From assembly GCA_028280565.1 (NCBI GenBank), contig JANQLQ010000260.1, positions 20,817 to 84,816 of the forward strand: a stretch of DNA of 64,000 nt, given 5' to 3'. Below the pieces are notes generated by a model that was given only the letters and a program-made list of their open reading frames with translations, was not told the DNA's origin and made no database searches. This document shows, in pieces, positions 1 to 64,000 of this stretch. This stretch comes from Fulvivirga sp. (lineage in GTDB: Bacteria > Bacteroidota > Bacteroidia > Cytophagales > Cyclobacteriaceae). The first letter of the stretch is position 1, and every line of letters starts with the position of its first letter. The translations under genes were made by a program, and so were the position numbers.

Positions 1-2
1 TG

Positions 3-1595
3 GAAGCTAACAAGGTTTACACCTTTGATCATAAAAAGGCTACCCTTGCCCCTACTACTTCACAGGAAGCTCAACAAGCTCTTTTTCAAGACATTACCCA
101 CGCATCAAACCTAGCCCACCGGCATGTGGAGAACGAGTTTGATGATTTTAGCCGTGAAAGCCTCCTTCCCCATAGAATGTCCAGGTTCGGTCCGGCATTA
201 GCGGTTGGGGATATCAATGGAGACCATTTGGATGACATTTATGCCGGGGGTGCATTTGGACAAAAAGGCACACTTTACCTACAGCTTCCGGGTGGAACAT
301 TTGAGCCCCAAGAAGCCAACACCTTTGTTGGTGATGAGCAATTTGAAGATGTGGGAGCTGTTTTTTTCGATATGGATAAGGATGGGGACCAGGACCTGTA
401 CGTGGTATCCGGGGGTAACGAGGTGGAAGCCGGGTCTCCCCAGTTGGACGATAGATTATATGAAAACCGCGATGGCCTCTTGTACAAGCTTTCTGCTTCA
501 CCTCTCAAGGGGGTAAGTGGGTCTGTGGTGGTGCCGGCAGATTATGATAATGATGGTGACCTGGATCTCTTTGTAGGTGGCAGGCAGGTGCCCGGGGCTT
601 ACCCCTCATCGGCTGACAGCTACTTACTGCAGAATAATAGGGATGAAAAAGGTGCGCGTTTTGTCATGGCACAAACTTTTGGAGCCTGTGGAATGATCAC
701 CTCCGCTCACTGGGCGGATATCGATGGTGACGGGTGGATAGATCTCATAATAGCAGGGGAATGGACCTATCCTGTAATGTATAAGAATAATAACGGTTTT
801 TTTGAAGACCAGGGCAGTGTAACAGGTCTCACAGACGAAACAGGATGGTGGTTTGGCATCGCAGGCAGTGACTTTGACGCAGATGGGGACATCGATTTTG
901 TGCTTGGGAACAATGGCTTGAATTATAAATACAAAGCCTCGAAGGACGAACCTTTCGAGTTGTACATGAGTGATTTTGATGAGAACAACACACTGGATAT
1001 TGTACTCGGGTATTTCGACGAGGGGAAACGGGTGCCTGTGCGTGGCAGGGAATGTACCTCCAACCAAATGCCTTTCGTAAAATCAAAATTCCGGGATTAT
1101 CATTCTTTTGCCTCAGCTTCGCTGGAAGAGATCTATGGGGAAAATAAGCTAAAAGAAAGCCTTCAATTGAAAGCTACCAATTTTTCCACTTCTTACCTGG
1201 AAAACCTCGGTAATTGGCAATTCAAGATTACCCATTTGCCTGTTGAAACCCAATTATCAGCGATCCATTCCTTGCTGGCGCATGATGTGGATAAGGATGG
1301 GAACATGGACCTGGTCCTAGCGGGAAATTTTTATGTCTCTGAAGTAGAAACCCCAAGGAATGACGCCAGCTATGGAGTAATGTTAAAGGGAATGGGCGAT
1401 GGCAGTTTCCGGGCGATCAAGAGGGCAAGCAGCGGGCTTTTTGTTCCCGGTGATGTGAGGGATGGTAAACGGGTCCGATTGCCAGGGAATAGGGAGGCAA
1501 TTGTTTTTGTCAAAAATGATGACTGGATGCAGCTAATAGAAATAGTAGACCCCGGATCACCGAAAATACCAAGCAATAAAAAAAATGAATTATAA
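3..1595 (+). CDS. FG-GAP/VCBS repeat plus ASPIC/UnbV-type (CRTAC1-like) secreted protein; 5' end lies outside the window
   Basis: The frame is open from the window edge. Six FG-GAP style Ca-binding motifs are present (GDINGDHLDD, DMDKDGDQD, DYDNDGDLD, DIDGDGWID, DFDADGDID, DVDKDGNMD). The GTG at 126 in the ORF track is probably internal. Confidence 0.8.
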   Translation, partial: EANKVYTFDHKKATLAPTTSQEAQQALFQDITHASNLAHRHVENEFDDFSRESLLPHRMSRFGPALAVGDINGDHLDDIYAGGAFGQKGTLYLQLPGGTFEPQEANTFVGDEQFEDVGAVFFDMDKDGDQDLYVVSGGNEVEAGSPQLDDRLYENRDGLLYKLSASPLKGVSGSVVVPADYDNDGDLDLFVGGRQVPGAYPSSADSYLLQNNRDEKGARFVMAQTFGACGMITSAHWADIDGDGWIDLIIAGEWTYPVMYKNNNGFFEDQGSVTGLTDETGWWFGIAGSDFDADGDIDFVLGNNGLNYKYKASKDEPFELYMSDFDENNTLDIVLGYFDEGKRVPVRGRECTSNQMPFVKSKFRDYHSFASASLEEIYGENKLKESLQLKATNFSTSYLENLGNWQFKITHLPVETQLSAIHSLLAHDVDKDGNMDLVLAGNFYVSEVETPRNDASYGVMLKGMGDGSFRAIKRASSGLFVPGDVRDGKRVRLPGNREAIVFVKNDDWMQLIEIVDPGSPKIPSNKKNEL

Positions 1596-3180
1596 AAAGA
1601 TAAGGAGCTTAATCTTCGTGGCATTCTTTATGCTATCATTGGCCGGTTGCCAAGGCAGTTCGGAACCGGCCAATGATCCACCGGGAACCGGGGACGAGGA
1701 TATACTGGAAATATCACTTGATGCTGGCAACGCATTTCAAACCATTCACAATTTTGGAGCGTCAGACGCATGGTCCATACAATTTGTAGGGAAAAATTGG
1801 CCGGTCGAGCAACGAGATAGAATTGCGGACCTACTATTTAGCCTGGGAAAGAAAGAAGACGGTAGCCCGGCAGGGATCGGCCTGTCAGCGTGGAGGTTCA
1901 ACATAGGCGGAGGTAGCGCCGAACAGGGAAGCGCCAGCGGCATTACCGATGAGTGGAGAAGGGCAGAAAGTTTCATAGGCCAGGACGAGCAATATGACCC
2001 TACCCGGCAAACTGGTCAACTATGGTTTTTGAAGGCAGCAAAAGAAAGGGGGGTCGAGCATTTCACCGGCTTTGTCAATAGTCCGCCAGTAGTTTATACC
2101 AAAAATGGCAAGGCCTGGTCTGATAATGGGGTGAGCTCGAATCTTGCGGAGAACAATTACACCAAGTATGCCGACTTTTTGAGTAACGTAGTCAAAATTG
2201 TCACAGACCAGGCCGGGGTCACTTTCGATAATGTTAGCCCCTTTAATGAGCCCCAGTGGGAATGGAAGTGTTGTGGCCAGGAAGGTTCTCCCTGGAATAA
2301 CTTAGAGATAGCCAAGGCCGTAAGGGCCATTGATGCATCATTTGATCGGAATAACGTTCCCTCCAAGATAGAAGTGACAGAGGCCGGGCAGCTTGAATAT
2401 CTTTTTGGCACCAAATCTCCTACTAACCGCTCAGACCAAGTATACCAGTTTTTTAGCCCCTCTTCCGACAATTATATCGGGGACCTAGCATCAGTAGCAC
2501 CAAAGATTGCCGGGCATAGTTATTTTACCACATGGGACCTGGAACGGCTAGTGTCTACGCGGCAAGCGCTTCGCCAAAAACTTGAAAGTGTAGATCCTGC
2601 ACTGGAATACTGGATGTCAGAATACACCTTGCTGGAGGATAATGACCAGGTAAAAGGCCCCGGGCGCGATCTCGGCATGGACCCTGCCCTGTACCTATCC
2701 AGGGTGATCCAAGCGGACCTTGTGATCGCCCAGGCCAGCGCATGGCAATGGTGGCTGGCAGTAAGCCCCTATGACTATAAAGATGGACTAGTGTACATTG
2801 ATCATAATAAGTTCGACGGGGCCATTTACACCTCTAAACTCCTTTGGGCATTAGGTCATTTTTCCAGGTTCATCCGGCCCGGTTCGGTGCGCATAGATGT
2901 CAAGAGGTCAGACAACAAAGCTTTTGAACAGGTCATGGATCAACTGCTGGTTTCAGCATACCGTTCACAAAGCGGGGACGAGCTTATCGTTGTATTTACA
3001 AACCAGCTTTCCAAAGATCAGTCCGTCAGAATTTCCGGTTTTCCCTCGACGATGAAAACCCTTGAAGTCTACCAGACCACTTCCCAAACAGGAGAAGATT
3101 TAACGCGGGTCCTGTCGGCAGCGCCCGGTGATGAGATCACGATTCCTAAGCGCGGATTGGTCACTTGTATCATTAAATAG
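1585..3180 (+). CDS. Glycoside hydrolase family 30-like lipoprotein
   Basis: Lipoprotein signal (LSLAGCQ) and FGASDAWS near the N-terminus. Clan GH-A catalytic candidates are FNEPQWEW and YWMSEY. The family was assigned by recognition only. Confidence 0.7.
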   Translation: MNYKKIRSLIFVAFFMLSLAGCQGSSEPANDPPGTGDEDILEISLDAGNAFQTIHNFGASDAWSIQFVGKNWPVEQRDRIADLLFSLGKKEDGSPAGIGLSAWRFNIGGGSAEQGSASGITDEWRRAESFIGQDEQYDPTRQTGQLWFLKAAKERGVEHFTGFVNSPPVVYTKNGKAWSDNGVSSNLAENNYTKYADFLSNVVKIVTDQAGVTFDNVSPFNEPQWEWKCCGQEGSPWNNLEIAKAVRAIDASFDRNNVPSKIEVTEAGQLEYLFGTKSPTNRSDQVYQFFSPSSDNYIGDLASVAPKIAGHSYFTTWDLERLVSTRQALRQKLESVDPALEYWMSEYTLLEDNDQVKGPGRDLGMDPALYLSRVIQADLVIAQASAWQWWLAVSPYDYKDGLVYIDHNKFDGAIYTSKLLWALGHFSRFIRPGSVRIDVKRSDNKAFEQVMDQLLVSAYRSQSGDELIVVFTNQLSKDQSVRISGFPSTMKTLEVYQTTSQTGEDLTRVLSAAPGDEITIPKRGLVTCIIK

Positions 3181-3189
3181 CCATAAGTT

Positions 3190-5640
3190 ATGTTCAATAA
3201 ACCATTTAAGTTGGGTGTAATTGCCCTTTCACTTTTCACACAGACCCTTTTTTCCCAAGGATTTGGAACATCCGAACCTATTTCGGAATGGCATTTCCAC
3301 CTGGGAGATATCAAACTGGGAGGCAGGGAAACCCTGGATCATACGCAATGGTCAAAAGTGAGTATACCCCATGACTGGACCGTGAACCAGTTTGCCAGTC
3401 CGGACCTGGCCAGTTGTACCGGGTATTTGCCCGGGGGCATTGCGTGGTACCGAACCCACATTGATATCCCGGCAAGCGACTCGGGAAAGAGAAAGTACCT
3501 GTATTTTGAGGGAGTATATAACAACAGCGAGGTGTACATCAATGGCAAGTGGCTCGGTAAACGGCCTAATGGTTATGTATCCTTTATGTATGATATTACG
3601 CCTTACGTAAGGCCGGGTCATAATAACGTAATAGCCGTACGTGTAGACCACAGCGAAGACGCTGATTCCCGGTGGTATACAGGCTCCGGCATCTACCGCG
3701 AGGTGCATTTGGTCACCGCTAATAACATCCATATCGACCAGTGGGGAGTGTTCTATTCCACTAATATCACGAAGAAAGGCCAGGCCCGGATCAGCATCGA
3801 AACTAAGACGCGGAACCATTCAAACCAGTCGGCAAAAGTCCGGGTGGAGCATACCCTGTTGGATGACCAGGGGAATGTGGTCGGGACTTCAGGCAGCACC
3901 TTGGACATTCAAAAAAACGACCGGGCTATTTCAAACCAAGAGCTGATCGTTTCCAAGCCTAAGCTGTGGAGTGTTGACCATCCTTACTTGTATCAATTAA
4001 AGACCACCATCATTCAAGGTGATCGTCAACTCGATCAAAGCATGGTGAACGTAGGTATCCGCTCACTAACTTTTGACGCTAACAAAGGCTTCGCGCTGAA
4101 CGGTGCGTGGATGAAAATAAAAGGTGTTTGCCTCCATCATGATGCCGGCGTGCTCGGCGCTGCCGTACCAAAGGCCGTGTGGAGAGAAAGGATTGTGAAA
4201 TTGAAAGAGATCGGTGTAAATGGCATCCGAATGAGTCATAACCCCCAAGCTACGGATCTTTATGATCTTTGCGATGAATTGGGTATGCTGGTCATGGATG
4301 AGGCCTTTGATGAATGGGAATACCCAAAGAAGAAATGGATCACCGGGTGGAATAAGGGAGAGCCCGGGTTCCAAGGGCCGGCTGCCTACTTTAGGGAGTG
4401 GGGGAAAAAGGACCTGGCCTCTATCATCTATCGTAACCGCAACCATCCGTCCGTTATCATGTGGTCCATCGGTAACGAGGTAGATTATCCTAATGATCCT
4501 TACAGCCACCCGATCTTAGCATCCGAGGGTATCGGCCAGTATCATACAAAGGGATATCTCAGCAGCCAGCCACATGCCGATAGGCTGGGAGATATTGCAG
4601 GCGAGCTAGCAGCAGTGGTAAGGGCCATAGATCCGTCCCGGCCCGTGACTGCGGCACTGGCAGGCGCAGTGATGTCCAATGAAACGACCTATCCCGATGC
4701 CTTGGATATAGTCGGTTACAATTACACCGAAAGCAGGTACAAAAAAGACCATGAGAAATACCCCGGGCGAGTACTATATGGCAGCGAGACCAGGCATGAC
4801 CTGGATGCCTGGAAAGCGGTAAGGGACAATGATTTTATTTTCGGCCAATTTATATGGACCGGGTTCGACTACCTGGGAGAAGCAGGCCCCTGGCCTTCGC
4901 GAGGATTTACCACGGGAATGATCGACCTGGCGAATAACATCAAACCGAGAGGTTACTTTAGGAAATCTTTATGGACAAAAGAACCCATGGCTTACCTGGG
5001 GACATACCCCGTTCCTAAAAACAGGTCCTGGCTTTCCATCGATGCTCCACATTTGTGGAATTACGATCATGGGGAAATGGTGAGGGTAGTCACATATACG
5101 AATGGCGACGCAGCGGAGCTTTTACTCAATGACAAAGTGATTGGAAATCGTAAAGATTATGACCCCGGAAGTGGAATAATATATTGGGATGTTCCTTATG
5201 CCCCGGGTACATTAAAAGTACGGACTTATAAAAAGGGAAAAGTAGTAGCAGAAGATAAGATAACTACGGCTGGCGTTCCTGTAAAAATCGAAGCTAACGT
5301 GGGTAACCGTCGTCCTGTAGCAAAAGGTGATGTCGCATTGATCAAATTAAAGGTGCTGGACCAAGACGGCAACCTGGCCAACCTGGCCGATCCCATGATA
5401 TCCTGCAAGATCGATGGCCCAGCGAAGCTTTTGGGGCTGGAAAATGCCTCCCACTACGCTAACGAGGACTATAACACCGATAAGCTCCGATGCAAAAACG
5501 GGAAGATGCTGGCATACGTCCAGGCAACTGCTGATCTTGGTAAGATCACCATCACCTTTGAAGCTCCTTATTTAAGCAGCGCGACGGTAAATATCTCGTT
5601 AAATGAAGATACTGCGAAGCCTGCGGGCAGCAAATTTTGA
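3190..5640 (+). CDS. Glycoside hydrolase family 2 (beta-galactosidase/glucuronidase-like)
   Basis: 816 aa with a signal peptide. It has an N-terminal sugar-binding region (IPHDW) and the NHPSVIMWSIGNE acid/base motif typical of GH2. Confidence 0.85.
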   Translation: MFNKPFKLGVIALSLFTQTLFSQGFGTSEPISEWHFHLGDIKLGGRETLDHTQWSKVSIPHDWTVNQFASPDLASCTGYLPGGIAWYRTHIDIPASDSGKRKYLYFEGVYNNSEVYINGKWLGKRPNGYVSFMYDITPYVRPGHNNVIAVRVDHSEDADSRWYTGSGIYREVHLVTANNIHIDQWGVFYSTNITKKGQARISIETKTRNHSNQSAKVRVEHTLLDDQGNVVGTSGSTLDIQKNDRAISNQELIVSKPKLWSVDHPYLYQLKTTIIQGDRQLDQSMVNVGIRSLTFDANKGFALNGAWMKIKGVCLHHDAGVLGAAVPKAVWRERIVKLKEIGVNGIRMSHNPQATDLYDLCDELGMLVMDEAFDEWEYPKKKWITGWNKGEPGFQGPAAYFREWGKKDLASIIYRNRNHPSVIMWSIGNEVDYPNDPYSHPILASEGIGQYHTKGYLSSQPHADRLGDIAGELAAVVRAIDPSRPVTAALAGAVMSNETTYPDALDIVGYNYTESRYKKDHEKYPGRVLYGSETRHDLDAWKAVRDNDFIFGQFIWTGFDYLGEAGPWPSRGFTTGMIDLANNIKPRGYFRKSLWTKEPMAYLGTYPVPKNRSWLSIDAPHLWNYDHGEMVRVVTYTNGDAAELLLNDKVIGNRKDYDPGSGIIYWDVPYAPGTLKVRTYKKGKVVAEDKITTAGVPVKIEANVGNRRPVAKGDVALIKLKVLDQDGNLANLADPMISCKIDGPAKLLGLENASHYANEDYNTDKLRCKNGKMLAYVQATADLGKITITFEAPYLSSATVNISLNEDTAKPAGSKF

Positions 5641-5740
5641 GCAGATAGATTTGACGAATGTAACCCTGGAATAAGCCGGATAGTAGGTCCCCTCTTTAAG
5701 GTCGATAACGCTATTTTTAGCTAAAATAAACCTTCGAGAT

Positions 5741-7516
5741 ATGAAAAGAGATCTATCAACCGGCTTTGCCATTCCACCTCATTCTTTGAAAAAAATGTAT
5801 CAACTACGCTTTACCTTGAAAATGGTCAGTGTAGTCCTGCTTGGATTTATATTATCCGGCACTACCTGGGCGCAGGGTGCCCGTGATATGAAAGGGTATA
5901 ACTGGGCTGACAGGAGAGACAACTTCCAGGTAGGAAGGATCGAGCCTTCCGGCCTGGCCGATACAATGACCGATACCCAGGTCAATAGCCTGGCCGACAG
6001 GGTATGCCATGCTTTTAAAAATCCCGGCAACGGGAACACCATAAGATTTGGCGTAAATCCCTCTACATTGTCAGACACAGGCTATTGGACCCGGTATAAA
6101 AAGCTGATCGACCGATGCATCACCACGCACGGAATGAAAATTATTATTGCTTACTGGGAGGGGCAGAAAGACGGGGTGATAGACAACTACAACCTTTGGA
6201 GGAACATGTGGCTTCAATTGGATTCAGAATATGGCAATAACAGCCATGTATATATGGAGCCTATGAATGAGCCGTATGGATATAACAGGAACGACTTGCT
6301 CAATATGTACCAGGGTTTTAGAAATTTCATGACCAACCTTCCGGATGCCCGGACCTTATGCGGGGGTACGGGATATAGCGAAGACGTAGCGGAAATAGGG
6401 GGTGATTCCCGTGTGGACGGCTGCTTGTTCAGTCTACATCTCTATCACTGGTTTGGCAGCCAAGACAACGAAAATGGCTGGAAGAATAGATTGGACCAAA
6501 AAGTCGGTGACTACGCACACAGAACAGTGGTCACCGAATGGGGAAGTGAATGTACCCAGGGGGCCAATTACAATCAAAGCAGCAGTGATAATAAGGTAAG
6601 TTATGTTCGAGGGATGAGCCAGCGGATCAAAGAGCTGAATATGGGCAGCGTCTACTGGCCCGGGGTTCGTGACTCAGGGGATTGGTTCCGGATCTTCAAC
6701 AGTTCGTCAGACCTTACCGTGACCAATCAATCGATGATGGACAGGATACACCTCGCTTTTGATTTTACAGGCATACAGGATGGAATTTACAACATCACCA
6801 ACCGGAATAGCGGAAAGTGTTTGACCACGCTGAATGGATCTCATGCCGATGCCACCCAGGTCGTGCAATACACCTGCAATAGCAGTACCAACCAGCAATG
6901 GGACATCACCGAGATCAGCTCGGGGGTTTACAATATGGTACACGTTGCAAGCGGCAAGTATGCTGATATCGACGGGGGGTCTACCGTTGGGGGAGCGAAT
7001 AATATTATCTGGCCCGGCAATGGTGGTGACAACCAGCAATGGCACATAGTTGACCAAGGCAGTGGTTATTACCATATCATTAACCTAAAGAGCAGGTTAT
7101 ACCTCGACATTTCAGGGGGTTCTACGGCTAACGATGCCAATAACATCCAGTGGTATGCCAATGGCGGTCAAAACCAGGACTGGGCATTGACCTTGGCAGG
7201 GTCTTCTTCCGCACGTTTGGCCTCGGCCGTCGATACTAAAAAATCCTTGGATACAGAAGTTGTCGGCCACTTGGCAATGCAGGTTTATCCTAACCCTTCT
7301 CCGGACGGCCTGGTCAACATAGAGATACCTGGAATATTCAGTCATTCCAGCGGATCGAGGGTAAGCATTGTTAACCTCAAAGGTAACGTAGTATACCAAG
7401 GGGCAATATCCGGGGAGAAAGATAGTATTGACCTATCCAGCTTGCCCAAAGGCATCTATGTACTAAGATTCCAAAATAACGATCATTTTGAATTTGAAAA
7501 ATTAGTATTAGAATGA
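5741..7516 (+). CDS. GH5 glycanase with ricin-B lectin domain and T9SS C-terminal sorting domain
   Basis: MNEPYG and VVTEWG are GH5 catalytic motifs. Three QxW repeats (QQWDI, QQWHI, QDWAL) mark the ricin-B domain. The C-terminal ~80 aa (VYPNPS...GIYVLRF) is typical of a Por/T9SS CTD. An alternative start at 5795 gives a cleaner signal peptide. Confidence 0.8.
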   Translation: MKRDLSTGFAIPPHSLKKMYQLRFTLKMVSVVLLGFILSGTTWAQGARDMKGYNWADRRDNFQVGRIEPSGLADTMTDTQVNSLADRVCHAFKNPGNGNTIRFGVNPSTLSDTGYWTRYKKLIDRCITTHGMKIIIAYWEGQKDGVIDNYNLWRNMWLQLDSEYGNNSHVYMEPMNEPYGYNRNDLLNMYQGFRNFMTNLPDARTLCGGTGYSEDVAEIGGDSRVDGCLFSLHLYHWFGSQDNENGWKNRLDQKVGDYAHRTVVTEWGSECTQGANYNQSSSDNKVSYVRGMSQRIKELNMGSVYWPGVRDSGDWFRIFNSSSDLTVTNQSMMDRIHLAFDFTGIQDGIYNITNRNSGKCLTTLNGSHADATQVVQYTCNSSTNQQWDITEISSGVYNMVHVASGKYADIDGGSTVGGANNIIWPGNGGDNQQWHIVDQGSGYYHIINLKSRLYLDISGGSTANDANNIQWYANGGQNQDWALTLAGSSSARLASAVDTKKSLDTEVVGHLAMQVYPNPSPDGLVNIEIPGIFSHSSGSRVSIVNLKGNVVYQGAISGEKDSIDLSSLPKGIYVLRFQNNDHFEFEKLVLE

Positions 7517-7589
7517 AGCAAGTACCTCGCCGACTTAAAGTATCAATGGATTAAACCCGGATCTAATTCCGTTTAATTTAGCATCCCAT

Positions 7590-7653
7590 CTCACTCCTAA
7601 AGGGGCGATCAATCGCGTGGTTGGTCCCCCTTTAGGGACTCTAAGGGAGTGAG
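7590..7653. terminator. Long imperfect palindrome between convergent genes; possible bidirectional terminator or small repeat module
   Basis: CTCACTCCTAAAGGGG ... CCCCTTTAGG ... GGAGTGAG arms. There is no clear T-run. Confidence 0.35.
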
Positions 7654-7832
7654 CGTTAGGCTAAGAAATGAAAACCGGGCTTAGAACCCCGAAATCCCGC
7701 TTTAACTGCCCATTTCGAGGCTGGCAATACCTGGAACATCTTAAAAATGTACTCTAATTTGCCAAAACTACCCCAGTTAGCATTAACGCGATAAATGGCT
7801 ATAGAATCCAGGTTTGAGAACACCTGCAAAGT

Positions 7833-8996
7833 TTATGGCTGGTTGGAAGTTAGACAATTCACCTGGAGCTGTAACCTCCTCAATTCCCGGTCGAGCGGTG
7901 GTAATTCTTGTACTACATCTTCTAACAACGGGGGTATAGCTTCATCCCATCGAGCAGCGATGATCAACGAGGGGAGCGCTTCGGCACGGTCCCAAATTTT
8001 GCCGGGCCGGTAGAAAGGATCCCCGGCTTCCCAACGCTTTTTGTCAAACTCTATCTTGGTATGTACCCACTCTTTGTGCTCCTTTTCACCTTTCACATAA
8101 GGAAATACATAGGCCAGGCTTTTCTGCACAGATCCCCCTTGTCCTGGCTGGTAGGTGTAGAGATCTATCCCGGTATTCCTCATGATAATGGCCAATTCCA
8201 AGAAAGGGAATATGGATTCCATGTGGTAATGCAAGGCATCCCTCCTTTCCAGGTCCCGGGTAGTGCCATCAGCATAAAAACCCTTCTCCAACAACGGACC
8301 GATCCTCGATTGTGCAAACGCAACCAAGCTGTCATCTTCCAGCACCGTCCCACCCATAGCGATGAGTTTGATGCGTTTGATGTGACGATTGCTCGAACCG
8401 GAGGCTGGGTCCCATTGCTCTTTTTGTTTCCTCGCAATTTCTTTCAGCCAGGCAGCGATCTTCTCTTTGGGGTTGGAGGGCAATCCATCTTTGAATACTT
8501 CGTAGGCATAAAAACAAATGTCCAGCTTATTTTCATTGACATCGTTGCCGGTAGGCCGATACACCCCCGCCCATGCGGATACTATTTCTATTGCTTTTTC
8601 CCCGTAAGAAGGCTTCCGCGTGAATAAAAATGCCCACGTAAGGGTATGTAGCCTTGCCATATCCTGTAAATGAACACCCGTTTGGAGCCGTTTGGGATGG
8701 TTTGAAACCAGTCCTTCGTAAAACAGCGTATCTACGGGATTAGGTGGCAATAAAAGTGCTTCCTTTGCCTCCTCTACCAAGTCATTCAGTGCCTGCATGT
8801 GCTGTGGGTCTACCACGGGTGGGATGTGGCTACGCTCTTTATCGTTGAGCCATACCAGGGGAGGATTATTGTATTCCAAAAAAGCAGGTTCACTGCCGGG
8901 TTCCTTTTCATTCGGTGAATGGCAAGAAAGGAGTACACCAACTGTTCCTGCCAGCAGGATGAGGATAAGCTTTACCATATTAAATCCCAATCTCAT
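7833..8996 (-). CDS. Alginate-lyase/heparinase-like family lipoprotein (putative polysaccharide lyase)
   Basis: Lipoprotein signal (LLSCHS). The family was recognised only weakly. It sits in an operon with two sulfatases. The overlap with the upstream gene disappears if the start is MVK at 8978. Confidence 0.4.
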   Translation of the reverse strand: MRLGFNMVKLILILLAGTVGVLLSCHSPNEKEPGSEPAFLEYNNPPLVWLNDKERSHIPPVVDPQHMQALNDLVEEAKEALLLPPNPVDTLFYEGLVSNHPKRLQTGVHLQDMARLHTLTWAFLFTRKPSYGEKAIEIVSAWAGVYRPTGNDVNENKLDICFYAYEVFKDGLPSNPKEKIAAWLKEIARKQKEQWDPASGSSNRHIKRIKLIAMGGTVLEDDSLVAFAQSRIGPLLEKGFYADGTTRDLERRDALHYHMESIFPFLELAIIMRNTGIDLYTYQPGQGGSVQKSLAYVFPYVKGEKEHKEWVHTKIEFDKKRWEAGDPFYRPGKIWDRAEALPSLIIAARWDEAIPPLLEDVVQELPPLDRELRRLQLQVNCLTSNQP

Positions 8997-10392
8997 CGTT
9001 CAAAAGGACCAATAGTTTTTCTTGCACCTCTTTGTACCGGGGTTGGTGGGCCACATTTTGTTCTTCTACCCTACCGTGTGTAAGATCATATAATTCAAGA
9101 TAAGCAACACTGTCGGGATCTTCTCGATCTACCCACTTTATGAGCTTATGGTTTGCTGTTCTTACCGAATAGCCGTATACTCTTTTTCTTGGCCTTTGGG
9201 CGAAAGCAGCTTCTTTAATTTGAAGTTCCGGGTTTTCGAATAACGGCATCAAGCTCTTCCCTGCCAACTGGGCCGGACCATCTTTAAACCCGGCCGCCTC
9301 GATCAACGTGGGATATACATCTACAAGCTCTGCAAGGCTGGATGTACGTTGCCCTGCTTTATCGGGGTGATGCAGGATCAAAGGCACACGCGTATCGTAG
9401 TCGTAATGGGTGTTCTTACACCAGTCCCCATACTCCCCTAATTTGTAGCCATGATCCCCGAACAATACAACGATCGTACTTTCCGACTTGCCCAATTGCT
9501 CCAGCTCACTTAAAATCCTGCCTACTTGGGCATCCATATAGCTGATACAAGCAAAATAGCCATGAACCAGTGTATCTCCTTTGCTGGCTGCTATCGGTCC
9601 CCTGGGGATATCATGGTATTTTCGCAGCTCGCCGGCGTTAGTACCTACATAGCGGGGAACCCCCGGGGGATAACCCGGGGGCCGGTCCAGGTGTCTTACC
9701 GGGTTTTTATATAAGTCCCAATATTTTTTAGGAGCATTGAACGGTAAGTGCGGCTTCAATAAGCCTACCGCTAAGAAAAAGGGCTTATCCTGTTCAAACC
9801 TTCTCAACGCCCGTATCGCCCGGTTAGCAATGATCCCATCGGTATACAGGCTGTCGTGCACATCGGCATATTCATACGGACGGCCGCGTTTTGACCCGTC
9901 CCAGGGATCATTGATCTTGACATTTTCTTCAAAGTGATAGGTGCTGCGCTGCTTCGGGCCATCTTGGTAATAGTTCCAAGAAAGAGGATCGCCGATCCCC
10001 TGGTGGAAGACTTTCCCATAGGCCTCGGTTTGATAGCCTCGTTCTTTAAAAAACTGGGGTAGCGTCACCGCCCCCGGGAGCTTGTCCCTCAAAGGAGTGT
10101 CATTATTGTTAATCCCCGTTTCGTGGGGCCTTAGTCCCGTTAAGAAACTCATCCGGGAAGGCGAGCAGATAGGCGCCTGGCAATAGGCTTTCTCGAAGAC
10201 AAGGCTTTTCGCGGCCAAAGCGTCGATGCTAGGTGAAACGATATGGTCGGCGCCATACGCCCCCAGCTCGGGGCGAAGATCATCGATCACCAAGAAAAGT
10301 ACATTGTAGGGCCTTGGGGTTTTCTTGTGTACGGACTCACATCCTATGAAGGCCCATAACACCAAAAAGAAAAGAAAAGAAAGTCGCATCAT
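8980..10392 (-). CDS. Sulfatase (S1 family, iduronate-2-sulfatase-like)
   Basis: Signal peptide, formylglycine motif CSPSR (APICSPSRMSFLTGLRP) and GDHG motif. Confidence 0.9.
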   Translation of the reverse strand: MMRLSFLFFLVLWAFIGCESVHKKTPRPYNVLFLVIDDLRPELGAYGADHIVSPSIDALAAKSLVFEKAYCQAPICSPSRMSFLTGLRPHETGINNNDTPLRDKLPGAVTLPQFFKERGYQTEAYGKVFHQGIGDPLSWNYYQDGPKQRSTYHFEENVKINDPWDGSKRGRPYEYADVHDSLYTDGIIANRAIRALRRFEQDKPFFLAVGLLKPHLPFNAPKKYWDLYKNPVRHLDRPPGYPPGVPRYVGTNAGELRKYHDIPRGPIAASKGDTLVHGYFACISYMDAQVGRILSELEQLGKSESTIVVLFGDHGYKLGEYGDWCKNTHYDYDTRVPLILHHPDKAGQRTSSLAELVDVYPTLIEAAGFKDGPAQLAGKSLMPLFENPELQIKEAAFAQRPRKRVYGYSVRTANHKLIKWVDREDPDSVAYLELYDLTHGRVEEQNVAHQPRYKEVQEKLLVLLNDEIGI

Positions 10393-11843
10393 TTACGGGC
10401 ATAATAAAGACTGTCCAGTACCGGGATGGGAAAACTAGGGTCTGGGACCCGGGCAAAAACGAAGAGACTATCCGCCTTAGCGACCAGGCCCGGGTATTGT
10501 GGGGCCAAGTCGTTAGATTCTCCCGGATCATTGATAATATGATAAACTTCTATCGGGGCATCGTAATCCTGGCGAAGCACCTTAAAATCACCTAGCCTCA
10601 CTGCCTGGCGAAAATAGGAGCTGGTGCGGAACTCCCAGTACAAATTCGGTGTAGGATCCACCGTTCCTCCTTTCAGCACGCTTAAGAACGATTGCCCATC
10701 TGTTTTTTTGACCGTTTCCACACCCGCCAGCTCACAAAGTGTGGGCATTACATCCCAAAAGGCCCCTACATAATCGCTTTCAGACCCCGGCTTTACTACC
10801 CCCGGCCACTGGGCGATCATAGGCGTACGAATGCCCCCATCGTATACATCTCGCTTGTAACCACGCAAAGGAGCGTTGCTTTTAAAGAAATAAGGGTCAT
10901 GTCCCCCCTCTTTATGGTTTCCATTATCAGAGCTAAAAAGTACCAAGGTATTTTCGGCGAGCCCCGAGCTGTCCATGAAGTCCAGCAGCTCCCCGATCTT
11001 CCTATCCAGGTAAGACAAGCGGGCGGCATACTTCTTTTCTACCTCAGGCCAGTCCTTATCTTTGAAAGGCCCATAGTCCTGCTCAAATTCTATGGGATTA
11101 TGAACCGTTTTTAACGCCACATACACAAAAAAGGGTTGATCTGCCGGTGCCTCCATAAACTTTTTTGCCTCTTGCAGGTAAAACTCATCCACATATACAT
11201 TGGGTGAGTTCTCATTACCGGGAACGTCGATCACCTCGCCATTCTTATGGAGCTGGGCAGGATAAAATCCCCCGGACTGGATGCCTAGGGGGTTTTCGAT
11301 GATCGTTCCTATGGATACATCAAACCCTTTGTTCCACGCCATGCTATGCGCTACCCCCGGTTTCTCCAAGTGCCATTTTCCAAAATGCCCGGTACGGTAC
11401 CCTGCATTTTTCAAAAGCATCGCAATCGTGGTATCCGAAGGTTTGATCGCAATCCGCTCTTTAGGTGCCCCCACGGGATAAGACCTGTTGGCCCGGTTCG
11501 TGATATGCCCGGTATGCTGCCCGGTCATCAAGGCACCCCTAGACGGTGCACATACCGTGGAGCCCGCATAAAATTGGGTAAACCGCATCCCTTCTGCCGC
11601 CATTTTGTCGATGCGCGGGGTTCGAAGGACCTCTTGCCCGTAGCAGCCCAACTCACCGTACCCCAAGTCATCGGCTAGGATAAAAAGGATATTGGGGTTT
11701 GAAACGGGCGTTCCCTCTTTTGAGGACGGGGTCTGGCAACCCATATGGACAATGAACACGGAAAAAAGTAGTACTTTAAGAGGATGAAGGTGCATAACAA
11801 GTGTTACTATCGCTTTACCTGTTGACGTTTGAGTAAGCACCAT
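10389..11843 (-). CDS. Arylsulfatase (S1 family)
   Basis: CAPSR motif (STVCAPSRGALMTGQH). The likely start is the Met at 11795, which gives a signal peptide. There is a 4-nt overlap with the downstream sulfatase. Confidence 0.9.
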   Translation of the reverse strand: MVLTQTSTGKAIVTLVMHLHPLKVLLFSVFIVHMGCQTPSSKEGTPVSNPNILFILADDLGYGELGCYGQEVLRTPRIDKMAAEGMRFTQFYAGSTVCAPSRGALMTGQHTGHITNRANRSYPVGAPKERIAIKPSDTTIAMLLKNAGYRTGHFGKWHLEKPGVAHSMAWNKGFDVSIGTIIENPLGIQSGGFYPAQLHKNGEVIDVPGNENSPNVYVDEFYLQEAKKFMEAPADQPFFVYVALKTVHNPIEFEQDYGPFKDKDWPEVEKKYAARLSYLDRKIGELLDFMDSSGLAENTLVLFSSDNGNHKEGGHDPYFFKSNAPLRGYKRDVYDGGIRTPMIAQWPGVVKPGSESDYVGAFWDVMPTLCELAGVETVKKTDGQSFLSVLKGGTVDPTPNLYWEFRTSSYFRQAVRLGDFKVLRQDYDAPIEVYHIINDPGESNDLAPQYPGLVAKADSLFVFARVPDPSFPIPVLDSLYYARK

Positions 11844-12092
11844 ACCTGACAGCCGGGATATATTACCGGCTGGTAACTCACTTTTTATCTCGTCCTGTAC
11901 ACGTTACGTTGGCGCATATTCTCTCGACCTTTTAAACAATGAAATGCCCAGGAGGTATGAAGGGCCTCGGTTAAAAGCAGGTTCGGAGAACCTGTATATG
12001 GATAAGCACGGGTTTGAAAAACCCGCGCTAGGCCAGCAAATATTTTATTGATAACTTCTTTAACCAGCTCTAACCGGCCTTTAAATGGCTTT

Positions 12093-12405
12093 AACTGGCG
12101 CAAGTTTGCAACTTGTGATTTCTTTATGATCACTAGGGTTTGTAACCCGGCTAACAGGTAACAAAACCATAATCCTTAGACATATCCTATATCAATCCAA
12201 GCTGAAACTGCCCGTAGGCCAACAAAATAGCCGTCACTCGCTAAAAAACTATAGCCGTCGGTTGAAAGACTTCCCAGCGCAACCCCTGGCCCCTGATTTC
12301 CCCTTCACGGGGATTAAGGAGTGAGCGATGGCCATAGAATGGCTTAAACGGACGGCTATACCCAAAAAATAAGCGGCTATTTCTTTTTTGCATATGGGTA
12401 ATGAG
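12093..12405 (+). repeat. Family A structured repeat, copy A1 (with an internal inserted module at about 12240-12375)
   Basis: Head AACTGGCGCAAGTTTGCAACTTGTG...CACTAGGGTTTGTAACCCGGCTAAC and tail CTATTTCTTTTTTGCATATGGGTAATGA are shared with the other copies. Confidence 0.85.
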
Positions 12406-13366
12406 TTTGCTTGGTTTTGTAAAAAGAATCAATGTTCATACTCTCAACAGCTTTGTGAATAAAGGCTAAAAAAACGCTTAAACCAACCGCCATAGTCACA
12501 GGCTTGCACCGCGCCAGCGCAAGAAAAATTTAGACTAAAAAAATTTTACAGGAACACGGAACAATTCAGATTGCCCTAAGGTTAGGTTCTTTGGATGTTG
12601 GGGTTATATCAATATAAAATTGGCTAAGAACGTAGTTTTTGTAATTAATCTTATGCTTTCTTCGTGGGTCCTGGTCCATTCTTTACACCCGGCTCACCTA
12701 GATGGTCATCACATCTTCGCAAGTCTCGAAATAGAAGAAAAATCCGAAAATCTCGGAGAGGATAATGAAGATATCGATCAGTGCAAGCAAGACAATACTC
12801 TTTTCTTAAGTCAACCAAACCCCGGCCACAACACCTATACGTACACATCTCCTTACATTTCCTCATATAAGGTGCCCCCTAAACGTGTATCAATGCCATT
12901 TAAATAAGGCCAGCGCCCACCTAAAAACCCCTAAAGAGGAACCGGTGGATTGCACCCTTAGGGTAGAGGTGCGATGGGTGCGCTTATATTCATGGCATGG
13001 AAACACGTTTACCCTGCTAGCATTTTTATTCCTAAGTATTTTGAATTATCCAGGTAGGCCTCTCTACTGTGAGCTTAATCCAGTAAAGAACGGCTTGATT
13101 TACCCAAGTATTCATGCTCATTAAGGGTGTCTAGGAATAAAAGTTTGCTAAGCAGAAATCACCACTGAATTCATTTTTGACTCAACTAAACCCTTTATGT
13201 TATTTAAACCATCACAAGAAATTGGTGAGTAACAGGAAAGAAATTTTTCAATCCTTCTAAACAATGGAACATGACACTAGTATGGGGAGCTTTTCGGCAA
13301 TTGGCTGGAAAATGATAATGAATTCAGAACATTCTCAACCACAACATAATAAACAAAACGATAACA

Positions 13367-13981
13367 TTGATGAACGTTAAAATTTTTAAAGCTGGCATAG
13401 TATGCCTTGTAAGTTGTCTCCTATCCGTGTCACTCAAGGCACAGAACGAAAATGAGGATCGCACTTTATTCAAAAGTGGTAATTTTGAAAACCTCGGGGT
13501 GATGTTGGCACCAAGTTATGGTTACACAAGAATGGACGGGACGGGCGTTTCCCTAGCCAATATCCGTGCGGGTGTAATTGTACAAGAAAAGTTTACCTTC
13601 GGGGCCTTTTACGGATTTTCATTGAATGATATTGATCCGGAAAGTGAGACTGTAAATGGTATTTACATGGATTTTCGTTCATACGGGGGATTCGCCGAAT
13701 ATACCATTCGCCCTTCCGAACTCATTCATTTCAGCTTTCCGCTGTTCATAGGTGCCGGCGAGGTGGAAATGGATAACGATGAGGGAAGTGCAGGCCTGGG
13801 TGAGGAAAATTTTTTCCTGGTTGAACCGGGAGCACTGCTCGAAATTAACCTCCACAAATATGTCAGGTTCAACATTGGAGCAAGCTACCGCTTCGTGGGT
13901 GATATGAGCTACCGAAACATGAGTAGCTCAGATATCTCTGGGCTTACCGGCCAGGTAGGATTGAAATTTGGTGTTTTCTAA
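13367..13981 (+). CDS. Small outer-membrane beta-barrel-like protein, unknown function
   Basis: Signal peptide ending SLKAQ, an alternating aromatic/Gly pattern, and a C-terminal LKFGVF typical of an OM beta-signal. The ATG at 13370 is the likely start. Confidence 0.55.
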   Translation: MMNVKIFKAGIVCLVSCLLSVSLKAQNENEDRTLFKSGNFENLGVMLAPSYGYTRMDGTGVSLANIRAGVIVQEKFTFGAFYGFSLNDIDPESETVNGIYMDFRSYGGFAEYTIRPSELIHFSFPLFIGAGEVEMDNDEGSAGLGEENFFLVEPGALLEINLHKYVRFNIGASYRFVGDMSYRNMSSSDISGLTGQVGLKFGVF

Positions 13982-14020
13982 TAATTTTTCCAGCAGCTTA
14001 GTATAAACCCGCTGTTTCAA

Positions 14021-14056
14021 AGAGCCACGTTGGGACCTAGTACCCAGGGTGGCTCT
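14021..14056 (+). terminator. Candidate intrinsic terminator of the OMP gene
   Basis: AGAGCCAC ... GTGGCTCT stem followed by a T-rich tract (TTTACAACTTTT), 40 nt after the stop. Confidence 0.45.
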
Positions 14057-14080
14057 TTACAACTTTTAACCTTACCATCA

Positions 14081-14203
14081 TTGGCGCAAGTTTGTAACTT
14101 GTACATTATGATCACTAGGGTTTATAACCCGACCCACAGTTAGCAAAACTATCATCTTCAATTAATCCTATATCAATCTAACTCTACACAGGCCGGAGGC
14201 CTA
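14081..14203 (+). repeat. Family A repeat, copy A2
   Basis: TTGGCGCAAGTTTGTAACTTGT...CACTAGGGTTTATAACCCG...CCTATATCAATC...GGCCGGAGGCC. Confidence 0.8.
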
Positions 14204-14218
14204 AGACTTGACTTAACC

Positions 14219-14255
14219 CAACTGGCGCAAGTTTACAACTTGTGCCCTCTTTATT
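14219..14255 (+). repeat. Family A repeat, head-only fragment A3
   Basis: AACTGGCGCAAGTTTACAACTTGTGCCCTCTTTAT, then similarity is lost just before the GNAT stop codon. Confidence 0.7.
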
Positions 14256-14290
14256 TAAGTTGCGCTATGCTCAACTTAAACCAATTCAGT

Positions 14291-14698
14291 TTAATGTTCG
14301 TTACCCTTATAAATCCACATGGGCATTGTTTCTCCGGCTCTTTCAAAGCCGACTTTCTTGTAAAAATCGATTGCTTTTCCGTCAGCTGTTAACATTTGCA
14401 TATGGAAGTCTTTATATTTCTCTTGAAACTTATCTACAATCATATTGCCAATTCCTTTTCCCTGGTATTCAGGGTGAACTAATAAGTGCGGATAATAAAC
14501 CACCAAGTAACCGTCAGAGATTGCATTTCCAAGTCCGACTAATTTTTCTTTGTCCCAAGCAGTAATTAATGAATGAGAATTCAATAATGCATTTCTTAAT
14601 TCCCCAGGTTTTTCAGCAGAACTCCATTCGTTTGCTTTGTACAACTCAACAATTTGGTCCGTACTTATTTTCCTTGTTTCTGAAATTGTAATTTCCAT
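14291..14698 (-). CDS. GNAT family N-acetyltransferase
   Basis: 135 aa with the acetyl-CoA binding motif QGKGIGNMIV and a C-terminal FYKKVGF. Confidence 0.85.
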   Translation of the reverse strand: MEITISETRKISTDQIVELYKANEWSSAEKPGELRNALLNSHSLITAWDKEKLVGLGNAISDGYLVVYYPHLLVHPEYQGKGIGNMIVDKFQEKYKDFHMQMLTADGKAIDFYKKVGFERAGETMPMWIYKGNEH

Positions 14699-14795
14699 TT
14701 TCGATTTTTTTCAAGCTTGCACTGCCCCGTCCTAAAATAAGTTTACGGTAGTTAGTATTACTTGATCGTACTTATCTAATGTATCAAAATCACCC

Positions 14796-15090
14796 AACTG
14801 GTGCAAGTTTGCAACTTGTGCCCTGTTTATGGTCACTAGGGTTGGTAACCCGGCTAACCCGTGACTAAGACCCGGCAAAAATCACAAAATGAAGGCGGGT
14901 TTAATCTCGTGTTTTATATTTAATGCCTCAATTTTGAGCTTTTTACCCACTTGGCCGAGTCGCAGACTCTCTTTTCAACCCATGTAACAGGCAGCAAAAA
15001 AGCCATCCCTCGACAAACCCTATGTTAACCCAACCCGAAACCGGCCGGAGGCCAAAATGACTGTTTCTTTTTTACACGTAGGTGATCTGC
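14796..15090 (+). repeat. Family A repeat, copy A4 (carries a ~130-bp nested insertion at 14859-14988)
   Basis: Head AACTGGTGCAAGTTTGCAACTTGTG...GGGTTGGTAACCCGGCTAAC. The body resumes at ACAGGCAGCAAAA...CCGGCCGGAGGCC...TTTCTTTTTTACACGTAGGTGA. Confidence 0.8.
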
Positions 15091-15107
15091 TGCAGAGACC
15101 TGTCGGA

Positions 15108-15482
15108 TTACTCCTTCTCATAGTAAATCACATTTGCTTCCTCTACCCTTCCAAAATCGCTATCTGAACTGATGACCGGCACGTTTAAATATTGTGAGGT
15201 GGCTAAGATAATGCTGTCGGGCAATTTAATTCGTACTGATCGCCTGATCTTAATCACCTCTTCTTTAATCTTAGTATTGATATCGATGATAATACACTCA
15301 TCCAAAAAAGTGCGAATTTCATCCCGGTCCTGGACCGTGATATCTTTATAACCGAGTAATTCTAACTGGCTGATGAAGGATATGTAGATTTTCCTATTGT
15401 ACAAAAGGCTGCTCAACACTTCATCTCCTGAAAGAAGATAGAGTACTATGTTAGTATCCAATAAAACACTATTCCCATTCAT
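15108..15482 (-). CDS. vapC: PIN-domain toxin (VapC-type)
   Basis: LLDTNIVLYLL near the N-terminus and SSDSDF near the C-terminus carry the PIN acidic residues. It overlaps the upstream small gene. Confidence 0.8.
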   Translation of the reverse strand: MNGNSVLLDTNIVLYLLSGDEVLSSLLYNRKIYISFISQLELLGYKDITVQDRDEIRTFLDECIIIDINTKIKEEVIKIRRSVRIKLPDSIILATSQYLNVPVISSDSDFGRVEEANVIYYEKE

Positions 15483-15666
15483 CGCGCATTCGCTTTTGAA
15501 TAACTAAGGGGTCTTCTTTCAATTTTATTACCCCACAATACTTGTGAGTATCTACTCCTTTAGTTTCAAGAGCTTCTTGTAAAAGTTGAGATAATAGCGC
15601 TTTATCTGATCCCTTTTTGATAACTGTTACCATTGATGGTTTCCTTGTTTTTGTAAAGATAGTCAA
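15469..15666 (-). CDS. vapB: Antitoxin partner of VapC (VapB-type)
   Basis: Small ORF overlapping the vapC start by 14 nt. The KYCGVIKLKEDPLVIQKRMRDEW tail is recognised from partners of PIN toxins in Bacteroidota. The probable true start is the ATG at 15633. Confidence 0.6.
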   Translation of the reverse strand: MTIFTKTRKPSMVTVIKKGSDKALLSQLLQEALETKGVDTHKYCGVIKLKEDPLVIQKRMRDEWE

Positions 15667-15736
15667 TGTTTATACTTTGGACAGCTTTGAAAGCTAGGCA
15701 ACTGGTTTTTACTAATACATCATTTCCCCTAACCTT

Positions 15737-15935
15737 AGCTGGCGCTAGTTTGCAACTTGTGCCCTGTTTATGGTCACTAGGGTTTGTAACCCGGCTAACA
15801 GCCAGCAAAACCTCCATCCTCCGACAAATCCTATATCAATCCAACCCTACACCGGCCGGAAGCCTACCCAACAGCCGTCACTCACCAAAAGCCACCGACT
15901 GTTCCCTTTTTTGCACGCAGGTGACGACAGCAGGA
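15737..15935 (+). repeat. Family A repeat, copy A5 (apparently uninterrupted reference copy)
   Basis: GCTGGCGCTAGTTTGCAACTTGTG...GGGTTTGTAACCCGGCTAACAGCCAGCAAAACC...CCTATATCAATCC...CCGGCCGGAAGCC...CCCTTTTTTGCACGCAGGTGAC. Confidence 0.85.
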
Positions 15936-16238
15936 CTCATTTTGAAAACGAAAATTTTATCGCTACTCGTTTCAATTTTTGCGAGGGCAATAAAAAATTT
16001 TAAAGGCAACCTATCTGCCTGCGAGCTTCGGAAAATTTCAATCTCTACAAGGTGCAATTAACGATCTATGTGACTGACAATCAAAGCCCAGGCGGGGTTG
16101 AGGTTCCTGGAGCATCAGGCACTACACCCCAGGAGGTTCGCCAGGGAATGGAATCATGGGGGATGGAAGTACCCCACACCAGCTCCAGGGGACGGGCAAA
16201 ATTTATCAGTCAAAAATTAGAAATTATCAAAATCTCGC

Positions 16239-16246
16239 TAATTTAG
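16239..16246 (+). promoter_or_regulatory. Possible Bacteroidota -7 promoter element
   Basis: TAATTTAG is one mismatch from TAnnTTTG and lies a few nt upstream of the riboswitch 5' end. I saw no clear -33 TTG. Confidence 0.25.
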
Positions 16247-16249
16247 CCC

Positions 16250-16440
16250 CCGATTTTGGTTCCCGGGCATACTTCGGGATTAAAAGGGAATTCAGTGAAA
16301 ATCTGAAACTGTACCCGCAGCTGTAAAGTGTCATCAAAAGTTTTTGCATCGGTCCACTGTCTTGATTGATGGGAAGGAGCAAAAACCGACACAAGTCAGA
16401 AGACCTGCCTCAATCAACAGCATCCAGGCTTTCGGGTGAA
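16250..16440 (+). promoter_or_regulatory. Cobalamin (AdoCbl) riboswitch
   Basis: The GGTTCC...GGGATTAAAAGGGAA...GTGAAAATC...CCCGCAGCTGTAA core, GGTCCACTG...GGGAAGG, and the B12 box AAGTCAGAAGACCTGCC at 16393-16409 are all present. It lies directly upstream of the corrin operon. Confidence 0.9.
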
Positions 16441-16575
16441 AAGTACTGATCGTATAGACTATCCTTTTTCTGACCGGATCAGTTATCCCCGGTCGAGTGA
16501 TGGGTTGCCGGTATGATTCCTTGATATCCGTTCCTGGAAAGTTTGAATCCTAAACTACGGGAATAGAAATTTCAG

Positions 16576-17400
16576 ATGGGAAAAAACCTTGCTCAATCAA
16601 AAGTAACCTTTTATTTCTGCGATGGCGGGTCCTGCCGTAAAGCTGGTAGCGAAGCGGCCATTAGAAAAGCCCGGGCGCACCTGCGCAACAAAGGCCTTTG
16701 GGATGAGTCGCATACCATCAAGACCAAGTGCAACGGCCGCTGTGAGGATGCGCCCACCTGGATCGTACAATCGGGGGATTACTGGTACAAAGAGGTAGAT
16801 CCGGGGAAAGCCATCCGGATCATCGATGCACACTGCGATCACCAGCAACCTTTGGCTCCGGAATTGATCTTCCGCGAAGGGCAAGCGAAAGTCAACTCGG
16901 AGAAGGAGCCCCCCCCGGTAGCAACCCCGGTTTTCCAACGGGCGCAAGACGAAGAGTTGGGCGAAGTATACAAAGCCAGGGGTTTTCATTCCGACCAGTA
17001 TTTGTACGCCTTCTTCCTTTACCTGCAAGAAAACCCGGGAGAGACAGAACTCTCCCTACCCAATGGCACATCTTTCCCGTTTAACGACCTACGGTTTGTG
17101 GATTATACCGACATGTACCGGCTCAAACTTCACTTCGGGAAAGATGAAGAAGCCATTATCGAATTAGTCACTGCGCTGGTTCCCAAGACCGAGCCCGATG
17201 AACTGATCAAGCGGAAGGTCACCGTGTGCGAGCATTTTATACAAATAGCCACGGATCGTAAAGTGATCCGGTTGAAAGATAAGATGGGTAGATTGGTTAC
17301 TTCCCTGCAGATTGCGGCTACGGATGAAAAGACCTGGGAATATTGCCTGGAGATCCAGTTGAATAATGCCGTGGCGCCAAAAGTAACACTGGGTGCCTGA
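16576..17400 (+). CDS. Thioredoxin-like [2Fe-2S] ferredoxin domain protein with an uncharacterised ~170-aa C-terminal domain
   Basis: CDGGSC ... CNGRC (C-x4-C ... C-x3-C) pattern in the first ~60 aa. It is the first gene after the B12 riboswitch. Confidence 0.65.
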   Translation: MGKNLAQSKVTFYFCDGGSCRKAGSEAAIRKARAHLRNKGLWDESHTIKTKCNGRCEDAPTWIVQSGDYWYKEVDPGKAIRIIDAHCDHQQPLAPELIFREGQAKVNSEKEPPPVATPVFQRAQDEELGEVYKARGFHSDQYLYAFFLYLQENPGETELSLPNGTSFPFNDLRFVDYTDMYRLKLHFGKDEEAIIELVTALVPKTEPDELIKRKVTVCEHFIQIATDRKVIRLKDKMGRLVTSLQIAATDEKTWEYCLEIQLNNAVAPKVTLGA

Positions 17401-18946
17401 GCTAAAGCACATAGCCATTCTTGGATTAGGCTGGTTGGGACTGCCATTGGCGAAGGCCTTACATCAGCAAGGATACAAGGTCCAGGGCTCTGTAAGCTCC
17501 CTCGATAAATTCCATGAACATAGCAACCTTCCTTTTGGAGTGACCAGGATCAGGGTAAAAGAGCATGAAATAGAAGGGGACTGGGAGGCCTTTTTATTCA
17601 ATATGCAGGTCCTCGTCATTAACATACCTCCTTTAAGAGAGAAAAAGGTGGAGTATCGGTATCCCGCTTTGATGGATCAAATCACCAAGCATACACCCCC
17701 TGGCCTGAAGATCATATTTGCCAGTACCACGGGCGTATATGCCAACGAAGGACAGCGGGTCAACGAATCCATTCGTCCCAATCCGTCCAAACCTTCGGGA
17801 AAAGCCGTGCTGTACGCTGAAAATAAGTTAAGGGAGCACTTCGGAAAAAACTTATCCATCCTGAGACTGGCAGGGCTGATCGGGGAAGATCGACATCCGG
17901 GCAGGTTTTTAGCTTCTAAGCGAGCGTTAAGAAATGCAGAAGCACCAGTAAATCTCGTGCACCAGCAAGATTGTATCAGCGTCATCCAAAAAGTGCTGCA
18001 ACGCAACTGCTGGGGAGAAAAGATCAACGTATGCGCCAGTAAGCACCCGGTCAGGAAAGAATTTTACCAAAAGGCATCGGCAGTGCTGGGGTTGGACCCC
18101 CCGCATTTTAAAAGCTCCGATAAAGCTGATTTCAAAATAGTGGACAACACCTACAGCCGGAAACTCCTCGGGCATGAATACCTGTATGATGATCCCGAGG
18201 ACATTTTTACCAAAAAGCACCCGGGAAAAATAAGCATTGTAGGAGCAGGCCCCGGGGATGTAGACCTGTTGACACTGAAAGCCTTTCAAACCATCGTGGA
18301 AGCGGATGTCATTTTGCATGATAACCTGGTCTCTCCGCAGATCCTTGCGCTCAACCCTAACGCGGAATTAAGTTATGTGGGCAGGAAATATGGGGACCAG
18401 TCAGACCAGAAAGATCGGCAGAGGATCATCAACGAATTGCTACACGACCATTATAAGCAGGGCAAGCGGGTGGCCAGGCTCAAGTCAGGCGACCCCTACA
18501 TCTATGGACGTGCCGCAGAGGAAGCCCGCTTTTTGAAAGAGCGTAATGTCCCATTCCAAGTAGTTCCCGGCATTTCTGCCGCCCTTGCGGCTGCTAACCT
18601 GAATAACATCCCCGTAACGGAACGCAATCACTCCAATGCGCTGATGATCTGCACAGCCCATACGGCAGATTATTCATTCGAACAGCTCAATGGAGTGGCA
18701 GCATTACTGAAAGCGGGTAATACACTGGCCATTTACATGGGGCTGAAAAGCCTGGATAAGCTGATCCCCAGGCTGATAGAAGTGTGTGAGGATGATACCA
18801 TCCCCATCAACGCGATTTCCAACGTATCGAGGGAAAATGAACAGCTCCTTAGCTCGACTTTGGGAGCCATAAGAAATGACGTTTTAGAAGCAAAACTGCC
18901 TATGCCAGTGGTTTTCCTGGTAGGCGCTAGATCTATTGACAAATGA
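17393..18946 (+). CDS. cobA: Fusion: Rossmann NAD(P)-binding (epimerase/SDR-like) domain plus uroporphyrinogen-III C-methyltransferase (SUMT)
   Basis: The N-terminus has ILGLGWLGLPLAKAL. From about residue 270 it reads IVGAGPGDVDLLTLKA...RLKSGDPYIYGR...VVPGISA, which is typical of SUMT/CysG-C. Confidence 0.85.
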   Translation: MPELKHIAILGLGWLGLPLAKALHQQGYKVQGSVSSLDKFHEHSNLPFGVTRIRVKEHEIEGDWEAFLFNMQVLVINIPPLREKKVEYRYPALMDQITKHTPPGLKIIFASTTGVYANEGQRVNESIRPNPSKPSGKAVLYAENKLREHFGKNLSILRLAGLIGEDRHPGRFLASKRALRNAEAPVNLVHQQDCISVIQKVLQRNCWGEKINVCASKHPVRKEFYQKASAVLGLDPPHFKSSDKADFKIVDNTYSRKLLGHEYLYDDPEDIFTKKHPGKISIVGAGPGDVDLLTLKAFQTIVEADVILHDNLVSPQILALNPNAELSYVGRKYGDQSDQKDRQRIINELLHDHYKQGKRVARLKSGDPYIYGRAAEEARFLKERNVPFQVVPGISAALAAANLNNIPVTERNHSNALMICTAHTADYSFEQLNGVAALLKAGNTLAIYMGLKSLDKLIPRLIEVCEDDTIPINAISNVSRENEQLLSSTLGAIRNDVLEAKLPMPVVFLVGARSIDK

Positions 18947-19875
18947 AGGAAGGAATACTTTTTTGCGGACACGGTAGCAGGAGAAAAAGCGGCACAGAAG
19001 CTTTCAAAGAACTGATCGCTATTCTCAAAAAGCGATACCCCGGCTACGAGGTGGACTATGGCTTTTTGGAATTCAATCATCCTGTGTATGAAGCGGCCGT
19101 AGAACGAATGTACCAAAAAGGGATACGTAAGATCTACGCCCTGCCGGTCATCCTCTTTGCCGGCGCGCATGCCAAAAACGACATTCCCTATGAGCTCAAT
19201 ACCATCCAGGGCCGTTACGATGACTTGGACATTGTGATGGGCAGACCTATCGGGGTGAGCGCTTTTTTACTGGACCTTTCCAAAAAGATACTGGACGAAA
19301 GAGAGCAGGAACTGGTACCTATGGATCGAAAAGATACCTGCCTGGTCGTGGTAGGCAGAGGAACGACCGATCCGGATTCCAATTCTGATGTACACAAACT
19401 GTGCAGCATGATCTGGGAGGGTATGGGGTATGGGTTTGCTACCGTTGGCTACAGCGGCACCACCTACCCCTCCGTGGCCGAGGCGCTTCAGCTCACAGAA
19501 AAGCTGGGCTTCAAAAGGACCATCGTGATCCCATTCTTCTTCTTTACCGGGGTATTGCTGGAAAGGATTTACAAGACCGTAGAAGACCATGATGTCAATG
19601 CCTCTTCGGAGTATGTGTATACGCGAGCTTTTGGTACGGACGAGTACATCCTGAAAGCATTTGATGAACGACTGCAGGAAGCAAAACAAGGCACCGGTAA
19701 TATGAACTGTCAACTGTGCAAGTACCGGAGACAAATCATTGGTTTCGAAGAAGAACAGGGAAGCGACCAAGTAGGCCATCACCTGAATGTGAAAGGGATC
19801 CTGTTTGAAGAAGATGAGAAGGTAGCAGGGAAAAAAGGAGTAGGAAAAGCCCTGAAGAAAATACTGGGGATATGA
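18943..19875 (+). CDS. cbiX: Sirohydrochlorin cobaltochelatase, long form (CbiX-L type)
   Basis: Duplicated chelatase halves (FCGHGSR; VVGRGTTDPDSNSD) and a C-terminal MNCQLC motif plus an HH/charged tail. 4-nt overlap with the upstream gene. Confidence 0.85.
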   Translation: MKEGILFCGHGSRRKSGTEAFKELIAILKKRYPGYEVDYGFLEFNHPVYEAAVERMYQKGIRKIYALPVILFAGAHAKNDIPYELNTIQGRYDDLDIVMGRPIGVSAFLLDLSKKILDEREQELVPMDRKDTCLVVVGRGTTDPDSNSDVHKLCSMIWEGMGYGFATVGYSGTTYPSVAEALQLTEKLGFKRTIVIPFFFFTGVLLERIYKTVEDHDVNASSEYVYTRAFGTDEYILKAFDERLQEAKQGTGNMNCQLCKYRRQIIGFEEEQGSDQVGHHLNVKGILFEEDEKVAGKKGVGKALKKILGI

Positions 19876-20612
19876 TAGCAGAACCAGCTAAGTACATACC
19901 GGCAGGCAAAATTACCGGGGTATCGCTCGGGCCCGGAGATCCCGATCTGATCACCGTAAAAGGGCTCCAAGTGCTGAAGGAAGCCGACAAAATATATTTC
20001 CCGGGGTCACAATTCAGCGATGGGAGAAAAGACAGCTATGCCCTTTCTATCCTCAAACACTATGACCTGGACCCGGCAAAGTGGGAAGGCTTTTACCTTA
20101 GCATGAGCCTCGAAAGAAAGGAGGCCCGCTCACTCTATGAAAGGATTTTTTTGAACATCAAACAAGACTATGAAAAGGGGCTGGGTATCGCCATCGTCAG
20201 CGAAGGAGATGCCAGTACCTATAGCTCCTTTTCCTATTTACTCACTCATCTGCAAGACGCGAACTTACCCGTCAGTGTAATACCCGGCATCACCTCTTAC
20301 GCTTTGGCGGCAGCCATCCATGCCAATCCCTTGTGCATACAGGGCGAGAGAATGGTCATACTTCCCAGGGTGAAGAGTGTAGCGGAATTACAGCAAAGCC
20401 TTCGGCATTTTGATACGGTAGTCTTGATGAAGATCCGATCGGTGATGCCTGTCATCCTGGAAGCGCTGGAGAGTACACCAGTAGCTGTTTTTTATGGTGA
20501 GCGCTTAGGGGCTGAAAAACAGTTCATCAGCATGGACATAGCAGAGATCCGGGAAAGGGAGATTCCTTACTTCGCACTATTGATCATAAAGACAATGCCG
20601 GAAGCCATATGA
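19872..20612 (+). CDS. cbiL: Cobalt-factor II / precorrin-2 C20-methyltransferase
   Basis: GVSLGPGDPDLITVKGLQVLKEAD tetrapyrrole methylase signature, position in the operon, and 4-nt overlaps on both sides. Confidence 0.85.
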   Translation: MIAEPAKYIPAGKITGVSLGPGDPDLITVKGLQVLKEADKIYFPGSQFSDGRKDSYALSILKHYDLDPAKWEGFYLSMSLERKEARSLYERIFLNIKQDYEKGLGIAIVSEGDASTYSSFSYLLTHLQDANLPVSVIPGITSYALAAAIHANPLCIQGERMVILPRVKSVAELQQSLRHFDTVVLMKIRSVMPVILEALESTPVAVFYGERLGAEKQFISMDIAEIREREIPYFALLIIKTMPEAI

Positions 20613-22000
20613 AGATAACAGTAGCAGGTATCGGGCCGGGAAACGAACAGTACATCTTACCACTGGTGCAGCAGGCTGCGCTTGCCGCGGATGTGGTCAT
20701 TGGCTATACCTATTATTTCCAGTTTATTGAGCAGTTCATTTCGGAAGATGCCCAAAAGATCCCCATGTCGATGGGGACGGAAGAAGATAGAGCAGCACTT
20801 GCCCTGTCTGAAGCAAAAGAAGGGCGAACAGTCCTCGTGATAGGCTCAGGGGATGCAAGCATCTATTCGATGGCCTCCATTGTTTATGAATTAGCCTCCA
20901 AGCAAAAAGCAGACGGTATTGAACTGGAGACCTTGCCGGGGATCTCTGCCTTCCTGGCCGTGGGAAGTAAATTGGGCGCTCCCCTCGGACATGATTTTTG
21001 TTGCATATCCCTGTCTGACCTGATGACCCCTTGGAGGGTGATCGAGAAAAGGATCAGGGCTGCGGCAAGCGGCGACTTTGTTACCAGCATTTACAACCCC
21101 AAGAGCAAGAAAAGGTACTGGCAACTGGACCGGCTCAAGGAGCTTTTCCTGGAGCAGCGCCCAGGAGGTACTCCTGTGGCCATTGCCCGGCAAGTCACCC
21201 AGCCGGAAGAAAGTATCCGGCTCACTACACTGTCCGACCTCGATACAAATGACGTTGACATGTTCAGCCTGGTCATGATCGGTAACTCACAGACTTACCA
21301 ATACAAAAACCACCTGGTCACACCGCGAGGATATTTGAACAGGAAGCCCCAAACCGGGGAAGAGATACAGCGGGAGAGCTTCCGAATCGTAGCCAGCCAC
21401 CTGCAAGGCATGTCCATGGATCTTGCGGATAAATGGGCGGTCATGAGGGTCATCCATACCACTGGCATTTTGGAAGACCATCAATGGTACAAAGCCACAA
21501 AAGGAGCGATCTGCAAATGGCATGATTTTTTGAAAAATGGCGGCGATATTATCACCGATGTAACCATGGCCAGGTCAGGGGTCACCAAGAGATACGTCCA
21601 AAAATATGGCGTAAGCGTACACTGCTTCCTGGATGATGATGAGGCAGTCAAATCAGCGTGGGAGTTGCAGATCACCCGTTCGCAAGCAGGTATCCGGAAG
21701 GCCATGAGGCTATATCCGAATGCGCTGTACGTAATTGGTAATGCGCCCACCGCTTTGATGGACCTTACGGATGAACTGCTCGTGAATGAAAACTTCAAAC
21801 CGGCAGGGATCATCGGTGCGCCGGTGGGTTTTGTTAATGTCATTGAAGCCAAAACCCAGCTGGCACAGGCCGTGGTGGACCATGTGATCATGGAAGGTAA
21901 CCGGGGAGGAAGCAACGTAGCGGCAGCCATCGTCAATGCCGCTTTTACCCTGGAAGAGGCCCAGGCCTATTTTCAAAAAGCATCAACAGGGCAATTTTGA
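20609..22000 (+). CDS. cbiH-cbiC: Fusion: cobalt-precorrin-3 C17-methyltransferase (CbiH) plus precorrin-8 methylmutase (CbiC)
   Basis: The N-terminal half has GIGPG and HDFCCISLSDLMTPW (CbiH). The C-terminal half has VIGNAPTAL and GNRGGSNVAAA (CbiC/CobH). Confidence 0.85.
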   Translation: MKITVAGIGPGNEQYILPLVQQAALAADVVIGYTYYFQFIEQFISEDAQKIPMSMGTEEDRAALALSEAKEGRTVLVIGSGDASIYSMASIVYELASKQKADGIELETLPGISAFLAVGSKLGAPLGHDFCCISLSDLMTPWRVIEKRIRAAASGDFVTSIYNPKSKKRYWQLDRLKELFLEQRPGGTPVAIARQVTQPEESIRLTTLSDLDTNDVDMFSLVMIGNSQTYQYKNHLVTPRGYLNRKPQTGEEIQRESFRIVASHLQGMSMDLADKWAVMRVIHTTGILEDHQWYKATKGAICKWHDFLKNGGDIITDVTMARSGVTKRYVQKYGVSVHCFLDDDEAVKSAWELQITRSQAGIRKAMRLYPNALYVIGNAPTALMDLTDELLVNENFKPAGIIGAPVGFVNVIEAKTQLAQAVVDHVIMEGNRGGSNVAAAIVNAAFTLEEAQAYFQKASTGQF

Positions 22001-23211
22001 GACAAGCACGCCAACATATCGATTACTATTTGATAGGGATCGGGTACTCCGGCCTGCATCTTACTGGCGGACAGATGCCGGAGATCCTAAAACAGCATCG
22101 TGTATTTTCAGGAGGAGACAGGCACTACACGATCGTTAAAGCTTTTTTACCAGGAAACCACTGCTGGATCCCTGTGAAAGGAAATATGGAAGAGGTCATC
22201 CAGGCTTATGAGCAGGTTGGAGAGACAGTGGTAATATTTGCTTCAGGCGACCCCTATTTCTTTGGGTTTGGCAACACCTTAAAGCGACTAAGGCCCGAAG
22301 CGAAGGTGCACTCCTTTCCTTATTTTAACTGTATACAGCTGCTCAGCCACCAGGTGCAATTCAATTATTCTGAAATCTCCACGGTTTCCGTGCATGGCAG
22401 AAGCTGGGACAAACTAGATGAAGCCCTGGTCGCGGGAAACAATTCGATCGGCGTCCTGACCGATCAGCAAAAATCACCCGCAGCCGTTGCAAAGCGACTG
22501 TTGGAGTACGGCTTTACCCATTACCGGATGATCCTTGGCGAAGAGCTGGAAAGTCCCGACCAGCAAATAAATTCGCTCTCACTTCATGAAGCTGCAGTCT
22601 ATGAAAGCAAAGTCGTGAATTGCCTCATCCTGGAAAAGACAGGAACACCCGGGAATATTGGCCTTGGCATAAAAGATGACCGCTTTGCTTCCTTACCCGG
22701 AAGGCCTGGGATGATCACCAAGCGACCGGTTCGTCTTACCACCATTTCCACCCTAGAGCTGGGCAATGCCAACGTATTTTGGGATGTCGGAAGCTGTACC
22801 GGGTCAATCGCAATTGAAGCCAAACGGCTGTTTCCTGCGTTGAAAACCATCGCCTTTGAAAAAAGGACCGAATGCGAAAGCATCATCCGGCAAAACATGA
22901 GGAAGTTCCAATGCCCGGGGGTCCAGTTGGAGATCGGCGACGTATTTGAAATGGATTTGGAAGCATTGCCAAAGCCCGATACGCTCTTTATCGGCGGACA
23001 TGGAAACCGCCTGGTCGAGATGATCCGGCTCATGGACCAATACCTGCGGCCCGGTGGTCGCATGCTGATGAATACTGTCAAGGAGGATTCTGCTAAAATC
23101 TTTTTTGAAGTATGCCAGCAATTGGGCTACCAGGCCGAGCCGCCAGTGGCCATTACAGTCGACACCCACAATCAAATTAAAGTATTAAGCGCCTGCAAAG
23201 CAGAGATATGA
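21997..23211 (+). CDS. cbiET: Fusion: precorrin-6 C5,15-methyltransferase/decarboxylase (CbiE-CbiT, CobL-like)
   Basis: The N-terminal half is a tetrapyrrole methylase. The C-terminal half carries a class I SAM-MTase motif (VFWDVGSCTGSIAIEA). Confidence 0.85.
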   Translation: MRQARQHIDYYLIGIGYSGLHLTGGQMPEILKQHRVFSGGDRHYTIVKAFLPGNHCWIPVKGNMEEVIQAYEQVGETVVIFASGDPYFFGFGNTLKRLRPEAKVHSFPYFNCIQLLSHQVQFNYSEISTVSVHGRSWDKLDEALVAGNNSIGVLTDQQKSPAAVAKRLLEYGFTHYRMILGEELESPDQQINSLSLHEAAVYESKVVNCLILEKTGTPGNIGLGIKDDRFASLPGRPGMITKRPVRLTTISTLELGNANVFWDVGSCTGSIAIEAKRLFPALKTIAFEKRTECESIIRQNMRKFQCPGVQLEIGDVFEMDLEALPKPDTLFIGGHGNRLVEMIRLMDQYLRPGGRMLMNTVKEDSAKIFFEVCQQLGYQAEPPVAITVDTHNQIKVLSACKAEI

Positions 23212-25049
23212 AAAAAATACACATCATAGCGACCACAGACAGGGGTATAGCGCTGGGAAGAAAATTGCAAATGGAAATTCCCAAGTCTGTAGTAGTTACA
23301 ACGCGCAAGACCCCCGATGAGCACATCTCACAGGTCGACAGTATAGCGGCTTTCCTGTCCGGGTATTTTCAAAAAACGGATGCATTCATTTTTATTACCT
23401 CTCTTGGGGCTTGCGTGAGGCTGATCGCCCCTTACCTCGCGGATAAGTCAACCGATCCGGCAGTCCTATGTATGGATGATCATGCCCGGTTTGTACAATC
23501 GGTGGTGGGAGGACACCAGGGAGGCGCCAATCAACTGGCTGCCAAAGTATCAAAAGTATTTGGAGCACAGGCTGTCGTCAGCACTTCCAGCGATCTGCAA
23601 GGCATTTGGGCGCTGGATACGCTTGGAGAACAGTTCGACTGGCATACCGAGTTTTCTACGGATCCTAATGCTATCATCTCGGCTTTCGTCAACAATGCGC
23701 CTACCGGTTTGCTCCTGGAGGTCGATACCAAAGGCACCCGGTACCTGGAAGAAACCGTGCCGGACTTTGTAGAGGTGTTTTACGATGCGGAAGAGATGGA
23801 TTGCAGTAAGTTCAGCCTCTTGCTAGCAGTGACCTATAAGTCATACCCATTGGATATTCCTACTGTTCACTTCTACCCGAAAGTGCTTTCGCTGGGAACA
23901 GGTTGCTCTAAAGAGCTGGATCCCGAGCTTTTTGCACAAAGCCTTCGCGAGCAACTGGCTGCACAAGGTCTGTCATTTCATGCGATAAAATCGTTCGGCT
24001 CGATCGACCTCAAAAAAGACCAGCAAGCTTATGTCCAGTTCAGCAAGGATACTAACATACCCTTTCACACCTTCGGCAAGGAAGAGATCGATACGGTGAA
24101 AGTCCCCAATCCCAGCGAGGTGGTCCGGTCAAAGATCGGGGTAGACGGGGTGTCGGAATCCCTGGCCATGCTCTTATCTGGAAACACTACATTGCTGGTC
24201 GAGAAGCAAAAGATCACACTGGACAATGGTCATAAATTCACTTATGCCATCGCCCTGGACCACGAAGTGACCAGGAAGCCTTCCATTACCATTGTGGGAG
24301 CAGGTCCCGGGGACGAAGAGCTGATCTCTGTTAAAGGGAAAAAACTATTAGAACAAGCGGATTGCGTATTGTATGCGGGCAGCCTGGTACCAGAAGAAAT
24401 GACTTCATGGTGCAAAGAGGGGGCTGTGGTTAGAAATTCTGCTGCTATGACCCTTGAAGAGCAAATGGCCCTGGTGCAAGAGCATTACCACAAGGGGCAT
24501 AACATTGTGCGGCTACACTCTGGCGACCCTTCCATTTATGGCGCTATCCAGGAGCAAATGACTTTGTTCGATGAGTTGGGGATGGAATACTTCATCGTGC
24601 CGGGCATTTCTTCCTTCAATGCAGCCGCGGCCGTATTAAAATCGGAATTTACCATTCCCGAAGTGGTGCAGACTATCATCATTACAAGAGGAGAAGGTAA
24701 AACGCCTTTACCGAAAAATGAGAAACTGGAGGAAATGGCCAAATTGAAAGCGACCATTTGCCTCTTCCTAAGCGCCGGCATAGCCGCCAAAGTACAGGAG
24801 CAAATGCTGAAGTACTATGAACCGGAAACACCTGTTGCGGTGCTCTATCGCCTCACGTGGAAAGATGAAGAAGTCTATACCGGGACATTACAAAACCTGG
24901 CGGAACTCGTGAAGGCGAGTAAGAAAACCAGGACGGTACTGATCGTGGTGGGACACGCGATCCACGCCCGGAAAAACCGCTCAAAGCTGTACAGCCCGGG
25001 GTGGAAACACATTTTCCGGACACAAAAGAAATTCACGCTCAAAGCGTAA
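23208..25049 (+). CDS. cbiGF: Fusion: CbiG (cobalt-precorrin-5A hydrolase) plus cobalt-precorrin-4 C11-methyltransferase (CbiF)
   Basis: ~345-aa CbiG-like N-terminal region, followed by ITIVGAGPGDEELISVKG...VLYAGSLV...RLHSGDPSIYGA (CbiF). Confidence 0.85.
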   Translation: MKKIHIIATTDRGIALGRKLQMEIPKSVVVTTRKTPDEHISQVDSIAAFLSGYFQKTDAFIFITSLGACVRLIAPYLADKSTDPAVLCMDDHARFVQSVVGGHQGGANQLAAKVSKVFGAQAVVSTSSDLQGIWALDTLGEQFDWHTEFSTDPNAIISAFVNNAPTGLLLEVDTKGTRYLEETVPDFVEVFYDAEEMDCSKFSLLLAVTYKSYPLDIPTVHFYPKVLSLGTGCSKELDPELFAQSLREQLAAQGLSFHAIKSFGSIDLKKDQQAYVQFSKDTNIPFHTFGKEEIDTVKVPNPSEVVRSKIGVDGVSESLAMLLSGNTTLLVEKQKITLDNGHKFTYAIALDHEVTRKPSITIVGAGPGDEELISVKGKKLLEQADCVLYAGSLVPEEMTSWCKEGAVVRNSAAMTLEEQMALVQEHYHKGHNIVRLHSGDPSIYGAIQEQMTLFDELGMEYFIVPGISSFNAAAAVLKSEFTIPEVVQTIIITRGEGKTPLPKNEKLEEMAKLKATICLFLSAGIAAKVQEQMLKYYEPETPVAVLYRLTWKDEEVYTGTLQNLAELVKASKKTRTVLIVVGHAIHARKNRSKLYSPGWKHIFRTQKKFTLKA

Positions 25050-25052
25050 GAG

Positions 25053-25814
25053 ATGATACTGGTATTTGGAGGAACTACAGAAGGAAAACAAGTAGCAGCA
25101 CTGCTGGAGGAATTGCAGCGCACCTACCTGTATTCCACCAAAGCCAGCACAAAGAGTGTGGTCAAAAACACCGGGGTCCAGGTCCAAGGGGCATTGGATG
25201 AACATCAGATGACGAACCTGTGCCAGGACAAAAATATCCGGCTGATCATTGATGCGGCACATCCTTTTGCCGTGGTCCTGCATAAGACCATTTTCAACGT
25301 TTCATGTGCATTGAATACTCCGCTCGCAAGATTTGAAAGAAAAGAGGAGGCGCGTATGGCACATCCGCTGGTACACTATGTTGCTGGTTATGATGAGGCC
25401 ATTGCCGCGCTAAGGCGGATCGGGAGTCCCACTTTACTCGCTTTAAGCGGTGTCCAATCCATCCCATATTTATCGGGCTACTGGAAAAAAACCGTCACCT
25501 GGTCCAGGATCTTGGACCGGGCCGGGTCGGTTGCCCTGGCAGCACATCACCAGTTTCCGGCAGAAAGACTGATCCTGGGCTACCCTTCAGCACATGTAGA
25601 GGAAGAGGAGGCGTTGTACAGGCGGCTGAAAATCGGGGCGGTACTTACCAAGGAAAGCGGCAATAGTGGCGGGCTAATGGTTAAAATGAAGGCAGCTACC
25701 AGCGCTGGCATCCCGATATTCGTCATCAAAAAGCCGAAATTACCCGCCTATGACCTGGTTGTGAATGATACCGGAGAGTTAAGACAGGTACTTTCTAAAA
25801 TGGGATGCCTATGA
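25053..25814 (+). CDS. cbiJ: Cobalt-precorrin-6A reductase
   Basis: MILVFGGTTEG N-terminus, ~250 aa, and operon context. Confidence 0.85.
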   Translation: MILVFGGTTEGKQVAALLEELQRTYLYSTKASTKSVVKNTGVQVQGALDEHQMTNLCQDKNIRLIIDAAHPFAVVLHKTIFNVSCALNTPLARFERKEEARMAHPLVHYVAGYDEAIAALRRIGSPTLLALSGVQSIPYLSGYWKKTVTWSRILDRAGSVALAAHHQFPAERLILGYPSAHVEEEEALYRRLKIGAVLTKESGNSGGLMVKMKAATSAGIPIFVIKKPKLPAYDLVVNDTGELRQVLSKMGCL

Positions 25815-26902
25815 GCTTGAGAAAAGTACCCGAAGGCCCCTTGAAGGAAGGGTTTACTACTGGAACCTGTGCCACTGCGGCTGCCAAAGCGGCGTTGACC
25901 GCACTCATGACCGGGCAACGACCCAATAACATCCAAGTACACTTGCCCATTGGGAAAATACTCAACATTCCCGTGCATAGCTGTGATTTTGATGGAGATT
26001 GGGCACGGTGCTCGGTGATAAAAGATGCCGGGGACGACCCTGATGTTACCCATGGCGCTGAGATCGGCTGCGAAATCCAGCTAACCCCGGGAGACCAAGT
26101 CTCTTTCAAACGGGGAGAAGGAGTAGGCCTTGTCACCCTTCCCGGGCTTGAAATCGAAGTGGGCGAACCGGCCATCAATCCCGTGCCTCGCAAGATGATC
26201 CGAAATGCCCTCACCAAGTTACGCTACGATCATGACCTGCAAGCAGGCATCATCGTGACGGTTTTTGTGACCGATGGAAGAAAAATAGCAAAGAAAACCC
26301 TCAACGAAAGGGTGGGCATTAAGGATGGGATCTCCATACTGGGTACGACAGGTATTGTCAAGCCTTATTCTTCTTCCTCCTACATCGCCAGTATCGTGCA
26401 GGGAATAGATGTGGCCGTTGCCAACCAGGTGGATGAGCTGGTACTCAATTCCGGGGGCAGGAGTGAGAAATACTTGCGACAGCTTTTCCCGGGTTTCCCA
26501 GAACAAGCTTTTATCCACTATGGCAACTGGATCGGAGAGACCCTAAAGAAGATTGAAGCCAGCCTGGTCAAAAAAGTCAGTATTGGCATTATGCTGGGCA
26601 AAGCAGTAAAGCTGGCGGAGGGGCGTACTGATACCCATAGCTGTGTATCCGGATGGAACAAGGATTTTGTCCGGCAACTGGCCATAAATGTGGGATACGG
26701 GAAAAATAAAGCTGATCGCATTGCTTCGCTGAATATGGCGGGCAGACTTACAGAGCTATTTGATTTTAATGCTGCTGAGCCCATGTACCAGCAGATCCTA
26801 CAGCATTGCTACCTGGCCTGTAGAAAAACATTGACCAAAGCTGAACTGGATATGTACCTGGTCGGCAAAAACGGAGAAATTATACCATACCATAATATAT
26901 AA
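25805..26902 (+). CDS. cbiD: Cobalt-precorrin-5B (C1)-methyltransferase
   Basis: LKEGFTTGTCATAAAKAA N-terminal signature, ~365 aa, and a 10-nt overlap with cbiJ. Confidence 0.9.
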   Translation: MPMSLRKVPEGPLKEGFTTGTCATAAAKAALTALMTGQRPNNIQVHLPIGKILNIPVHSCDFDGDWARCSVIKDAGDDPDVTHGAEIGCEIQLTPGDQVSFKRGEGVGLVTLPGLEIEVGEPAINPVPRKMIRNALTKLRYDHDLQAGIIVTVFVTDGRKIAKKTLNERVGIKDGISILGTTGIVKPYSSSSYIASIVQGIDVAVANQVDELVLNSGGRSEKYLRQLFPGFPEQAFIHYGNWIGETLKKIEASLVKKVSIGIMLGKAVKLAEGRTDTHSCVSGWNKDFVRQLAINVGYGKNKADRIASLNMAGRLTELFDFNAAEPMYQQILQHCYLACRKTLTKAELDMYLVGKNGEIIPYHNI

Positions 26903-26907
26903 ATATA

Positions 26908-27618
26908 ATGATTGTAGATCTAATGAGGCCATTATTGGCAGGCGTCTTACATTCTTTTGAACCCGATCATGTGACCGCAGTGTCCGTACTGGCCGCTGAG
27001 AAGGCCGTAAAAAAAGAAAAGACCTCTTTTACCACCGTACTAAAAGCCTCTCAATGGGCAGTGGGGCATTCCGTGACATTGTTATTATTTGGTGGCATTG
27101 CCTTGTTATTCAAAACATCCATACAACTGGTCGTAGAAGATATTTCCTGGTGGGCAGAGATTTCCCTGGGACCCATCATGATCTGGCTCGGGGTGATGGC
27201 CATCAAAAGAAACCACAAGATCAATGCACAACTAAAGGACCATAAAGCCATAGAAGAACATGACCACGCGGCAGGGAATCCCATTCACCTGCATGGAAAA
27301 TCAGGAGAGGAAATAGCCATGAACCCTATGAACCGGTCCTTTTGGGTGGGAATGGTACACGGGCTTGCCGGAACAGGCGGTGTTTTGACTTCGGCGCTCA
27401 TCATTAGCGCCAGTACTTTCACTGAATCTATCATGATATTGGTGGTAGAAAGTATCGGGATTATCCTCGCCATGGGTGCTTACAGCTACTCCCTCATCTT
27501 TATGATGAGCCGGTTTTTAGAAAAACACCTGTCGCTCTTCAAAGTCCTTAACGCCTTGGCAGGCCTAGCTTCAATCTTTTTCGGAGGCTACCTGGTCTTT
27601 AAACAACTCATGGAATAA
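26908..27618 (+). CDS. UreH/NiCoT-related metal permease, putative cobalt importer
   Basis: About 6 TM segments, an HX4DH signature in the first TM (HSFEPDH), and a central His-rich loop (HKAIEEHDHAAGNPIHLHG). It is the last gene of the B12-riboswitch operon. Confidence 0.65.
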   Translation: MIVDLMRPLLAGVLHSFEPDHVTAVSVLAAEKAVKKEKTSFTTVLKASQWAVGHSVTLLLFGGIALLFKTSIQLVVEDISWWAEISLGPIMIWLGVMAIKRNHKINAQLKDHKAIEEHDHAAGNPIHLHGKSGEEIAMNPMNRSFWVGMVHGLAGTGGVLTSALIISASTFTESIMILVVESIGIILAMGAYSYSLIFMMSRFLEKHLSLFKVLNALAGLASIFFGGYLVFKQLME

Positions 27619-27696
27619 AACCACCTGGCAAACATTTGCCCGTCTATCCATCCACCGCAATTCAAAGGCAGGACAAACCCCCAAACCCCAACCCTC

Positions 27697-27950
27697 AACT
27701 GGCGCAAGTTTGCAACTTGTGCCTTCTTTATGATAACCAGGGTTTGTAACCCGGCTAAAAGATGGCAAAAACCTCCACACCTCGACAAATCCAATATCAA
27801 TCCAAACCAACACCGGCCGGAGGCCCACACAATGGCCGTTACTCACCTAAAGCAATAGCCGTCAGTTAAGGACTTCCCAGCGAAACCCCTAACCACTGAA
27901 GGGGCAATCCATCGCACCTTTAGTCCACTCTTGAAAGATTCCTGTCGACA
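27697..27950 (+). repeat. Family A repeat, copy A6 (with an appended module at about 27850-27950)
   Basis: AACTGGCGCAAGTTTGCAACTTGTG...CCAGGGTTTGTAACCCGGCTAAAAG...CCAATATCAATCC...CCGGCCGGAGGCC. Confidence 0.85.
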
Positions 27951-28009
27951 GTTCTTGCCCATCAGCCAACTCAAGACTCAATACTCATTACTCAAGACTT
28001 CACTTACTC

Positions 28010-28158
28010 AACTGGCGCAAGTTTATAACTTGTGCCTTCTTTATGATAACCAGGGTTTATAACCCGGCTAAAAGATGGCAAAAACCTCCACACCTCGACA
28101 AATCCAATATCGATCCAAACCAATACCAGCCGGAGGCCTACACAATAGCCGTCAGTAA
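28010..28158 (+). repeat. Family A repeat, copy A7 (in tandem with A6)
   Basis: Near-identical to A6 over ~150 nt. The hairpin loops differ (TAT versus TGC and TGT). Confidence 0.85.
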
Positions 28159-28162
28159 TACT

Positions 28163-28198
28163 AAAAAAAGCCATGATCATCACAGGTATGATCATGGC
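28163..28198 (-). terminator. Intrinsic terminator of the PhoX-like gene
   Basis: On the minus strand: GCCATGATCAT-ACCTGTG-ATGATCATGGC (11-bp perfect stem) followed by TTTTTTT. Confidence 0.8.
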
Positions 28199-28251
28199 TA
28201 AATGGGTGTTCTTTTCTTTGTTAGTTATTGGTCAAATTGGCTTTATGGGGT

Positions 28252-29634
28252 TTATTGTATTCCTAGTAAACTTTGCCATGGTCCCGTAATGGCCACGGTA
28301 TCACCGTTTTCCTGGACATTTACAAAAAACGTTTTTCCGGTTAAAGAGAAGACTCCACCGGTAAACTCCGAAGTTGAACTGCGATTGATGGCAAACAAGT
28401 TAAGCTCACCCTTTTTGTTGATGAAATGTACCCGGTTAAGCTGTCCATTGTCTTCGCAGATAAATATGTCTCCCCAAGGCGCTATGGTAAGGTTATCACA
28501 CATGTGCAGTACGGACTTACCCGGTGATTCGGCAAATAACTCTAATGAGCCCGGCCGTGATCGTTCTCTACGAGTGCCTTCTTTTACCGATGGAGTATAC
28601 TTGAAAACCTGGCCGTAGCGACCCGGCCCTCCATTTGTGCAGGCAAAAAAGAGTTCGTTCTCTCCCATCCACATGCCTTCGCCGCGGGCGAACCTGGCCG
28701 CGCCCTGTTCAAAACCGCGATAGCGCAGGTCATCTTCGGGCGATTCTACCTGGTCAATATCGAGCCATTCTACCTCCATTTTTTCATGCTGCCTGACATC
28801 GATCGTTTCCCAATTGCGGGTGTCTTGGTTCTTACGATCTTTTAGGGCAAGTACTTGCAATTTCCCCCCCGCCAAAAGCTTGGACTTCTTTCTCGGGATA
28901 AAGCGGTAGATCAGTCCGTCAGGACGATCTTCGGTCTGGTAAATGATGCCTGTACGCGGATCAACGGCTACAGCCTCGTGGTTGAACCGCCCCATTGCTT
29001 TTATAGGTTCCGCTGCGATCAAACTCTTGGCGCTTGAAGGTACTTCAAAGACGTAGCCATGGTCTTTCCACGTATAGCTACCGTTCGCCTTGGTCACATC
29101 TTCTTCACACGTGAGCCAGCTTTTCCATGGCGTTACCCCACCAGCACAATTGCGGTAGGTACCTGCCAAACTCATAAATTCTTTTACCACTTCTCCCTTG
29201 GTTTCATCATAAACCAGCGTGGTAGTACCTCCTAATCCGGGCTTTACACTTTTCCCGAGGTCATATAGCTTGGTTCCATTTACTTTGGGTAGTAGTTCAT
29301 TCTGTAATCCGAATGCACTATTCTCTAAGGGTACCGGGCTATTTTCATGATTCCGGATAAGTACTACCCGGCCACTTTCATCCTGGAAGGCGCCCATGCC
29401 GTCCGGTCGGCCCGGCACGAGCAGCCCGTCAGACATTTGACTGCCGGCTTTCGAGATGATCTTATAGGAAAACCCTTCGGGCAGGTCCATGTATCCTTTA
29501 GGGTCGGGGACTAGTTTTATCGCTCCTGTGCCTTTCCTCGTGCCTGCGGCACTGAACGTGTGTTTTGCCAAAAAAGAGAACCCTAAAGAGGTAATGACAG
29601 ACTGCTGCAAGAATTTTCTTCGTGGTATGCTCAT
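28252..29634 (-). CDS. Tat-secreted DUF839/PhoX-like beta-propeller protein (possible phosphatase)
   Basis: Twin-arginine signal (SIPRRKFLQQS). Size and sequence were recognised as the PhoX/DUF839 family. Confidence 0.55.
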   Translation of the reverse strand: MSIPRRKFLQQSVITSLGFSFLAKHTFSAAGTRKGTGAIKLVPDPKGYMDLPEGFSYKIISKAGSQMSDGLLVPGRPDGMGAFQDESGRVVLIRNHENSPVPLENSAFGLQNELLPKVNGTKLYDLGKSVKPGLGGTTTLVYDETKGEVVKEFMSLAGTYRNCAGGVTPWKSWLTCEEDVTKANGSYTWKDHGYVFEVPSSAKSLIAAEPIKAMGRFNHEAVAVDPRTGIIYQTEDRPDGLIYRFIPRKKSKLLAGGKLQVLALKDRKNQDTRNWETIDVRQHEKMEVEWLDIDQVESPEDDLRYRGFEQGAARFARGEGMWMGENELFFACTNGGPGRYGQVFKYTPSVKEGTRRERSRPGSLELFAESPGKSVLHMCDNLTIAPWGDIFICEDNGQLNRVHFINKKGELNLFAINRSSTSEFTGGVFSLTGKTFFVNVQENGDTVAITGPWQSLLGIQ

Positions 29635-29686
29635 GTGTACTTCCTTTTAAAGGGCCGGGGTACTTACCCCCGACCGGTTTACGTTT

Positions 29687-30245
29687 TTATTTTACTTTAT
29701 CTATTCTACATCCCCACCAGCCTTTTTGAAAGGTGGTATTTAAACCGTTGAGAGGCGCGCGATTGATCGCCGCATCAGCGTTGGCTTGATTTTTATCCGT
29801 GGTTTTACTGGAATAAAAGTAGCGCGAGTGAATCTGTATTGCCACCACACCCGGCCCCAAAGAAAGGACCGGGAATTCCATCCTTCTCCATACTGAGTAT
29901 CCCTCATACCCGTAGTTGACTTGGTCCAACCATCGCTGGATGGCAATATGCCTCACTTCGTTACCTGTAAAATTAGATACCACGCTAGTTACATAATTTC
30001 TACTTTCCGGGTCGCTTATGTCAATACCGTAGCGTTGCAAGGAAGCTTCTACCCCCTACTGGTAAGCAGCTACAGCATTGCCCGCAATCATGTTGCGGTG
30101 TATTGCTTCCGCTTCGATGAAGTTAAGCTCAGCGTAGGTCATATGCCAGAAAGTATTGAGATTCCGAAAATTATTACTTAAAAGTGATCGCTCTTCGTTG
30201 CCGGCTACATCCGATGCTAACCCCAAGTGGCTAATGGTAAAAGCT
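29687..30245 (-). pseudogene. SusD/RagB-family remnant (C-terminal third only, with an in-frame stop)
   Basis: Manual translation gives ...MTYAELNFIEAEAIHRNMIAGNAVAAYQ*GVEASLQRYGIDISDPE...WLDQVNYGYEGYSVWRRMEFP... The stop falls at 30056-30058. There is no N-terminal two-thirds and no adjacent SusC. Confidence 0.75.
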
Positions 30246-30528
30246 ATTTACCCGTGCCATGTCAAGCCTCAAATGGCGATTAATTTTTTTCGGTCTCGTT
30301 CCCAAAGTCGGCAGTTGGCAATGGACAACCCTCTATATTTTTGCCTACTGCTCTTTGCCTATTGCCGACTGATCAATACTTCAAACAGCTCATGCTGTAG
30401 CCAATACGTCATTTAAGATTTAACTTAACACTAGTGCCCTATGTTACTCAACGAATCTGCGTTGCCAACACGGACTCGTTTAAGTTAAGGGGGAGTCGCG
30501 CTCATCTTCGATGCCTAAACTGGAAGGG

Positions 30529-31350
30529 TCAATTGATCACTATCTCGTCAAAATAATGTTCTAATATTTCTTTGGCGGTTTCAAGCTCTTCGGGGGTATT
30601 TTCAGGGGTATTCTTTAACGCATATTCCTTTCCCAGTTTTTCCCACTTGTATATTCCTAGTTTGTGGTAAGGTTGTATTTCCAGTTTTTGTACCTGGCCA
30701 TAGGTTTGAAAATGTTGTCCTAGTTGGTGAAGGTGTTTGGGATCATCAGTAAGCCCGGGCACCAGTACGTACCTCAACCAAAAGGGTTTCCCCTGCTCTT
30801 GCAGGTACTTTGCAAATGCTAACGTATTTTCATTAGAGCGCCCAGTGATCCGCTTATGCAGGACGGGGTCCATATGTTTCACATCTAACAAGACCAGGTC
30901 CGTGTACTCCAGCATTTTTTCTACATATTGATTCATAAAGTACCCAGTGGTGTCCAGGCAAGTATGTATCCCCTTGGATTTCAATTTTTGAAACAATGCG
31001 ATCAACGGTTTGGCCTGGCGACAAGGCTCACCACCGGAAACTGTTACGCCTCCCCCATTGGCAAAAAACGGGCTCATGTTTTCCGCTGTATCCAAAATAC
31101 GTTCAATGCTGTAGACTTCTCCCTCACCGGGACTGATCGTATCTGGGTTGGCACAATAGAGGCATCGGAACGGGCAGCCTGTTAGAAATACTACAAACCG
31201 TATACCGGGTCCATCATAAGTCCCAAAGGACTCCGTGCTATGGACATTTAAGGTTTCCATGCCTGTTACAGTCTGTAAAGTATCATTTGGCATAATTCTT
31301 CCGGCTGTGATAATGTGACAAACCGGGCACAAAAGATGTACCCGGTTCAA
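30529..31350 (-). CDS. pflA: Pyruvate formate-lyase activating enzyme (radical SAM)
   Basis: CPFRCLYC radical-SAM cluster motif and DGPGIRFVVF. The probable true start is the Met at 31260 (METLNVHSTESFG...). Confidence 0.9.
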   Translation of the reverse strand: MNRVHLLCPVCHIITAGRIMPNDTLQTVTGMETLNVHSTESFGTYDGPGIRFVVFLTGCPFRCLYCANPDTISPGEGEVYSIERILDTAENMSPFFANGGGVTVSGGEPCRQAKPLIALFQKLKSKGIHTCLDTTGYFMNQYVEKMLEYTDLVLLDVKHMDPVLHKRITGRSNENTLAFAKYLQEQGKPFWLRYVLVPGLTDDPKHLHQLGQHFQTYGQVQKLEIQPYHKLGIYKWEKLGKEYALKNTPENTPEELETAKEILEHYFDEIVIN

Positions 31351-31371
31351 TATTCATTCGTGATATTTAGG

Positions 31372-33645
31372 CTATACTTTCTCGAAAAAACTCCTTGATA
31401 GTACCTCCAATTGCTGCTCCCTGGACAATCGCACAAAGTTCACCGCGTAACCAGAGACCCTGATGGTCAATTGGGGATAGTTTTCAGGATGTTTCATCGC
31501 ATCCATCAGCAATTCCCGGTTGAGTACGTTCACGTTGAGGTGATGGGCGCCCTTACAAAAGTAACCATCTAAAATAGTCACCAAGTTTTGGGTCCGCACT
31601 TGCTCACTTGGGCCTAGTGTTTTAGGGACCATACTTATGGTATTGGAGATCCCGTCCAACGCGTCGTTGTAATCGAGCTTAGCTACGGAATTCAGGGAAG
31701 CAATAGCCCCACGGGTATCCCTGCCGTGCATTGGGTTGGCTCCCGGCGCAAAAGCTACTCCTTTCGCCCGGCCATCGGGAGTGGCGCCTGTTTTCTTCCC
31801 GTAGACCACGTTAGAAGTGATCGTAAGTACCGACAACGTAGGCGTAGCTCCCTTATAGGTTTCAAAAGATGACAATGCCTTGTTAAAATCACTTGTAACA
31901 TCCACCGCTATTTGATCCACTCGGTCGTCATCATTGCCATAACATGGGAAATCACCTTCTATTTTGAAATCTATGGCCACCCCATTTTCATTCCTAATGG
32001 GGGTAACCTTGGCATGTTTTATAGCGGAAAAAGAGTCCGCTACTATGGATAACCCGGCTATCCCATACGCCACGTTCACTCTCGGGTCTGTATCGACCAG
32101 GGCCATCTGGGCTCTTTCGTAATAGTACTTATCATGCATGAAGTGGATGATATTCATAGCATCCACATATACCCGGGCCATTTCTTTCGTGGCGAGCTTG
32201 AAATTGTCCATCACTTCATCATAATCCAAGACGTCACCTTTCAGTGCAGGTATACCTTCTATCACCTGGGTGCCGGTATTTTCACACTTGCCCCCATTGA
32301 TCGCCAGCAGCAGGGTTTTAGCTAAATTACATCGCGCACCGAAAAACTGGATATGCTTGCCAATTTCTTGGAAGGAAACACAGCAGGCAATGCCATAGTC
32401 ATCTGACCTGCGCGTATGCCGCATAAGGTCGTCATTTTCATATTGGATGGAGGAAGTATCTATGGACACCTTGGCACAGAACTCTTTGAAACCCCTGGGT
32501 AACTTCGTCGACCACAGCACCGTCATATTGGGCTCGGGAGAAGGGCCTAGGTTATATAAGGTTTGTAAAAACCTGAAAGAAGTTTTCGTTACTTTATGTC
32601 CCCCTGCCAAATTAAGTCCACCAATCGCCTCGGTCACCCAAGTAGGATCTCCAGCAAATATCTCGTTATAGGCCTCCATCCTCAGGTGCCGGACCATGCG
32701 CAGTTTCATAACAAATTGGTCGATCATTTCCTGGGCCTCGACTTCGGTGAGCGTTCCTGCCTCTAGGTCCCTATTGATGTAGATATCAATAAATGATGAC
32801 ACATTCCCCAATGACATGGCTGCCCCGTCTTGTTCTTTTACTGCCGCCAAGTAAGCCATATAGATCCATTGGATAGCCTCATGCGCATTCTCTGCGGGCC
32901 TACCCAGGTCCAAACCGTAGGTTTCCCCCAACGACTTGATCTCCTTCAAGGCTTTGATCTGTTCATTTACCTCTTCCCTTAGCCGGATACGGGCGTCATT
33001 CATAGGGCCACCAAACCGGTCTAGATCATCAAGTTTGGATTGAACGAGTCTATCCACTCCATAGAGCGCCAACCGGCGATAGTCTCCAATGATCCGACCC
33101 CTGGCATAATTATCCGGCAGGCCTGTTAGAAAACCAAGCGACCTGAATTTCCTAATTTCAGTTGTGTAAGCATCAAATACACCGTCGTTATGCGTTTTTA
33201 CATAGTTGTAAAAGATTTCTTTCACTTTCGGGTCCAACATCAGGCCATGCTCTTGGCAGGCTTTCTCCACTATTTTTACACCACCATAAGGTTTTATGGC
33301 TCTTTTAAGAAGTTCATCGGTCTGTAACCCCACGATAAGCTCGTGCTCTTTGGCAATATAACCGGCGGCATGCGAATTGATCTTGGAAATGATGGAAGTA
33401 TCAATAGAGCGAACTCCCCCTTTTTGCAATTCTTCTCTTACCGCTTTTTTGCATATGTTGAAAAGCAAACGGGTCCTTTCTGTCGGACCGGTTAGGAAAT
33501 TGGCATCCCCATCGTAGGGTGTGATATTGTTGAAAACAAAATTTCGCACATCAATGGTGTTGTTCCAACTCCCTTGGACAAACTCTTCGGCTTTGATTCC
33601 TCTTACAATTGGCATAATAATTCTTGCTAGTAAACTGCATAGCAA
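31372..33645 (-). CDS. pflB: Formate C-acetyltransferase (pyruvate formate-lyase)
   Basis: Glycyl-radical motif RVSGYAVNF and active-site ACCVS. The probable start is the Met at 33615. Confidence 0.95.
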
Positions 33646-33999
33646 AATTAGCTTGCCTGCCAGCCTAATTTATGATGCCAATCACCCATTCACCTGACTC
33701 GCATCATGGTCTTTTGCATGTTTTAAAACACTTTGATCATTATGTTACCTTGGCAATGGAATTCATACCTACGGGAAAACGATCTAAACTTACAGCCTAG
33801 GTTTTAGGTGTACCTAGAAATGTTGATAGAATAAGGACGAATGATTTGTACTGTAGTGCCCTTGATAGTAAAGCTTTCCAGGCCACTAAAGCCCGAAGAA
33901 TCACAAAAGAATTTTCTTTTTCGTTTGATCCTGCCACATTTTAGATCGAACCCAGGTCAGTAGGAAGGCCCGGTTGAATTACAAGCTTTTATGGTTTTC

Positions 34000-35685
34000 T
34001 TACTGCGCAGGTTTTGGGAAGCTTCGCATTTTCGAATAGCGCTTATAGGTATCAAACACCCCCGGCTTGGGACCCACCACACGGGGGTCTTTGGTACGTT
34101 TAAGTTCTTCCATCAAAATTGTATGTAACTCGCTTTCTATTTCATTGTATTGCTCCATTCCTGCTAAATTATGCAAGCAGTAACGATCTTTTTCCAGGTC
34201 AAAAAGTTCATACTCCTGTCTTTTGCCCACGGCAAGTTCAAAATAAGGTCGCACCTTGGGGGCCTGATGGTTTTCAACCAGCCAAGCCTTGGAAGGGCAG
34301 TCATCGATATCGGTATAGGCGCTTTGGGCCACGTAACGTCCCATGCTATCCAGCCCGTGCATTCCGAGTAATAGGGTGCTATCCTCTTGCGAGTACCGTT
34401 GTGGTGCCCCGGCGGGCCAGCGTCCCGGGTGTACATTCCAGGTATACAAGTAACGACCTTTACGGATCGCTCGCTGGGGAAAGCCATAGTTGCGGTACCG
34501 CGACGATGAGTGACGCTCCCTGCCAGAGAGCACATAAACCCGGTCAGCGTCCACTTGCCCTTCTCCCCGTGACGTTAACACCTCCAGTAAACTCCTTCCT
34601 GTCATAGGCTGCATCTCCCCGGCTGAAGTACCCGTAACTTCTAAGATGGTGGGCGCCAGGTCGATGAACCCTATAAAATCCTCAACTACCCGCCCCCCGG
34701 GAAAGCTTTTGGGATAGCGAACGGCAAAGGGGACATGGATGCCATCTTCATAAGCATTTGCCTTAGCCCTAGGGAATGGCATGCCGTTATCTGACGTTAC
34801 GATGACAATGGTATTTTCCAACTGGCCAGTTTTTTCTAAGTAATCCAACATTTTTTGGAGATGCTGGTCGTACCATTCAATTTCTACGGCATAATCGAGC
34901 AGGTCTCTACGGATCACCTCGTTATTGGGAAGGTAGCCAGGTACAGTTACCGAGTCCGGGCTTTTGTTCGTACGTTTCCATGCGTCCTTTTCATAGGGCC
35001 GGTGCGGTTCATAAGCGCCAAACCAGAAGAAAAAAGGTGCATTTCCATCGTTTTGATCTATGAAATTCTTGAAGTTAGCGAAATAGTCTACTTTACTCAC
35101 CCCTTCCGTTGGCCGCGCCGGGTCGCCGGGCTGGTACCGGGCACTATTCCCTGCCTTACCAGCAGCGTCTTCATTACGAATGTGCGATTCTTCAGCCTTG
35201 CCGCTGTAATAAAAGGGTTGTACCCCCTTGCCGGTACGCCCGGTTCGATACCCATTGGCAGCCAGCCGGTCAATAAAAGAGATGTATTTATTGAGCCACG
35301 CAGATGCATGCTGCCCGGACTGTTCATTTTGCCATGGATAACGCCCCGTGACGATCGCACTCCGGGCCGGGGCACAGCCGGGAGAGGTGGCGTAGCAATT
35401 GGTAAAGTAGACCCCTTCGGAAGCAATACGGTCGAAAGCAGGAGTTTGAATAAAAGAACTACCCCAAAAGCTCGTGTGACCAAACGACTGGTCGTCGCTA
35501 ATAACGAAGAGAATATTGGGACGTACCTCCGTTCGTTTCATCGTGCGTTCACACGCGGCAACAAGTAAAACGAATAAAGGAGCTATGAGCAAGACTTTAC
35601 TTTTCATGCAAAAGAGTACTAAGTAGGACCTTAAACCTCTAATTAGACGCACCAGGATATAAAGTACCCCCAACGACCCGCACAC
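34000..35685 (-). CDS. Sulfatase (S1 family) lipoprotein
   Basis: CAPAR motif (SPGCAPARSAIVTGRYP). The likely start is the Met at 35607, which gives a lipoprotein signal (LLVAACE). Confidence 0.9.
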   Translation of the reverse strand: MCGSLGVLYILVRLIRGLRSYLVLFCMKSKVLLIAPLFVLLVAACERTMKRTEVRPNILFVISDDQSFGHTSFWGSSFIQTPAFDRIASEGVYFTNCYATSPGCAPARSAIVTGRYPWQNEQSGQHASAWLNKYISFIDRLAANGYRTGRTGKGVQPFYYSGKAEESHIRNEDAAGKAGNSARYQPGDPARPTEGVSKVDYFANFKNFIDQNDGNAPFFFWFGAYEPHRPYEKDAWKRTNKSPDSVTVPGYLPNNEVIRRDLLDYAVEIEWYDQHLQKMLDYLEKTGQLENTIVIVTSDNGMPFPRAKANAYEDGIHVPFAVRYPKSFPGGRVVEDFIGFIDLAPTILEVTGTSAGEMQPMTGRSLLEVLTSRGEGQVDADRVYVLSGRERHSSSRYRNYGFPQRAIRKGRYLYTWNVHPGRWPAGAPQRYSQEDSTLLLGMHGLDSMGRYVAQSAYTDIDDCPSKAWLVENHQAPKVRPYFELAVGKRQEYELFDLEKDRYCLHNLAGMEQYNEIESELHTILMEELKRTKDPRVVGPKPGVFDTYKRYSKMRSFPKPAQ

Positions 35686-35785
35686 GATCGACTAGGCAAT
35701 AGGCCGCGCCCGGCATGATCTTCCTAGAATAGAGTTGGCCAGCATGTTTTCAACCAGTGATCATCACGGTTCCCGCTACCTCTAC

Positions 35786-36001
35786 TCAACCCGGCAACAC
35801 CTCGCATTCACACTCCAATGTTCTCAAAAGATGGATAACACAAGCGCTGCAGATGCTGGCAGCCTCTATGCGCAATATACTGTCACAATCTTCAAGATCG
35901 AAGGAAACGTTCGAATACCCCAAGGCTTTTGTCAGTGCCTGTTCTACCTTTTTGGCAGTGGATATATCCTGCACATTGGTCTTGAAAACCTCTATCATCA
36001 C
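35786..36001 (-). CDS. Small conserved hypothetical protein
   Basis: MIEVFKTNV...FDLEDCDSILRIE pattern recognised from Bacteroidota hypotheticals. 4-nt overlap with the upstream gene. Confidence 0.5.
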   Translation of the reverse strand: MMIEVFKTNVQDISTAKKVEQALTKALGYSNVSFDLEDCDSILRIEAASICSACVIHLLRTLECECEVLPG

Positions 36002-36321
36002 TGCTCTTTTTTATGGTCACTATCTTTCGGCAACATTCTGGCTGTCACGTAAAAAGTACCAAAAGGGATGATCGCGGCCAGCATGGCCAGTAACATTTTA
36101 CCCAAAGTCCACCTACATTCTGCCTTGACCTGTATCACGGCCAAGATGTACCAAACGAAAAGCAAGCCATGTACTAGCCCTACTCCTTTGTTGGGCCCGG
36201 GAATGTCCATTAGGTATTTCAGGGGCATCGTAACAAAAAGTATGGCCAAAAAAGAAACTCCTTCTGCCAGCGCCAGCAGCTTGAAGCGACCTAATTGTGT
36301 TCTCAGCAAGTATATCATCAT
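35998..36321 (-). CDS. DUF3817-like integral membrane protein
   Basis: LALAEGVSFLAILFVTMPLKY...VHGLLFVWY pattern with 3-4 TM segments. Confidence 0.6.
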   Translation of the reverse strand: MMIYLLRTQLGRFKLLALAEGVSFLAILFVTMPLKYLMDIPGPNKGVGLVHGLLFVWYILAVIQVKAECRWTLGKMLLAMLAAIIPFGTFYVTARMLPKDSDHKKEQ

Positions 36322-36764
36322 TAAAAACCTCTAAACCACGGCCTAAACCAAGGCATAGCGAATATAATCATAGTTAGCGCGATCAAAAACCAAGTCAATA
36401 CATATCTGAATTTACTACGGTCTGTTTTAGCTCTTTTGGCCAGCGCCCCTCCCACTGTCATAGCCACTACTGCCAGGAACATAGTAACTGCATGCTGTAT
36501 CCCGAAAAAGGAGATCTGCGCGCTTCCACTAGCACCATTTTGAAGGAAATAAGAAGTGATCGGGCTCAAAGAGAAATATAACGCAAACCCGATCAAAAGT
36601 TGGGTATGCCCAAAAGTATTGGCCATAATGCGCATAACATTATCTTGCTTGGTGTAGGGCCTACGGCTTAGAAGGCCATGGACACTGCTTAAAATGGCAT
36701 AGAGCATACTGGCCAATACAAACCACCTGAGGAGGTTGTGCAAAGAAAGAAATACCGAATACAT
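36321..36764 (-). CDS. Four-TM membrane protein, unknown function
   Basis: Hydrophobic segments and an N-terminal HNLLRW motif. 1-nt overlap with the downstream gene. Confidence 0.5.
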   Translation of the reverse strand: MYSVFLSLHNLLRWFVLASMLYAILSSVHGLLSRRPYTKQDNVMRIMANTFGHTQLLIGFALYFSLSPITSYFLQNGASGSAQISFFGIQHAVTMFLAVVAMTVGGALAKRAKTDRSKFRYVLTWFLIALTMIIFAMPWFRPWFRGF

Positions 36765-36850
36765 AGAATTTGATGAGGTTGAATTTTAGGCAAATTTCAA
36801 CCCGGTCCTTCTATCTCGCTAGGCTTCTATGACTCCATTAATGGTAATAA

Positions 36851-37771
36851 TCAATCCTTTTTGTACTGGGAAGGAGTGACCTGGGTATGTCGAAAAAAGA
36901 ATTTGGAAAAGTAAGAAGGATCATCGAAGCCCAGGTGATGGGCCACTTGGGTTACGGAAAGGTCAGAATGCTTCAACATCAATTGGGCTTCGATGACCTG
37001 GCGTTTAGCAATCCATTCACTCGTGGAAAATTGAGTATTTTTCTTCAAAACCTTATTCAAATGATTCACACTGACATGTAGCATTTCGGCCAGGTCAGCT
37101 GGTTTAGGATTATTGCGTATGTGACGAAGTAATAAGCTTTTGAACTCCAAAACGGTTTTAAACCCGCGATTCGTTTGTGATTGTTTTTCATTTTTAAAGA
37201 CCAGGTCCAATTCTGTCATCAAAGACATCCAGTAGCTTTGGATCAAATTTATGCGATCGGCAGGATTCAAATATAGCTTATGTACTCTCTCACAAATTAA
37301 GGTAAAAAGGTCTGCCAGCGGCCTATCCAAAACAAAGTGGGGTAAATGCCCGGGGTTAAGCAAAGCACTGAAACGGTCTACGCCATGAAGGCCTGGTGAA
37401 TGATCAAAAAAATGATCATTAAAAGTCCCCATAAATCCTTTAACATCATTGCTGATCTCCTTAAAACAATTGGCCTGTCCTGCAGGTGTGAGAATGAACG
37501 TATTCTCCCCAAGCACGTATTCTAATACGTCCAATTGCATCCGGATGGTGCCTGCCTTTACGAAAATAAACCCATGGGAAGTATTTTTAAAGGGCTTGTT
37601 AGGTACTTTTATATAGGTAAATAGTTCTTCGATCCTAACCATACTAAAAAAGGAAAGGTCTCCTTTCAGCAGGTCGCTCAGCGTTTTATCTTCTTTGAGG
37701 TAAGCTTTTTTAACCTGTAACGGCGAAAGGATCGGGATGGCAGGCTTTGATTTTGTATTCAAGACCAACAA
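36851..37771 (-). CDS. AraC family transcriptional regulator
   Basis: C-terminal double HTH (VAHHLGFDDPSYFSKFFFRHTQVTPSQY). Confidence 0.85.
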   Translation of the reverse strand: MLVLNTKSKPAIPILSPLQVKKAYLKEDKTLSDLLKGDLSFFSMVRIEELFTYIKVPNKPFKNTSHGFIFVKAGTIRMQLDVLEYVLGENTFILTPAGQANCFKEISNDVKGFMGTFNDHFFDHSPGLHGVDRFSALLNPGHLPHFVLDRPLADLFTLICERVHKLYLNPADRINLIQSYWMSLMTELDLVFKNEKQSQTNRGFKTVLEFKSLLLRHIRNNPKPADLAEMLHVSVNHLNKVLKKNTQFSTSEWIAKRQVIEAQLMLKHSDLSVTQVAHHLGFDDPSYFSKFFFRHTQVTPSQYKKD

Positions 37772-37777
37772 AAATAA

Positions 37778-38140
37778 TCATTTTTTGAAAGTAGCAATGA
37801 TCATCACTGCCATGGCAATGATGATCATATTCATCACGATAAAACTGTGCTCGCCGCGCTTAAAATGAACGATGACTGCCCCAATCATGATCGTAACAAT
37901 AACATAGCCGGCATAAACTGCCAGTAGGTTAGGGATAGGTTTGACCAATCTTGGCAAAAGTATCAGTAAGCCTAACAAGAGTTCAAAAAGACCCAATACC
38001 CTCACGAACAACACGGGAAAATCGCTGACCCATGCCATATTCACAGAAAGCTTATCCATCGGCTGGGTCATTTTGATCACCCCGACCAGCGTAAAAATGA
38101 TGGCCAAGAGTATTTGTGCGCCCCATAAGATTACATTCAT
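37778..38140 (-). CDS. DoxX-like membrane protein
   Basis: 120 aa, 4 TM, DoxX-like pattern, adjacent to AraC. Confidence 0.6.
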   Translation of the reverse strand: MNVILWGAQILLAIIFTLVGVIKMTQPMDKLSVNMAWVSDFPVLFVRVLGLFELLLGLLILLPRLVKPIPNLLAVYAGYVIVTIMIGAVIVHFKRGEHSFIVMNMIIIAMAVMIIATFKK

Positions 38141-38507
38141 AGTAATAGTGAGTTAGGTTTAATTTTTTTTAATCAAATTTCACTCACATTGAGGCACCAA
38201 AATTATTTTAATCAAGCCTTTACAGGTAATATTCAATCATTGTTAAGGTAAGAGAGCATGCGTACTTCGAGGTTTTAGAAGTTATCCTTTTGGTTAACCT
38301 TCTTTTTACCCGGGGTAGAAGGGATATTTTGATTGAAATTGCGCGCATTGGAAAATATGTCAAGCATTTCCAGCATACTCCTAAAAACCTGGGTTCGAGA
38401 TAAGAAGGAATAAAAAGGACATGATTTATCCTTCTTTGCGAAGGATAACATTTTCGCAAAAATGCTCGGAGTTGGATGACAAAACGGGGAAAATAATCGT
38501 CGCAGCG

Positions 38508-38945
38508 AGGCTGGCGTAGCCGGTGGGCGGGTTACGAAGCTGCCCCCTTCTTATGTGTGATCGAATGGACCTTGTTCTCGTTCCACGAGTGGGAGATCGC
38601 TTCACGCATCACTAAGGCCAGCCCGCTGGGTTCGCGATGACGATAAAACAAAAATATGTAATAGGTAGGCTGGCGTAGCCGGTGGGCGGGTTACGAAGCT
38701 GCCCCCTTCTTGTGTGTGATCGAATGGACCTTGTTCTCGTTCCACGAATGGGAGATCGCTTCACGCATCACTAAGGCCAGCCCGCCGGGTTCGCGATGAC
38801 GATAAAACAAAAATATATAATAGGTAGGCTGGCATGAGCAGTGGACAGGGTACGAAGCTGTCCCCATGCCGTGTGTCATCGAATGTAGTCTATTCGTATT
38901 TCGCAACCGGGGGATTTCTTCTTCCTCCTGTCGTTGTCATCGCAA
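38508..38945. repeat. Tandem repeat, 159-bp unit, about 2.7 copies (third copy diverged)
   Basis: Unit starts (AGGCTGGCGTAGCC / AGGCTGGCATGAGC) fall at 38508, 38667 and 38826. Copies 1 and 2 differ at only a few positions. Confidence 0.9.
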
Positions 38946-39174
38946 TGACGGGTAAAATATAATAGTTTAGTTTATTTGAGTACTCTATATACTAAATACA
39001 GGTTAAAAGGTTGGGTAGGTCTAAAAGAACAAATAATAAGGGGCTGTCAAAAAAGATCAGCCCCTAGATCCACGCTGTGTATCATTTCGTGTTATTTATC
39101 TCTTAAATGCCTGCATAACCTAGTATTTTACATCGCAGGGTAGCAGTACATTTTGTTTAAACCAACGGATTAGC

Positions 39175-39465
39175 TTACAAGATCACGTTAAAGATCGCCC
39201 GGATAGGAACTACTGCCCCTCCTTTTAGCATGATATACTTCTCCGTAACCGCCCAGATCGTGGATTCCGTTTCCATGGGCTCATGGTCCACAGTTTCAAA
39301 CTGTACCAGCACGCTCCTTTTATAGGCGTTGCCCAAACGAAGAGCACGATAAAGATTATGAGAGCGGATAGCGTTATCCGCAGGATCTAAAAGGATCTCT
39401 TCTTTCCTGAATGATAGGTCAGCAATTTTTGACTTATCAACTTTGGTGATTGTTTTTACTTGCAT
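39175..39465 (-). CDS. Hypothetical protein (96 aa)
   Basis: ORF only; no motif recognised. Confidence 0.35.
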   Translation of the reverse strand: MQVKTITKVDKSKIADLSFRKEEILLDPADNAIRSHNLYRALRLGNAYKRSVLVQFETVDHEPMETESTIWAVTEKYIMLKGGAVVPIRAIFNVIL

Positions 39466-39526
39466 AATAAATGAATGTTAGAATGAATAATTGAATAGAA
39501 TGGATTATTAAAGCACATTCATTTAT

Positions 39527-39832
39527 TTAATCGCATAGTTTTAGATTATGGTAGAGAATAAAAAGTTTGGCCTGCCCGGGGTGGTTGTTGGCCCCCTCTA
39601 GTGCTGAAAAACCACGGAGTAATGGAGACAGTGATGGGACCTGGGTCTTATTGGTAATGCTTTTGATCTTGCCGGCGACTTGCTCGTCCGCCAGCATGTA
39701 TCGCTCTATGGATTCACTCTTCTCCGTGGAGGTCTCTTCCGCCACCGCAGGAGCTAGCGCTAATAACACCACCAGTAGGCTGGATGCCAGGTGCCTCATT
39801 AGCTTAATCCATATGCTTACTTGATTGCCCAC
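39527..39832 (-). CDS. Hypothetical secreted protein
   Basis: A signal peptide appears if the start is the Met at 39799 (MRHLASSLLVVLLALAPAVA). Confidence 0.4.
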   Translation of the reverse strand: MGNQVSIWIKLMRHLASSLLVVLLALAPAVAEETSTEKSESIERYMLADEQVAGKIKSITNKTQVPSLSPLLRGFSALEGANNHPGQAKLFILYHNLKLCD

Positions 39833-40198
39833 GAAATCTTTAGATGATAGGGGTTATACGATATCCGCGGCTTTTTAGTTCACTTTATTGCCTCATTCTA
39901 CATACTTTTTTTTGAATGGCGCCTAACATTCCTTTACGGGCCTTAATCCCACATCAAAAACAACCCTTATGATGGACAGAATTATGGTCCTTGCTATAAG
40001 GCTAAAAGGCCCAGGTGCAAGATAAATCGAGTTATCCTAATCACTTTTTGATAACCACCTCAAAATACATACCTTCAGCAATCCTTGAGCTTTAAATTGG
40101 ATAATAAGGACAGGATTTCATTAAACGTAAATTGGGGCTTACGCACTATTTTTCAAACTTGCTTAAACGGTAAAATCGACTATTTAGGTATATTTTAG

Positions 40199-40786
40199 TT
40201 GGAGATGATCGATAAATTAATTGAGTATATATCGCAATTCATTCCAATTGGCAAAGAAGAGATCAAGGTGATCTCCTCTATGGTGGAAGTTAAGGAGTAT
40301 AAAAAAGGACATACCTTACTGGAAGAAGGAATGATTTCCAGGGTATCTTACTTCAATTTACAAGGGTGTGTGAGGTTATATTACTTGGTGGACGGAGAAG
40401 AGAAGACTACCTTTTTTTTCACCGAGAACCAGTTCATAGCTTCAATGAGGAGTTTTATCAAACAGAAACCATCCGACCACTTTTTACAGTGTGTGGAAGA
40501 TTGTAAGCTAGCATTAATACCCTATGAAGTAGAAAAAAAGCTACTGGAAAAGTACCCTAAACTGGAATCATTTGCCCGAGCCATATTGGAAGAGGAACTA
40601 GGCAATTACCAAGAGATGCTAGCTTCCTACATCATTTCAAATCCCGAGCAGCGATATTTGAATTTGATGAAAAATGCCCCCGGGCTGTTACAAAGAGTTC
40701 CACAGTATCAGTTGGCCAGCTATATAGGCATAAAAGCGGAAAGTTTAAGTAGGATAAGAAACCGGTTGGTGAAAAGTACTTCTTAA
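40199..40786 (+). CDS. Crp/Fnr family transcriptional regulator
   Basis: cNMP-binding-like N-terminal domain and a C-terminal HTH (LASYIGIKAESLSRIRNRL). The likely start is the ATG at 40205. Confidence 0.8.
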   Translation: MEMIDKLIEYISQFIPIGKEEIKVISSMVEVKEYKKGHTLLEEGMISRVSYFNLQGCVRLYYLVDGEEKTTFFFTENQFIASMRSFIKQKPSDHFLQCVEDCKLALIPYEVEKKLLEKYPKLESFARAILEEELGNYQEMLASYIISNPEQRYLNLMKNAPGLLQRVPQYQLASYIGIKAESLSRIRNRLVKSTS

Positions 40787-40857
40787 CTTAAGTCAATCAT
40801 TCCTAGGGATCCAGCCACTATTTTGAGTTCATAGTTTTACATGAATAAGAGTAGATT

Positions 40858-41247
40858 ATGAACTATCAGTCTTTCAGTTTTTTATTTGGATTTTCCGTTT
40901 GGTTGGTTGGAACGTTGGCCTTTCGTTTTTTTGGTCATCTCTTTTTTCACATCGAAGACCCCCTGGTCGAAATCTCCCTGTTCATTGCCGTGACACCCCT
41001 TCTTTACCTTTTGATGAATTGGGTTTTTACACGATTTCGATTATCAAACCCGCAAAGGTTAAAAAGTGCGGTACTCATGGCTGTTCCCGGCATGTTCTGT
41101 GACGTGCTTTGTTTGAAGTATCACGATGTTGTATTCCCATCCTTTACTATTGAGCAAGCCATGGTGCTTTCCGCTTGGTTATTATGGGTATATGCCATTG
41201 TTCTTTTCATAGGGCTTAGCACTAAAGAAAGATCACCCGCTACTTAA
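40858..41247 (+). CDS. Small 4-TM membrane protein (DUF5367-like)
   Basis: Hydrophobic profile and position downstream of a Crp regulator. The DUF assignment is from memory only. Confidence 0.45.
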   Translation: MNYQSFSFLFGFSVWLVGTLAFRFFGHLFFHIEDPLVEISLFIAVTPLLYLLMNWVFTRFRLSNPQRLKSAVLMAVPGMFCDVLCLKYHDVVFPSFTIEQAMVLSAWLLWVYAIVLFIGLSTKERSPAT

Positions 41248-41267
41248 AGCAAACAATGGAGTGAAAT

Positions 41268-41468
41268 TCACAAAGATTCTGCCTGTGTCATGGGTGGATT
41301 CACGGAAAAGAAAGGAATAGTGAGGATAAGTCCCCAAATTAAAACACAGGCTACAATTTTAACGGTAATTTCAGTATCCCGGGAACAAATTTGAATGATC
41401 GTACCCATTACAGCACTAAGGGTGATAAGAGTTAGAATTCTTACCTGGATCATTTTCATAATTCGCAT
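41268..41468 (-). CDS. Possible small 2-TM membrane protein
   Basis: ORF with two hydrophobic segments; weak. Confidence 0.25.
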   Translation of the reverse strand: MRIMKMIQVRILTLITLSAVMGTIIQICSRDTEITVKIVACVLIWGLILTIPFFSVNPPMTQAESL

Positions 41469-41691
41469 TTGCTGTTTTTTGGCTTAGCCCCAGGTTCTTC
41501 ATTAATCCACCGGGGTGACTACTTTTTTGCGTTTCCGTTCCAGCAGCAAGCCATATTTCAAGAAGTACACCAACACTGCCTTGGCGGCAATGCACCTGCT
41601 TTGTTTGAAATTCGACAAAAAAATGAAAGGGAAACCGCAGGATTTCCTGGGTTTTGGAATCTAAAGTATTGAACACAATTATTAAAATACT

Positions 41692-42105
41692 ATGCAACCT
41701 TTACTCAAAATTTTATTCCATGTATTCGTATTGGTTATTTCCCTTACCTCGGCAAATGCTCAACCTGGTCGTGGAGGAAGACCCCCGGGAGGAGGCCTTG
41801 AGGAAATGCTCAGTAGGGAAAAACAGGCCCTGTATGAACAAGTGACCGATCTGTCTGAAGATCAAAAGCTGTTACTCGACGGTATTTACGAGGAGTTTGC
41901 CGTAACCCTCAAGGAAACCTTCGAGGAGATGAGACAAACTAATGACAGGGAGGCCAGGAGGGAAAAGATGCGGGCACTGAGAAAAGAAAAGGATGGACTT
42001 ATTGCAGATGTACTCAATGAAGAGCAATATGCCACATATACCAGCCTGGCGTCAAGGAGGGGCAGAAGGTCAAGAGAAGACAATAGCAACCCGAATGGAC
42101 AATGA
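41692..42105 (+). CDS. Periplasmic Spy/CpxP-like (LTXXQ motif) protein
   Basis: Signal peptide (SLTSANAQ), a charged helical sequence, and two LxxxQ motifs (LSEDQK, LNEEQY). Confidence 0.5.
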   Translation: MQPLLKILFHVFVLVISLTSANAQPGRGGRPPGGGLEEMLSREKQALYEQVTDLSEDQKLLLDGIYEEFAVTLKETFEEMRQTNDREARREKMRALRKEKDGLIADVLNEEQYATYTSLASRRGRRSREDNSNPNGQ

Positions 42106-44843
42106 AAGTAACTTGGGGCGGTGTTATCGGCATTTTGCTCAACGGTTTGGCATTAGCGTCAGCGGCGCAGGATACCCCATGGAGTGCAAGCGGTAGGGTC
42201 CTCGATGCATCCGACAAGTCTCCTGTGATCGGGGCTACAGTGCTTATGGTGAACATCAAAGATTCAACAAGGTCCAAATTTGCCATAGTAGGCAGAGAAG
42301 GCAGGTTTCAGGTCAATAATTTGGAGAAGGCCTTCTACAAATTGAAGATCACCAGCATGGGTTACAAACCTTACACAAAGATCTCCAGGCTCACTGTGCC
42401 AGCCGCCGACCTGGGTACAATCTCATTAGAACAGGACCTCAAAACGTTAAATGAAGTCCTGGTTGAAGGTGAGGTGGTCCCGGTAGAGCAGGTTGGAGAC
42501 ACTACCCAATACAATGCCGATGCATTTAAAACACACCCCGATGCCACAGCACGTGACCTGGTAAGTAAAATGCCGGGAATTGTAGTAGACAATGACGGAG
42601 TGACCGCCAATGGGGAAAGTATTGAACAAGTATTATTGGACGGCAAGCGCTTTTTTGGACAAGATCCGCTATTGTCACTCAATACTATACCGGCCGAAAT
42701 TGTGGACAAAGTACAAGTATATGATGAGGCGAGTGATCAATCGCAGTTTACCGGGTTTGACGACGGCAACACCACTAGAACTATGAATGTCGTCACCAAA
42801 AAAGACAAACGGAATGGGCAATTTGGAAAGGCCTATGCCGGGTATGGCACCCATGAATTGTATAAGGCGGGGACGACCATCAATTCATTTGACCAGGACA
42901 GGAGAACGACGATCCTGGGAATGAGTAATAATATTAACCAACAAAATTTTGGGAACGAAGATCTTGCAGTGGTAAGTGGTGGTGGCCGCCGCGGTGGGTT
43001 CAGGCGTGGGGGAAACAGCAACTTTATGACCGGTACACAGGATGGCATCACCAAGACCCATTCGGTAGGCATCAACTTCACGGATGACTGGGGAGAAAAG
43101 GCAACTTTTGAAGGCAGCTACTTTTTCAACCAGTCGGATAATAGCCAAGACCAGCTTTTAAGTAGGGAATCATTCCTGGAGAATGGCAGTCAATTTTACA
43201 CTGAAGATCAACAATCCGCCACCGACAATCTCAATCACCGGTTGAATGTAAGAATGGACTACAAGATAGACGATAAGAACAGCTTGCTGCTGAGATCGTC
43301 TTTTAGCCACCAGGATAATCAAAGTAATGAACTAACCATTGGAAGAACGGGGAATGGCTTAGGCGAGTTGCTCAGCGAAACCAATAATAGCTATTCCAGT
43401 TTGAACCGGGCGTTTAATATTTCCAATAACCTGGTCTACCAGCGTAAGCTCAAGAAAGTTGGACGTACCCTATCATTGAATGTAAATGCTCAATTAAGAC
43501 CTACAAGGCGGGAAAATTTTTTCGAAGACCTGCAACTTGATTCTTTGATCGAATACCTCACGGATGAAAACCAATATAGGATCGGGTCAGCCATAACCTA
43601 CACTGAGCCTATAGGTACCACCGCGCAGCTAGCCATGAGGTACGAGGTGAACCATTCAGTAAGGGAATCGGATAAAGAAACCTTCACCTTGCAGGAAGGA
43701 GATGTTACCAGGATGTTCAGCGAAGCCTTGTCCAACTATTTTAAAAGTGGGTATACTACGCACGCCCCGTCCATACGCTATTCAGATCACCGTTTTGGAA
43801 ACCATTTTAATGTTGCCATCGCTTACCAATGGGCTACGCTAAGGAATGATCAAATACTCCCGGTGAAAAACCAGTTTGAAAGACATTTCAGGAATATCCT
43901 CCCCTCTGTCATGGGCCGATTTGATCTTTCAAAAAATGGTCGCTTGCTTATTCGATATACTACCTCCGCAACGGAACCTTCTATTAGCCAACTGCAAAAT
44001 GTCCTTGACAACAGTGACCCGCTCTTCCTCACCGTAGGAAATCCAGGGCTCGAGCAGACCTACACACACTCACTCATAATGCGTCTTCAAAAAGACATGA
44101 CAGGCAAAAATGCCACTTTTTCGAACTCGACCAGGGTAGAAACCAGCTTGGACTACATCACAACCAGTACGACCATCATTGCCTCGGATTCGGTAGCTGC
44201 GGGAGGCATATCGCTTGCGGAGGGCGCACAGGTGAGTACACCCGTCAACCTGGACGGGTACTGGTCGGTGAGGAACAACACTACCTATGGCATCTTGATT
44301 TCCCCACTGAAGAGTAACCTCAATACCTCGGTCGGCCTGGCCTATCAAAGAATCCCCGGTATCACCAATGGTTTAACCAATATGGCCAACACTTACTCGG
44401 CGAACATCAGGGTAGGGTTTGTCAGTAATATCAGTGAGAAGATTGATTATAACCTGTATTACCAGGTCGACGGGAGTAAAGTGTTCAATTCCATTCAGCC
44501 CGGTTCCAACAGCCAATACTACATGCAAACCCTAGGCGTAAAGCTGAACCTCGTTACCTGGAAGGGGTTTGTGTTCCGGAACGAGACCTATTTTCAAAAG
44601 TACAAGGGGGCAAATAGTGAATACGATTCAGATTTTACCCTTTGGAGTATGGGCATCGCAAAGAAATTTCTCAAAAACGAAAGTGGGGAGCTCGAGCTTT
44701 CGGTTTTTGATCTTTTAGGTGAGAACCAAGACTTCGACCAAACTGTGAATGCGCGTTATTTGCAGGAAACGCAAACAGGGGTTTTACAGCGTTACTTTAT
44801 GCTTACATTCACTTACCAGCTACGGCATTTCAGCAAGAGCTAG
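42102..44843 (+). CDS. TonB-dependent-receptor-like outer-membrane barrel (CarboxypepD_reg + plug + beta-barrel)
   Basis: N-terminal GRVLDASDKSPVIGATV (CarboxypepD_reg), a plug-like region (DLVSKMPGIVVD...VLLDGKRFFG), and a C-terminal aromatic beta-signal (FTYQLRHF). 4-nt overlap with the upstream gene. Confidence 0.75.
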   Translation: MKVTWGGVIGILLNGLALASAAQDTPWSASGRVLDASDKSPVIGATVLMVNIKDSTRSKFAIVGREGRFQVNNLEKAFYKLKITSMGYKPYTKISRLTVPAADLGTISLEQDLKTLNEVLVEGEVVPVEQVGDTTQYNADAFKTHPDATARDLVSKMPGIVVDNDGVTANGESIEQVLLDGKRFFGQDPLLSLNTIPAEIVDKVQVYDEASDQSQFTGFDDGNTTRTMNVVTKKDKRNGQFGKAYAGYGTHELYKAGTTINSFDQDRRTTILGMSNNINQQNFGNEDLAVVSGGGRRGGFRRGGNSNFMTGTQDGITKTHSVGINFTDDWGEKATFEGSYFFNQSDNSQDQLLSRESFLENGSQFYTEDQQSATDNLNHRLNVRMDYKIDDKNSLLLRSSFSHQDNQSNELTIGRTGNGLGELLSETNNSYSSLNRAFNISNNLVYQRKLKKVGRTLSLNVNAQLRPTRRENFFEDLQLDSLIEYLTDENQYRIGSAITYTEPIGTTAQLAMRYEVNHSVRESDKETFTLQEGDVTRMFSEALSNYFKSGYTTHAPSIRYSDHRFGNHFNVAIAYQWATLRNDQILPVKNQFERHFRNILPSVMGRFDLSKNGRLLIRYTTSATEPSISQLQNVLDNSDPLFLTVGNPGLEQTYTHSLIMRLQKDMTGKNATFSNSTRVETSLDYITTSTTIIASDSVAAGGISLAEGAQVSTPVNLDGYWSVRNNTTYGILISPLKSNLNTSVGLAYQRIPGITNGLTNMANTYSANIRVGFVSNISEKIDYNLYYQVDGSKVFNSIQPGSNSQYYMQTLGVKLNLVTWKGFVFRNETYFQKYKGANSEYDSDFTLWSMGIAKKFLKNESGELELSVFDLLGENQDFDQTVNARYLQETQTGVLQRYFMLTFTYQLRHFSKS

Positions 44844-44898
44844 CCAGCAATTGACACCAAAAGGGCGATGAGGTTCAATGGATTTGGATTCTAAAAAG

Positions 44899-44972
44899 TC
44901 GGGGTGACTGGATTCGAACCAGCGGCCTCTTCGTCCCGAACGAAGCGCGCTACCGAGCTGCGCTACACCCCG
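44899..44972 (-). tRNA. tRNA-Pro (anticodon CGG)
   Basis: Manual cloverleaf: acceptor CGGGGTG/CACCCCG, D-stem GCGC/GCGC, anticodon stem CTTCG/CGAAG with loop TTCGGGA, T-loop TTCGAAT. Confidence 0.9.
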
Positions 44973-45074
44973 TTTTATTGTTTGCTTATTCTTTCCCTGT
45001 CCATAACGATGCTTATGTCAAGAACAATACAATATTACGTTATGCTAAAGGGTACAAGCTCTCTTGGTAAACAG

Positions 45075-45147
<73 letters not shown>

Positions 45148-45374
45148 TTACAAGAGTAAAGTTAGGGCTTTAAGCCCAATTTTTGGCATGTTCTGACTTA
45201 CTCAGTGTGAAATAGTAGATCAAATGGGCTTAAAGAGCTATTGATCAGCTTATTATCCAAAACCTTACTCAATAGGAGACCAGGTCGCTTCGTCAATAAA
45301 TCTTTTTCGTGATCTTGTTTTCAGAAAATAGTTGGCCAGGGGAAGCAATTTACAAGGGATTATTAGGAGAGTCC

Positions 45375-45965
45375 TCAAGTCACTTGCGTATACCGTCGAT
45401 AGCGTGCCACTATTTTCACCGACAGGTAACCTTCGGAGGTATATAATTTGCGTTGGGTAGTAACCGTAATGGTGTCATCACTTTCGATCTTTACCGCACT
45501 AGGATAAACAAAACGGGTGTCCACTATCCCATTGGAGATCATAGGGGTTTTATTGAGGAGTTCTATGGCCGTAAGATCCTCATTAAATTGAAAGGCATCA
45601 CCCAAAGCATAATGGGCATACGAAATGCTATAATCCGGATCATACCGTGAGGAATCAAATTCTTGTCCTGTATTGGATATGTACTCAATCGGCCAATACT
45701 CCGTAAACAAATTTAATTCGTCATTAATGCGCAATTCAATTCCGGATTTACTGATCTCGGGATTTTCATCAAAAAGATAAGTATTGCCAAAACCATCCAT
45801 ATTAAGGTCAACGGGGGTGTCTGAAACCGCAGAGATGATCTCATATTTGCCATGAAATCTTCCGTGTAGCTCCTCACGAACCCCGCTGTGGTCATCTTCA
45901 TGGCAACTGGTCCATAAGAGTGGGGTAGCGAATAATATAAGTAAAAAGGTCCTTTTCATATGCAT
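45375..45965 (-). CDS. Hypothetical lipoprotein
   Basis: Lipoprotein signal (LLWTSCHEDD); no family recognised. Confidence 0.5.
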   Translation of the reverse strand: MHMKRTFLLILFATPLLWTSCHEDDHSGVREELHGRFHGKYEIISAVSDTPVDLNMDGFGNTYLFDENPEISKSGIELRINDELNLFTEYWPIEYISNTGQEFDSSRYDPDYSISYAHYALGDAFQFNEDLTAIELLNKTPMISNGIVDTRFVYPSAVKIESDDTITVTTQRKLYTSEGYLSVKIVARYRRYTQVT

Positions 45966-46098
45966 TTCAAGTTCGGGTGAGTCATGCTAACTCAAGTAAC
46001 AAAAACATTGCCAAAGCTCTTAGTTTGTTTTATTTAAACTAGGACAAGCTCGGCCCGGCTCGCCAAGCATCCTAGCAGAGTCATACAATCCAAAATTT

Positions 46099-46413
46099 TT
46101 AATGATTAAGAGCCATCCACAAAGACCCGGGCTCTAGCTTAAGCTCTACATTATTTTCCAAATCAATAAACACGCCTTCGTCAAGCCCTTGATGTTCTTG
46201 AACGGCCCTGTCTTCTTCATCGGGGGCCATAGTGGAGCTTGGCCTCACACCGACGACATTTCTTCTCAACAGTGTTGTGCCAGCGAAATAATCTCTTGTT
46301 CCAAACTGTAGAGCCCTGTTTTCCAACCAGTAATAGGATTTCGCAATGATCATAATGTAAAGGTTTAGTATTGAGTAATGAGTCTTGAGTAGCAAACCTG
46401 GCTCAAGACTCAA
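46099..46413 (-). CDS. Hypothetical protein (probably ~84 aa from an internal Met)
   Basis: ORF 14 nt downstream of the aldo/keto reductase on the same strand; no motif recognised. Confidence 0.3.
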   Translation of the reverse strand: MSLEPGLLLKTHYSILNLYIMIIAKSYYWLENRALQFGTRDYFAGTTLLRRNVVGVRPSSTMAPDEEDRAVQEHQGLDEGVFIDLENNVELKLEPGSLWMALNH

Positions 46414-46426
46414 AACGAGTTACTAG

Positions 46427-47260
46427 TTAGAAATTGAAGTTATCGGGGTCAGGACCCAGTCTTTTTCCTTGGTCTAATGCCTCGATCGCCGCCATATCCC
46501 CGGGTGACAATTCAAAATCGAAGATATCGATGTTATCTTTGATCCTATTGGGTTTCACGGATTTCGGGATAACGATCACTTCTTTTTGGACCAGCCATCG
46601 CAGGGTAACTTGTACAGGGGATTTACCTAGTTTCTCCGCTATAGACCTTATTGCAGGCAAATGGTTTACCTCACCCATCATGATCGGTCTCCATGCTTGT
46701 AATTGAATATGGTGCAATTTTGAAAACTCTTGGAGTTCTTTTTGCTGCAGGTACGGATGCATTTCCACCTGGTTGACCATGGGTTTGATCTCGGCAGTAG
46801 CCATAAGGTCTTGCAGGTGATGAATTTGGAAGTTACTCACCCCAATAGCTTTTGCTTTTCCTTCTTTATACAATTTTTCCAAGGCACGCCAGGTCTCCTT
46901 ATATTTCCCAGCTACGGGCCAATGTACCAAGTATAAGTCCACATAATCCGTTTGAAGAAGTTGGAGACTTCTTTCAAAAGCGGCCAACGTTTCCTCGTAG
47001 CCTTGATCACTGTTCCACACTTTCGTCGTGAGAAATATGTCCTTACGAGGTACCCCGCTTCTTTTGATCGCCCTGCCTACTCCATCTTCATTTCGATAGG
47101 CTGCGGCCGTATCGATCAGCCGGTAACCATTTTCCAATGCGGTAATTACCGCATTTTCCACTTCTAATCCGTTTTGTGCCTTGAGCACTCCCAAACCCAC
47201 CTGGGGTATGATCTCACCATTGCTCAAGGTCACGCTTTTTTGTTGTTCTAAGATTTCCAT
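46427..47260 (-). CDS. Aldo/keto reductase (2,5-diketo-D-gluconate reductase-like)
   Basis: LIDTAAAYRNE, the LVHWP motif and 277 aa. Confidence 0.9.
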   Translation of the reverse strand: MEILEQQKSVTLSNGEIIPQVGLGVLKAQNGLEVENAVITALENGYRLIDTAAAYRNEDGVGRAIKRSGVPRKDIFLTTKVWNSDQGYEETLAAFERSLQLLQTDYVDLYLVHWPVAGKYKETWRALEKLYKEGKAKAIGVSNFQIHHLQDLMATAEIKPMVNQVEMHPYLQQKELQEFSKLHHIQLQAWRPIMMGEVNHLPAIRSIAEKLGKSPVQVTLRWLVQKEVIVIPKSVKPNRIKDNIDIFDFELSPGDMAAIEALDQGKRLGPDPDNFNF

Positions 47261-47268
47261 TGTATTTA

Positions 47269-47478
47269 TTATTTAGTAGTGTGTTTTTTCCATTTTTGAA
47301 GTACCGGGGTGACCAGGTATTGCAGTGCCAATACCATCAACCCCGATAAGATCAAGGTGCGCAAATAGATAGGATATAGGCTTAGCCATTGGTTAAGGCC
47401 ATACATGAGTCCCGTGATCAAGAAGTAGACGATCAACCAGGTCCTTATAGTACTTTTTATTGTCTTCATGATTTCCAT
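47269..47478 (-). CDS. Small 2-TM membrane protein
   Basis: Two hydrophobic helices, 9 nt upstream of the AKR gene on the same strand. Confidence 0.4.
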   Translation of the reverse strand: MEIMKTIKSTIRTWLIVYFLITGLMYGLNQWLSLYPIYLRTLILSGLMVLALQYLVTPVLQKWKKHTTK

Positions 47479-47772
47479 TAGTTTACATTACAATGATACG
47501 AGGCTTAAAAGCCCTTACTTTGCACTCTTTCTGGCTTTGCTGACACTTTTTATGGATAAGGGTCAATTGCTAGCCCGATTACGCCAAGACATGATAGACC
47601 TCGATCATACCGGCTGGTAAAACGTATGCAAATAATGGATAGGAAAGTGCTTTTGGGCTATGGAGTTGAACATCTACTGTACACGGGATGGCCTCTTGAA
47701 ACCTGGACTCGGTAATCATTTATCACTTTGATGTTATCCGGGGGTAGTTTTGGCAAGTAAGCTTAGTGAACC

Positions 47773-47816
47773 TTAGTGCCTCGGTGGCGAAGCTTCCTCG
47801 GCCACAAAGGCACTAA
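47773..47816. repeat. Long imperfect hairpin (TTAGTGCC...GGCACTAA type)
   Basis: The arms TTAGTGCCTCGGTGGC / GCCACAAAGGCACTAA are complementary at 14 of 16 positions. Confidence 0.6.
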
Positions 47817-48102
47817 AGCTCAAAGAATCACTAAGGGACCTTCTTTACTAGTTGATCTAACCCTATTTTCTTATCGAGTCCAGGTTTGGAGGTAAGTTGA
47901 TTAACTAACAGGCACCCGCGAAATAGGCAAAGCGACTTGGCCTTGGAGCCCCGGCTAAGGCTGCAAAGCCTGTAAAAAGGCATCATTAAAAATTCAAGTG
48001 GCATAAGGAGGGGAGACATCCAGGAACAGCGCGGCCCATTTGAGGCCTGTGGGTAGGCAACCCATAGGGCCTGGACGCAGGAATAGGTAAGCTATAAAAA
48101 AC

Positions 48103-48576
48103 TTAACGCCCTTTTGCCCTCTCTCCTACCAGTGTCATCACTGTGCTTACCACGGAAGCCACCATCTTTCCATCCGACCGGGAGATATCACAACGGTACA
48201 CAGTAATGGTCCTTCCCTGCTGAATTGGCACAGCATGTGCGATCAACCTGTCTTTCCAAGCGGGTCTGAAAAAGTTGATCTTTAATTCCAGGCTTGTGAA
48301 GCTCTCATCTTCTTTAACGATTGTAGAATGTGCCGTACCAATGGCAGCGTCTGCCAACTCACACATGAGTCCCCCATGAACGGTACCTTGTTGGTTCCCA
48401 TGAATAACTACATCGGCATCTATCTGTACCTTGGCCTCCCCGTAAGCTATCTCTACGATGCGCATTTTTAGCGTTTTGGAAATAGCGGTGGGATATTGCT
48501 GGTAAGTAACAAATCCTTCAACCTCCTCGCCCGAGACAAGCTTTTTCAAGTAATCTAACGTAGGTATTTTTTTCAT
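48103..48576 (-). CDS. PaaI-family hotdog-fold thioesterase
   Basis: GTVHGGLMCELADAAIG motif and 157 aa. Confidence 0.75.
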   Translation of the reverse strand: MKKIPTLDYLKKLVSGEEVEGFVTYQQYPTAISKTLKMRIVEIAYGEAKVQIDADVVIHGNQQGTVHGGLMCELADAAIGTAHSTIVKEDESFTSLELKINFFRPAWKDRLIAHAVPIQQGRTITVYRCDISRSDGKMVASVVSTVMTLVGERAKGR

Positions 48577-48981
48577 GGATGCTCCGCAATAAATGATGTA
48601 TAGGGTAACGGCCCTTAGTGCTAAATCAAGCCATTGAAATATGAAAGTGGAAACCTGGCATCAGAAATAGGAAAGTAGAAATAGGAAGATATGATTTTTT
48701 TGACTTGTTGGTAATAAACTCCTTGATCTTCATGCTGAAGAGCTATTAAATTCAACTGGTGCTATGTTTTTCAGAGGTCACTTTTTCCGTTTTTTTTCAT
48801 ATTTCAGATTTCATATTCCAGGTTTTAACAAACTGTCTTTTGCCCAATAAACTTGACAAAATTAGTAGGAGTATCCAGTCGCTGGTCCATATATCGCCCA
48901 ATGACAATGGACCAGGCCGACTGAACACGATAGACTAAAAGTCCATTGGCATGATAATGACAAAGAAATGGCTTGCCATCC

Positions 48982-49557
48982 TCAATTTCCTTGATGTAGA
49001 TCAAGACTTTTCAGTCGAGAGAGCGTCTCAGGCTGGATGCCTAGGTAAGAAGCGATCCTGTATTGAGGAAAGAGCTGCTCTACCCCTGGGTGAAGCAGCA
49101 CCAACTGTTGATATCTTTCCAGCGCTGTATTGCTGATCAACGAATTCTCACGGGCACACTTACGAATGAACAGCCGGTCTGCCACGTATTTGAAGAACAA
49201 TAACCATTCTTTTGATTGGGTCAATTCCTGGTATTTTGAGTAGGAAAAGGCACAAACTACAGAATCTATACTCGCTTTGATCGCTCCATGGGCCGGCCGC
49301 TGGGTAAGGAAGCTACGGTAGTAAGTAATGAATGCCCGGGGTAAAAATAAGTCGGTGGTAACATCCTCCTCACCCGGCACATAGGCATAAAAAGCGCCTT
49401 GCTGGACAATACCGATGTACTTACACACCCTTCCTTTTTTTAACAGGAAATCATTCTTCTGTACATGGATGTTTTCCGAATGATCCCAGAATTCAGCGCT
49501 GAATGACACAGGCAGACCTAATTCCCTAACAATATGTTCAATCTTATCAATGCTCAT
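48982..49557 (-). CDS. Crp/Fnr family transcriptional regulator
   Basis: cNMP-binding-like domain and a C-terminal HTH (IASYLGIQPETLSRLK). Confidence 0.8.
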   Translation of the reverse strand: MSIDKIEHIVRELGLPVSFSAEFWDHSENIHVQKNDFLLKKGRVCKYIGIVQQGAFYAYVPGEEDVTTDLFLPRAFITYYRSFLTQRPAHGAIKASIDSVVCAFSYSKYQELTQSKEWLLFFKYVADRLFIRKCARENSLISNTALERYQQLVLLHPGVEQLFPQYRIASYLGIQPETLSRLKSLDLHQGN

Positions 49558-49589
49558 ACCCTTGTTCTTTTAATGTACATCTCAAATTT

Positions 49590-50546
49590 TCATGCCGGCT
49601 CTTTCCATTTTTTTAAAGCATGCAGGTAGGCACTAGGACTGGAATAGCCCAGTAAATACGCCATATCTTTGGTCTTTATCTTCTGTCCTTTGGACAGGTA
49701 CGTGTGAAGCTCTTCTTTTATATCATTGAGGACCTTTCTAAAGGTGGCATTTTCACCTTCCAGCTTCCTTTGTAAGGTGCGGTTGGTCATGGCAAACTGG
49801 CTGGCTACTTGGTCAAGGGAAGGCAATTCGGGGTCGCACATGTTCAATATCATACTCCGTACGGAAGCCGTGAAGGTTTTATACCGTCTACCCGGTAAGG
49901 AGATCATTTTTAAAAACGACGGCAGGAGAACAGCGATCTCTTTCTTTCTCTTTTTGTTGATCTCAATATCCATGATCGAATGATCAAAGGTAAAACTATA
50001 GGTTTCCCCTGTACGGATGGGAGTTCCATACCACTTCTCATATTCTTCCAGCCGATGATAGGGTAGCTCCACACCCATTTTTTGTTCCCCAAGCATAAGA
50101 CGGAGCTCCCGGTGGACAAAAGTGAAAAATGTGTCCATGACCTGCTCTTTTACCCGGGTACTTTTTACCTCACAATCCATTTGCAAAACAAATGAGTTGG
50201 CCTTTCCCTCACTGTCAAACGAGAGTATGGGAAAATTACTGGCAGCATAATCAGACCATAACTGTAAGGCTTGGCCCATTTTAGTCGCGGCTAATGACAC
50301 CTCGTAGACTGAGCCCAGCGCTGCTAAGTTCAAAAAAACACCAAAATGCAATCCGAAAAAAGGATCGTTAGAACAACGCAAAAGCCGCTCGTATTGGTTT
50401 AAATATTCGTCCATGGTCACAGGGCTATTCTCTTTATGCATTTCTGTGGAAAGAGATGCTAGGCCCCGGCAGCTGGCATAGGTCATCAATTGATCTAGGT
50501 AAACCGGTGGTATTTGCATCCTGTAATTTACAGAAAAATGTCGCAA
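49590..50546 (-). CDS. AraC family transcriptional regulator
   Basis: C-terminal HTH (MAYLLGYSSPSAYLHALKKW) and a large N-terminal ligand-binding-like domain. Confidence 0.8.
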   Translation of the reverse strand: MRHFSVNYRMQIPPVYLDQLMTYASCRGLASLSTEMHKENSPVTMDEYLNQYERLLRCSNDPFFGLHFGVFLNLAALGSVYEVSLAATKMGQALQLWSDYAASNFPILSFDSEGKANSFVLQMDCEVKSTRVKEQVMDTFFTFVHRELRLMLGEQKMGVELPYHRLEEYEKWYGTPIRTGETYSFTFDHSIMDIEINKKRKKEIAVLLPSFLKMISLPGRRYKTFTASVRSMILNMCDPELPSLDQVASQFAMTNRTLQRKLEGENATFRKVLNDIKEELHTYLSKGQKIKTKDMAYLLGYSSPSAYLHALKKWKEPA

Positions 50547-50580
50547 AATATCAATATCTCGATCTGCGGGTCGAGTAGTT

Positions 50581-51126
50581 TTGGCGTGTTACTCAATCAA
50601 AATTCTACCCAACATGACATCACAAGCAGCGATCACTTCTTTGAATAAAAAGACAGCCATATCTGCCATTGAAAGTGAATTCTTATTCCAGGTACGTATT
50701 CCCCTATACCCTGCAATTGACCTGGGGCAAACCCCGAATGGTCACCGCATGATCTTGATGGCGAAAGATGGCACTTTCGAGGGGCCAAAACTACGTGGAA
50801 AGGTAATATCTGGTGGAGATTGGGCGTTGGTTCGAGGTGATAGATCCGGCGCATTGGATGTACGGCTCAACTTGAAGACGCACGATGGAGCACTGCTATT
50901 GATGACTTACTACGGCCGGATGATGGCGGCTGAAGAAGACTTTGAGTACGCACTCGATTTTTCCAAACTCGACGACCCGGAAGGCGCCAGCCGGTATTAT
51001 TTCCGCACGAATCCCTTGTTTGAGACCAGCGACCCGCGCTATGCATGGCTTAACCATATCGTTACCATAGGGAAAGGGCGAACCGGTGATAATGGGGTGA
51101 TCTACGATGTTTTTACCATAAAATAA
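50581..51126 (+). CDS. DUF3237-like protein
   Basis: The GTFEGPKLRGKVISGGDWALVRGDGALDVRLNLKTHDGALLLMTYYG pattern is recognised as DUF3237. The likely start is the Met at 50614. Confidence 0.55.
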   Translation: MACYSIKILPNMTSQAAITSLNKKTAISAIESEFLFQVRIPLYPAIDLGQTPNGHRMILMAKDGTFEGPKLRGKVISGGDWALVRGDRSGALDVRLNLKTHDGALLLMTYYGRMMAAEEDFEYALDFSKLDDPEGASRYYFRTNPLFETSDPRYAWLNHIVTIGKGRTGDNGVIYDVFTIK

Positions 51127-51160
51127 TCTCAACAAACCTTAGTCTTCAAACAATAGAATC

Positions 51161-52042
51161 ATGATAAAACCTGGACACAGCATAGCGGATCTTTACAAGG
51201 CGGTAACACCAAAACATTACGAAATCAAAGATGCCTCCATTGCCGTAAGGGTATATGGCCAGGGGCCTGCTTTAGTCTTGATCCACGGGTTCATCGTGCA
51301 TGGCTATACCTGGCGCAAACTGCTGCCGGAGTTATCGAAACATTTCACTTGCTATGTCTTAGACCTCCCGGGCTTCGGCGACAGCCGGTGGTCAAAAAAA
51401 ACTGGTTTCACATTCACTGCCCAGGCGGACCGGTTAATGCAGTTATTCGATAAAATGGGGCTGGATTCATTTCACATCCTGGCACACGATACGGGCGCCT
51501 CCATTGCTCGTATGGTAGCATCCGCAAGGCCCGGAATGATCGCAAAATTGATCTTGATCAACACGGAAATACCCGGCCATCGGCCTCCGTTCATCCCGAT
51601 GTATCAATTTTTAGCGCTATTGCCAGGGGCAAACATGATATTCCGTTCCCTACTGAAGATGGGGTTCGTGGTGCGATCCCCGTTATTGCTCAAGCAATTT
51701 TTTTACGATACCTCTTTATTACGGGACCGTGAAAATATAGATCCCTACCTTTTACCATTAAAATCATCACAGGATAAAATGTTTGGCATGCTGGGATACC
51801 TTAAAGGCATAGAATGGCACGTAGTGGATGGTTTCAAAGAAACCCACAAAAAGATAGCAGCAAAAACGCTCCTTATTTGGGGTGAAGAGGACAAAACTTT
51901 CCCTGTTCGGCTGGCTGAAAACATGACGACCCAGTTTAAGGCCCCATGCCGTTTCACCAGGATACCAAAAGCCTCGCTCATGCCCCATGAAGAACGCCCG
52001 GGTGAAATATTAAAATATGTTATTCCATTTTTACTTGCTTAA
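51161..52042 (+). CDS. Alpha/beta hydrolase (Asp-nucleophile, epoxide hydrolase/dehalogenase-like)
   Basis: LIHGF oxyanion motif and an AHDTGAS nucleophile elbow; 293 aa. Confidence 0.8.
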   Translation: MIKPGHSIADLYKAVTPKHYEIKDASIAVRVYGQGPALVLIHGFIVHGYTWRKLLPELSKHFTCYVLDLPGFGDSRWSKKTGFTFTAQADRLMQLFDKMGLDSFHILAHDTGASIARMVASARPGMIAKLILINTEIPGHRPPFIPMYQFLALLPGANMIFRSLLKMGFVVRSPLLLKQFFYDTSLLRDRENIDPYLLPLKSSQDKMFGMLGYLKGIEWHVVDGFKETHKKIAAKTLLIWGEEDKTFPVRLAENMTTQFKAPCRFTRIPKASLMPHEERPGEILKYVIPFLLA

Positions 52043-52081
52043 CGCGGTGCGCTAATTGGATTAAGCTGACTTTGACAAAAC

Positions 52082-52310
52082 GGGTTCGCGTTTGTAACGC
52101 GGACCCGTTGAGTACCAAGGGCACTCACGCCAGCATTTGTAATACGGGTATTCAAAATCAAGACGGAAAACTACCCCTCCATAAAACCGGTATAACGGCC
52201 CTACTGATCAAACGTATAGCAACAAGCATAATTCCCGCAACGATGTTTAAAGGAAACAAAAGAGGATTTTAATACACGCCCTCATCCCCCCTTCTATTAC
52301 CACGATAAGT
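52082..52310 (+). repeat. Family C repeat, copy C1 (uninterrupted)
   Basis: GGGTTCGCGTTTGTAACGCGGACCCGTTGAGTAC...GCATTTGTAATAC...AAACGTATAGCAACAAGCATAAT is shared with 63440-63890. Confidence 0.8.
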
Positions 52311-52386
52311 ATACAAACGCCTGTAATTTGTATACTCTTTACTCGCAGGCACCGCGGAAATTTGTCTTGTAACAAATACAAAATCC

Positions 52387-53712
52387 ATGAATCCTCTCAC
52401 ACCAGGTTTAGGTAAGGTTTTACTTATGGGGTGCGCAGTTACTACAAGCTATGCTCAAAAGCTGGCGGAGCCCTTAGATAAACCTTCAACATTTTCAGGG
52501 AATATCCTAGCTGCTTCGGACGCAGATATGCTGGGAGGCGCTTACGCCGACGGGGTATTGAATAAAATCGAGGGTATCGAAGACGAGCTTTCCTTTATCC
52601 AAGTTGCCAGCGGCAGTCCATCCGTATTAAGCAGTCATTTTGTAAGCAACTCCGTAATCTCCTGGCCTTCCATTATTGCCTGGCATACAGGGCGTAACTA
52701 TGCCTACGTAGCTGAAACCCGCGGAATGTACAAGGGTACGGAAAATAAGGTAAAGAACGTATGGAAAGAAATGCCTACTGGGAATAAGATCACCGTTATC
52801 GATTACCAAGACCCGTCCCATCCTAAACCAGTCCAAGAAAAAATTATTGGGGAAAACCTCCAGGGGGTAAGCCTAAATGCCAATGGCTCACTGCTGGTGG
52901 CGGGCTCCACGGAAAAAGGAAAAGAACTGGTGCTGGCACGGTTGGAAGATGGGAAGATCGGGGAAGCTTTCTATTTCACTAACGATGAGATAGATCCGAA
53001 AGAATCCAATAATTCAGGGATCCGGACAATTGAGTTCCATCCTACTAAAAATGTCATTGCGGTCAATTTGAACAATGTGAGCTTAGTCTTCTACGAGGTA
53101 CAAGATCAAAACGGCAAGCTAGACCTGGTACCACTCGGAGCTTCGCAAAAAGTAGCTAAAAATTGGAGCGTTGGCAACTGGCATCCGTCGGGTGATTATT
53201 TTATCCTGACCGATGTAGCTTGGGGAAAAGGAGCCCTAGGCGCTGTTTTCAATGGCAAGGGAAGGTTAGTTTCTGTCCGTTTTGATCGTACCGGTGCACA
53301 TAAGGTCGTTTCGAAGATAAAAGTGGGGCTGAGTCCTGAAGGTTTTGGACTAAGCCCAAACGGGCAGTATGCCGTAGTGGCAAATATGAGAAGGACCTAC
53401 ATGCCGCCGAAAGGCTATTGGTTCGTATCCAAAAAGGATTATTCTTCCCTTACCTTGGTTAGGATCAATCCAACGACGGGTGAGCTTACCCGGTTAGGTA
53501 ACGACTACGGCTTTAAGGGTATGCTCCCGGAAGATGCCATATTTGATGCAGAAAGTAACTCCATTGCCGTAGCTGTATTCCATGAAAGAGAAGACCTGCA
53601 ACCCAAGCAAGGATGGATCGATTTCTGGGAATTAGAAGGAAATACGCTGGTAAAAACGAAACATCGCACTTATGTTACCCGGGGTGTACACAACTTGCTA
53701 TTGGTAGACTGA
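52387..53712 (+). CDS. Secreted beta-propeller-like protein (lactonase/YncE-like), function unknown
   Basis: Signal peptide and repeated blade-like segments (LSPNGQYAVVANM); weak recognition. Confidence 0.4.
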   Translation: MNPLTPGLGKVLLMGCAVTTSYAQKLAEPLDKPSTFSGNILAASDADMLGGAYADGVLNKIEGIEDELSFIQVASGSPSVLSSHFVSNSVISWPSIIAWHTGRNYAYVAETRGMYKGTENKVKNVWKEMPTGNKITVIDYQDPSHPKPVQEKIIGENLQGVSLNANGSLLVAGSTEKGKELVLARLEDGKIGEAFYFTNDEIDPKESNNSGIRTIEFHPTKNVIAVNLNNVSLVFYEVQDQNGKLDLVPLGASQKVAKNWSVGNWHPSGDYFILTDVAWGKGALGAVFNGKGRLVSVRFDRTGAHKVVSKIKVGLSPEGFGLSPNGQYAVVANMRRTYMPPKGYWFVSKKDYSSLTLVRINPTTGELTRLGNDYGFKGMLPEDAIFDAESNSIAVAVFHEREDLQPKQGWIDFWELEGNTLVKTKHRTYVTRGVHNLLLVD

Positions 53713-53783
53713 ACCCTGGACAAGATATTCCCGCTTACTGACAGTTATCCGCCTTTAACTTTCACAATCCAACTCAAAAAAAC

Positions 53784-54317
53784 ATGAAAAAGAACATCAT
53801 TTTTATTTTCGTATTAGGAATGACCCCATTCTTAGGGGCATGCGACGATGACGACGACGGCATGGACAACGGTAACAATGCAGCATCGAATGAGGCTATT
53901 GCACAACAGTTTTTAGAGGAATTACAAGATGAAAACGCTAACCTGCTTACTCGTTTTTCCTCTACCCCGGAGGTAATTTTAAAAATGAACCCTAACGCCA
54001 CCCAAGACCCCACGACCTTCATTGGGGAAGAGGCCGTAGCAGGCTATTTCAATACGATCTTTGACTTGTTTTCACAAATCACTTTGCTGGATACCAGGAC
54101 CACCCCTGCTGCTGATGGCAATAGCATATTCGCCCAGTTCAATGGAGATTTTACAGTGGACGGGGCAAATACGCCATACAGAAACGTTTACATCATCCGC
54201 TTAGACTTTAATGCCAATGGAGAAATTGACGTCATCGAGGAATATCTTAATCCTGTGATCAACGGGGAATTTCTCGGGCAACCCCTAGGATCTTGCCAAG
54301 AGGTCATTTGTGACTAA
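53784..54317 (+). CDS. SnoaL/NTF2-like lipoprotein
   Basis: Lipoprotein signal (FLGACDDDDD). Size and pattern are typical of the NTF2-like fold. Confidence 0.5.
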   Translation: MKKNIIFIFVLGMTPFLGACDDDDDGMDNGNNAASNEAIAQQFLEELQDENANLLTRFSSTPEVILKMNPNATQDPTTFIGEEAVAGYFNTIFDLFSQITLLDTRTTPAADGNSIFAQFNGDFTVDGANTPYRNVYIIRLDFNANGEIDVIEEYLNPVINGEFLGQPLGSCQEVICD

Positions 54318-54434
54318 AGAAAAGGTTGTAATTTTTCCATACTTCAATTCCATGGACTATGCAGAACTTTTACTTCCCGGGCATATGTTTATTGAGCCCA
54401 TCTCATGGTTTAAGTCATTTACATCCCATCAATA

Positions 54435-55352
54435 TTGTCAAATAAAAAAGACGTGGAAAAAACTTATCATATAAAGACGGTTCATGATCTGCAACGCCTC
54501 GCCGGGATGGAGCCCAACGAACATCCCTTGTTTGCTGTTGTAAGATTGGAAGACCTCCCCGAGCTCCCCAGCAGCTATCCTACTTCCATGAGTTACGGGT
54601 TCTATTCCATCGGGCTGAAACGGAACCTAAAAGGTTATGTAAAATACGGGAGACAAGTCTATGATTTCCAAGAAGGCTTAATGGCCTTCTCCGCCCCTAA
54701 CCAACGGGTATCCTATGAAAATGACACGGCGGTAGGCGCCTCCGGGTGGCTTCTTTTCTTTCATAGCGAGTTATTGGCAAAACATCCGCTGGCAGATACG
54801 ATCCACAAGTATGGGTTTTTCAATTACGAGGTAAGCGAAGCACTGCATCTTTCTAAAAAGGAAGAAGGTATGATCGAAAGCATTTTTGAAAACATCCACT
54901 TAGAGTATCATCAACCGATCGATAAGTATAGCAAGCCGGTGGTGCTTTCCAACCTTGAGCTCTTGCTTACCTACTGTGACCGTTTCTATGGCCGGCAGTT
55001 CATCACCCGGAACGAAGCGGATTCCGACCTGCTCAATCGATTTGAAAAGGAGATCAGGTACCGGTTCAGCGAGGGGTCATCTACGGATTCAAAGATCCCC
55101 TCGGTCACCGATCTTGCAGGACAGCTCAACGTTTCCCCAAATTACCTGGGCGACTCACTTAAAATGCTCACCGGGAAAAGCACCCAAGAGCACATCCATT
55201 TTCACCTCATAGAAAAAGCAAAGCAGAAGCTTATTGCCACGGATAAGTCGATTGCGGAGATCGCCTATGAATTGGGGTTTGAGTATCCTCAGTACTTCAG
55301 CCGCTTATTTAAAGAAAAAACAGGCTTCACGCCCAAAGAATTTAGAAAATAA
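54435..55352 (+). CDS. AraC family transcriptional regulator
   Basis: C-terminal HTH (IAYELGFEYPQYFSRLFKEKTGFTPKEF). TTG start in the ORF track. Confidence 0.85.
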   Translation: MSNKKDVEKTYHIKTVHDLQRLAGMEPNEHPLFAVVRLEDLPELPSSYPTSMSYGFYSIGLKRNLKGYVKYGRQVYDFQEGLMAFSAPNQRVSYENDTAVGASGWLLFFHSELLAKHPLADTIHKYGFFNYEVSEALHLSKKEEGMIESIFENIHLEYHQPIDKYSKPVVLSNLELLLTYCDRFYGRQFITRNEADSDLLNRFEKEIRYRFSEGSSTDSKIPSVTDLAGQLNVSPNYLGDSLKMLTGKSTQEHIHFHLIEKAKQKLIATDKSIAEIAYELGFEYPQYFSRLFKEKTGFTPKEFRK

Positions 55353-55364
55353 AGCAAGACAAAA

Positions 55365-56387
55365 ATGAAAAAAACGGTTTTACTGACGGGTGTAACGGGC
55401 TTTTTAGGCTCACACACTACGATAAAACTTTTAGAGAAAGGCTACCGGGTTATCGGTACCCTCAGGGATATGGATCGTGCGCAGGCAATACGATCCGTTA
55501 TTGAAAAAAATACCCGAAATATCGATTCATTAGATTTTGCCGAAGCCCACCTCGAAGATGAATCCGTTTGGGATAAGTTGATCCAAAGAGTAGATTTTGT
55601 CCAGCATATTGCCTCTCCATTCCCAAGAGAACTACCAAAACATGAAAATGACCTAATCTTGCCGGCCAAGGCAGGGACTCTAAATATAGTCAAAGCAGCC
55701 GCCCGAAATGGGGTCAAACGTGTGGTGATCACTTCCTCTATCGGCGCCATAGTATACGGAAAACCGAAGCATCAAAGAAATGGCACTTTCACAGAAGCGG
55801 ATTGGACAGATGTAGCGAACAAGCAGGATAGCACTCCCTATTTCAGAAGTAAGACCCTAGCCGAAAAAGCGGCGTGGGAGTTCATAAAGAAAGACCCCAG
55901 CGGCTTAGAGTTATCCGTAGTATGTCCGGGGGCCATCTTGGGCCCGGTACTGGAAAAAGACTTCGGCACCTCGGCCAACCTGGTGATCAAGACCATGGAT
56001 GGCAGCTCTCCTGCACTTCCCGATCTTGGGTTTGACATCGTAGATGTACGATCCGTAGCGGATCTGCTCATCTTGGCCATGGAAAAGCCAGGGGCTGCGG
56101 GAGAAAGGTTCATCGCTACGGCAGGGTATATGAAATTCAAAGAAATTGCACAGGTGGTCAAATCGGCCTATCCAGGGAAAAAAATACCGACAGGCAGCCT
56201 CCCTAATTTTGTGGTCAAGTTATACTCCAACATTGATAAAACCCTGAAGCCGGTACTGATCGACTTAGGAGTATCCCGAAAAACAGGCAGTAGCAAAGCG
56301 AAGGATGTATTGCACTGGGAACCGTTATCCAACCGGGAAGCTGTACTTTCTTGTGCCCAAAGTGTGATAGACCTTAAGCTGGTGTAA
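55365..56387 (+). CDS. NAD-dependent epimerase/SDR-family aldehyde reductase-like protein
   Basis: LLTGVTGFLGSHTTIKLLEKGY Rossmann motif and 340 aa. Confidence 0.85.
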   Translation: MKKTVLLTGVTGFLGSHTTIKLLEKGYRVIGTLRDMDRAQAIRSVIEKNTRNIDSLDFAEAHLEDESVWDKLIQRVDFVQHIASPFPRELPKHENDLILPAKAGTLNIVKAAARNGVKRVVITSSIGAIVYGKPKHQRNGTFTEADWTDVANKQDSTPYFRSKTLAEKAAWEFIKKDPSGLELSVVCPGAILGPVLEKDFGTSANLVIKTMDGSSPALPDLGFDIVDVRSVADLLILAMEKPGAAGERFIATAGYMKFKEIAQVVKSAYPGKKIPTGSLPNFVVKLYSNIDKTLKPVLIDLGVSRKTGSSKAKDVLHWEPLSNREAVLSCAQSVIDLKLV

Positions 56388-56791
56388 TGAAATCAATCAT
56401 TATAAAGCCCAACCTAGATTGGGCTTCGTTACTTATGAGAGTCTCGTTGGGTGGCATGTTCTTTTTGCATGGGATCGGCAAACCGTTGATCATTGGAATG
56501 GCCCAGGTCAGCCAAGGCTTCATTGAAAAAGGCTTTCCTGTATGGACCAACTATGCTGCTACCCTTATCGAGATCATTGGTGGCCTTATGCTAGTCTTGG
56601 GCATCTATTCCCGGTGGGCAGCTGTAGCACTTTTACCTGTCACCCTAGGCATCATCCTTTACCACTTTCCTTATGGGTGGGTATTCCACAACCCCGGGGG
56701 AGGTTGGGAATATCCCCAATTGATCTTAGTAAGCCTGGTGACTATTTTATTTCTAGGAGGAGGTAAATACTCCGTGACCAGGGATCTTTGA
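56387..56791 (+). CDS. DoxX family membrane protein
   Basis: 4 TM, MFFLHGIGK motif, and a start that overlaps the SDR stop (TAATG). Confidence 0.7.
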   Translation: MKSIIIKPNLDWASLLMRVSLGGMFFLHGIGKPLIIGMAQVSQGFIEKGFPVWTNYAATLIEIIGGLMLVLGIYSRWAAVALLPVTLGIILYHFPYGWVFHNPGGGWEYPQLILVSLVTILFLGGGKYSVTRDL

Positions 56792-56828
56792 TCCATACAT
56801 CTCGCAAACCGGGCGGCGAAGCTAGATA

Positions 56829-57006
56829 CCTGGATTCGATTAAAAAATGAACGTCATTCCGCGCCGGTGGCTGCAGGAGGGCTCATTGGGAGAGCCGGAA
56901 TCTGCCGTGTCGTAGAACGGAAGCTAATCCCCAGCTTAAAGCCTGTGAAAGTATGCTAAACCTCATGTTAAGCTTAGGCTACAATGATTTTAAATCGAAC
57001 TAAGAT
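56829..57006 (+). mobile_element. Family B MITE-like element, copy B1 (178 bp)
   Basis: About 80% identical by eye to 63469-63646 and the same length. It has a subterminal inverted repeat (TTCGATTAAAAAAT ... ATTTTAAATCGAA). The flanks are TAGATA and TAGAAA. Confidence 0.7.
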
Positions 57007-57018
57007 TAGAAAGGACTC

Positions 57019-57888
57019 CTACTCCCGGTGATTTAAAAACGCGTACAATGCAGAAAAATCCTTGTCGCCATAGCCTTGTTGTTTCGCTTGGGCGTACAGT
57101 TCCTTAGCTGCATTTAGGCTAGGAGCAGCCACTCCACATTCATACGCCGATATACTGGACAAGTGAAGATCTTTCTGTATCCATTTCAAAGGGAAATTAG
57201 CTTCATAATCGCCTTTCTTCAGCTTGGGTCCCAGGGCGTTTATGACCGGCGCTACTACCGGCGTAGCGGTTAAGACATCAAAAAGCGTAGCTTGATCCAG
57301 CCCCATAGCCTCTCCCATGACCAAAGCTTCGGCAAAAGCCGCCACAGACTGGGCCAGGAGCTGGTTGATCAGCATCTTCATCGCTGCTGCCTGTCCTACC
57401 GCTCCCAAATGAAGGGTTTTCTTCCCCATGCTATCGAATAAGACATCCACTTCTTTCTTATCTCGTTCGGCTCCTCCTACCAAGAAAAGAAGCTCTCCTG
57501 CCTCGGCCGGACCTTTGGTACCTACGACTGGCGCATCTAAATAGCGAACATGGTGTGGGCGGGAAAGTATCTCCGTCTCCCTGGAAAAAGAGGGATTTAC
57601 CGTGCTGCAGTTCACCCATAAGGAGCCTTTGCTAAGGCTGTGCAAAAAGCCCTGCTCCCCCAAAGTCATTTCCTGTACCACGCCCGGGGTAGAAAGCATA
57701 GTGATCAGCACGTTCACTTTTCCTGCAACTTCTCCCGGGGTACTGGCCCATGTGGCTCCATTTTCAACCAATGACTGCGCTTTTTCATAGGTCCGGTTAT
57801 AGATCACGAGGTCATACCCTGCCTTTTGTAAGTTCATGGCCATCCTGCTGCCCATGATCCCAAGGCCTATAAATCCAATTTTCTCCAT
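57019..57888 (-). CDS. NAD(P)-dependent beta-hydroxyacid dehydrogenase (3-hydroxyisobutyrate dehydrogenase-like)
   Basis: IGFIGLGIMGSRMAMNL Rossmann motif and 289 aa. Confidence 0.85.
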   Translation of the reverse strand: MEKIGFIGLGIMGSRMAMNLQKAGYDLVIYNRTYEKAQSLVENGATWASTPGEVAGKVNVLITMLSTPGVVQEMTLGEQGFLHSLSKGSLWVNCSTVNPSFSRETEILSRPHHVRYLDAPVVGTKGPAEAGELLFLVGGAERDKKEVDVLFDSMGKKTLHLGAVGQAAAMKMLINQLLAQSVAAFAEALVMGEAMGLDQATLFDVLTATPVVAPVINALGPKLKKGDYEANFPLKWIQKDLHLSSISAYECGVAAPSLNAAKELYAQAKQQGYGDKDFSALYAFLNHRE

Positions 57889-58168
57889 TTGCTTGTAATC
57901 ATTTTAATTTTTAGAGGACAAACCTTTTTCCCCAATACATGACAAATGTCCTGGAACGATGCTGGGAAAACTAACAGGAAAAGTTCAAGAATAACACTAA
58001 CGCGTCATTAACTTCATGGATCAAGGTAAGTGACCAGGATCATTTTAAACCAGGAATTGGAAATCGGGGATAGAGGAATAGTGGCGCCCGGGGAAATCCA
58101 GGTGCAGTAGAAATTTGATGAGCTTCCCATTTCCTATTTCATATTTCTGATTTCTCCTTTTTTATTTT

Positions 58169-59050
58169 CTACTCCGTAAGGTTATTCCTATGCTTTGAAA
58201 GGATATACTGTTTAGGAGATACGCCCACCCTCCCTTTAAATTCTTTGATGAAGTAGGAAATATTCTCGTACCCCACCGCGTAGGCCAACGACGTCACACT
58301 GATCTCCTTTTGATCGAGGATGGAAAGAGCTTTATCTAACCTCTTTTCTTTTAGCCATTTTTGTGGGGACATATCATAAAATGCTTTAAAATCACGTCGA
58401 AAAGTACTTTGGCTGCGCCCTGTCAGGTAGGCATAATCCTCTATTTTCAAGGGTTTATCAAAGTTGTTTTCCATAAAGGTTTTAATGTTGCGTTTTTGAG
58501 GTAGGGTTAGGCGGAAGAGGAAGTTGGCAAAATCCTGCTCCTTCACCAAACTGTTGAGCAGGTGGAGGAGTTCCAATATCTTCAGGTCCAGGAACTGTTT
58601 ATCGCGAAGCTGTTGTGTTTGGTAGAGCTGCAAAAAAGACTCGGCAAAAAGGTCCAAGCCTGGGACCGCTCCTAGTTTAAGATACCCCGGAACACCCGTT
58701 TTTGAGATCTCGGTAACCTTAACAGTCGCCAGGAATTGGTGAATAACAGGATCGTTAAAATAAAAAAGTAAGCTTTTGAATTTGCCTTTCGCAGGTACCA
58801 GGTCAGTAATATGATACATTCCCCGGGGAATAAAAAGTACTTCTTTTGCTCTCACCGTGATCAGCTCCTCATCGTAGGTCTTGATGTGTTGTTCTCCTGA
58901 TAAAAGAATGGAGATAACATGATTGGAAATATATCCTTCTCTCTTTTCCAGTGAGCGGCTAAGTTCCTTTTTAAGTACGCAAGTGTTACCATCGCGCAGG
59001 ATGGTGGTCACTTGGGGGTCGTCAAACAGTCTTTGTGGTATTACGATCAT
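58169..59050 (-). CDS. AraC family transcriptional regulator
   Basis: C-terminal HTH (LAYAVGYENISYFIKEFKGRVGVSPKQY). Confidence 0.85.
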   Translation of the reverse strand: MIVIPQRLFDDPQVTTILRDGNTCVLKKELSRSLEKREGYISNHVISILLSGEQHIKTYDEELITVRAKEVLFIPRGMYHITDLVPAKGKFKSLLFYFNDPVIHQFLATVKVTEISKTGVPGYLKLGAVPGLDLFAESFLQLYQTQQLRDKQFLDLKILELLHLLNSLVKEQDFANFLFRLTLPQKRNIKTFMENNFDKPLKIEDYAYLTGRSQSTFRRDFKAFYDMSPQKWLKEKRLDKALSILDQKEISVTSLAYAVGYENISYFIKEFKGRVGVSPKQYILSKHRNNLTE

Positions 59051-59207
59051 TCTTTTTGCAACAAATCTCCCGGGAGAAGTAGAACCGAACTAGCTCGTAT
59101 CGCTGCAAACTATTGATTTTCGATCAAAAAAATCCATGTTGAGGGCTTTTGATCATTGTATTTTCCAAACCAGGGATATGAACTGCAAGGTACCAAGCTT
59201 ATGAGAA

Positions 59208-60020
59208 CTATGCCGCCGAGCGTTGGTGCTTTGTCATACCGCCCATGACCAGCTTCATCACTCGTACTTTACCCCACCTCGGCAACATACTTAATGATCC
59301 TACGAGGAACTTGGAAAGGAAACCGGGCAATACGGTGTTTTTACGTCCCAGTGCCTTTAGGATAGGTAATCCGACATCAGCTGGCTTTAGGGCTTGCCCC
59401 ATTTGCATTTTTGCACGGTCACCAAAACCTGTATTTACCGGGCCCGGCGCTGCCGTTAACACCTTCACACCGGCAGATCCTAACTCTACTGCAAGTGCTT
59501 CTCCTAAGGATTGGACATATGCCTTAGTGGCGGCATAGTGTGCCGCATAGGGCGCTCCCTGGAATCCGACTATCGAACTCAGTAAAATAATCCCTCCTTT
59601 GCCTCTCTCTTGAAATAGTTTGGCAAAATGATGAGTTAAGATGAACAAGGCAGTACAGTTCACTTCCAGCATGTTGAGCTCGTCTTCTAACGAAGATTTA
59701 ACGAACTCACCAGAGGTTCCGAAACCTGCGGAAGCCACGTATAAACCTATGTCTAGTCCTTCGACTTGCTGGATCACCTTCTCCACCTCTTTGCGCTGCG
59801 ATAGGTCGGCATAGAGGACTTGGATACCTGCGTCATAGGCCTCCAAAGATGCCCTGGCCTCATCCAACGCTTTTTCATTACGTCCCACTAACACCAAGTT
59901 CAGCCCTGCCTCCGCCAGCCTCTCGGCTATTTCGCGGCCAATACCGGATGAAGCCCCCGTGACAATGGCCCAGGGACCATAAGATCTTAGTCTTTTTTTT
60001 AAAGATGCTGAAACTGCCAT
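59208..60020 (-). CDS. Short-chain dehydrogenase/reductase
   Basis: VTGASSGIGREIAERL cofactor motif and the YAATKAY catalytic motif. Confidence 0.9.
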   Translation of the reverse strand: MAVSASLKKRLRSYGPWAIVTGASSGIGREIAERLAEAGLNLVLVGRNEKALDEARASLEAYDAGIQVLYADLSQRKEVEKVIQQVEGLDIGLYVASAGFGTSGEFVKSSLEDELNMLEVNCTALFILTHHFAKLFQERGKGGIILLSSIVGFQGAPYAAHYAATKAYVQSLGEALAVELGSAGVKVLTAAPGPVNTGFGDRAKMQMGQALKPADVGLPILKALGRKNTVLPGFLSKFLVGSLSMLPRWGKVRVMKLVMGGMTKHQRSAA

Positions 60021-60141
60021 AACATATTATTTTATATAAACTATTCATTTTCCGTCCCCCCGATGAGAAACTAACCTCCCCGGTTGAGTAAGGGAATTAC
60101 AAATTTAATGGAGGGCCGGATCGGCAAACGATAACATTTGT

Positions 60142-60729
60142 TTACGTTTTTACCTTGCTCTCTTTTTTTAACCTGCTCAGGTGTACGGATGTGATGCCCA
60201 GGTAGGAAGCGATCATGTGCTGCGGTGCCCGGTTATGAATGTTAGGAAAGATTTCAGTGATTTCGTCGTAGCGTTCCTTGGGAGTTTTAGTATAAATATT
60301 TTTGATACGGTTATCTAAATATACGAAATAGTATTCAGCGATAAGACGGCCCAGCTTCTCACCTTCCGTCATATTCTCGTACCCCCACTCTACTACCTTC
60401 CTAGGGATCACGACCACTTCGGTAGGTTCAAGTGCTTCTAATAGTTGAATAGACTTAGTGCCTTGCAAAAAACTGGCATAATCTGCTATGAATTGGTTTT
60501 CCAAGGCAAAATGGATCGTGTTATCTGTTCCCTGGCGGTCTACGATCACTACCCGGATAATGCCTTTATTGATGAAGCAAACATGATCAGCCCTTTTGTA
60601 GGGCTCGTTCAATAAATCTTTTCGCTTGTAAGTACGGGTGAAACAATCCTTGAGAAAAACATCCAATTCAGCCTGCGACACCTCGATCATTTGCTTCATG
60701 ACCTCTCTAATTGGGTCGAATTCTCTCAT
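60142..60729 (-). CDS. Crp/Fnr family transcriptional regulator
   Basis: cNMP-binding-like domain and a C-terminal HTH (IASYLGITSVHLSRLK). Confidence 0.8.
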   Translation of the reverse strand: MREFDPIREVMKQMIEVSQAELDVFLKDCFTRTYKRKDLLNEPYKRADHVCFINKGIIRVVIVDRQGTDNTIHFALENQFIADYASFLQGTKSIQLLEALEPTEVVVIPRKVVEWGYENMTEGEKLGRLIAEYYFVYLDNRIKNIYTKTPKERYDEITEIFPNIHNRAPQHMIASYLGITSVHLSRLKKESKVKT

Positions 60730-61350
60730 ACGCAGTTATATTCCATTCACGTTTTCTGACTTTGGCATTGCCTCTTCCTCCTGGTGTCGTCACCGCAATG
60801 GCGATAGATGACGGTCTTTTCTTCCTATTATACCGAGATCACGTCATTTAATCCACTATACACCAGGACCATTATAACGGCGTACGCTATCTAAAGTTTT
60901 TCACCCTGGTCTTCACCCTGGTCTTAGGTTAAGCGTAGCGGTCCTAAGACCCTAAATCACCAAGAGTGTCCGTTCGGCGAAGTATTATGACCTACCCTCC
61001 ATTTTAACCCAACATTCTACAGCTGGGAACTTAATTTAGCCTACAAACAAAATAGTAAATACTAAGTTTTTAGATGATGGATGCAAAACAACCTTCGTCA
61101 CACCACTGGTCTTAGGTTAAGACTGTCTAAACTGTTTTTGGTCACCTTGATAGGATCAGCAACATGTATCATTCTCACTCCGCTCCTTTTTCGCAAATAT
61201 TCCTAACCGTAAGAAAGATGAAACAAAGAAGTTTTACTTTGGTCTTATCCCAGGTTTACCTTATTTCGCATTTAAAGTCCTGGTTTATTTAGGGTTACCA
61301 CCTTACCTTCACTGGGATACATAATGTCAAGAAAAAAGAACAGCGTAAAG

Positions 61351-61519
61351 CTAGTGTCGTGTCAAGCCTCAAATGATGGGTAAGGCAGCCGTAGATTTTG
61401 TGGAAGGTCAAGGCGCAAAAAACGCGCATAGCCATAGCTACGTAAGGCTTTTTGTAACGCAGAGATCCCGCAAAAGATACCCCGGATTGGCCGTTATTTG
61501 AGGCTTGACACGACACTAG
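61351..61519. repeat. Perfect 24-bp inverted repeat flanking a 121-bp core (MITE-like or structured RNA)
   Basis: CTAGTGTCGTGTCAAGCCTCAAAT at 61351-61374 and its exact reverse complement at 61496-61519. Confidence 0.85.
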
Positions 61520-61571
61520 TTATAATGTTCAGCACAGCGCTTCGTATTTTTTTACCTAGTCCATCAAACCA

Positions 61572-63281
61572 ATGAAACAAACTTTAAAATTTTTCCAACT
61601 CATTTTTTTACTTGTATTAGCGGCCCTGGCAGCCTGTAGTGACGATGATGAAGAGGTCAACCTGGCCCCGGAAGCAGCAGATCAAACTTTTTCACTAGCC
61701 ATAAACAGTCCGAGTGGCACGGTAGTGGGAACAGTAACTACTATCGATGCAGAACAAGATCCGCTTACTTTTTCTATCATAAGTGGTAACACGGGTGATG
61801 CCTTCACGATCAACGCTTCTACCGGACAGATTACAGTAAATGCCCCATCAGCCCTGGCGTCAGAGACTGACAATACTTTCGTGTTGACCGTAGAAGTAAG
61901 TGACGGGCAGAACGAGATTTCTGTGACCATTACCATTAACCTCGTAGACCTAAGCCCGGTAGTAGCCGACCAGGCTTTTTCTATCGATGAAAACAGTGAA
62001 AATGGAAGTGATGTAGGCACCCTAGTGGCCACTGCTAACCAAGCTTCTTTAACGTTCAGCATCGTCTCGGGCAATACAGGTGACGCCTTCGCGATCAACG
62101 CTTCTACAGGGCAGATCACGGTCCAAACCTCTGCCGCCTTAGATTTCGAAGTCACCCCGTCTTTTTCATTGGTTATTAATGCAAGCAATGGCTCCCTTGA
62201 AACAACAGCGACCATTACGATCACGTTAAATGATATCGCACCTGAACCATTCACTACCCGGCAGCAGATCATCGATGCGCTTAACTCCAGTTATGATCAG
62301 CTAGAAAGCTACGTTGAATTCACCTATTTATTTGACGCAGTCTATGCCAATAGGATCAATGCACCCAATGCAGATTGGAATGCCATTTTTTCCCATAGTC
62401 AAACTGCCGAAAATGCGAAGGTAAGCCAGTTGTGGAATGATGCCTTTGCCGTGATATTTGTATTAAACAATATCATCAGTAGCGCAGAAGCGGTACTACC
62501 TGCGGGGCAAGAGCAGGATGAAATTATCGCCCAGGCATTGGCTATCCGGGCTTACTTACAATTCCAGTTGGTCAGCTGGTTTGGTAGCATACCGCTGGAA
62601 ACAAGTTTAGTATCGAGTGACCCTGCTTTTAGCTCGTCATCTGAGGCACTTGACCAGGTAAAAGTCGATTTGAACGTCGCGATCAACACTTTACCCGCCT
62701 CTTGGACCGGTGATAATGAGGATAACTTTACGAAGGGTACTGCCCAAGCTTTGTTACTACGGGTTTACACCTTTAACGAGGAGTGGGCTGAAGCGGCTCC
62801 ACTTGCCCAAGAATTAATCGACAACACATCCTACTCCCTGTCCCCTACCACAAACAATTTCACAGCTACCGATAGTGAGATCATCTGGGGTTTTGCACAA
62901 ACGGGAGAAGCTGTTTTTTCCGGTGCTTATGACCGCGGAGACTATGTTCCTTTGGTACGGTTGACAGAAACCTATTTAACCAGTGCTGAAGCCTATACCT
63001 TTTTAGGACAATCCGTGCAAGCAAGTGATGCACTCAACGCACTAAAAGACCGTGCCGGGGAAGCTCCTGTAGGCACTGGGCTCAACTCTAACGATTTTTT
63101 AGAGATCACCTTCGATCAATGGGAAGCCGAAATGGACCTTGGGGGAGTTTCATTTTCCACCTTAAAAAGATTTGGCCAGGCTACGACAAGGTTGACCCTG
63201 CAAGACACTCAATTAATACTCCCGATCCCGCAGGATATTATCTTCAGTTATTCCAGTGCAACACAAAATCCAGGGTACTAG
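61572..63281 (+). CDS. Lipoprotein: two cadherin-like repeats fused to a SusD/RagB-like domain
   Basis: Lipoprotein signal (LAACSDDD). Two ~95-aa repeats (DQTFSLAINSPSGTVVGTV...SGNTGDAFTINASTGQITV / DQAFSIDENSENGSDVGTL...SGNTGDAFAINASTGQITV) precede SusD-like segments (QLWNDAFAVIFVLNNII, ALAIRAYLQFQLVSWFG, LVRLTETYLTSAEAY, LPIPQD...NPGY). Confidence 0.75.
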   Translation: MKQTLKFFQLIFLLVLAALAACSDDDEEVNLAPEAADQTFSLAINSPSGTVVGTVTTIDAEQDPLTFSIISGNTGDAFTINASTGQITVNAPSALASETDNTFVLTVEVSDGQNEISVTITINLVDLSPVVADQAFSIDENSENGSDVGTLVATANQASLTFSIVSGNTGDAFAINASTGQITVQTSAALDFEVTPSFSLVINASNGSLETTATITITLNDIAPEPFTTRQQIIDALNSSYDQLESYVEFTYLFDAVYANRINAPNADWNAIFSHSQTAENAKVSQLWNDAFAVIFVLNNIISSAEAVLPAGQEQDEIIAQALAIRAYLQFQLVSWFGSIPLETSLVSSDPAFSSSSEALDQVKVDLNVAINTLPASWTGDNEDNFTKGTAQALLLRVYTFNEEWAEAAPLAQELIDNTSYSLSPTTNNFTATDSEIIWGFAQTGEAVFSGAYDRGDYVPLVRLTETYLTSAEAYTFLGQSVQASDALNALKDRAGEAPVGTGLNSNDFLEITFDQWEAEMDLGGVSFSTLKRFGQATTRLTLQDTQLILPIPQDIIFSYSSATQNPGY

Positions 63282-63336
63282 GATTCGCCAAGTTTCTATC
63301 TTTGGCAGCTAAAACGCTAAGGAAAAGAGCATGAGC

Positions 63337-63369
63337 AAAGGCCCGGCGGTTCATGATCGACGGGCCTTT
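63337..63369 (+). terminator. Candidate terminator of the cadherin-SusD gene
   Basis: AAAGGCCCG ... CGGGCCTTT 9-bp stem followed by GTATTG (weak T tract). Confidence 0.45.
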
Positions 63370-63439
63370 GTATTGATCACCACCTGGATGAGGACACTTT
63401 GTAAACTTCCTATAGCATACTTTTCCTTCACTTTAAACT

Positions 63440-63468
63440 GGTCCGTATTTGCAACGCGGACCCATTGA
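63440..63468 (+). repeat. Family C repeat, copy C2, left part
   Basis: GGTCCGTATTTGCAACGCGGACCCATTGA matches the head of C1. Confidence 0.7.
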
Positions 63469-63646
63469 CCTGAACTCGATTAAAAAATGAACGTCATTCC
63501 GCGCCGGTGGCAGTGGGACGGCTAATGGCAAGAGCCGGGATCTGCTGTGTCGTAGAACGGAAGCTAATCCCCAGTTTAACAACTCTGAAATTATGCTGAA
63601 CCTCATTTTAAGCCTAGGCAACAATGATTTTAAGTCGAACGGAGGT
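63469..63646 (+). mobile_element. Family B MITE-like element, copy B2 (178 bp), inserted inside C2
   Basis: It interrupts C2 exactly where C1 is continuous and is flanked by CATTGA on both sides (63463-63468 and 63647-63652). Confidence 0.75.
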
Positions 63647-63890
63647 CATTGAGTACTACAGGGAACTCATGCCGGCATTTGTAATGCAGGTACCCAACGA
63701 ATCCTCTAATCAAGGCGAAAACCTCCATACGTAAAGCCAGCATGAAGGCGTTCCTTATAAAACGTATAGCATCAAACATAATCTCCGGGGAGTGTTTTAC
63801 GAGAGGAAAAGGGATTATAGTACTCGCCAGGTCAATAGGTCTAAAACTCAAACTCCCCCCCACACAAGCCTCACTATCACGATCAATTTT
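63647..63890 (+). repeat. Family C repeat, copy C2, right part
   Basis: CATTGAGTAC...GGCATTTGTAATGCAGG...AAACGTATAGCATCAAACATAAT continues the C1 alignment. Confidence 0.7.
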
Positions 63891-64000
63891 CCCGTTTTGT
63901 CATCCCGGCTTCGAGCAATTTTTATAAAATATCCTGTCCCGCTGCGACGATAAACGATGATTCTTTATTCTTGTTTTCTCGAAACTTAAGTTTAGAGTTC

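Follow-up and report, generated by a model that had tools for sequence, protein, structure and literature searches.

The window analyzed here, a stretch of 64,000 nucleotides from an uncultured marine Cytophagales bacterium, carries an array of small gene units and repeats that fills the interval between two core operons, a sulfatase cluster and a B12 operon. The repeats belong to one family (family A), whose parts follow one another in the order hairpin 1 (GGCGCAAGTTTGCAACTTGTGCC), CTCTTTAT, GATCAC with hairpin 2, and a tail of 130 to 280 nt. Five copies lie within 12093-15925 and two more at 27697-28165, every one of them on the plus strand. The first-pass annotation had reported the copies of the array, all in one orientation, and our profile search agrees with it in position and strand, with plus-strand matches at 12091-12249, 14076-14204, 14793-14872 plus 14973-15065, and 15734-15897 and a head-only match at 14217-14254. 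That list was right in its positions but not complete, as it lacked the two tandem copies that lie outside its span, just past the B12 operon. The 20-mer and 22-mer head motifs are matched 7 and 6 times, respectively, at no more than 3 mismatches, against an expectation of 0.00 from 100 shuffles.

Every junction is built from two half-sites. The left one is a short hairpin (core GCAAGTT-loop-AACTTG; in most cases the 10-bp hairpin 1) with about 8 nt after it, the last two of them AT. The right one is a conserved module of one of three kinds: LE1 and LE2, which each start with GATCAC and hairpin 2, and LE3, which starts with TTAAGyTrCGyTAT. The array opens with a lone left half-site, S1 (12093-12127, plus strand), made of hairpin 1 (GGCGCAAGTTTGCAACTTGTG) and ATTTCTTTAT, with the unit boundary between 12127 and 12128. 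Unit 1 (12128-14109, plus strand) comprises LE1, its type-1 right-hand module (12128-12402), a relic of a vapB-type 5' region (12405-12455, 82% to 15639-15689), an 84-aa open reading frame (ORF; 12653-12907), a putative small OMP (13370-13981, plus strand), an inverted repeat (14014-14063), and a right end of hairpin 1 and ACATTAT (14081-14109). Unit 2 (14110-14254, plus strand) is empty, its 145 nt consisting of GATCAC, hairpin 2, hairpin 3 (GGCCGGAGGCC), hairpin 1, and CTCTTTAT. Unit 3 (14255-14830, minus strand) has the type-3 left edge TTAAGTTGCGCTAT with its hairpin (14255-14280), a GNAT acetyltransferase gene (14291-14698, minus strand), and a right end of hairpin 1 and CTGTTTAT (14796-14830). 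In unit 4 (14831-15771, minus strand), a remnant of the type-2 module LE2 (14831-14972) and a partial LE1 with tail (14973-15090) precede vapC (PIN; 15108-15482, minus strand), vapB (54 aa; 15469-15633, minus strand), and hairpin 1 with CTGTTTAT (15737-15771). The stretch 14796-15090, previously taken as one copy, is indeed repeat sequence but is a composite in which a head (to 14872) is followed by what is left of a second type of right-hand module (14873-14972) and by part of a tail (14973-15090). A right boundary half-site, LE1 (15772-15925, plus strand; GGTCAC, hairpin 2, hairpin 3, and the tail TTTTTTGCACGCAGGTGAC), closes the array and is followed by the B12 leader.

The second locus (27697-28165, plus strand) lies past the last gene of the B12 operon and repeats this plan on a small scale: hairpin 1 with TTCTTTAT (27697-27731), an empty unit of 313 nt (27732-28044), and a terminal LE1 (28045-28165). 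In 10 contigs of the species this locus does not vary and holds two copies. A lone left half opens each of the two arrays and a lone LE1 closes it, sites exceed units by exactly one in each, and all copies fetched at the two loci share one orientation; the sole reverse-oriented copy seen is in a separate variable region of contigs L030/L034.

The structure of family A is confined to three short hairpins. In hairpin 1, a 10-bp stem carries a 3-nt loop of variable sequence (TGC, TGT, TAC, TAT, or GGC), and the stems of the hairpins show conservation rather than covariation. The description of the element as a structured repeat thus holds for the hairpins but not for any larger conserved fold, of which family A gave no sign (z-scores of about 0, covariation term of −0.12). 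No Rfam family matches the repeats: only a cobalamin riboswitch (16240-16426) and two tRNAs passed the thresholds, and a permissive scan of 11900-16300 returned nothing at an E value of <0.1 within the repeats.

Domain and ORF analysis indicates that the three gene units previously read as OMP, GNAT, and VapBC are real ORFs. The GNAT protein (14291-14698, minus strand) and the PIN/VapC protein with its 54-aa partner stand as named, and the OMP reading of the signal-peptide protein at 13370-13981 (plus strand) is weak, resting on a sub-threshold beta-barrel match (E = 0.014). The slot at 12405-13366, thought to hold no convincing gene, contains both the vapB-type relic and the 84-aa ORF, which is called as a gene in every examined locus spanning its position except L023 and L024. 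Across strains, units hold 0 to 4 genes, which include toxin-antitoxin (TA) pairs, GNAT, TPR, a metallo-beta-lactamase-fold block, and the small OMP. The cargo looks acquired, to judge from its GC content (0.38 to 0.44 in the array versus 0.48 to 0.52 in the flanks) and from the GNAT protein, which is 86 to 90% identical to proteins of other Bacteroidota orders; the core neighbors reach 45 to 67% against such taxa.

Among thirty-odd independent contigs of the same species, from metagenomes and MAGs (flanks 96 to 100% identical), the interval from the sulfatase cluster to the B12 operon exists in at least nine alleles, ranging from vapBC alone to OMP, TPR/172 aa, GNAT, a four-gene metallo-beta-lactamase-fold block, and vapBC. 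In L043/L044, units 1 to 3, and with them the OMP and GNAT genes, are missing en bloc, and the S1 half-site is fused straight to the vapBC unit, which is the only unit left; conversely, the vapBC unit is missing in L003, L004/L010, and L020. In other strains, the same slots hold additional units (TPR plus 172 aa, the four-gene Lactamase_B block, and a PIN-153 unit), and unit 2 has an internal 42-nt deletion in some strains (L003, L009). A test proposed in the first-pass annotation was whether presence/absence breakpoints fall inside the repeats, and most unit edges and junctions do lie within repeat heads or tails. Its refuting case, gene units that are syntenic and invariant in relatives without the repeats, does not apply: the sister species (88% identical) has neither the repeats nor the array units upstream of its B12 operon. 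The locus is therefore a real, cassette-like hot spot that is not an integron, in keeping with the earlier suggestion of a cassette-exchange locus outside integron architecture: variable units at repeats, no attC-like sites, and no recombinase in the window.

Both dedicated site-specific events and passive recombination at repeats have to be considered, the first-pass annotation having named a REP/BIME-like hot spot as its alternative, and events of both kinds are seen. Plain homologous recombination inside the repeat accounts for some of the exchanges. It is shown directly by a comparison of L020 with L021: the event lies about 80 nt inside LE1 and removed vapBC in L020. The S1xS3 and S3xS4 hybrids could have arisen in the same way. 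Other indels are illegitimate deletions: three microhomology deletions fall within the same 4 kb, namely, 14884-15732 in L004, the 42 nt in L003/L009, and the LE2/LE1 fusion of the window itself. Mosaics of single-nucleotide polymorphisms among the copies of family A indicate frequent gene conversion.

One event is of a different kind. The unit encoding the TPR protein and the 172-aa protein is inserted exactly between 14254 and 14255 in other strains: where the window reads ...GCAAGTTTACAACTTGTGCCCTCTTTAT/TTAAGTTGCGC (a slash marks the joint), L003, L020, and L021 read ...CTCTTTAT/GATCAC-LE2...TPR, 172 aa...GCAAGTTACGAACCTGCAAGAATTGAAGAT/TTAAGTTGCGC. The insertion brings no duplication beyond an ambiguous AT, and at its right junction only GCAAGTT/AAC.TG is common to both half-sites. 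Judging by these sequences, homology cannot explain a joint that falls right behind ...TTTAT when the two half-sites have nothing but the hairpin core in common. This is a single exact nonhomologous event, seen in several strains, and it is the sole such support for site specificity. In L006, a second B-type left half is again followed by TTAAGyTrCGyTAT. Five half-site combinations switch at one nucleotide (A/LE1, A/LE2, A/LE3, B/LE3, and a hairpin-less ...GCCCTTTTTAT/LE1), so the ends of the modules are defined. Between hairpin foot and joint lie 8 nt in A sites but 13 to 14 nt in B sites. By eye, an imperfect 21-bp palindrome, CCCTnnTnAT-G-ATnAnnAGGG (7/10 pairs), is centered on the exchange point but is missing from the B sites.

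It is from the exact ...AT joint and the shuffling of half-sites at one nucleotide that we infer an enzyme acting in trans. The reading that we favor, if only by a little, is that the hot spot is a head-to-tail array whose units are moved, or were until recently, by an enzyme whose gene lies elsewhere in the genome. Units are gained, lost, and swapped at the junctions among co-occurring strains, and the inferred enzyme would recognize the hairpin and cut a few nucleotides 3' of it; the candidate activities, which would act on single-stranded DNA, may be integron-integrase-like or of the HUH/Y1 type (IS200/IS605- or RAYT-like). As type-1 units end in hairpin 1 and TTTAT, every insertion would recreate its target, and arrays of n units would have one orientation and n + 1 sites because of it. 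Such a trans-acting, hairpin-directed enzyme is plausible, but proof of it is lacking. Several observations sit poorly with it: the 27.7-kb locus never varies, the foot-to-joint distance is not constant, the stems do not covary, there is only one exact junction, and the other indels are ordinary. No recombinase was seen; as the first-pass annotation had stated of integrase, transposase, and RAYT genes, a domain scan found none among the ORFs scanned in the 64-kb window. No integrase, transposase, or recombinase appeared in any cargo block, no phage integrase or recombinase domain in the genes called over 1 to 28 kb of L018/L020, and no RAYT (Y1 HUH) within the window or the ±10 kb of the loci read. 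The family is also rare in public genomes: one strict pattern, run against 185,579 species representatives, picked up 4 stretches, and the host species contributed none of them. In the sister species, the vapBC core (15098-15685) has an 89% identical counterpart that lies there without family A repeats.

Among the alternatives, it is very improbable that the allelic diversity is an assembly artefact, made of chimeric joins at repeats in metagenome assemblies. Contigs do often end in the repeats (L002, L018, L019, L012/L013), and one end of the L003 MAG contig (6946-7041) matches 61351-61446 of the window. Against this, five alleles occur in at least two independent samples or assemblers (L003 with L005/L007/L008; L004 with L010; L043 with L044; L020 and L021, each with a second contig), and long contigs of 70 to 131 kb cross the entire array. 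The window allele has only piecewise contig cover from one run, and the alleles of L006, L001/L022, and L009 come from a single sample each. A passive hot spot deserves far more weight and could well be the answer, although we do not prefer it. Here, a REP/BIME- or MITE-like hairpin mosaic would sit in a permissive low-GC island with no dedicated enzyme, and units would come and go only by RecA-type recombination, homology-facilitated illegitimate recombination after DNA uptake, and microhomology deletions; the hairpins might be useful as plus-strand terminators or insulators. The homologous exchanges, the microhomology deletions, the gene conversion, and the lack of a recombinase in window and cargo all suit such a process, as does hairpin 1, which scores as terminator-like on the plus strand and at the second locus lies 80 nt past the B12 operon. 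The sister species, moreover, has other GC-rich hairpin mosaics around TA modules. What passive recombination accommodates less readily is the right junction of the TPR unit, which lacks homology yet falls at the equivalent point after a GCAAGTT...AAC.TG hairpin, together with the single-nucleotide shuffling of half-site types and the single orientation with one surplus site at both loci.

The units might instead be nonautonomous IS200/IS605-type elements, like PATEs or mobile insertion cassettes, that a Y1 HUH transposase encoded elsewhere inserts by single-strand transposition 3' of the TTTAT of hairpin 1. We regard this as unlikely, even though ends of the right type are present (GATCAC and hairpin 2 on the left, hairpin 1 or the B hairpin with 8 to 14 nt on the right; the reading itself calls for a hairpin, N8-13, and AT). 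The subterminal hairpins, the lack of terminal inverted repeats and of target duplication beyond the ambiguous AT, and the coexistence of empty 92-, 145-, 313-, and 357-nt versions with cargo-bearing ones fit it, and so does orientation-specific insertion beside hairpin 1 and TTTAT, a combination that other taxa have in solo form. The sequence before a unit is always ...T(T)AT. Against this reading, no solo insertion in LE...RE phase was seen, isolated copies all being hairpin 1 followed by LE, and TnpA was not found. Recognition by guide sequences, as in IS608, would predict that the sequence 5' of the hairpin foot covaries with the cleavage sequence, and it does not (AACT with TTAT versus TAAA/CAGA with AGAT). 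A true integron array or CALIN with its integrase outside the window deserves next to no credence. It would account for the same-orientation site at each junction, the small cargo including TA and GNAT genes, and the variation in content within the population. But attC sites are imperfect palindromes of 57 to 141 nt with paired L''/L' between R'' (RYYYAAC) and R' (GTTRRRY), whose boundary is the G/TT of R', and a scan of 12000-16000 on both strands for RYYYAAC...GTTRRRY with L''/L' pairing found 0 (shuffle mean of 0.015). The exchange point is ...CTCTTTAT/GATCAC or ...GAAGAT/TTAAG rather than G/TT, and the junctions lack GTTRRRY.

Returning to movement by an enzyme in trans, a wider and more tentative proposal, which may well prove wrong, is that family A marks a non-integron cassette-capture system in marine Bacteroidota, in which units of 0 to 4 genes with hairpin and GATCAC/TTAAG half-sites would be cut out and inserted directly 3' of hairpin 1 and TTTAT by an unidentified trans enzyme. 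If so, arrays would grow in one orientation with the target recreated at each insertion. The 12-kb cobalamin operon (15772-27731) would itself have the brackets of a unit, LE1 to the left and hairpin 1 and TTTAT to the right, and 12128-28044 as a whole would be one array inserted at a single ancestral site, located between the sulfatase cluster and phoX. Parts of the family occur in other taxa: a Saprospiraceae MAG and one further metagenome contig have hairpin 1 with TATTTAT on its own, and hairpin 1 with LE2 (about 80% identical over about 220 nt) lies at two contig ends of a Flammeovirgaceae MAG.

As for known systems, the array lacks the marks of a DDE-derived MITE: the head of a full copy does not form an inverted repeat with its tail, and the copies have no flanking duplication. 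With IS200/IS605 elements and PATEs it shares subterminal hairpins, ends without inverted repeats, the absence of target duplication, miniature versions, and oriented insertion beside a short specific sequence; it differs in having cargo instead of a transposase, isolated copies in junction (RE-LE) phase, and no evidence of guide/cleavage-site pairing. REP/BIME sequences are imperfect palindromes of about 20 to 40 nt, high in genomic copy number, whose RAYT gene is flanked by REPs (REPtrons). Like them, the array has short GC-rich palindromes (hairpins 1, 2, and 3) clustered in one orientation in larger intergenic mosaics, possible terminators, recombination hot spots, and a hairpin module that is also solo in other genomes, but its composites are 150 to 300 nt long, have a defined internal exchange point, are tied to exchangeable gene units, appear to be low in copy number, and have no RAYT seen nearby. 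The pdif modules of Acinetobacter plasmids (XerC/XerD) are also small accessory modules, often TA, bounded by short sites and without a recombinase of their own. Xer/dif sites are 28 bp long, with two 11-bp arms around a 6-bp spacer, and those of pdif modules (XerC-spacer-XerD) alternate in inverted order on plasmids, whereas the array's sites are direct, hairpin based, and chromosomal. Tycheposon-type tandem islands, found at tRNA genes, are likewise variable marine bacterial arrays with direct repeats of attachment sequence between cargo blocks; their repeats are tRNA 3' fragments, however, and the elements have their own tyrosine recombinase, neither of which is true here. A complete integron has the tyrosine recombinase gene intI, attI, and Pc beside the array, and a CALIN is an attC cluster without an integrase. 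The array lacks the R''/L''...L'/R' architecture and has no intI or attI nearby, its site is a short near-perfect hairpin with a long conserved module (130 to 280 nt) mostly to the right of the exchange point, its genes mostly point away from the hairpin site, and its units hold up to four genes. It nevertheless resembles sedentary chromosomal integrons and CALINs in its head-to-tail small accessory units (TA, acetyltransferases, unknowns) with a one-orientation hairpin site at each junction, its empty and decayed cassettes, its differences in content between close strains, and its GC content below that of the flanks.

The interval between the sulfatase cluster and the cobalamin (B12) operon is a genuine strain-variable, cassette-like array bounded by a single family of hairpin-bearing repeats, family A. 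Direct-repeat and motif searches, together with a profile derived from the copies, agree on this one family in the window, placing copies at 12091-12249, 14076-14204, 14217-14254 (head only), 14793-14872 plus 14973-15065 (one copy in two parts) and 15734-15897; the head motifs gave 7 and 6 matches against 0.00 expected from shuffles. The first-pass annotation had found the family here and described its copies as sharing one orientation, and every copy in the window is indeed on the + strand, but two copies beyond the span it covered, at 27694-27858 and 28007-28165, had escaped it. The left part of a copy consists of AACTGG, hairpin 1 (GGCGCAAGTT TGC AACTTGTGCC) and CTCTTTAT, and the right part of GATCAC, hairpin 2 (AGGGTT TGT AACCC), GGCTAACAG..., hairpin 3 (GGCCGGAGGCC) and, further on, TTTTTTGCACGCAGGTGAC. 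These hairpins can fold as DNA or RNA, and hairpin 1 with its T-rich spacer scores like a terminator on the + strand. Folded whole, the copies do no better than shuffles and form nothing beyond the small hairpins, and folding of their alignment yielded almost no covariation (term -0.12). Rfam, at gathering and at permissive thresholds, had no family for the repeats, and a group II intron origin was rejected because they match no intron model and do not start with GUGYG.

Exact-protein look-ups brought together about 40 contigs of the same species, 96-100% identical in shared DNA, which carry at least nine arrangements of one array. Read from the sulfatase cluster to the B12 operon, allele a (contigs L043/L044) holds vapBC only; allele b, that of the window, holds the units OMP, empty-145, GNAT and vapBC; allele c (L004/L010) holds OMP, empty-145, GNAT and empty-92; allele d (L003) holds OMP, empty-145 with a 42-nt deletion, TPR+172aa and GNAT; and allele e (L009) is allele d without TPR. 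Allele f (L021) runs through OMP, empty-145, TPR+172aa, GNAT, a block of Lactamase_B, 185aa, 217aa and HTH, and vapBC; allele g (L020) is allele f without vapBC; allele h (L001/L022) has OMP, empty-145, GNAT and the Lactamase_B block; and allele i (L006) passes from GNAT to empty-357 and then to a PIN-153/53aa/57aa unit. Five alleles (a, c, d, f and g) each turned up in at least two samples or assemblers, several of them on contigs of 70-131 kb, and so are not assembly chimeras; for allele b, coverage is piecewise and limited to contigs of one run, and alleles e, h and i come from a single sample each. The end of MAG contig L003 just left of the OMP upstream region (6946-7041) matches window positions 61351-61446, 47 kb away, at 94%, which reflects a rearrangement or else chimeric assembly of the contig end.

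In the window, the OMP unit encodes a 203-aa signal-peptide protein (13370-13981) with a sub-threshold beta-barrel match only, and the GNAT gene (14291-14698) and PIN/VapC gene (15108-15482, with a 54-aa partner at 15469-15633) lie on the - strand. The GC content of the array is 0.38-0.44, versus 0.48-0.52 for the sulfatase and B12 genes on either side. A further short motif, GGTAACGkCCrGrTAAGCwCmGTGAGCATmsCC, is conserved and recurs in cargo units close to gene ends (L021 ~11140-11190 and ~12615-12650; L006 ~905-930, reverse strand). At 27.7 kb the repeat locus does not vary: 10 of the 10 contigs that cover it show the same tandem pair of copies. A second strain-variable region extends from window position 30225 onward, beginning inside a SusD-like remnant (29687-30040); in the host-species contigs L030 (11345-16711) and L034 it contains a reverse-oriented degenerate family-A copy, a GerE regulator and a 772-aa Peptidase_S74 protein.

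Junctions are modular across all loci, with positions defined to the nucleotide. Left halves are of type A (hairpin 1 plus CTCTTTAT), of type B (GCAAGTTAC...AACyTGCArGAATyTGAAGAT) or hairpin-less (...CCACGCCCTTTTTAT, where the Lactamase_B block ends), and right halves are the modules LE1 (130-280 nt), LE2 (~230 nt, beginning with the same GATCAC and hairpin 2) and LE3 (TTAAGyTrCGyTAT). With a slash for the exchange point, the pairings found are A/LE1, A/LE2, A/LE3, B/LE3 and hairpin-less/LE1, and similarity switches at the same nucleotide each time. In both window arrays the first element is a left half on its own and the last an LE1 on its own, so that n units come with n+1 sites; the sole isolated copy seen elsewhere (L030/L034, reverse strand) also has the phase hairpin 1, then LE.

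The entire cobalamin operon, riboswitch (16240-16426) included, has the flanks of a unit (15772-27731), with LE1 on its left and hairpin 1 plus TTTAT on its right. Immediately beyond the first copy's LE1 tail, 51 nt (12405-12455) are 82% identical to the vapB start and upstream region (15639-15689), a similarity that suggests a decayed toxin-antitoxin (TA) unit in the "empty slot"; nearby, ~12495-12520 is similar to distal LE2 (AGTCAyAGGCTkGCrC). Inside the Lactamase_B block, a group II intron D1-D4-2 fragment (L021 13458-13573, - strand, 63.7 bits, gathering score 36) directly adjoins a truncated LE2, and the same block occurs in L001/L020/L022; neither domain V/VI nor a reverse transcriptase was found for this fragment.

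The decisive junction belongs to the TPR+172aa unit, whose presence/absence edge falls exactly between window positions 14254 and 14255. The window reads ...GCAAGTTTACAACTTGTGCCCTCTTTAT/TTAAGTTGCGCTATGC at this point, and L003 reads ...CTCTTTAT/GATCACTAGGGTTTGTAACCC...(cargo)...AAAGCAAGTTACGAACCTGCAAGAATTGAAGAT/TTAAGTTGCGCTATGC. The right junction of the unit has only a GCAAGTT...AAC.TG core in common with hairpin 1, which rules out homologous recombination as the origin of this joint. The empty-357 unit of L006 ends in a second B-type left half, and there too TTAAGCTACGTTAT comes next. L003 also carries one hybrid site, in which the 14796 copy supplies the left part and the 15737 copy the right, with the crossover between ...TAGTG and TTTATG; in L043 the left half at 12093 is joined to the unit starting at 14831 by a crossover in the shared 62-nt head; and L020 lost vapBC via a crossover ~80 nt inside the LE1 module, an event of plain homologous recombination at a distance from the junction. 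These three crossovers fall within repeat copies, and whether presence/absence breakpoints do so was the test named in the first-pass annotation. Window positions 14884-15732 are missing in L004/L010 and 14128-14169 in L003/L009, and in the window an LE2 remnant is fused to position ~52 of an LE1; all have the look of microhomology deletions, and the two joints checked each had just a few shared bases. Homologous, illegitimate and one apparently site-directed event are thus all present among the array breakpoints.

Identical or near-identical proteins occur in TARA metagenome and Logan assemblies and in four NCBI MAGs, with cluster mates labeled "Cytophagales bacterium," and the nearest named relatives of the neighboring core proteins are just 45-67% identical. 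The host MAGs are GCA_028289755.1, GCA_028282365.1, GCA_028277695.1 and GCA_022360195.1. In a sister species (first B12 protein 88% identical), an aspartyl-tRNA synthetase and different GC-rich hairpins lie upstream of the B12 operon, and both family-A copies and all three units are missing there. Invariance of the units in relatives lacking the repeats, which would have counted against the earlier proposal, is therefore not what we see. Sulfatase-phoX adjacency was also sought in relatives, with a single ancestral site in mind; the nearest phoX homologue with context (L049, 69% identity) is non-syntenic.

The GNAT protein has 86-90% identical homologues in Aquimarina (WP_299442841.1), Marivirga lumbricoides (WP_188460100.1) and a Flavobacteriales MAG (MCB9426130.1), far above the similarity of the neighboring core genes to such taxa, a level that points to the gene's having spread horizontally, and recently, among Bacteroidota orders. 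In the sister species the vapBC core (window 15098-15685) is conserved at 89% identity, with a ParE pair on one side and a HEPN-nucleotidyltransferase gene on the other; other hairpin mosaics separate these modules, and family A is absent. Gene modules thus move, and not always along with family-A sites. A vapC homologue of 81% identity in a Cyclobacteriaceae MAG likewise has no family-A repeats nearby. The sister-species contig (L047 2849-6265) presents a run of TA-type modules (ParE pair, vapBC pseudogene and HEPN-nucleotidyltransferase) set apart by other GC-rich hairpin mosaics, e.g., GTCATGCCATGAC and CCCGAAGGG, with one stretch similar to the hairpin-3 region of family A.

Outside the host, a head-pattern scan of genome representatives returned 4 stretches, 0 from the host, and JGI metagenomes gave 1 real match plus 2 chance matches within one coding sequence; PLSDB plasmids had 0 matches to the head pattern, and IMG/VR had 0 matches with three patterns and no GNAT relative. 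Solo copies of hairpin 1 plus TATTTATAG occur in a Saprospiraceae MAG (L011 4283-4310) and an unrelated metagenome contig (L016 1906-1932), with nearly identical flanks (GCTGGCGCAAGTTTGCAACTTGTGCCnTATTTATAG); the latter adjoins a 416-aa ORF, for which a transposase is a guess only, made without a family-library scan. Hairpin 1 plus LE2 (~80% identity over ~220 nt) is found at the ends of two Flammeovirgaceae MAG contigs.

We consider it most likely, and on balance probable, that units with defined ends are or recently were moved by a trans-acting enzyme that, directed by the hairpin, would join DNA immediately 3' of it, and that homologous recombination between the repeats so created would shuffle the units further. 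The main rival, a purely passive hot spot, is quite possible without being probable: it accounts for most events but leaves unexplained the exact A-by-B joint and the single-nucleotide modularity of the half-sites. The enzyme-directed reading has its own weak points, in that it has a single decisive junction, the hairpin-to-joint spacing varies, the second locus is invariant, and no enzyme has been identified. The window encodes no integrase, transposase or HUH protein according to Pfam scans of 40 window ORFs and, for the 1-28 kb ORFs left out of these, the precomputed Pfam families of genes called on L018 and L020; with 11 cargo proteins of other strains included, the recombinase search returned HTH, PIN, TPR and Lactamase_B domains only. 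That the locus is a distinct cassette-capture system seems to us rather unlikely.

Cassette arrays and repeat-bounded variable islands are already-known kinds. A search of the literature on the hairpin sequence and on integron-like cassettes in Bacteroidota found nothing with matching architecture, and neither Rfam nor the searchable literature describes this site architecture and host lineage. An integron was rejected because a scan found no attC-like site in the array, the exchange point is not G/TT and no integrase is in view; further, most genes face away from the hairpin site, and multi-gene units are present. The locus has features in common with REP/BIME mosaics and with IS200/IS605-type ends. 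Without the rest of the genome, it cannot be assigned to either. If no enzyme is involved, it would be a clean natural example of a short mosaic repeat making an intergenic spot a modular exchange site, run by homologous and illegitimate recombination. Among systems for stockpiling and shuffling single-gene cassettes, integrons alone are well understood, and for marine Bacteroidota we are aware of no description of anything comparable. If an enzyme does recognize the hairpin junctions, they would offer a way to study how TA systems and other accessory genes move about in uncultured marine Bacteroidota and, beside the integron, a second, independent solution to cassette capture.

Follow-up and report, generated by a model that had tools for sequence, protein, structure and literature searches.

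To our knowledge, all RAYT/REP pairs studied experimentally are from Proteobacteria, and all depend on a 5' GTAG. The RAYT of E. coli processes folded ssDNA, with a stem mismatch as a proven determinant, while the group 3 RAYTs of Stenotrophomonas maltophilia and Marinomonas MWYL1 (subclass 2.5) require specific loop bases of short hairpins both to bind and to cleave, as mutation and SELEX showed for G13 of the GCT loop; sequence- and structure-specific cleavage and strand transfer on a folded single strand have been demonstrated for enzymes of subclasses 2.2 and 2.5 alone (PMC8266576). A further class, subclass 2.6 (Quentin 2018, PMC6006769), which corresponds to group 5 of Bertels et al. 2017 (PMC5581495), comprises proteins of about 180 aa, mostly from Bacteroidetes, with the motifs NH[LIV]H, WQ and YIH[QN]NP. 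Around subclass 2.6 genes lie 'atypical secondary structures' that lack GTAG and recur elsewhere in the genome (PMC6006769), and the 16-mers flanking group 5 genes are reported to occur ~31 times per replicon (PMC5581495). Entries beside 2.6 genes in Table S1 of PMC6006769 include GCTAGCGCTCGTTTGTAACGAGTGCCGT (Zobellia), CAATCGGATTTGCAATCCGATTG (B. xylanisolvens) and GGTTCAAG...CTTGGACC (Belliella).

The window, i.e. the whole 64-kb stretch of Fulvivirga sp. DNA analysed here, contains hairpins with a TTTGYAA apex that are very probably REPs (repetitive extragenic palindromes, which a domesticated transposase spreads within a genome) of the kind accompanying Bacteroidota RAYTs (TnpA_REP, a Y1 HUH ssDNA nuclease/transposase; subclass 2.6/group 5). 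A preliminary description had reported such hairpins in two repeat families, A and C, and all those quoted in it were found in place in the window sequence. Overall, 17 TTTRYAA-type hairpins are present in 10 repeat copies, every one outside long ORFs. The family A copies, in which hp1 and hp2 denote the first and second hairpin, are as follows.

12097..12148, plus strand: copy 1, with hp1 at 12097-12119 and hp2 at 12136-12148; element ~12092 to 12340
14084..14130, plus strand: copy 2, with hp1 at 14084-14104 (TTTGTAA) and hp2 at 14118-14130 (TTTATAA)
14224..14246, plus strand: copy 3, truncated, hp1 alone, apex TTTACAA
14800..14851, plus strand: copy 4, with hp1 at 14800-14822 (GGTGCAAG..CTTGTGCC, with a T.G) and hp2 at 14839-14851 (TTGGTAA)
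15741..15792, plus strand: copy 5, with hp1 at 15741-15763 and hp2 at 15780-15792
27701..27752, plus strand: copy 6, with hp1 at 27701-27723 and hp2 at 27740-27752; element ~27696 to 27950
28014..28065, plus strand: copy 7, tandem twin of copy 6, both apexes mutated to TTTATAA

The family C copies and a solitary hairpin are located at the following positions.

52079..52109, plus strand: copy 1 hp1, long REP hairpin, AACGGGTTCGCG-TTTGTAA-CGCGGACCCGTT
52131..52146, plus strand: copy 1 hp2, decayed short hairpin around TTTGTAA, fold of 0 kcal/mol
52147..52310, plus strand: copy 1 tail, common to copy 2
63440..63462, plus strand: copy 2 hp1, GGTCCGTA-TTTGCAA-CGCGGACC, imperfect
63670..63692, plus strand: copy 2 hp2, TGCCGGCA-TTTGTAA-TGCAGGTA, one G.A mismatch
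63693..63860, plus strand: copy 2 tail
30449..30482, minus strand: copy 3, truncated past hp1, AAACGAGTCCGTG-TTGGCAA-CGCAGATTCGTT
12005..12029, minus strand: solitary REP-like hairpin, AGCGCGGGT-TTTTCAA-ACCCGTGCT

Folding as ssDNA showed that hp1 of family C copy 1 has 12 pairs, one of which is a T.G at pair 7 from the triloop (-15.4 kcal/mol, z = -6.1), and that hp1 of family A, GGCGCAAG-TTTGCAA-CTTGTGCC, has eight pairs including one G.T (-8.8 kcal/mol, z = -3.6). The corresponding minus-strand folds reach -13.4 (family C) and -6.6 kcal/mol (family A). In family C copy 2, hp1 folds at -5.7 kcal/mol (z = -2.2), with an A.C adjoining the apex. Folding of the short second hairpins is marginal: hp2 of family A, GGG-TTTGTAA-CCC, was calculated at -4.7 kcal/mol (z = -2.4), hp2 of family C copy 2 is weak (-5.0 kcal/mol, z = -1.4), and one is without any fold, the value of 0 kcal/mol for copy 1 agreeing with the earlier remark that its second hairpin is degraded near 52131-52146. 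Copy 3 of family C, which had been overlooked, starts 47 nt past the end of the gene at 30529-31350(-), and the lower stem of the solitary hairpin reads GCGC...GTGC with a G.T, as in the REP hairpins. The tails of family C copies 1 and 2 share a 63-nt block (52175-52237) with 73% identity, for which family tail no blastn match was obtained among 197 related loci. In family A, the tail of copy 4 is split by an insertion of ~125 nt, and copies 6 and 7 have a period of 313 nt and are 95% identical.

When compared with dinucleotide-shuffled sequence, the claim of a selected motif fared differently for the heptamer and for its arms: TTTGYAA is not enriched in the window (37 versus 31.3±6.0 expected), whereas the arms are preferentially complementary, with nine of the 37 flanked by at least three Watson-Crick pairs as against a mean of 0.47 and a highest value of 3 in 300 shuffles. 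The background of such pairing over all heptamer positions of the window is 1.8%. Together with compensated stem changes between families A and C, this excess upholds the proposal that an apex retained on covarying, complementary stems marks a selected hairpin. Strict constancy of the apex did not hold, in that TTTACAA, TTTATAA, TTGGTAA and TTGGCAA occur among the copies and TT and AA belong to the stem. TT was found to pair with AA in all minimum-free-energy folds of window hairpins, and the loop is therefore a TGY triloop. In other REPs, TC/GA, CG/CG and AT/AT replace these apex pairs by covariation; mimicry of a tRNA anticodon arm (UUUGCAA or UUUGUAA as 7-nt loops) was dropped as an explanation because TT/AA pair in every fold and covary elsewhere.

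Families A and C, which had been presented as otherwise unrelated, are two versions of a single REP module. The first hairpin of A matches that of C in length and register, both have the 5' tag AAC(T/G)GG, and two-sided changes preserve pairing at pairs 4, 5, 7 and 8 from the triloop (AT>CG, AT>GC, G.T>T.G and CG>TA). That they represent related REP modules also follows from the match of the associated proteins (see below) to RAYT subclass 2.6, whose supplement lists such sequences. Furthermore, A-type (GGCGC/GTGCC) and C-type (GGTTC/GGACC) lower stems form an inverted doublet in Rhodohalobacter, with the same AACTGG tag. The module consists of two parts, a long hairpin followed by a short one 28-45 nt on, and such a module also bounds RAYT genes in other genomes. 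The repeated units of both families, at ~200 nt with tails of ~150 nt, are far above REP length (20-40 nt).

The core of family A hp1, TGGYGCWAGTTTRYAACTTGT (21-23 nt), was identified in at least 117 stretches representing ~77 species and at least eight orders, belonging to Bacteroidota and Balneolota among the matches listed, and at least 143 copies beyond the window are present in the 117 loci listed. The flanks of the core are unrelated between stretches except for a 5' tag, CCC-n-TGCT, with T, G and C at positions -4 to -2 of the foot in 61%, 69% and 72%, respectively. With genes in the related loci called crudely, as the longest ORFs of 90 aa or more, 91 of 116 classified copies are intergenic. 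Convergent gene pairs flank 40 of these 91 hairpins (enriched) and divergent pairs 12 (depleted), so that the comparison of gene ends with gene starts, which the preliminary description had advised, revealed an enrichment at gene 3' ends. Hairpins in co-directional gaps are without orientation preference (22 sense, 17 antisense). Irregular hairpin tandem clusters without genes were observed at three loci (L015, L031 and L111), and inverted doublets of the core hairpin occur in some genomes (L069 and L008). A literature search did not find the exact hairpin sequence. GC skew in the window tracks gene orientation, without a clear sign of replication direction.

Unbiased ORF clustering of the 117 hairpin loci listed identified Y1_Tnp (PF01797) as the top recurrent family (13/117), represented by a Y1 HUH protein of ~182 aa. 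The other families that recur (cNMP-binding regulators, ABC ATPases and TolC) consist of common paralogues, and the Y1 HUH protein is the sole specific gene family recurring in these loci. Eight of nine proteins tested matched PF01797; all five assessed against NF047646 (REP-associated tyrosine transposase) passed its cut-off (87.9-102.3 versus 80 bits), while the same five failed the IS200 equivalog NF033573 (25-31 versus 55 bits). Related loci contain RAYT genes bracketed by inverted REPs, i.e. REPtrons, in which the hairpins on the 5' side have the gene's own orientation and those on the 3' side are inverted and lie 5-20 nt past the stop codon. At one such locus (L025) the long-then-short tandem points at the RAYT gene, and the DNA alignment of its module with family A of the window spans both hairpins and the last nine RAYT codons.

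In the alignment of the RAYTs, NHVHL and YIHNNP are (nearly) invariant and an FWQ motif is present, while proteins beside the core share 42-58% identity across orders. With NHVH, FWQ and YIHNNP, a length of ~182 aa (about 179 aa in subclass 2.6) and their REP type, these proteins appear to fit RAYT subclass 2.6, an assignment made from motifs plus REP type and not from phylogeny, the motifs alone also fitting subclass 2.4 (GTAG REPs). Neither tblastn nor a RAYT HMM run against the six-frame translation (best E = 1.6) detected a RAYT gene or remnant in the 64-kb window, and a peptide-like resemblance between the reverse-complemented tails and RAYT C-termini was without significance, so that of these similarities the DNA alignment of the family A module with the last nine codons of the L025 RAYT alone stands. 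No RAYT in the loci examined was accompanied by the exact family C stem; related stems (L163; Belliella in PMC6006769) and the Rhodohalobacter doublet suggest that family C is likewise linked to a RAYT.

The association was also assessed in a RAYT-anchored sample of 80 metagenome loci (280 kb) that were picked regardless of hairpins, in which 52 RAYT genes were analysed. TTTGCAA was paired in 15 of 107 occurrences (14%) and TTTGTAA in 13 of 150 (8.7%), compared with a background of 0.95%, and these two were the top hairpin apexes among all heptamers, occupying ranks 1-4 with their reverse complements. The stems beneath them are very diverse. On the 5' side of the 52 genes, T(G/C)Y-loop hairpins were predominantly on the same strand (32 versus 4), while on the 3' side they were predominantly inverted (31 versus 7). 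Stem pairs 1, 2 and 4-7 of these hairpins each showed four to five pair types; pair 3 was G-C in 48 of 54 and pair 7 was G.T in 23 of 54. The long-then-short tandem was aimed at the gene in at least six of the 52. The recurrence of Y1_Tnp near the hairpins, the inverted bracketing and the rank of TTTGYAA around RAYTs argue for a Y1/RAYT-type transposase as the common factor that the preliminary description had postulated.

The observed hairpins, their excess, covariation and spread across the phylum and their oriented physical association with RAYT genes can be accommodated in a mechanism in which binding, cleavage and copying are modelled on the RAYTs of E. coli, Stenotrophomonas and Marinomonas. 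In single-stranded DNA, the strand reading TTTGYAA would fold, forming a stem with a T-G-Y triloop at its tip. The folded hairpin may then be bound by a RAYT whose gene lies elsewhere in the genome and which would read the loop, the G-C under TT/AA, the G.T mismatch low in the stem and the short 5' tag. By analogy, its HUH/Tyr site would cut next to the hairpin and rejoin the strand elsewhere, whereby the module would be copied into new intergenic sites. As most of the stem would need pairing alone, compensated changes would let stems diverge around an unchanging apex. If the A and C repeats are REP modules of a RAYT, selection for a folded ssDNA substrate explains the constant apex on covarying stems.

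Systems of this kind are known; what is unusual here is the constancy of the loop. Compared with Table S1 of the subclass 2.6 study, the hairpins share the GCT-(A/G)GCGC...GTGCC frame and the TTTGTAA, TTTGCAA and TTTATAA tops, the frame being identical to the entries of Zobellia, Aequorivita and F. johnsoniae (PMC6006769). The structures in the subclass 2.6 papers are called 'atypical' and were found manually, and the portions of these papers drawn on here make no mention of a constant T-G-Y triloop, the G-C under TT/AA, a fixed-position G.T, the CCC-n-TGCT tag, the long-plus-short tandem or an identical 23-nt core in ~77 species (PMC6006769, PMC5581495). In contrast to subclass 2.6 REPtrons, the window contains repeats without the gene, embedded in ~200-nt units. 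The GT[AG]G foot of canonical REPs is replaced by CCC-n-TGCT or, in the window, AAC(T/G); its absence excludes the canonical REP classes, though not REPs as such, since subclass 2.6 is likewise reported to lack GTAG (PMC6006769).

Like the REP/BIME elements of E. coli (group 2/subclass 2.2), the repeats are multi-copy intergenic imperfect palindromes with a stem irregularity, which is required in E. coli. The two REP types of E. coli occur in inverted doublets, comparable to that of Rhodohalobacter, and its single RAYT gene is bracketed by inverted REPs, as in the related loci. However, a 5' GTAG and an AA/GC bulge characterize E. coli REPs, whose loop sequence was irrelevant in SELEX (PMC8266576), whereas here GTAG is lacking, a G.T pair forms the irregularity and conservation is highest in the loop. 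In the latter respect, the loop dependence of group 3 RAYTs parallels the constant loop on variable stems, but group 3 REPs carry a 5' GTAG and are perfectly palindromic, and the group 3 proteins have DH[LF]H and YI[VI]ANP motifs and gammaproteobacterial hosts (PMC6006769). REPINs are likewise non-autonomous units built from REPs and presumed to be copied by a RAYT, and are formed by two near-identical inverted REPs with a short spacer that fold into one long hairpin (Bertels and Rainey 2011, PMC3116915). In contrast, the two hairpins of a window unit differ from each other, are directly oriented and are accompanied by a long tail; because of this orientation the copies are not REPINs.

The two puzzling Bacteroidota repeat families would thus be identified as REP modules of a RAYT. 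Candidate recognition determinants for the Bacteroidota class are the T-G-Y triloop, the G-C under TT/AA and the fixed-position G.T, which persist where stems change, and additionally the TGCT-type foot and the gene-directed long-plus-short tandem. Collectively, these features provide a simple search pattern for annotating such repeats in Bacteroidota genomes. More tentatively, and with a greater chance of being wrong than right, the core (GGCGCAAG-TTTGYAA-CTTGTGCC with a CCC-n-TGCT foot) may represent a 'frozen' Bacteroidota REP, in which one 23-nt sequence is retained beside divergent RAYTs and across the ~77 species listed. If so, recognition in subclass 2.6 would be by loop and mismatch, unlike the GTAG-based rule of the RAYTs studied; an additional phylum-wide host function could hold the hairpin constant, and the long-plus-short tandem would be the functional end of a subclass 2.6 REPtron.

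It is improbable that the hairpins act mainly as RNA, as a structured 3' UTR element or small RNA (a terminator, a stabilizer against 3'-exonucleases or a site for an RNA-binding protein) under selection in the transcript. E. coli REPs have secondary effects on mRNA stability, and the enrichment at gene 3' ends, together with the position of all three family C and several family A copies shortly downstream of a same-sense gene, would suit such a role, yet sense and antisense copies are similarly frequent in co-directional gaps (22 versus 17), RAYT genes are bracketed by copies in opposite orientations, the irregular tandem clusters are gene-free and a U-tract is absent after the stem. Rfam 15 at the gathering threshold retrieved a cobalamin riboswitch and two tRNAs from the whole window and nothing at the hairpins, nor was anything relevant obtained for the family A cluster (11900-16300) at E values up to 5. 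The conserved G.T and T.G positions, which would be G.U pairs on one strand only, are equally expected in the ssDNA substrates of HUH enzymes (PMC8266576).

There is likewise little probability that the ~200-nt A and C families are non-autonomous IS200/IS605 derivatives (PATE-like) moved by a classical TnpA(IS200) and not by a RAYT. IS200/IS605 and PATE elements, like the system proposed here, depend on strand-specific recognition of folded single-strand hairpins by a Y1 HUH enzyme, with stem irregularities as marks. Both hairpins of a unit are on one strand, as at IS200/IS605 ends, the units exceed REP length and the associated family also matches IS200 models weakly. However, the associated proteins fail the IS200 model (25-31 versus 55 bits) while passing the RAYT model, and tnpA and tnpB are absent from the window (tblastn). 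Around an IS200/IS605 gene, which moves along with its hairpins, the left-end and right-end hairpins occupy one and the same strand; here, the hairpins bracket the RAYT genes in inverted and not direct orientation, and both hairpins of a unit are situated at one end, none closing the opposite end.

A reading of the repeats as dispersed promoters, with the apex TTTG serving as a Bacteroidota promoter element (-33 TTTG/-7 TAnnTTTG), is highly improbable; the preliminary description had offered a promoter-like role as an alternative, TTTG being the core of the -7 element. Each unit contains two TTTG, and CAAGTTTG is one base off TAnnTTTG, but TA two bases ahead of TTTG occurs in none of the four hairpin types, leaving TAnnTTTG unmatched, and the TTTG-to-TTTG spacing is 34-45 nt and not about 26. 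Furthermore, divergent-gene gaps hold 12 of 91 classified hairpins and convergent ones 40, there is no preferred orientation to the downstream gene (22 versus 17), and stem covariation is needless for a double-stranded promoter. A sigma-54 promoter was also rejected from the sequence: TGGCGC-N4-TTGCA resembles TGGCAC-N5-TTGCW, but on the top strand GG and GC are separated by N9 in place of N10, and on the opposite strand by fewer bases.

Chance, i.e. a common AT-rich heptamer that in a few families of repeats happens to be framed by short complementary bases, has next to no probability: the heptamer count is at expectation and the window holds just four independent hairpin types, two of them weak, but the reading is refuted by the nine paired TTTGYAA against 0.47 expected, the ranks 1-4 of TTTGCAA, TTTGTAA and their reverse complements among 16,384 heptamers in the independent 280-kb sample and the conservation of the core across the phylum.

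Finally, a 190-nt element within family C copy 2 was considered as an insertion targeted to the hairpin foot; this was ruled out, as the element has terminal inverted repeats and a target duplication and is an ordinary MITE.

The hairpin sequences quoted in the preliminary description were present at the coordinates assigned to them, and are listed here with the copies of families A and C (hp1, long hairpin; hp2, short hairpin).

Hairpins and copies of families A and C in the window
52079-52109, family C copy 1 hp1, AACGGGTTCGCG-TTTGTAA-CGCGGACCCGTT; the copy starts with this hairpin
about 52131-52146, family C copy 1 hp2
63440-63462, family C copy 2 hp1, GGTCCGTA-TTTGCAA-CGCGGACC
63670-63692, family C copy 2 hp2, TGCCGGCA-TTTGTAA-TGCAGGTA
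30449-30482, minus strand, family C copy 3, truncated, apex TTGGCAA
starts at 12092, 14071, 14216, 14795, 15736, 27696 and 28009, all plus strand, family A, seven copies

Every copy of family A opens with cTGGCGCAAG-TTTGCAA-CTTGTGCC, followed 34 nt on by GGG-TTTGTAA-CCC. As ssDNA, hp1 of family C copy 1 (-15.4 kcal/mol, z = -6.1) and of family A (-8.8 kcal/mol, z = -3.6) folded strongly; the second hairpins of both families were marginal, and that of C copy 1, already described as degraded, was decayed and gave no fold. TT-AA pairing was present in every fold, so that the loop is a T-G-Y triloop, and the strand reading TTTGYAA folded better than its complement, in which a G.T or T.G pair turns into A.C. 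The apex, previously described as a constant TT-TGY-AA, also occurs among window copies as TTTACAA, TTTATAA, TTGGTAA and TTGGCAA, and is therefore not strictly constant. Family A copies 6 and 7 (27696-28160) are tandem duplicates with a period of 313 nt and 95% identity. Of the few positions at which they differ, three are G>A or C>T substitutions within the apexes of copy 7, each apex now reading TTTATAA.

The proposed comparison with shuffled sequence was borne out for the complementary arms and not for the heptamer itself: TTTGYAA alone occurred at expectation in the window (37 observed versus 31.3±6.0), whereas at least three Watson-Crick flanking pairs accompanied 9/37 occurrences, compared with 0.47 (maximum 3) in 300 dinucleotide-preserving shuffles; the paired rate over all heptamer positions of the window was 1.8%. 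The plus strand reads 16/17 TTTRYAA-type hairpins in the window, where genes lie on both strands. This excess could represent the replication-strand bias expected of an ssDNA mechanism; GC skew gave no direction for it.

Since copies within a family are not independent, other genomes provide the stronger test. A scan with TGGYGCWAGTTTRYAACTTGT, using one genome per species, retrieved at least 117 stretches, which among the matches listed come from about 77 assemblies of Saprospiraceae, Lewinellaceae, Chitinophagales, Sphingobacteriales, Cytophagales, Aquimarina, Bacteroidales (Paludibacter, Prevotellaceae, Tannerella, Petrimonas), Marinilabiliales and Balneolales, with two non-Bacteroidota records. 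Common to these loci are the hairpin, a CCC-n-TGCT foot, not imposed by the search pattern, and a closing GCC (85-95%), the other flanks being unrelated. Copies often lie in irregular tandem clusters, and the same loci contain other TTTRYAA hairpins with different stems (TGGCGCGGA/TCCGTGCCA, GGCGCGGC/GCCGTGCC, TGGTGCTCG/CGAGTGCCG, GGTTCAAG/CTTGGACC and others). In loci L015 (2808-3736), L031 (1928-2107), L111, L082 and L098, three to five canonical hairpins are densely clustered at irregular 29-90 nt spacing, an arrangement resembling the BIME clusters of E. coli; the L015 cluster brackets a RAYT (REP-associated tyrosine transposase) gene. Records lacking a Bacteroidota label also carry the canonical hairpin, through contamination or transfer: L038 and L084 (Testudinibacter, Pasteurellaceae), of which L038 is a contig of 1591 bp containing a direct repeat of 1250 bp and possibly a small circle; and L099 (Chthoniobacterales MAG), with an inverted hairpin pair within GC-rich DNA.

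A search for a co-occurring hairpin-binding transposase family had been proposed, and a transposase family emerged when all ORFs of the 117 loci were clustered all-against-all, with no prior assumption. The most widespread ORF family, in 13 of the 117 loci listed, is a ~182-aa Y1_Tnp protein (PF01797), of which 5/5 members passed the 80-bit cut-off of the NCBIfam equivalog 'REP-associated tyrosine transposase' with 88-102 bits; the remaining recurrent families were common paralogues. The hairpins bracket the RAYT gene, upstream copies having the orientation of the gene and downstream copies being inverted and beginning 5-20 nt past the stop codon. By their motifs (NHVH, FWQ and YIHNNP), the hairpin-associated RAYTs appear to match subclass 2.6, which Quentin et al. 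(2018, PMC6006769) describe as mostly Bacteroidetes, with a mean of 179 aa and NH[LIV]H / WQ / YIH[QN]NP, and which corresponds to group 5 of Bertels et al. (2017, PMC5581495). Entries of Table S1 of Quentin et al. (PMC6006769) place GCTAGCGCTCGTTTGTAACGAGTGCCGT (Zobellia), CAATCGGATTTGCAATCCGATTG and GGATTTGTAATCC (Bacteroides xylanisolvens) and GGTTCAAG...CTTGGACC (Belliella) beside 2.6 genes. The hairpin feature is real, and it belongs to an ordinary system of known kind, similar hairpins having already been tabulated for this subclass.

Because the first loci had been picked by hairpin, a second set (80 metagenome loci, 280 kb) was fetched by RAYT protein similarity alone. Here, at least five flanking pairs accompanied 15/107 TTTGCAA and 13/150 TTTGTAA (background 0.95%), and both heptamers with their reverse complements occupied ranks 1-4 of all heptamers; together with the ORF clustering and the bracketing, this ranking supports the Y1/RAYT-type factor named first in the preliminary description. 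Stems under these apexes were highly diverse (ATCCTGAG, CTTCCGGA, AGGTGTAG, GATCAG, GTACTCG and others). Further apex classes near RAYTs (TCTGYGA, CGTCCCG and ATTGCAT) all take the form NN-T(G/C)Y-N'N', confirming pairing and covariation of the outer apex bases. For T(G/C)Y-loop hairpins having at least seven consecutive pairs and lying at most 250 nt from the gene, orientation at the 52 RAYT genes analysed favoured that of the gene on its 5' side (32:4) and the opposite one on its 3' side (31:7). Across 54 distinct T(G/C)Y hairpins, four or five types of pair occurred at each of stem pairs 1, 2 and 4-7, pair 3, immediately below TT/AA, was G-C in 48 and pair 7 was G.T in 23; as these hairpins were preselected for pairing, only the pair diversity counts as evidence.

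Families A and C had been considered otherwise unrelated, a view that their comparison overturns. Their hp1 hairpins share length, register and a 5' tag, AAC(T/G)GG, and two-sided changes between them preserve pairing at four stem positions. The lower stem of family A is of the widespread GGCGC/GTGCC type and that of family C of the GGTTC/GGACC type; in Rhodohalobacter the two types form an inverted doublet with AACTGG on both, and an entry in Quentin et al. (2018, PMC6006769) has a GGTTC/GGACC-type stem flanking a 2.6 RAYT in Belliella. At no fewer than 6/52 RAYT genes, a long hairpin is followed 28-31 nt on (42 once) by a shorter one nearer the gene. Locus L163 carries this tandem on both sides of its RAYT gene, which is flanked by a form related to the family C lower stem, and the RAYT gene of the Flammeovirgaceae locus L025 is likewise bounded by it, the L025 module aligning with family A over the two hairpins and continuing into the final nine codons of the RAYT gene. 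Given the common hp1 frame and tag, the doublet and the tandems bounding RAYT genes, families A and C are, as judged from sequence, two variants of one REPtron-end module. The remaining ~150-nt tails of both families matched nothing, and the 64-kb window contains no RAYT gene.

A strictly RNA-level role is argued against by the bracketing of RAYT genes by inverted hairpins, by the absence of any Rfam match to the hairpins in searches covering the window and by genomic placement: based on crude gene calls among the matches listed, 40 of 91 classified canonical hairpins lay between convergent and 12 between divergent genes, and gaps between co-directional genes held 22 in sense and 17 in antisense orientation. 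The hairpins may affect transcripts in a secondary way. Derivation from IS200/IS605 is not supported, as the associated protein fell below the IS200 transposase model cut-off (25-31 bits in 5/5 members; cut-off 55) and the flanking hairpins are inverted. The promoter role raised as an alternative in the preliminary description is contradicted by the same placement counts, and TAnnTTTG was unmatched.

Under the RAYT reading, and by analogy with characterized members, we infer that subclass 2.6 RAYTs would bind, cleave and copy these hairpins: the enzyme would bind the folded top strand and cut next to the hairpin, and the cut strand would be rejoined at another place. The E. coli RAYT requires a stem mismatch and GTAG, and those of Stenotrophomonas and Marinomonas require specific loop bases (PMC8266576); such recognition predicts, as observed, stems that covary freely while the loop stays constant and the mismatch fixed. 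Relative to the available text and table entries on subclass 2.6, the constant T-G-Y triloop, the G-C and G.T pairs at fixed positions, the TGCT-type foot replacing GTAG, the long-plus-short tandem and one identical 23-nt core beside RAYTs 42-58% identical across orders may be descriptively new, the last point being inflated by the hairpin-based choice of loci, as RAYT-anchored sampling gives many other variants. RAYT similarity in the core-bearing loci tracks taxonomy.

Further features were observed in the window.

Other features in the window
15108-15482, minus strand, PIN-domain toxin gene, between family A copies 4 and 5
15469-15666, minus strand, small ORF upstream of the toxin gene, overlapping it
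16240-16426, plus strand, cobalamin riboswitch (108.9 bits), upstream of an operon starting at 16576
44898-44972, minus strand, tRNA-Pro(CGG)
45074-45147, minus strand, tRNA-Gly(CCC)

A 190-nt MITE-like repeat, 'family B' (56828-57017 and 63468-63657, 84% identity), carries TTCGATTAAAAAATGA / TCATTTTAAATCGAA as terminal inverted repeats, together with a target duplication of 4-5 bp (AGAT; CATTG), its second copy being inserted in family C copy 2, 5 nt past hp1. Family A copy 4 contains a ~125-nt insertion (14873-14997) with a short minus-strand hairpin, GAG-TCTGCGA-CTC (14957-14969), of a second apex class seen beside RAYT genes. A 159-nt unit occurs twice in tandem at 38508-38825 (97% identity), within a 1.4-kb stretch lacking a long ORF. 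Two 12-bp inverted repeats, agccatgatcat-CACAGGT-atgatcatggct with a 7-nt centre at 28169-28199, between convergent genes, and one around the 7-nt GCCTGTA at about 52301-52332, just upstream of the gene at 52387, could be terminator or operator sites.
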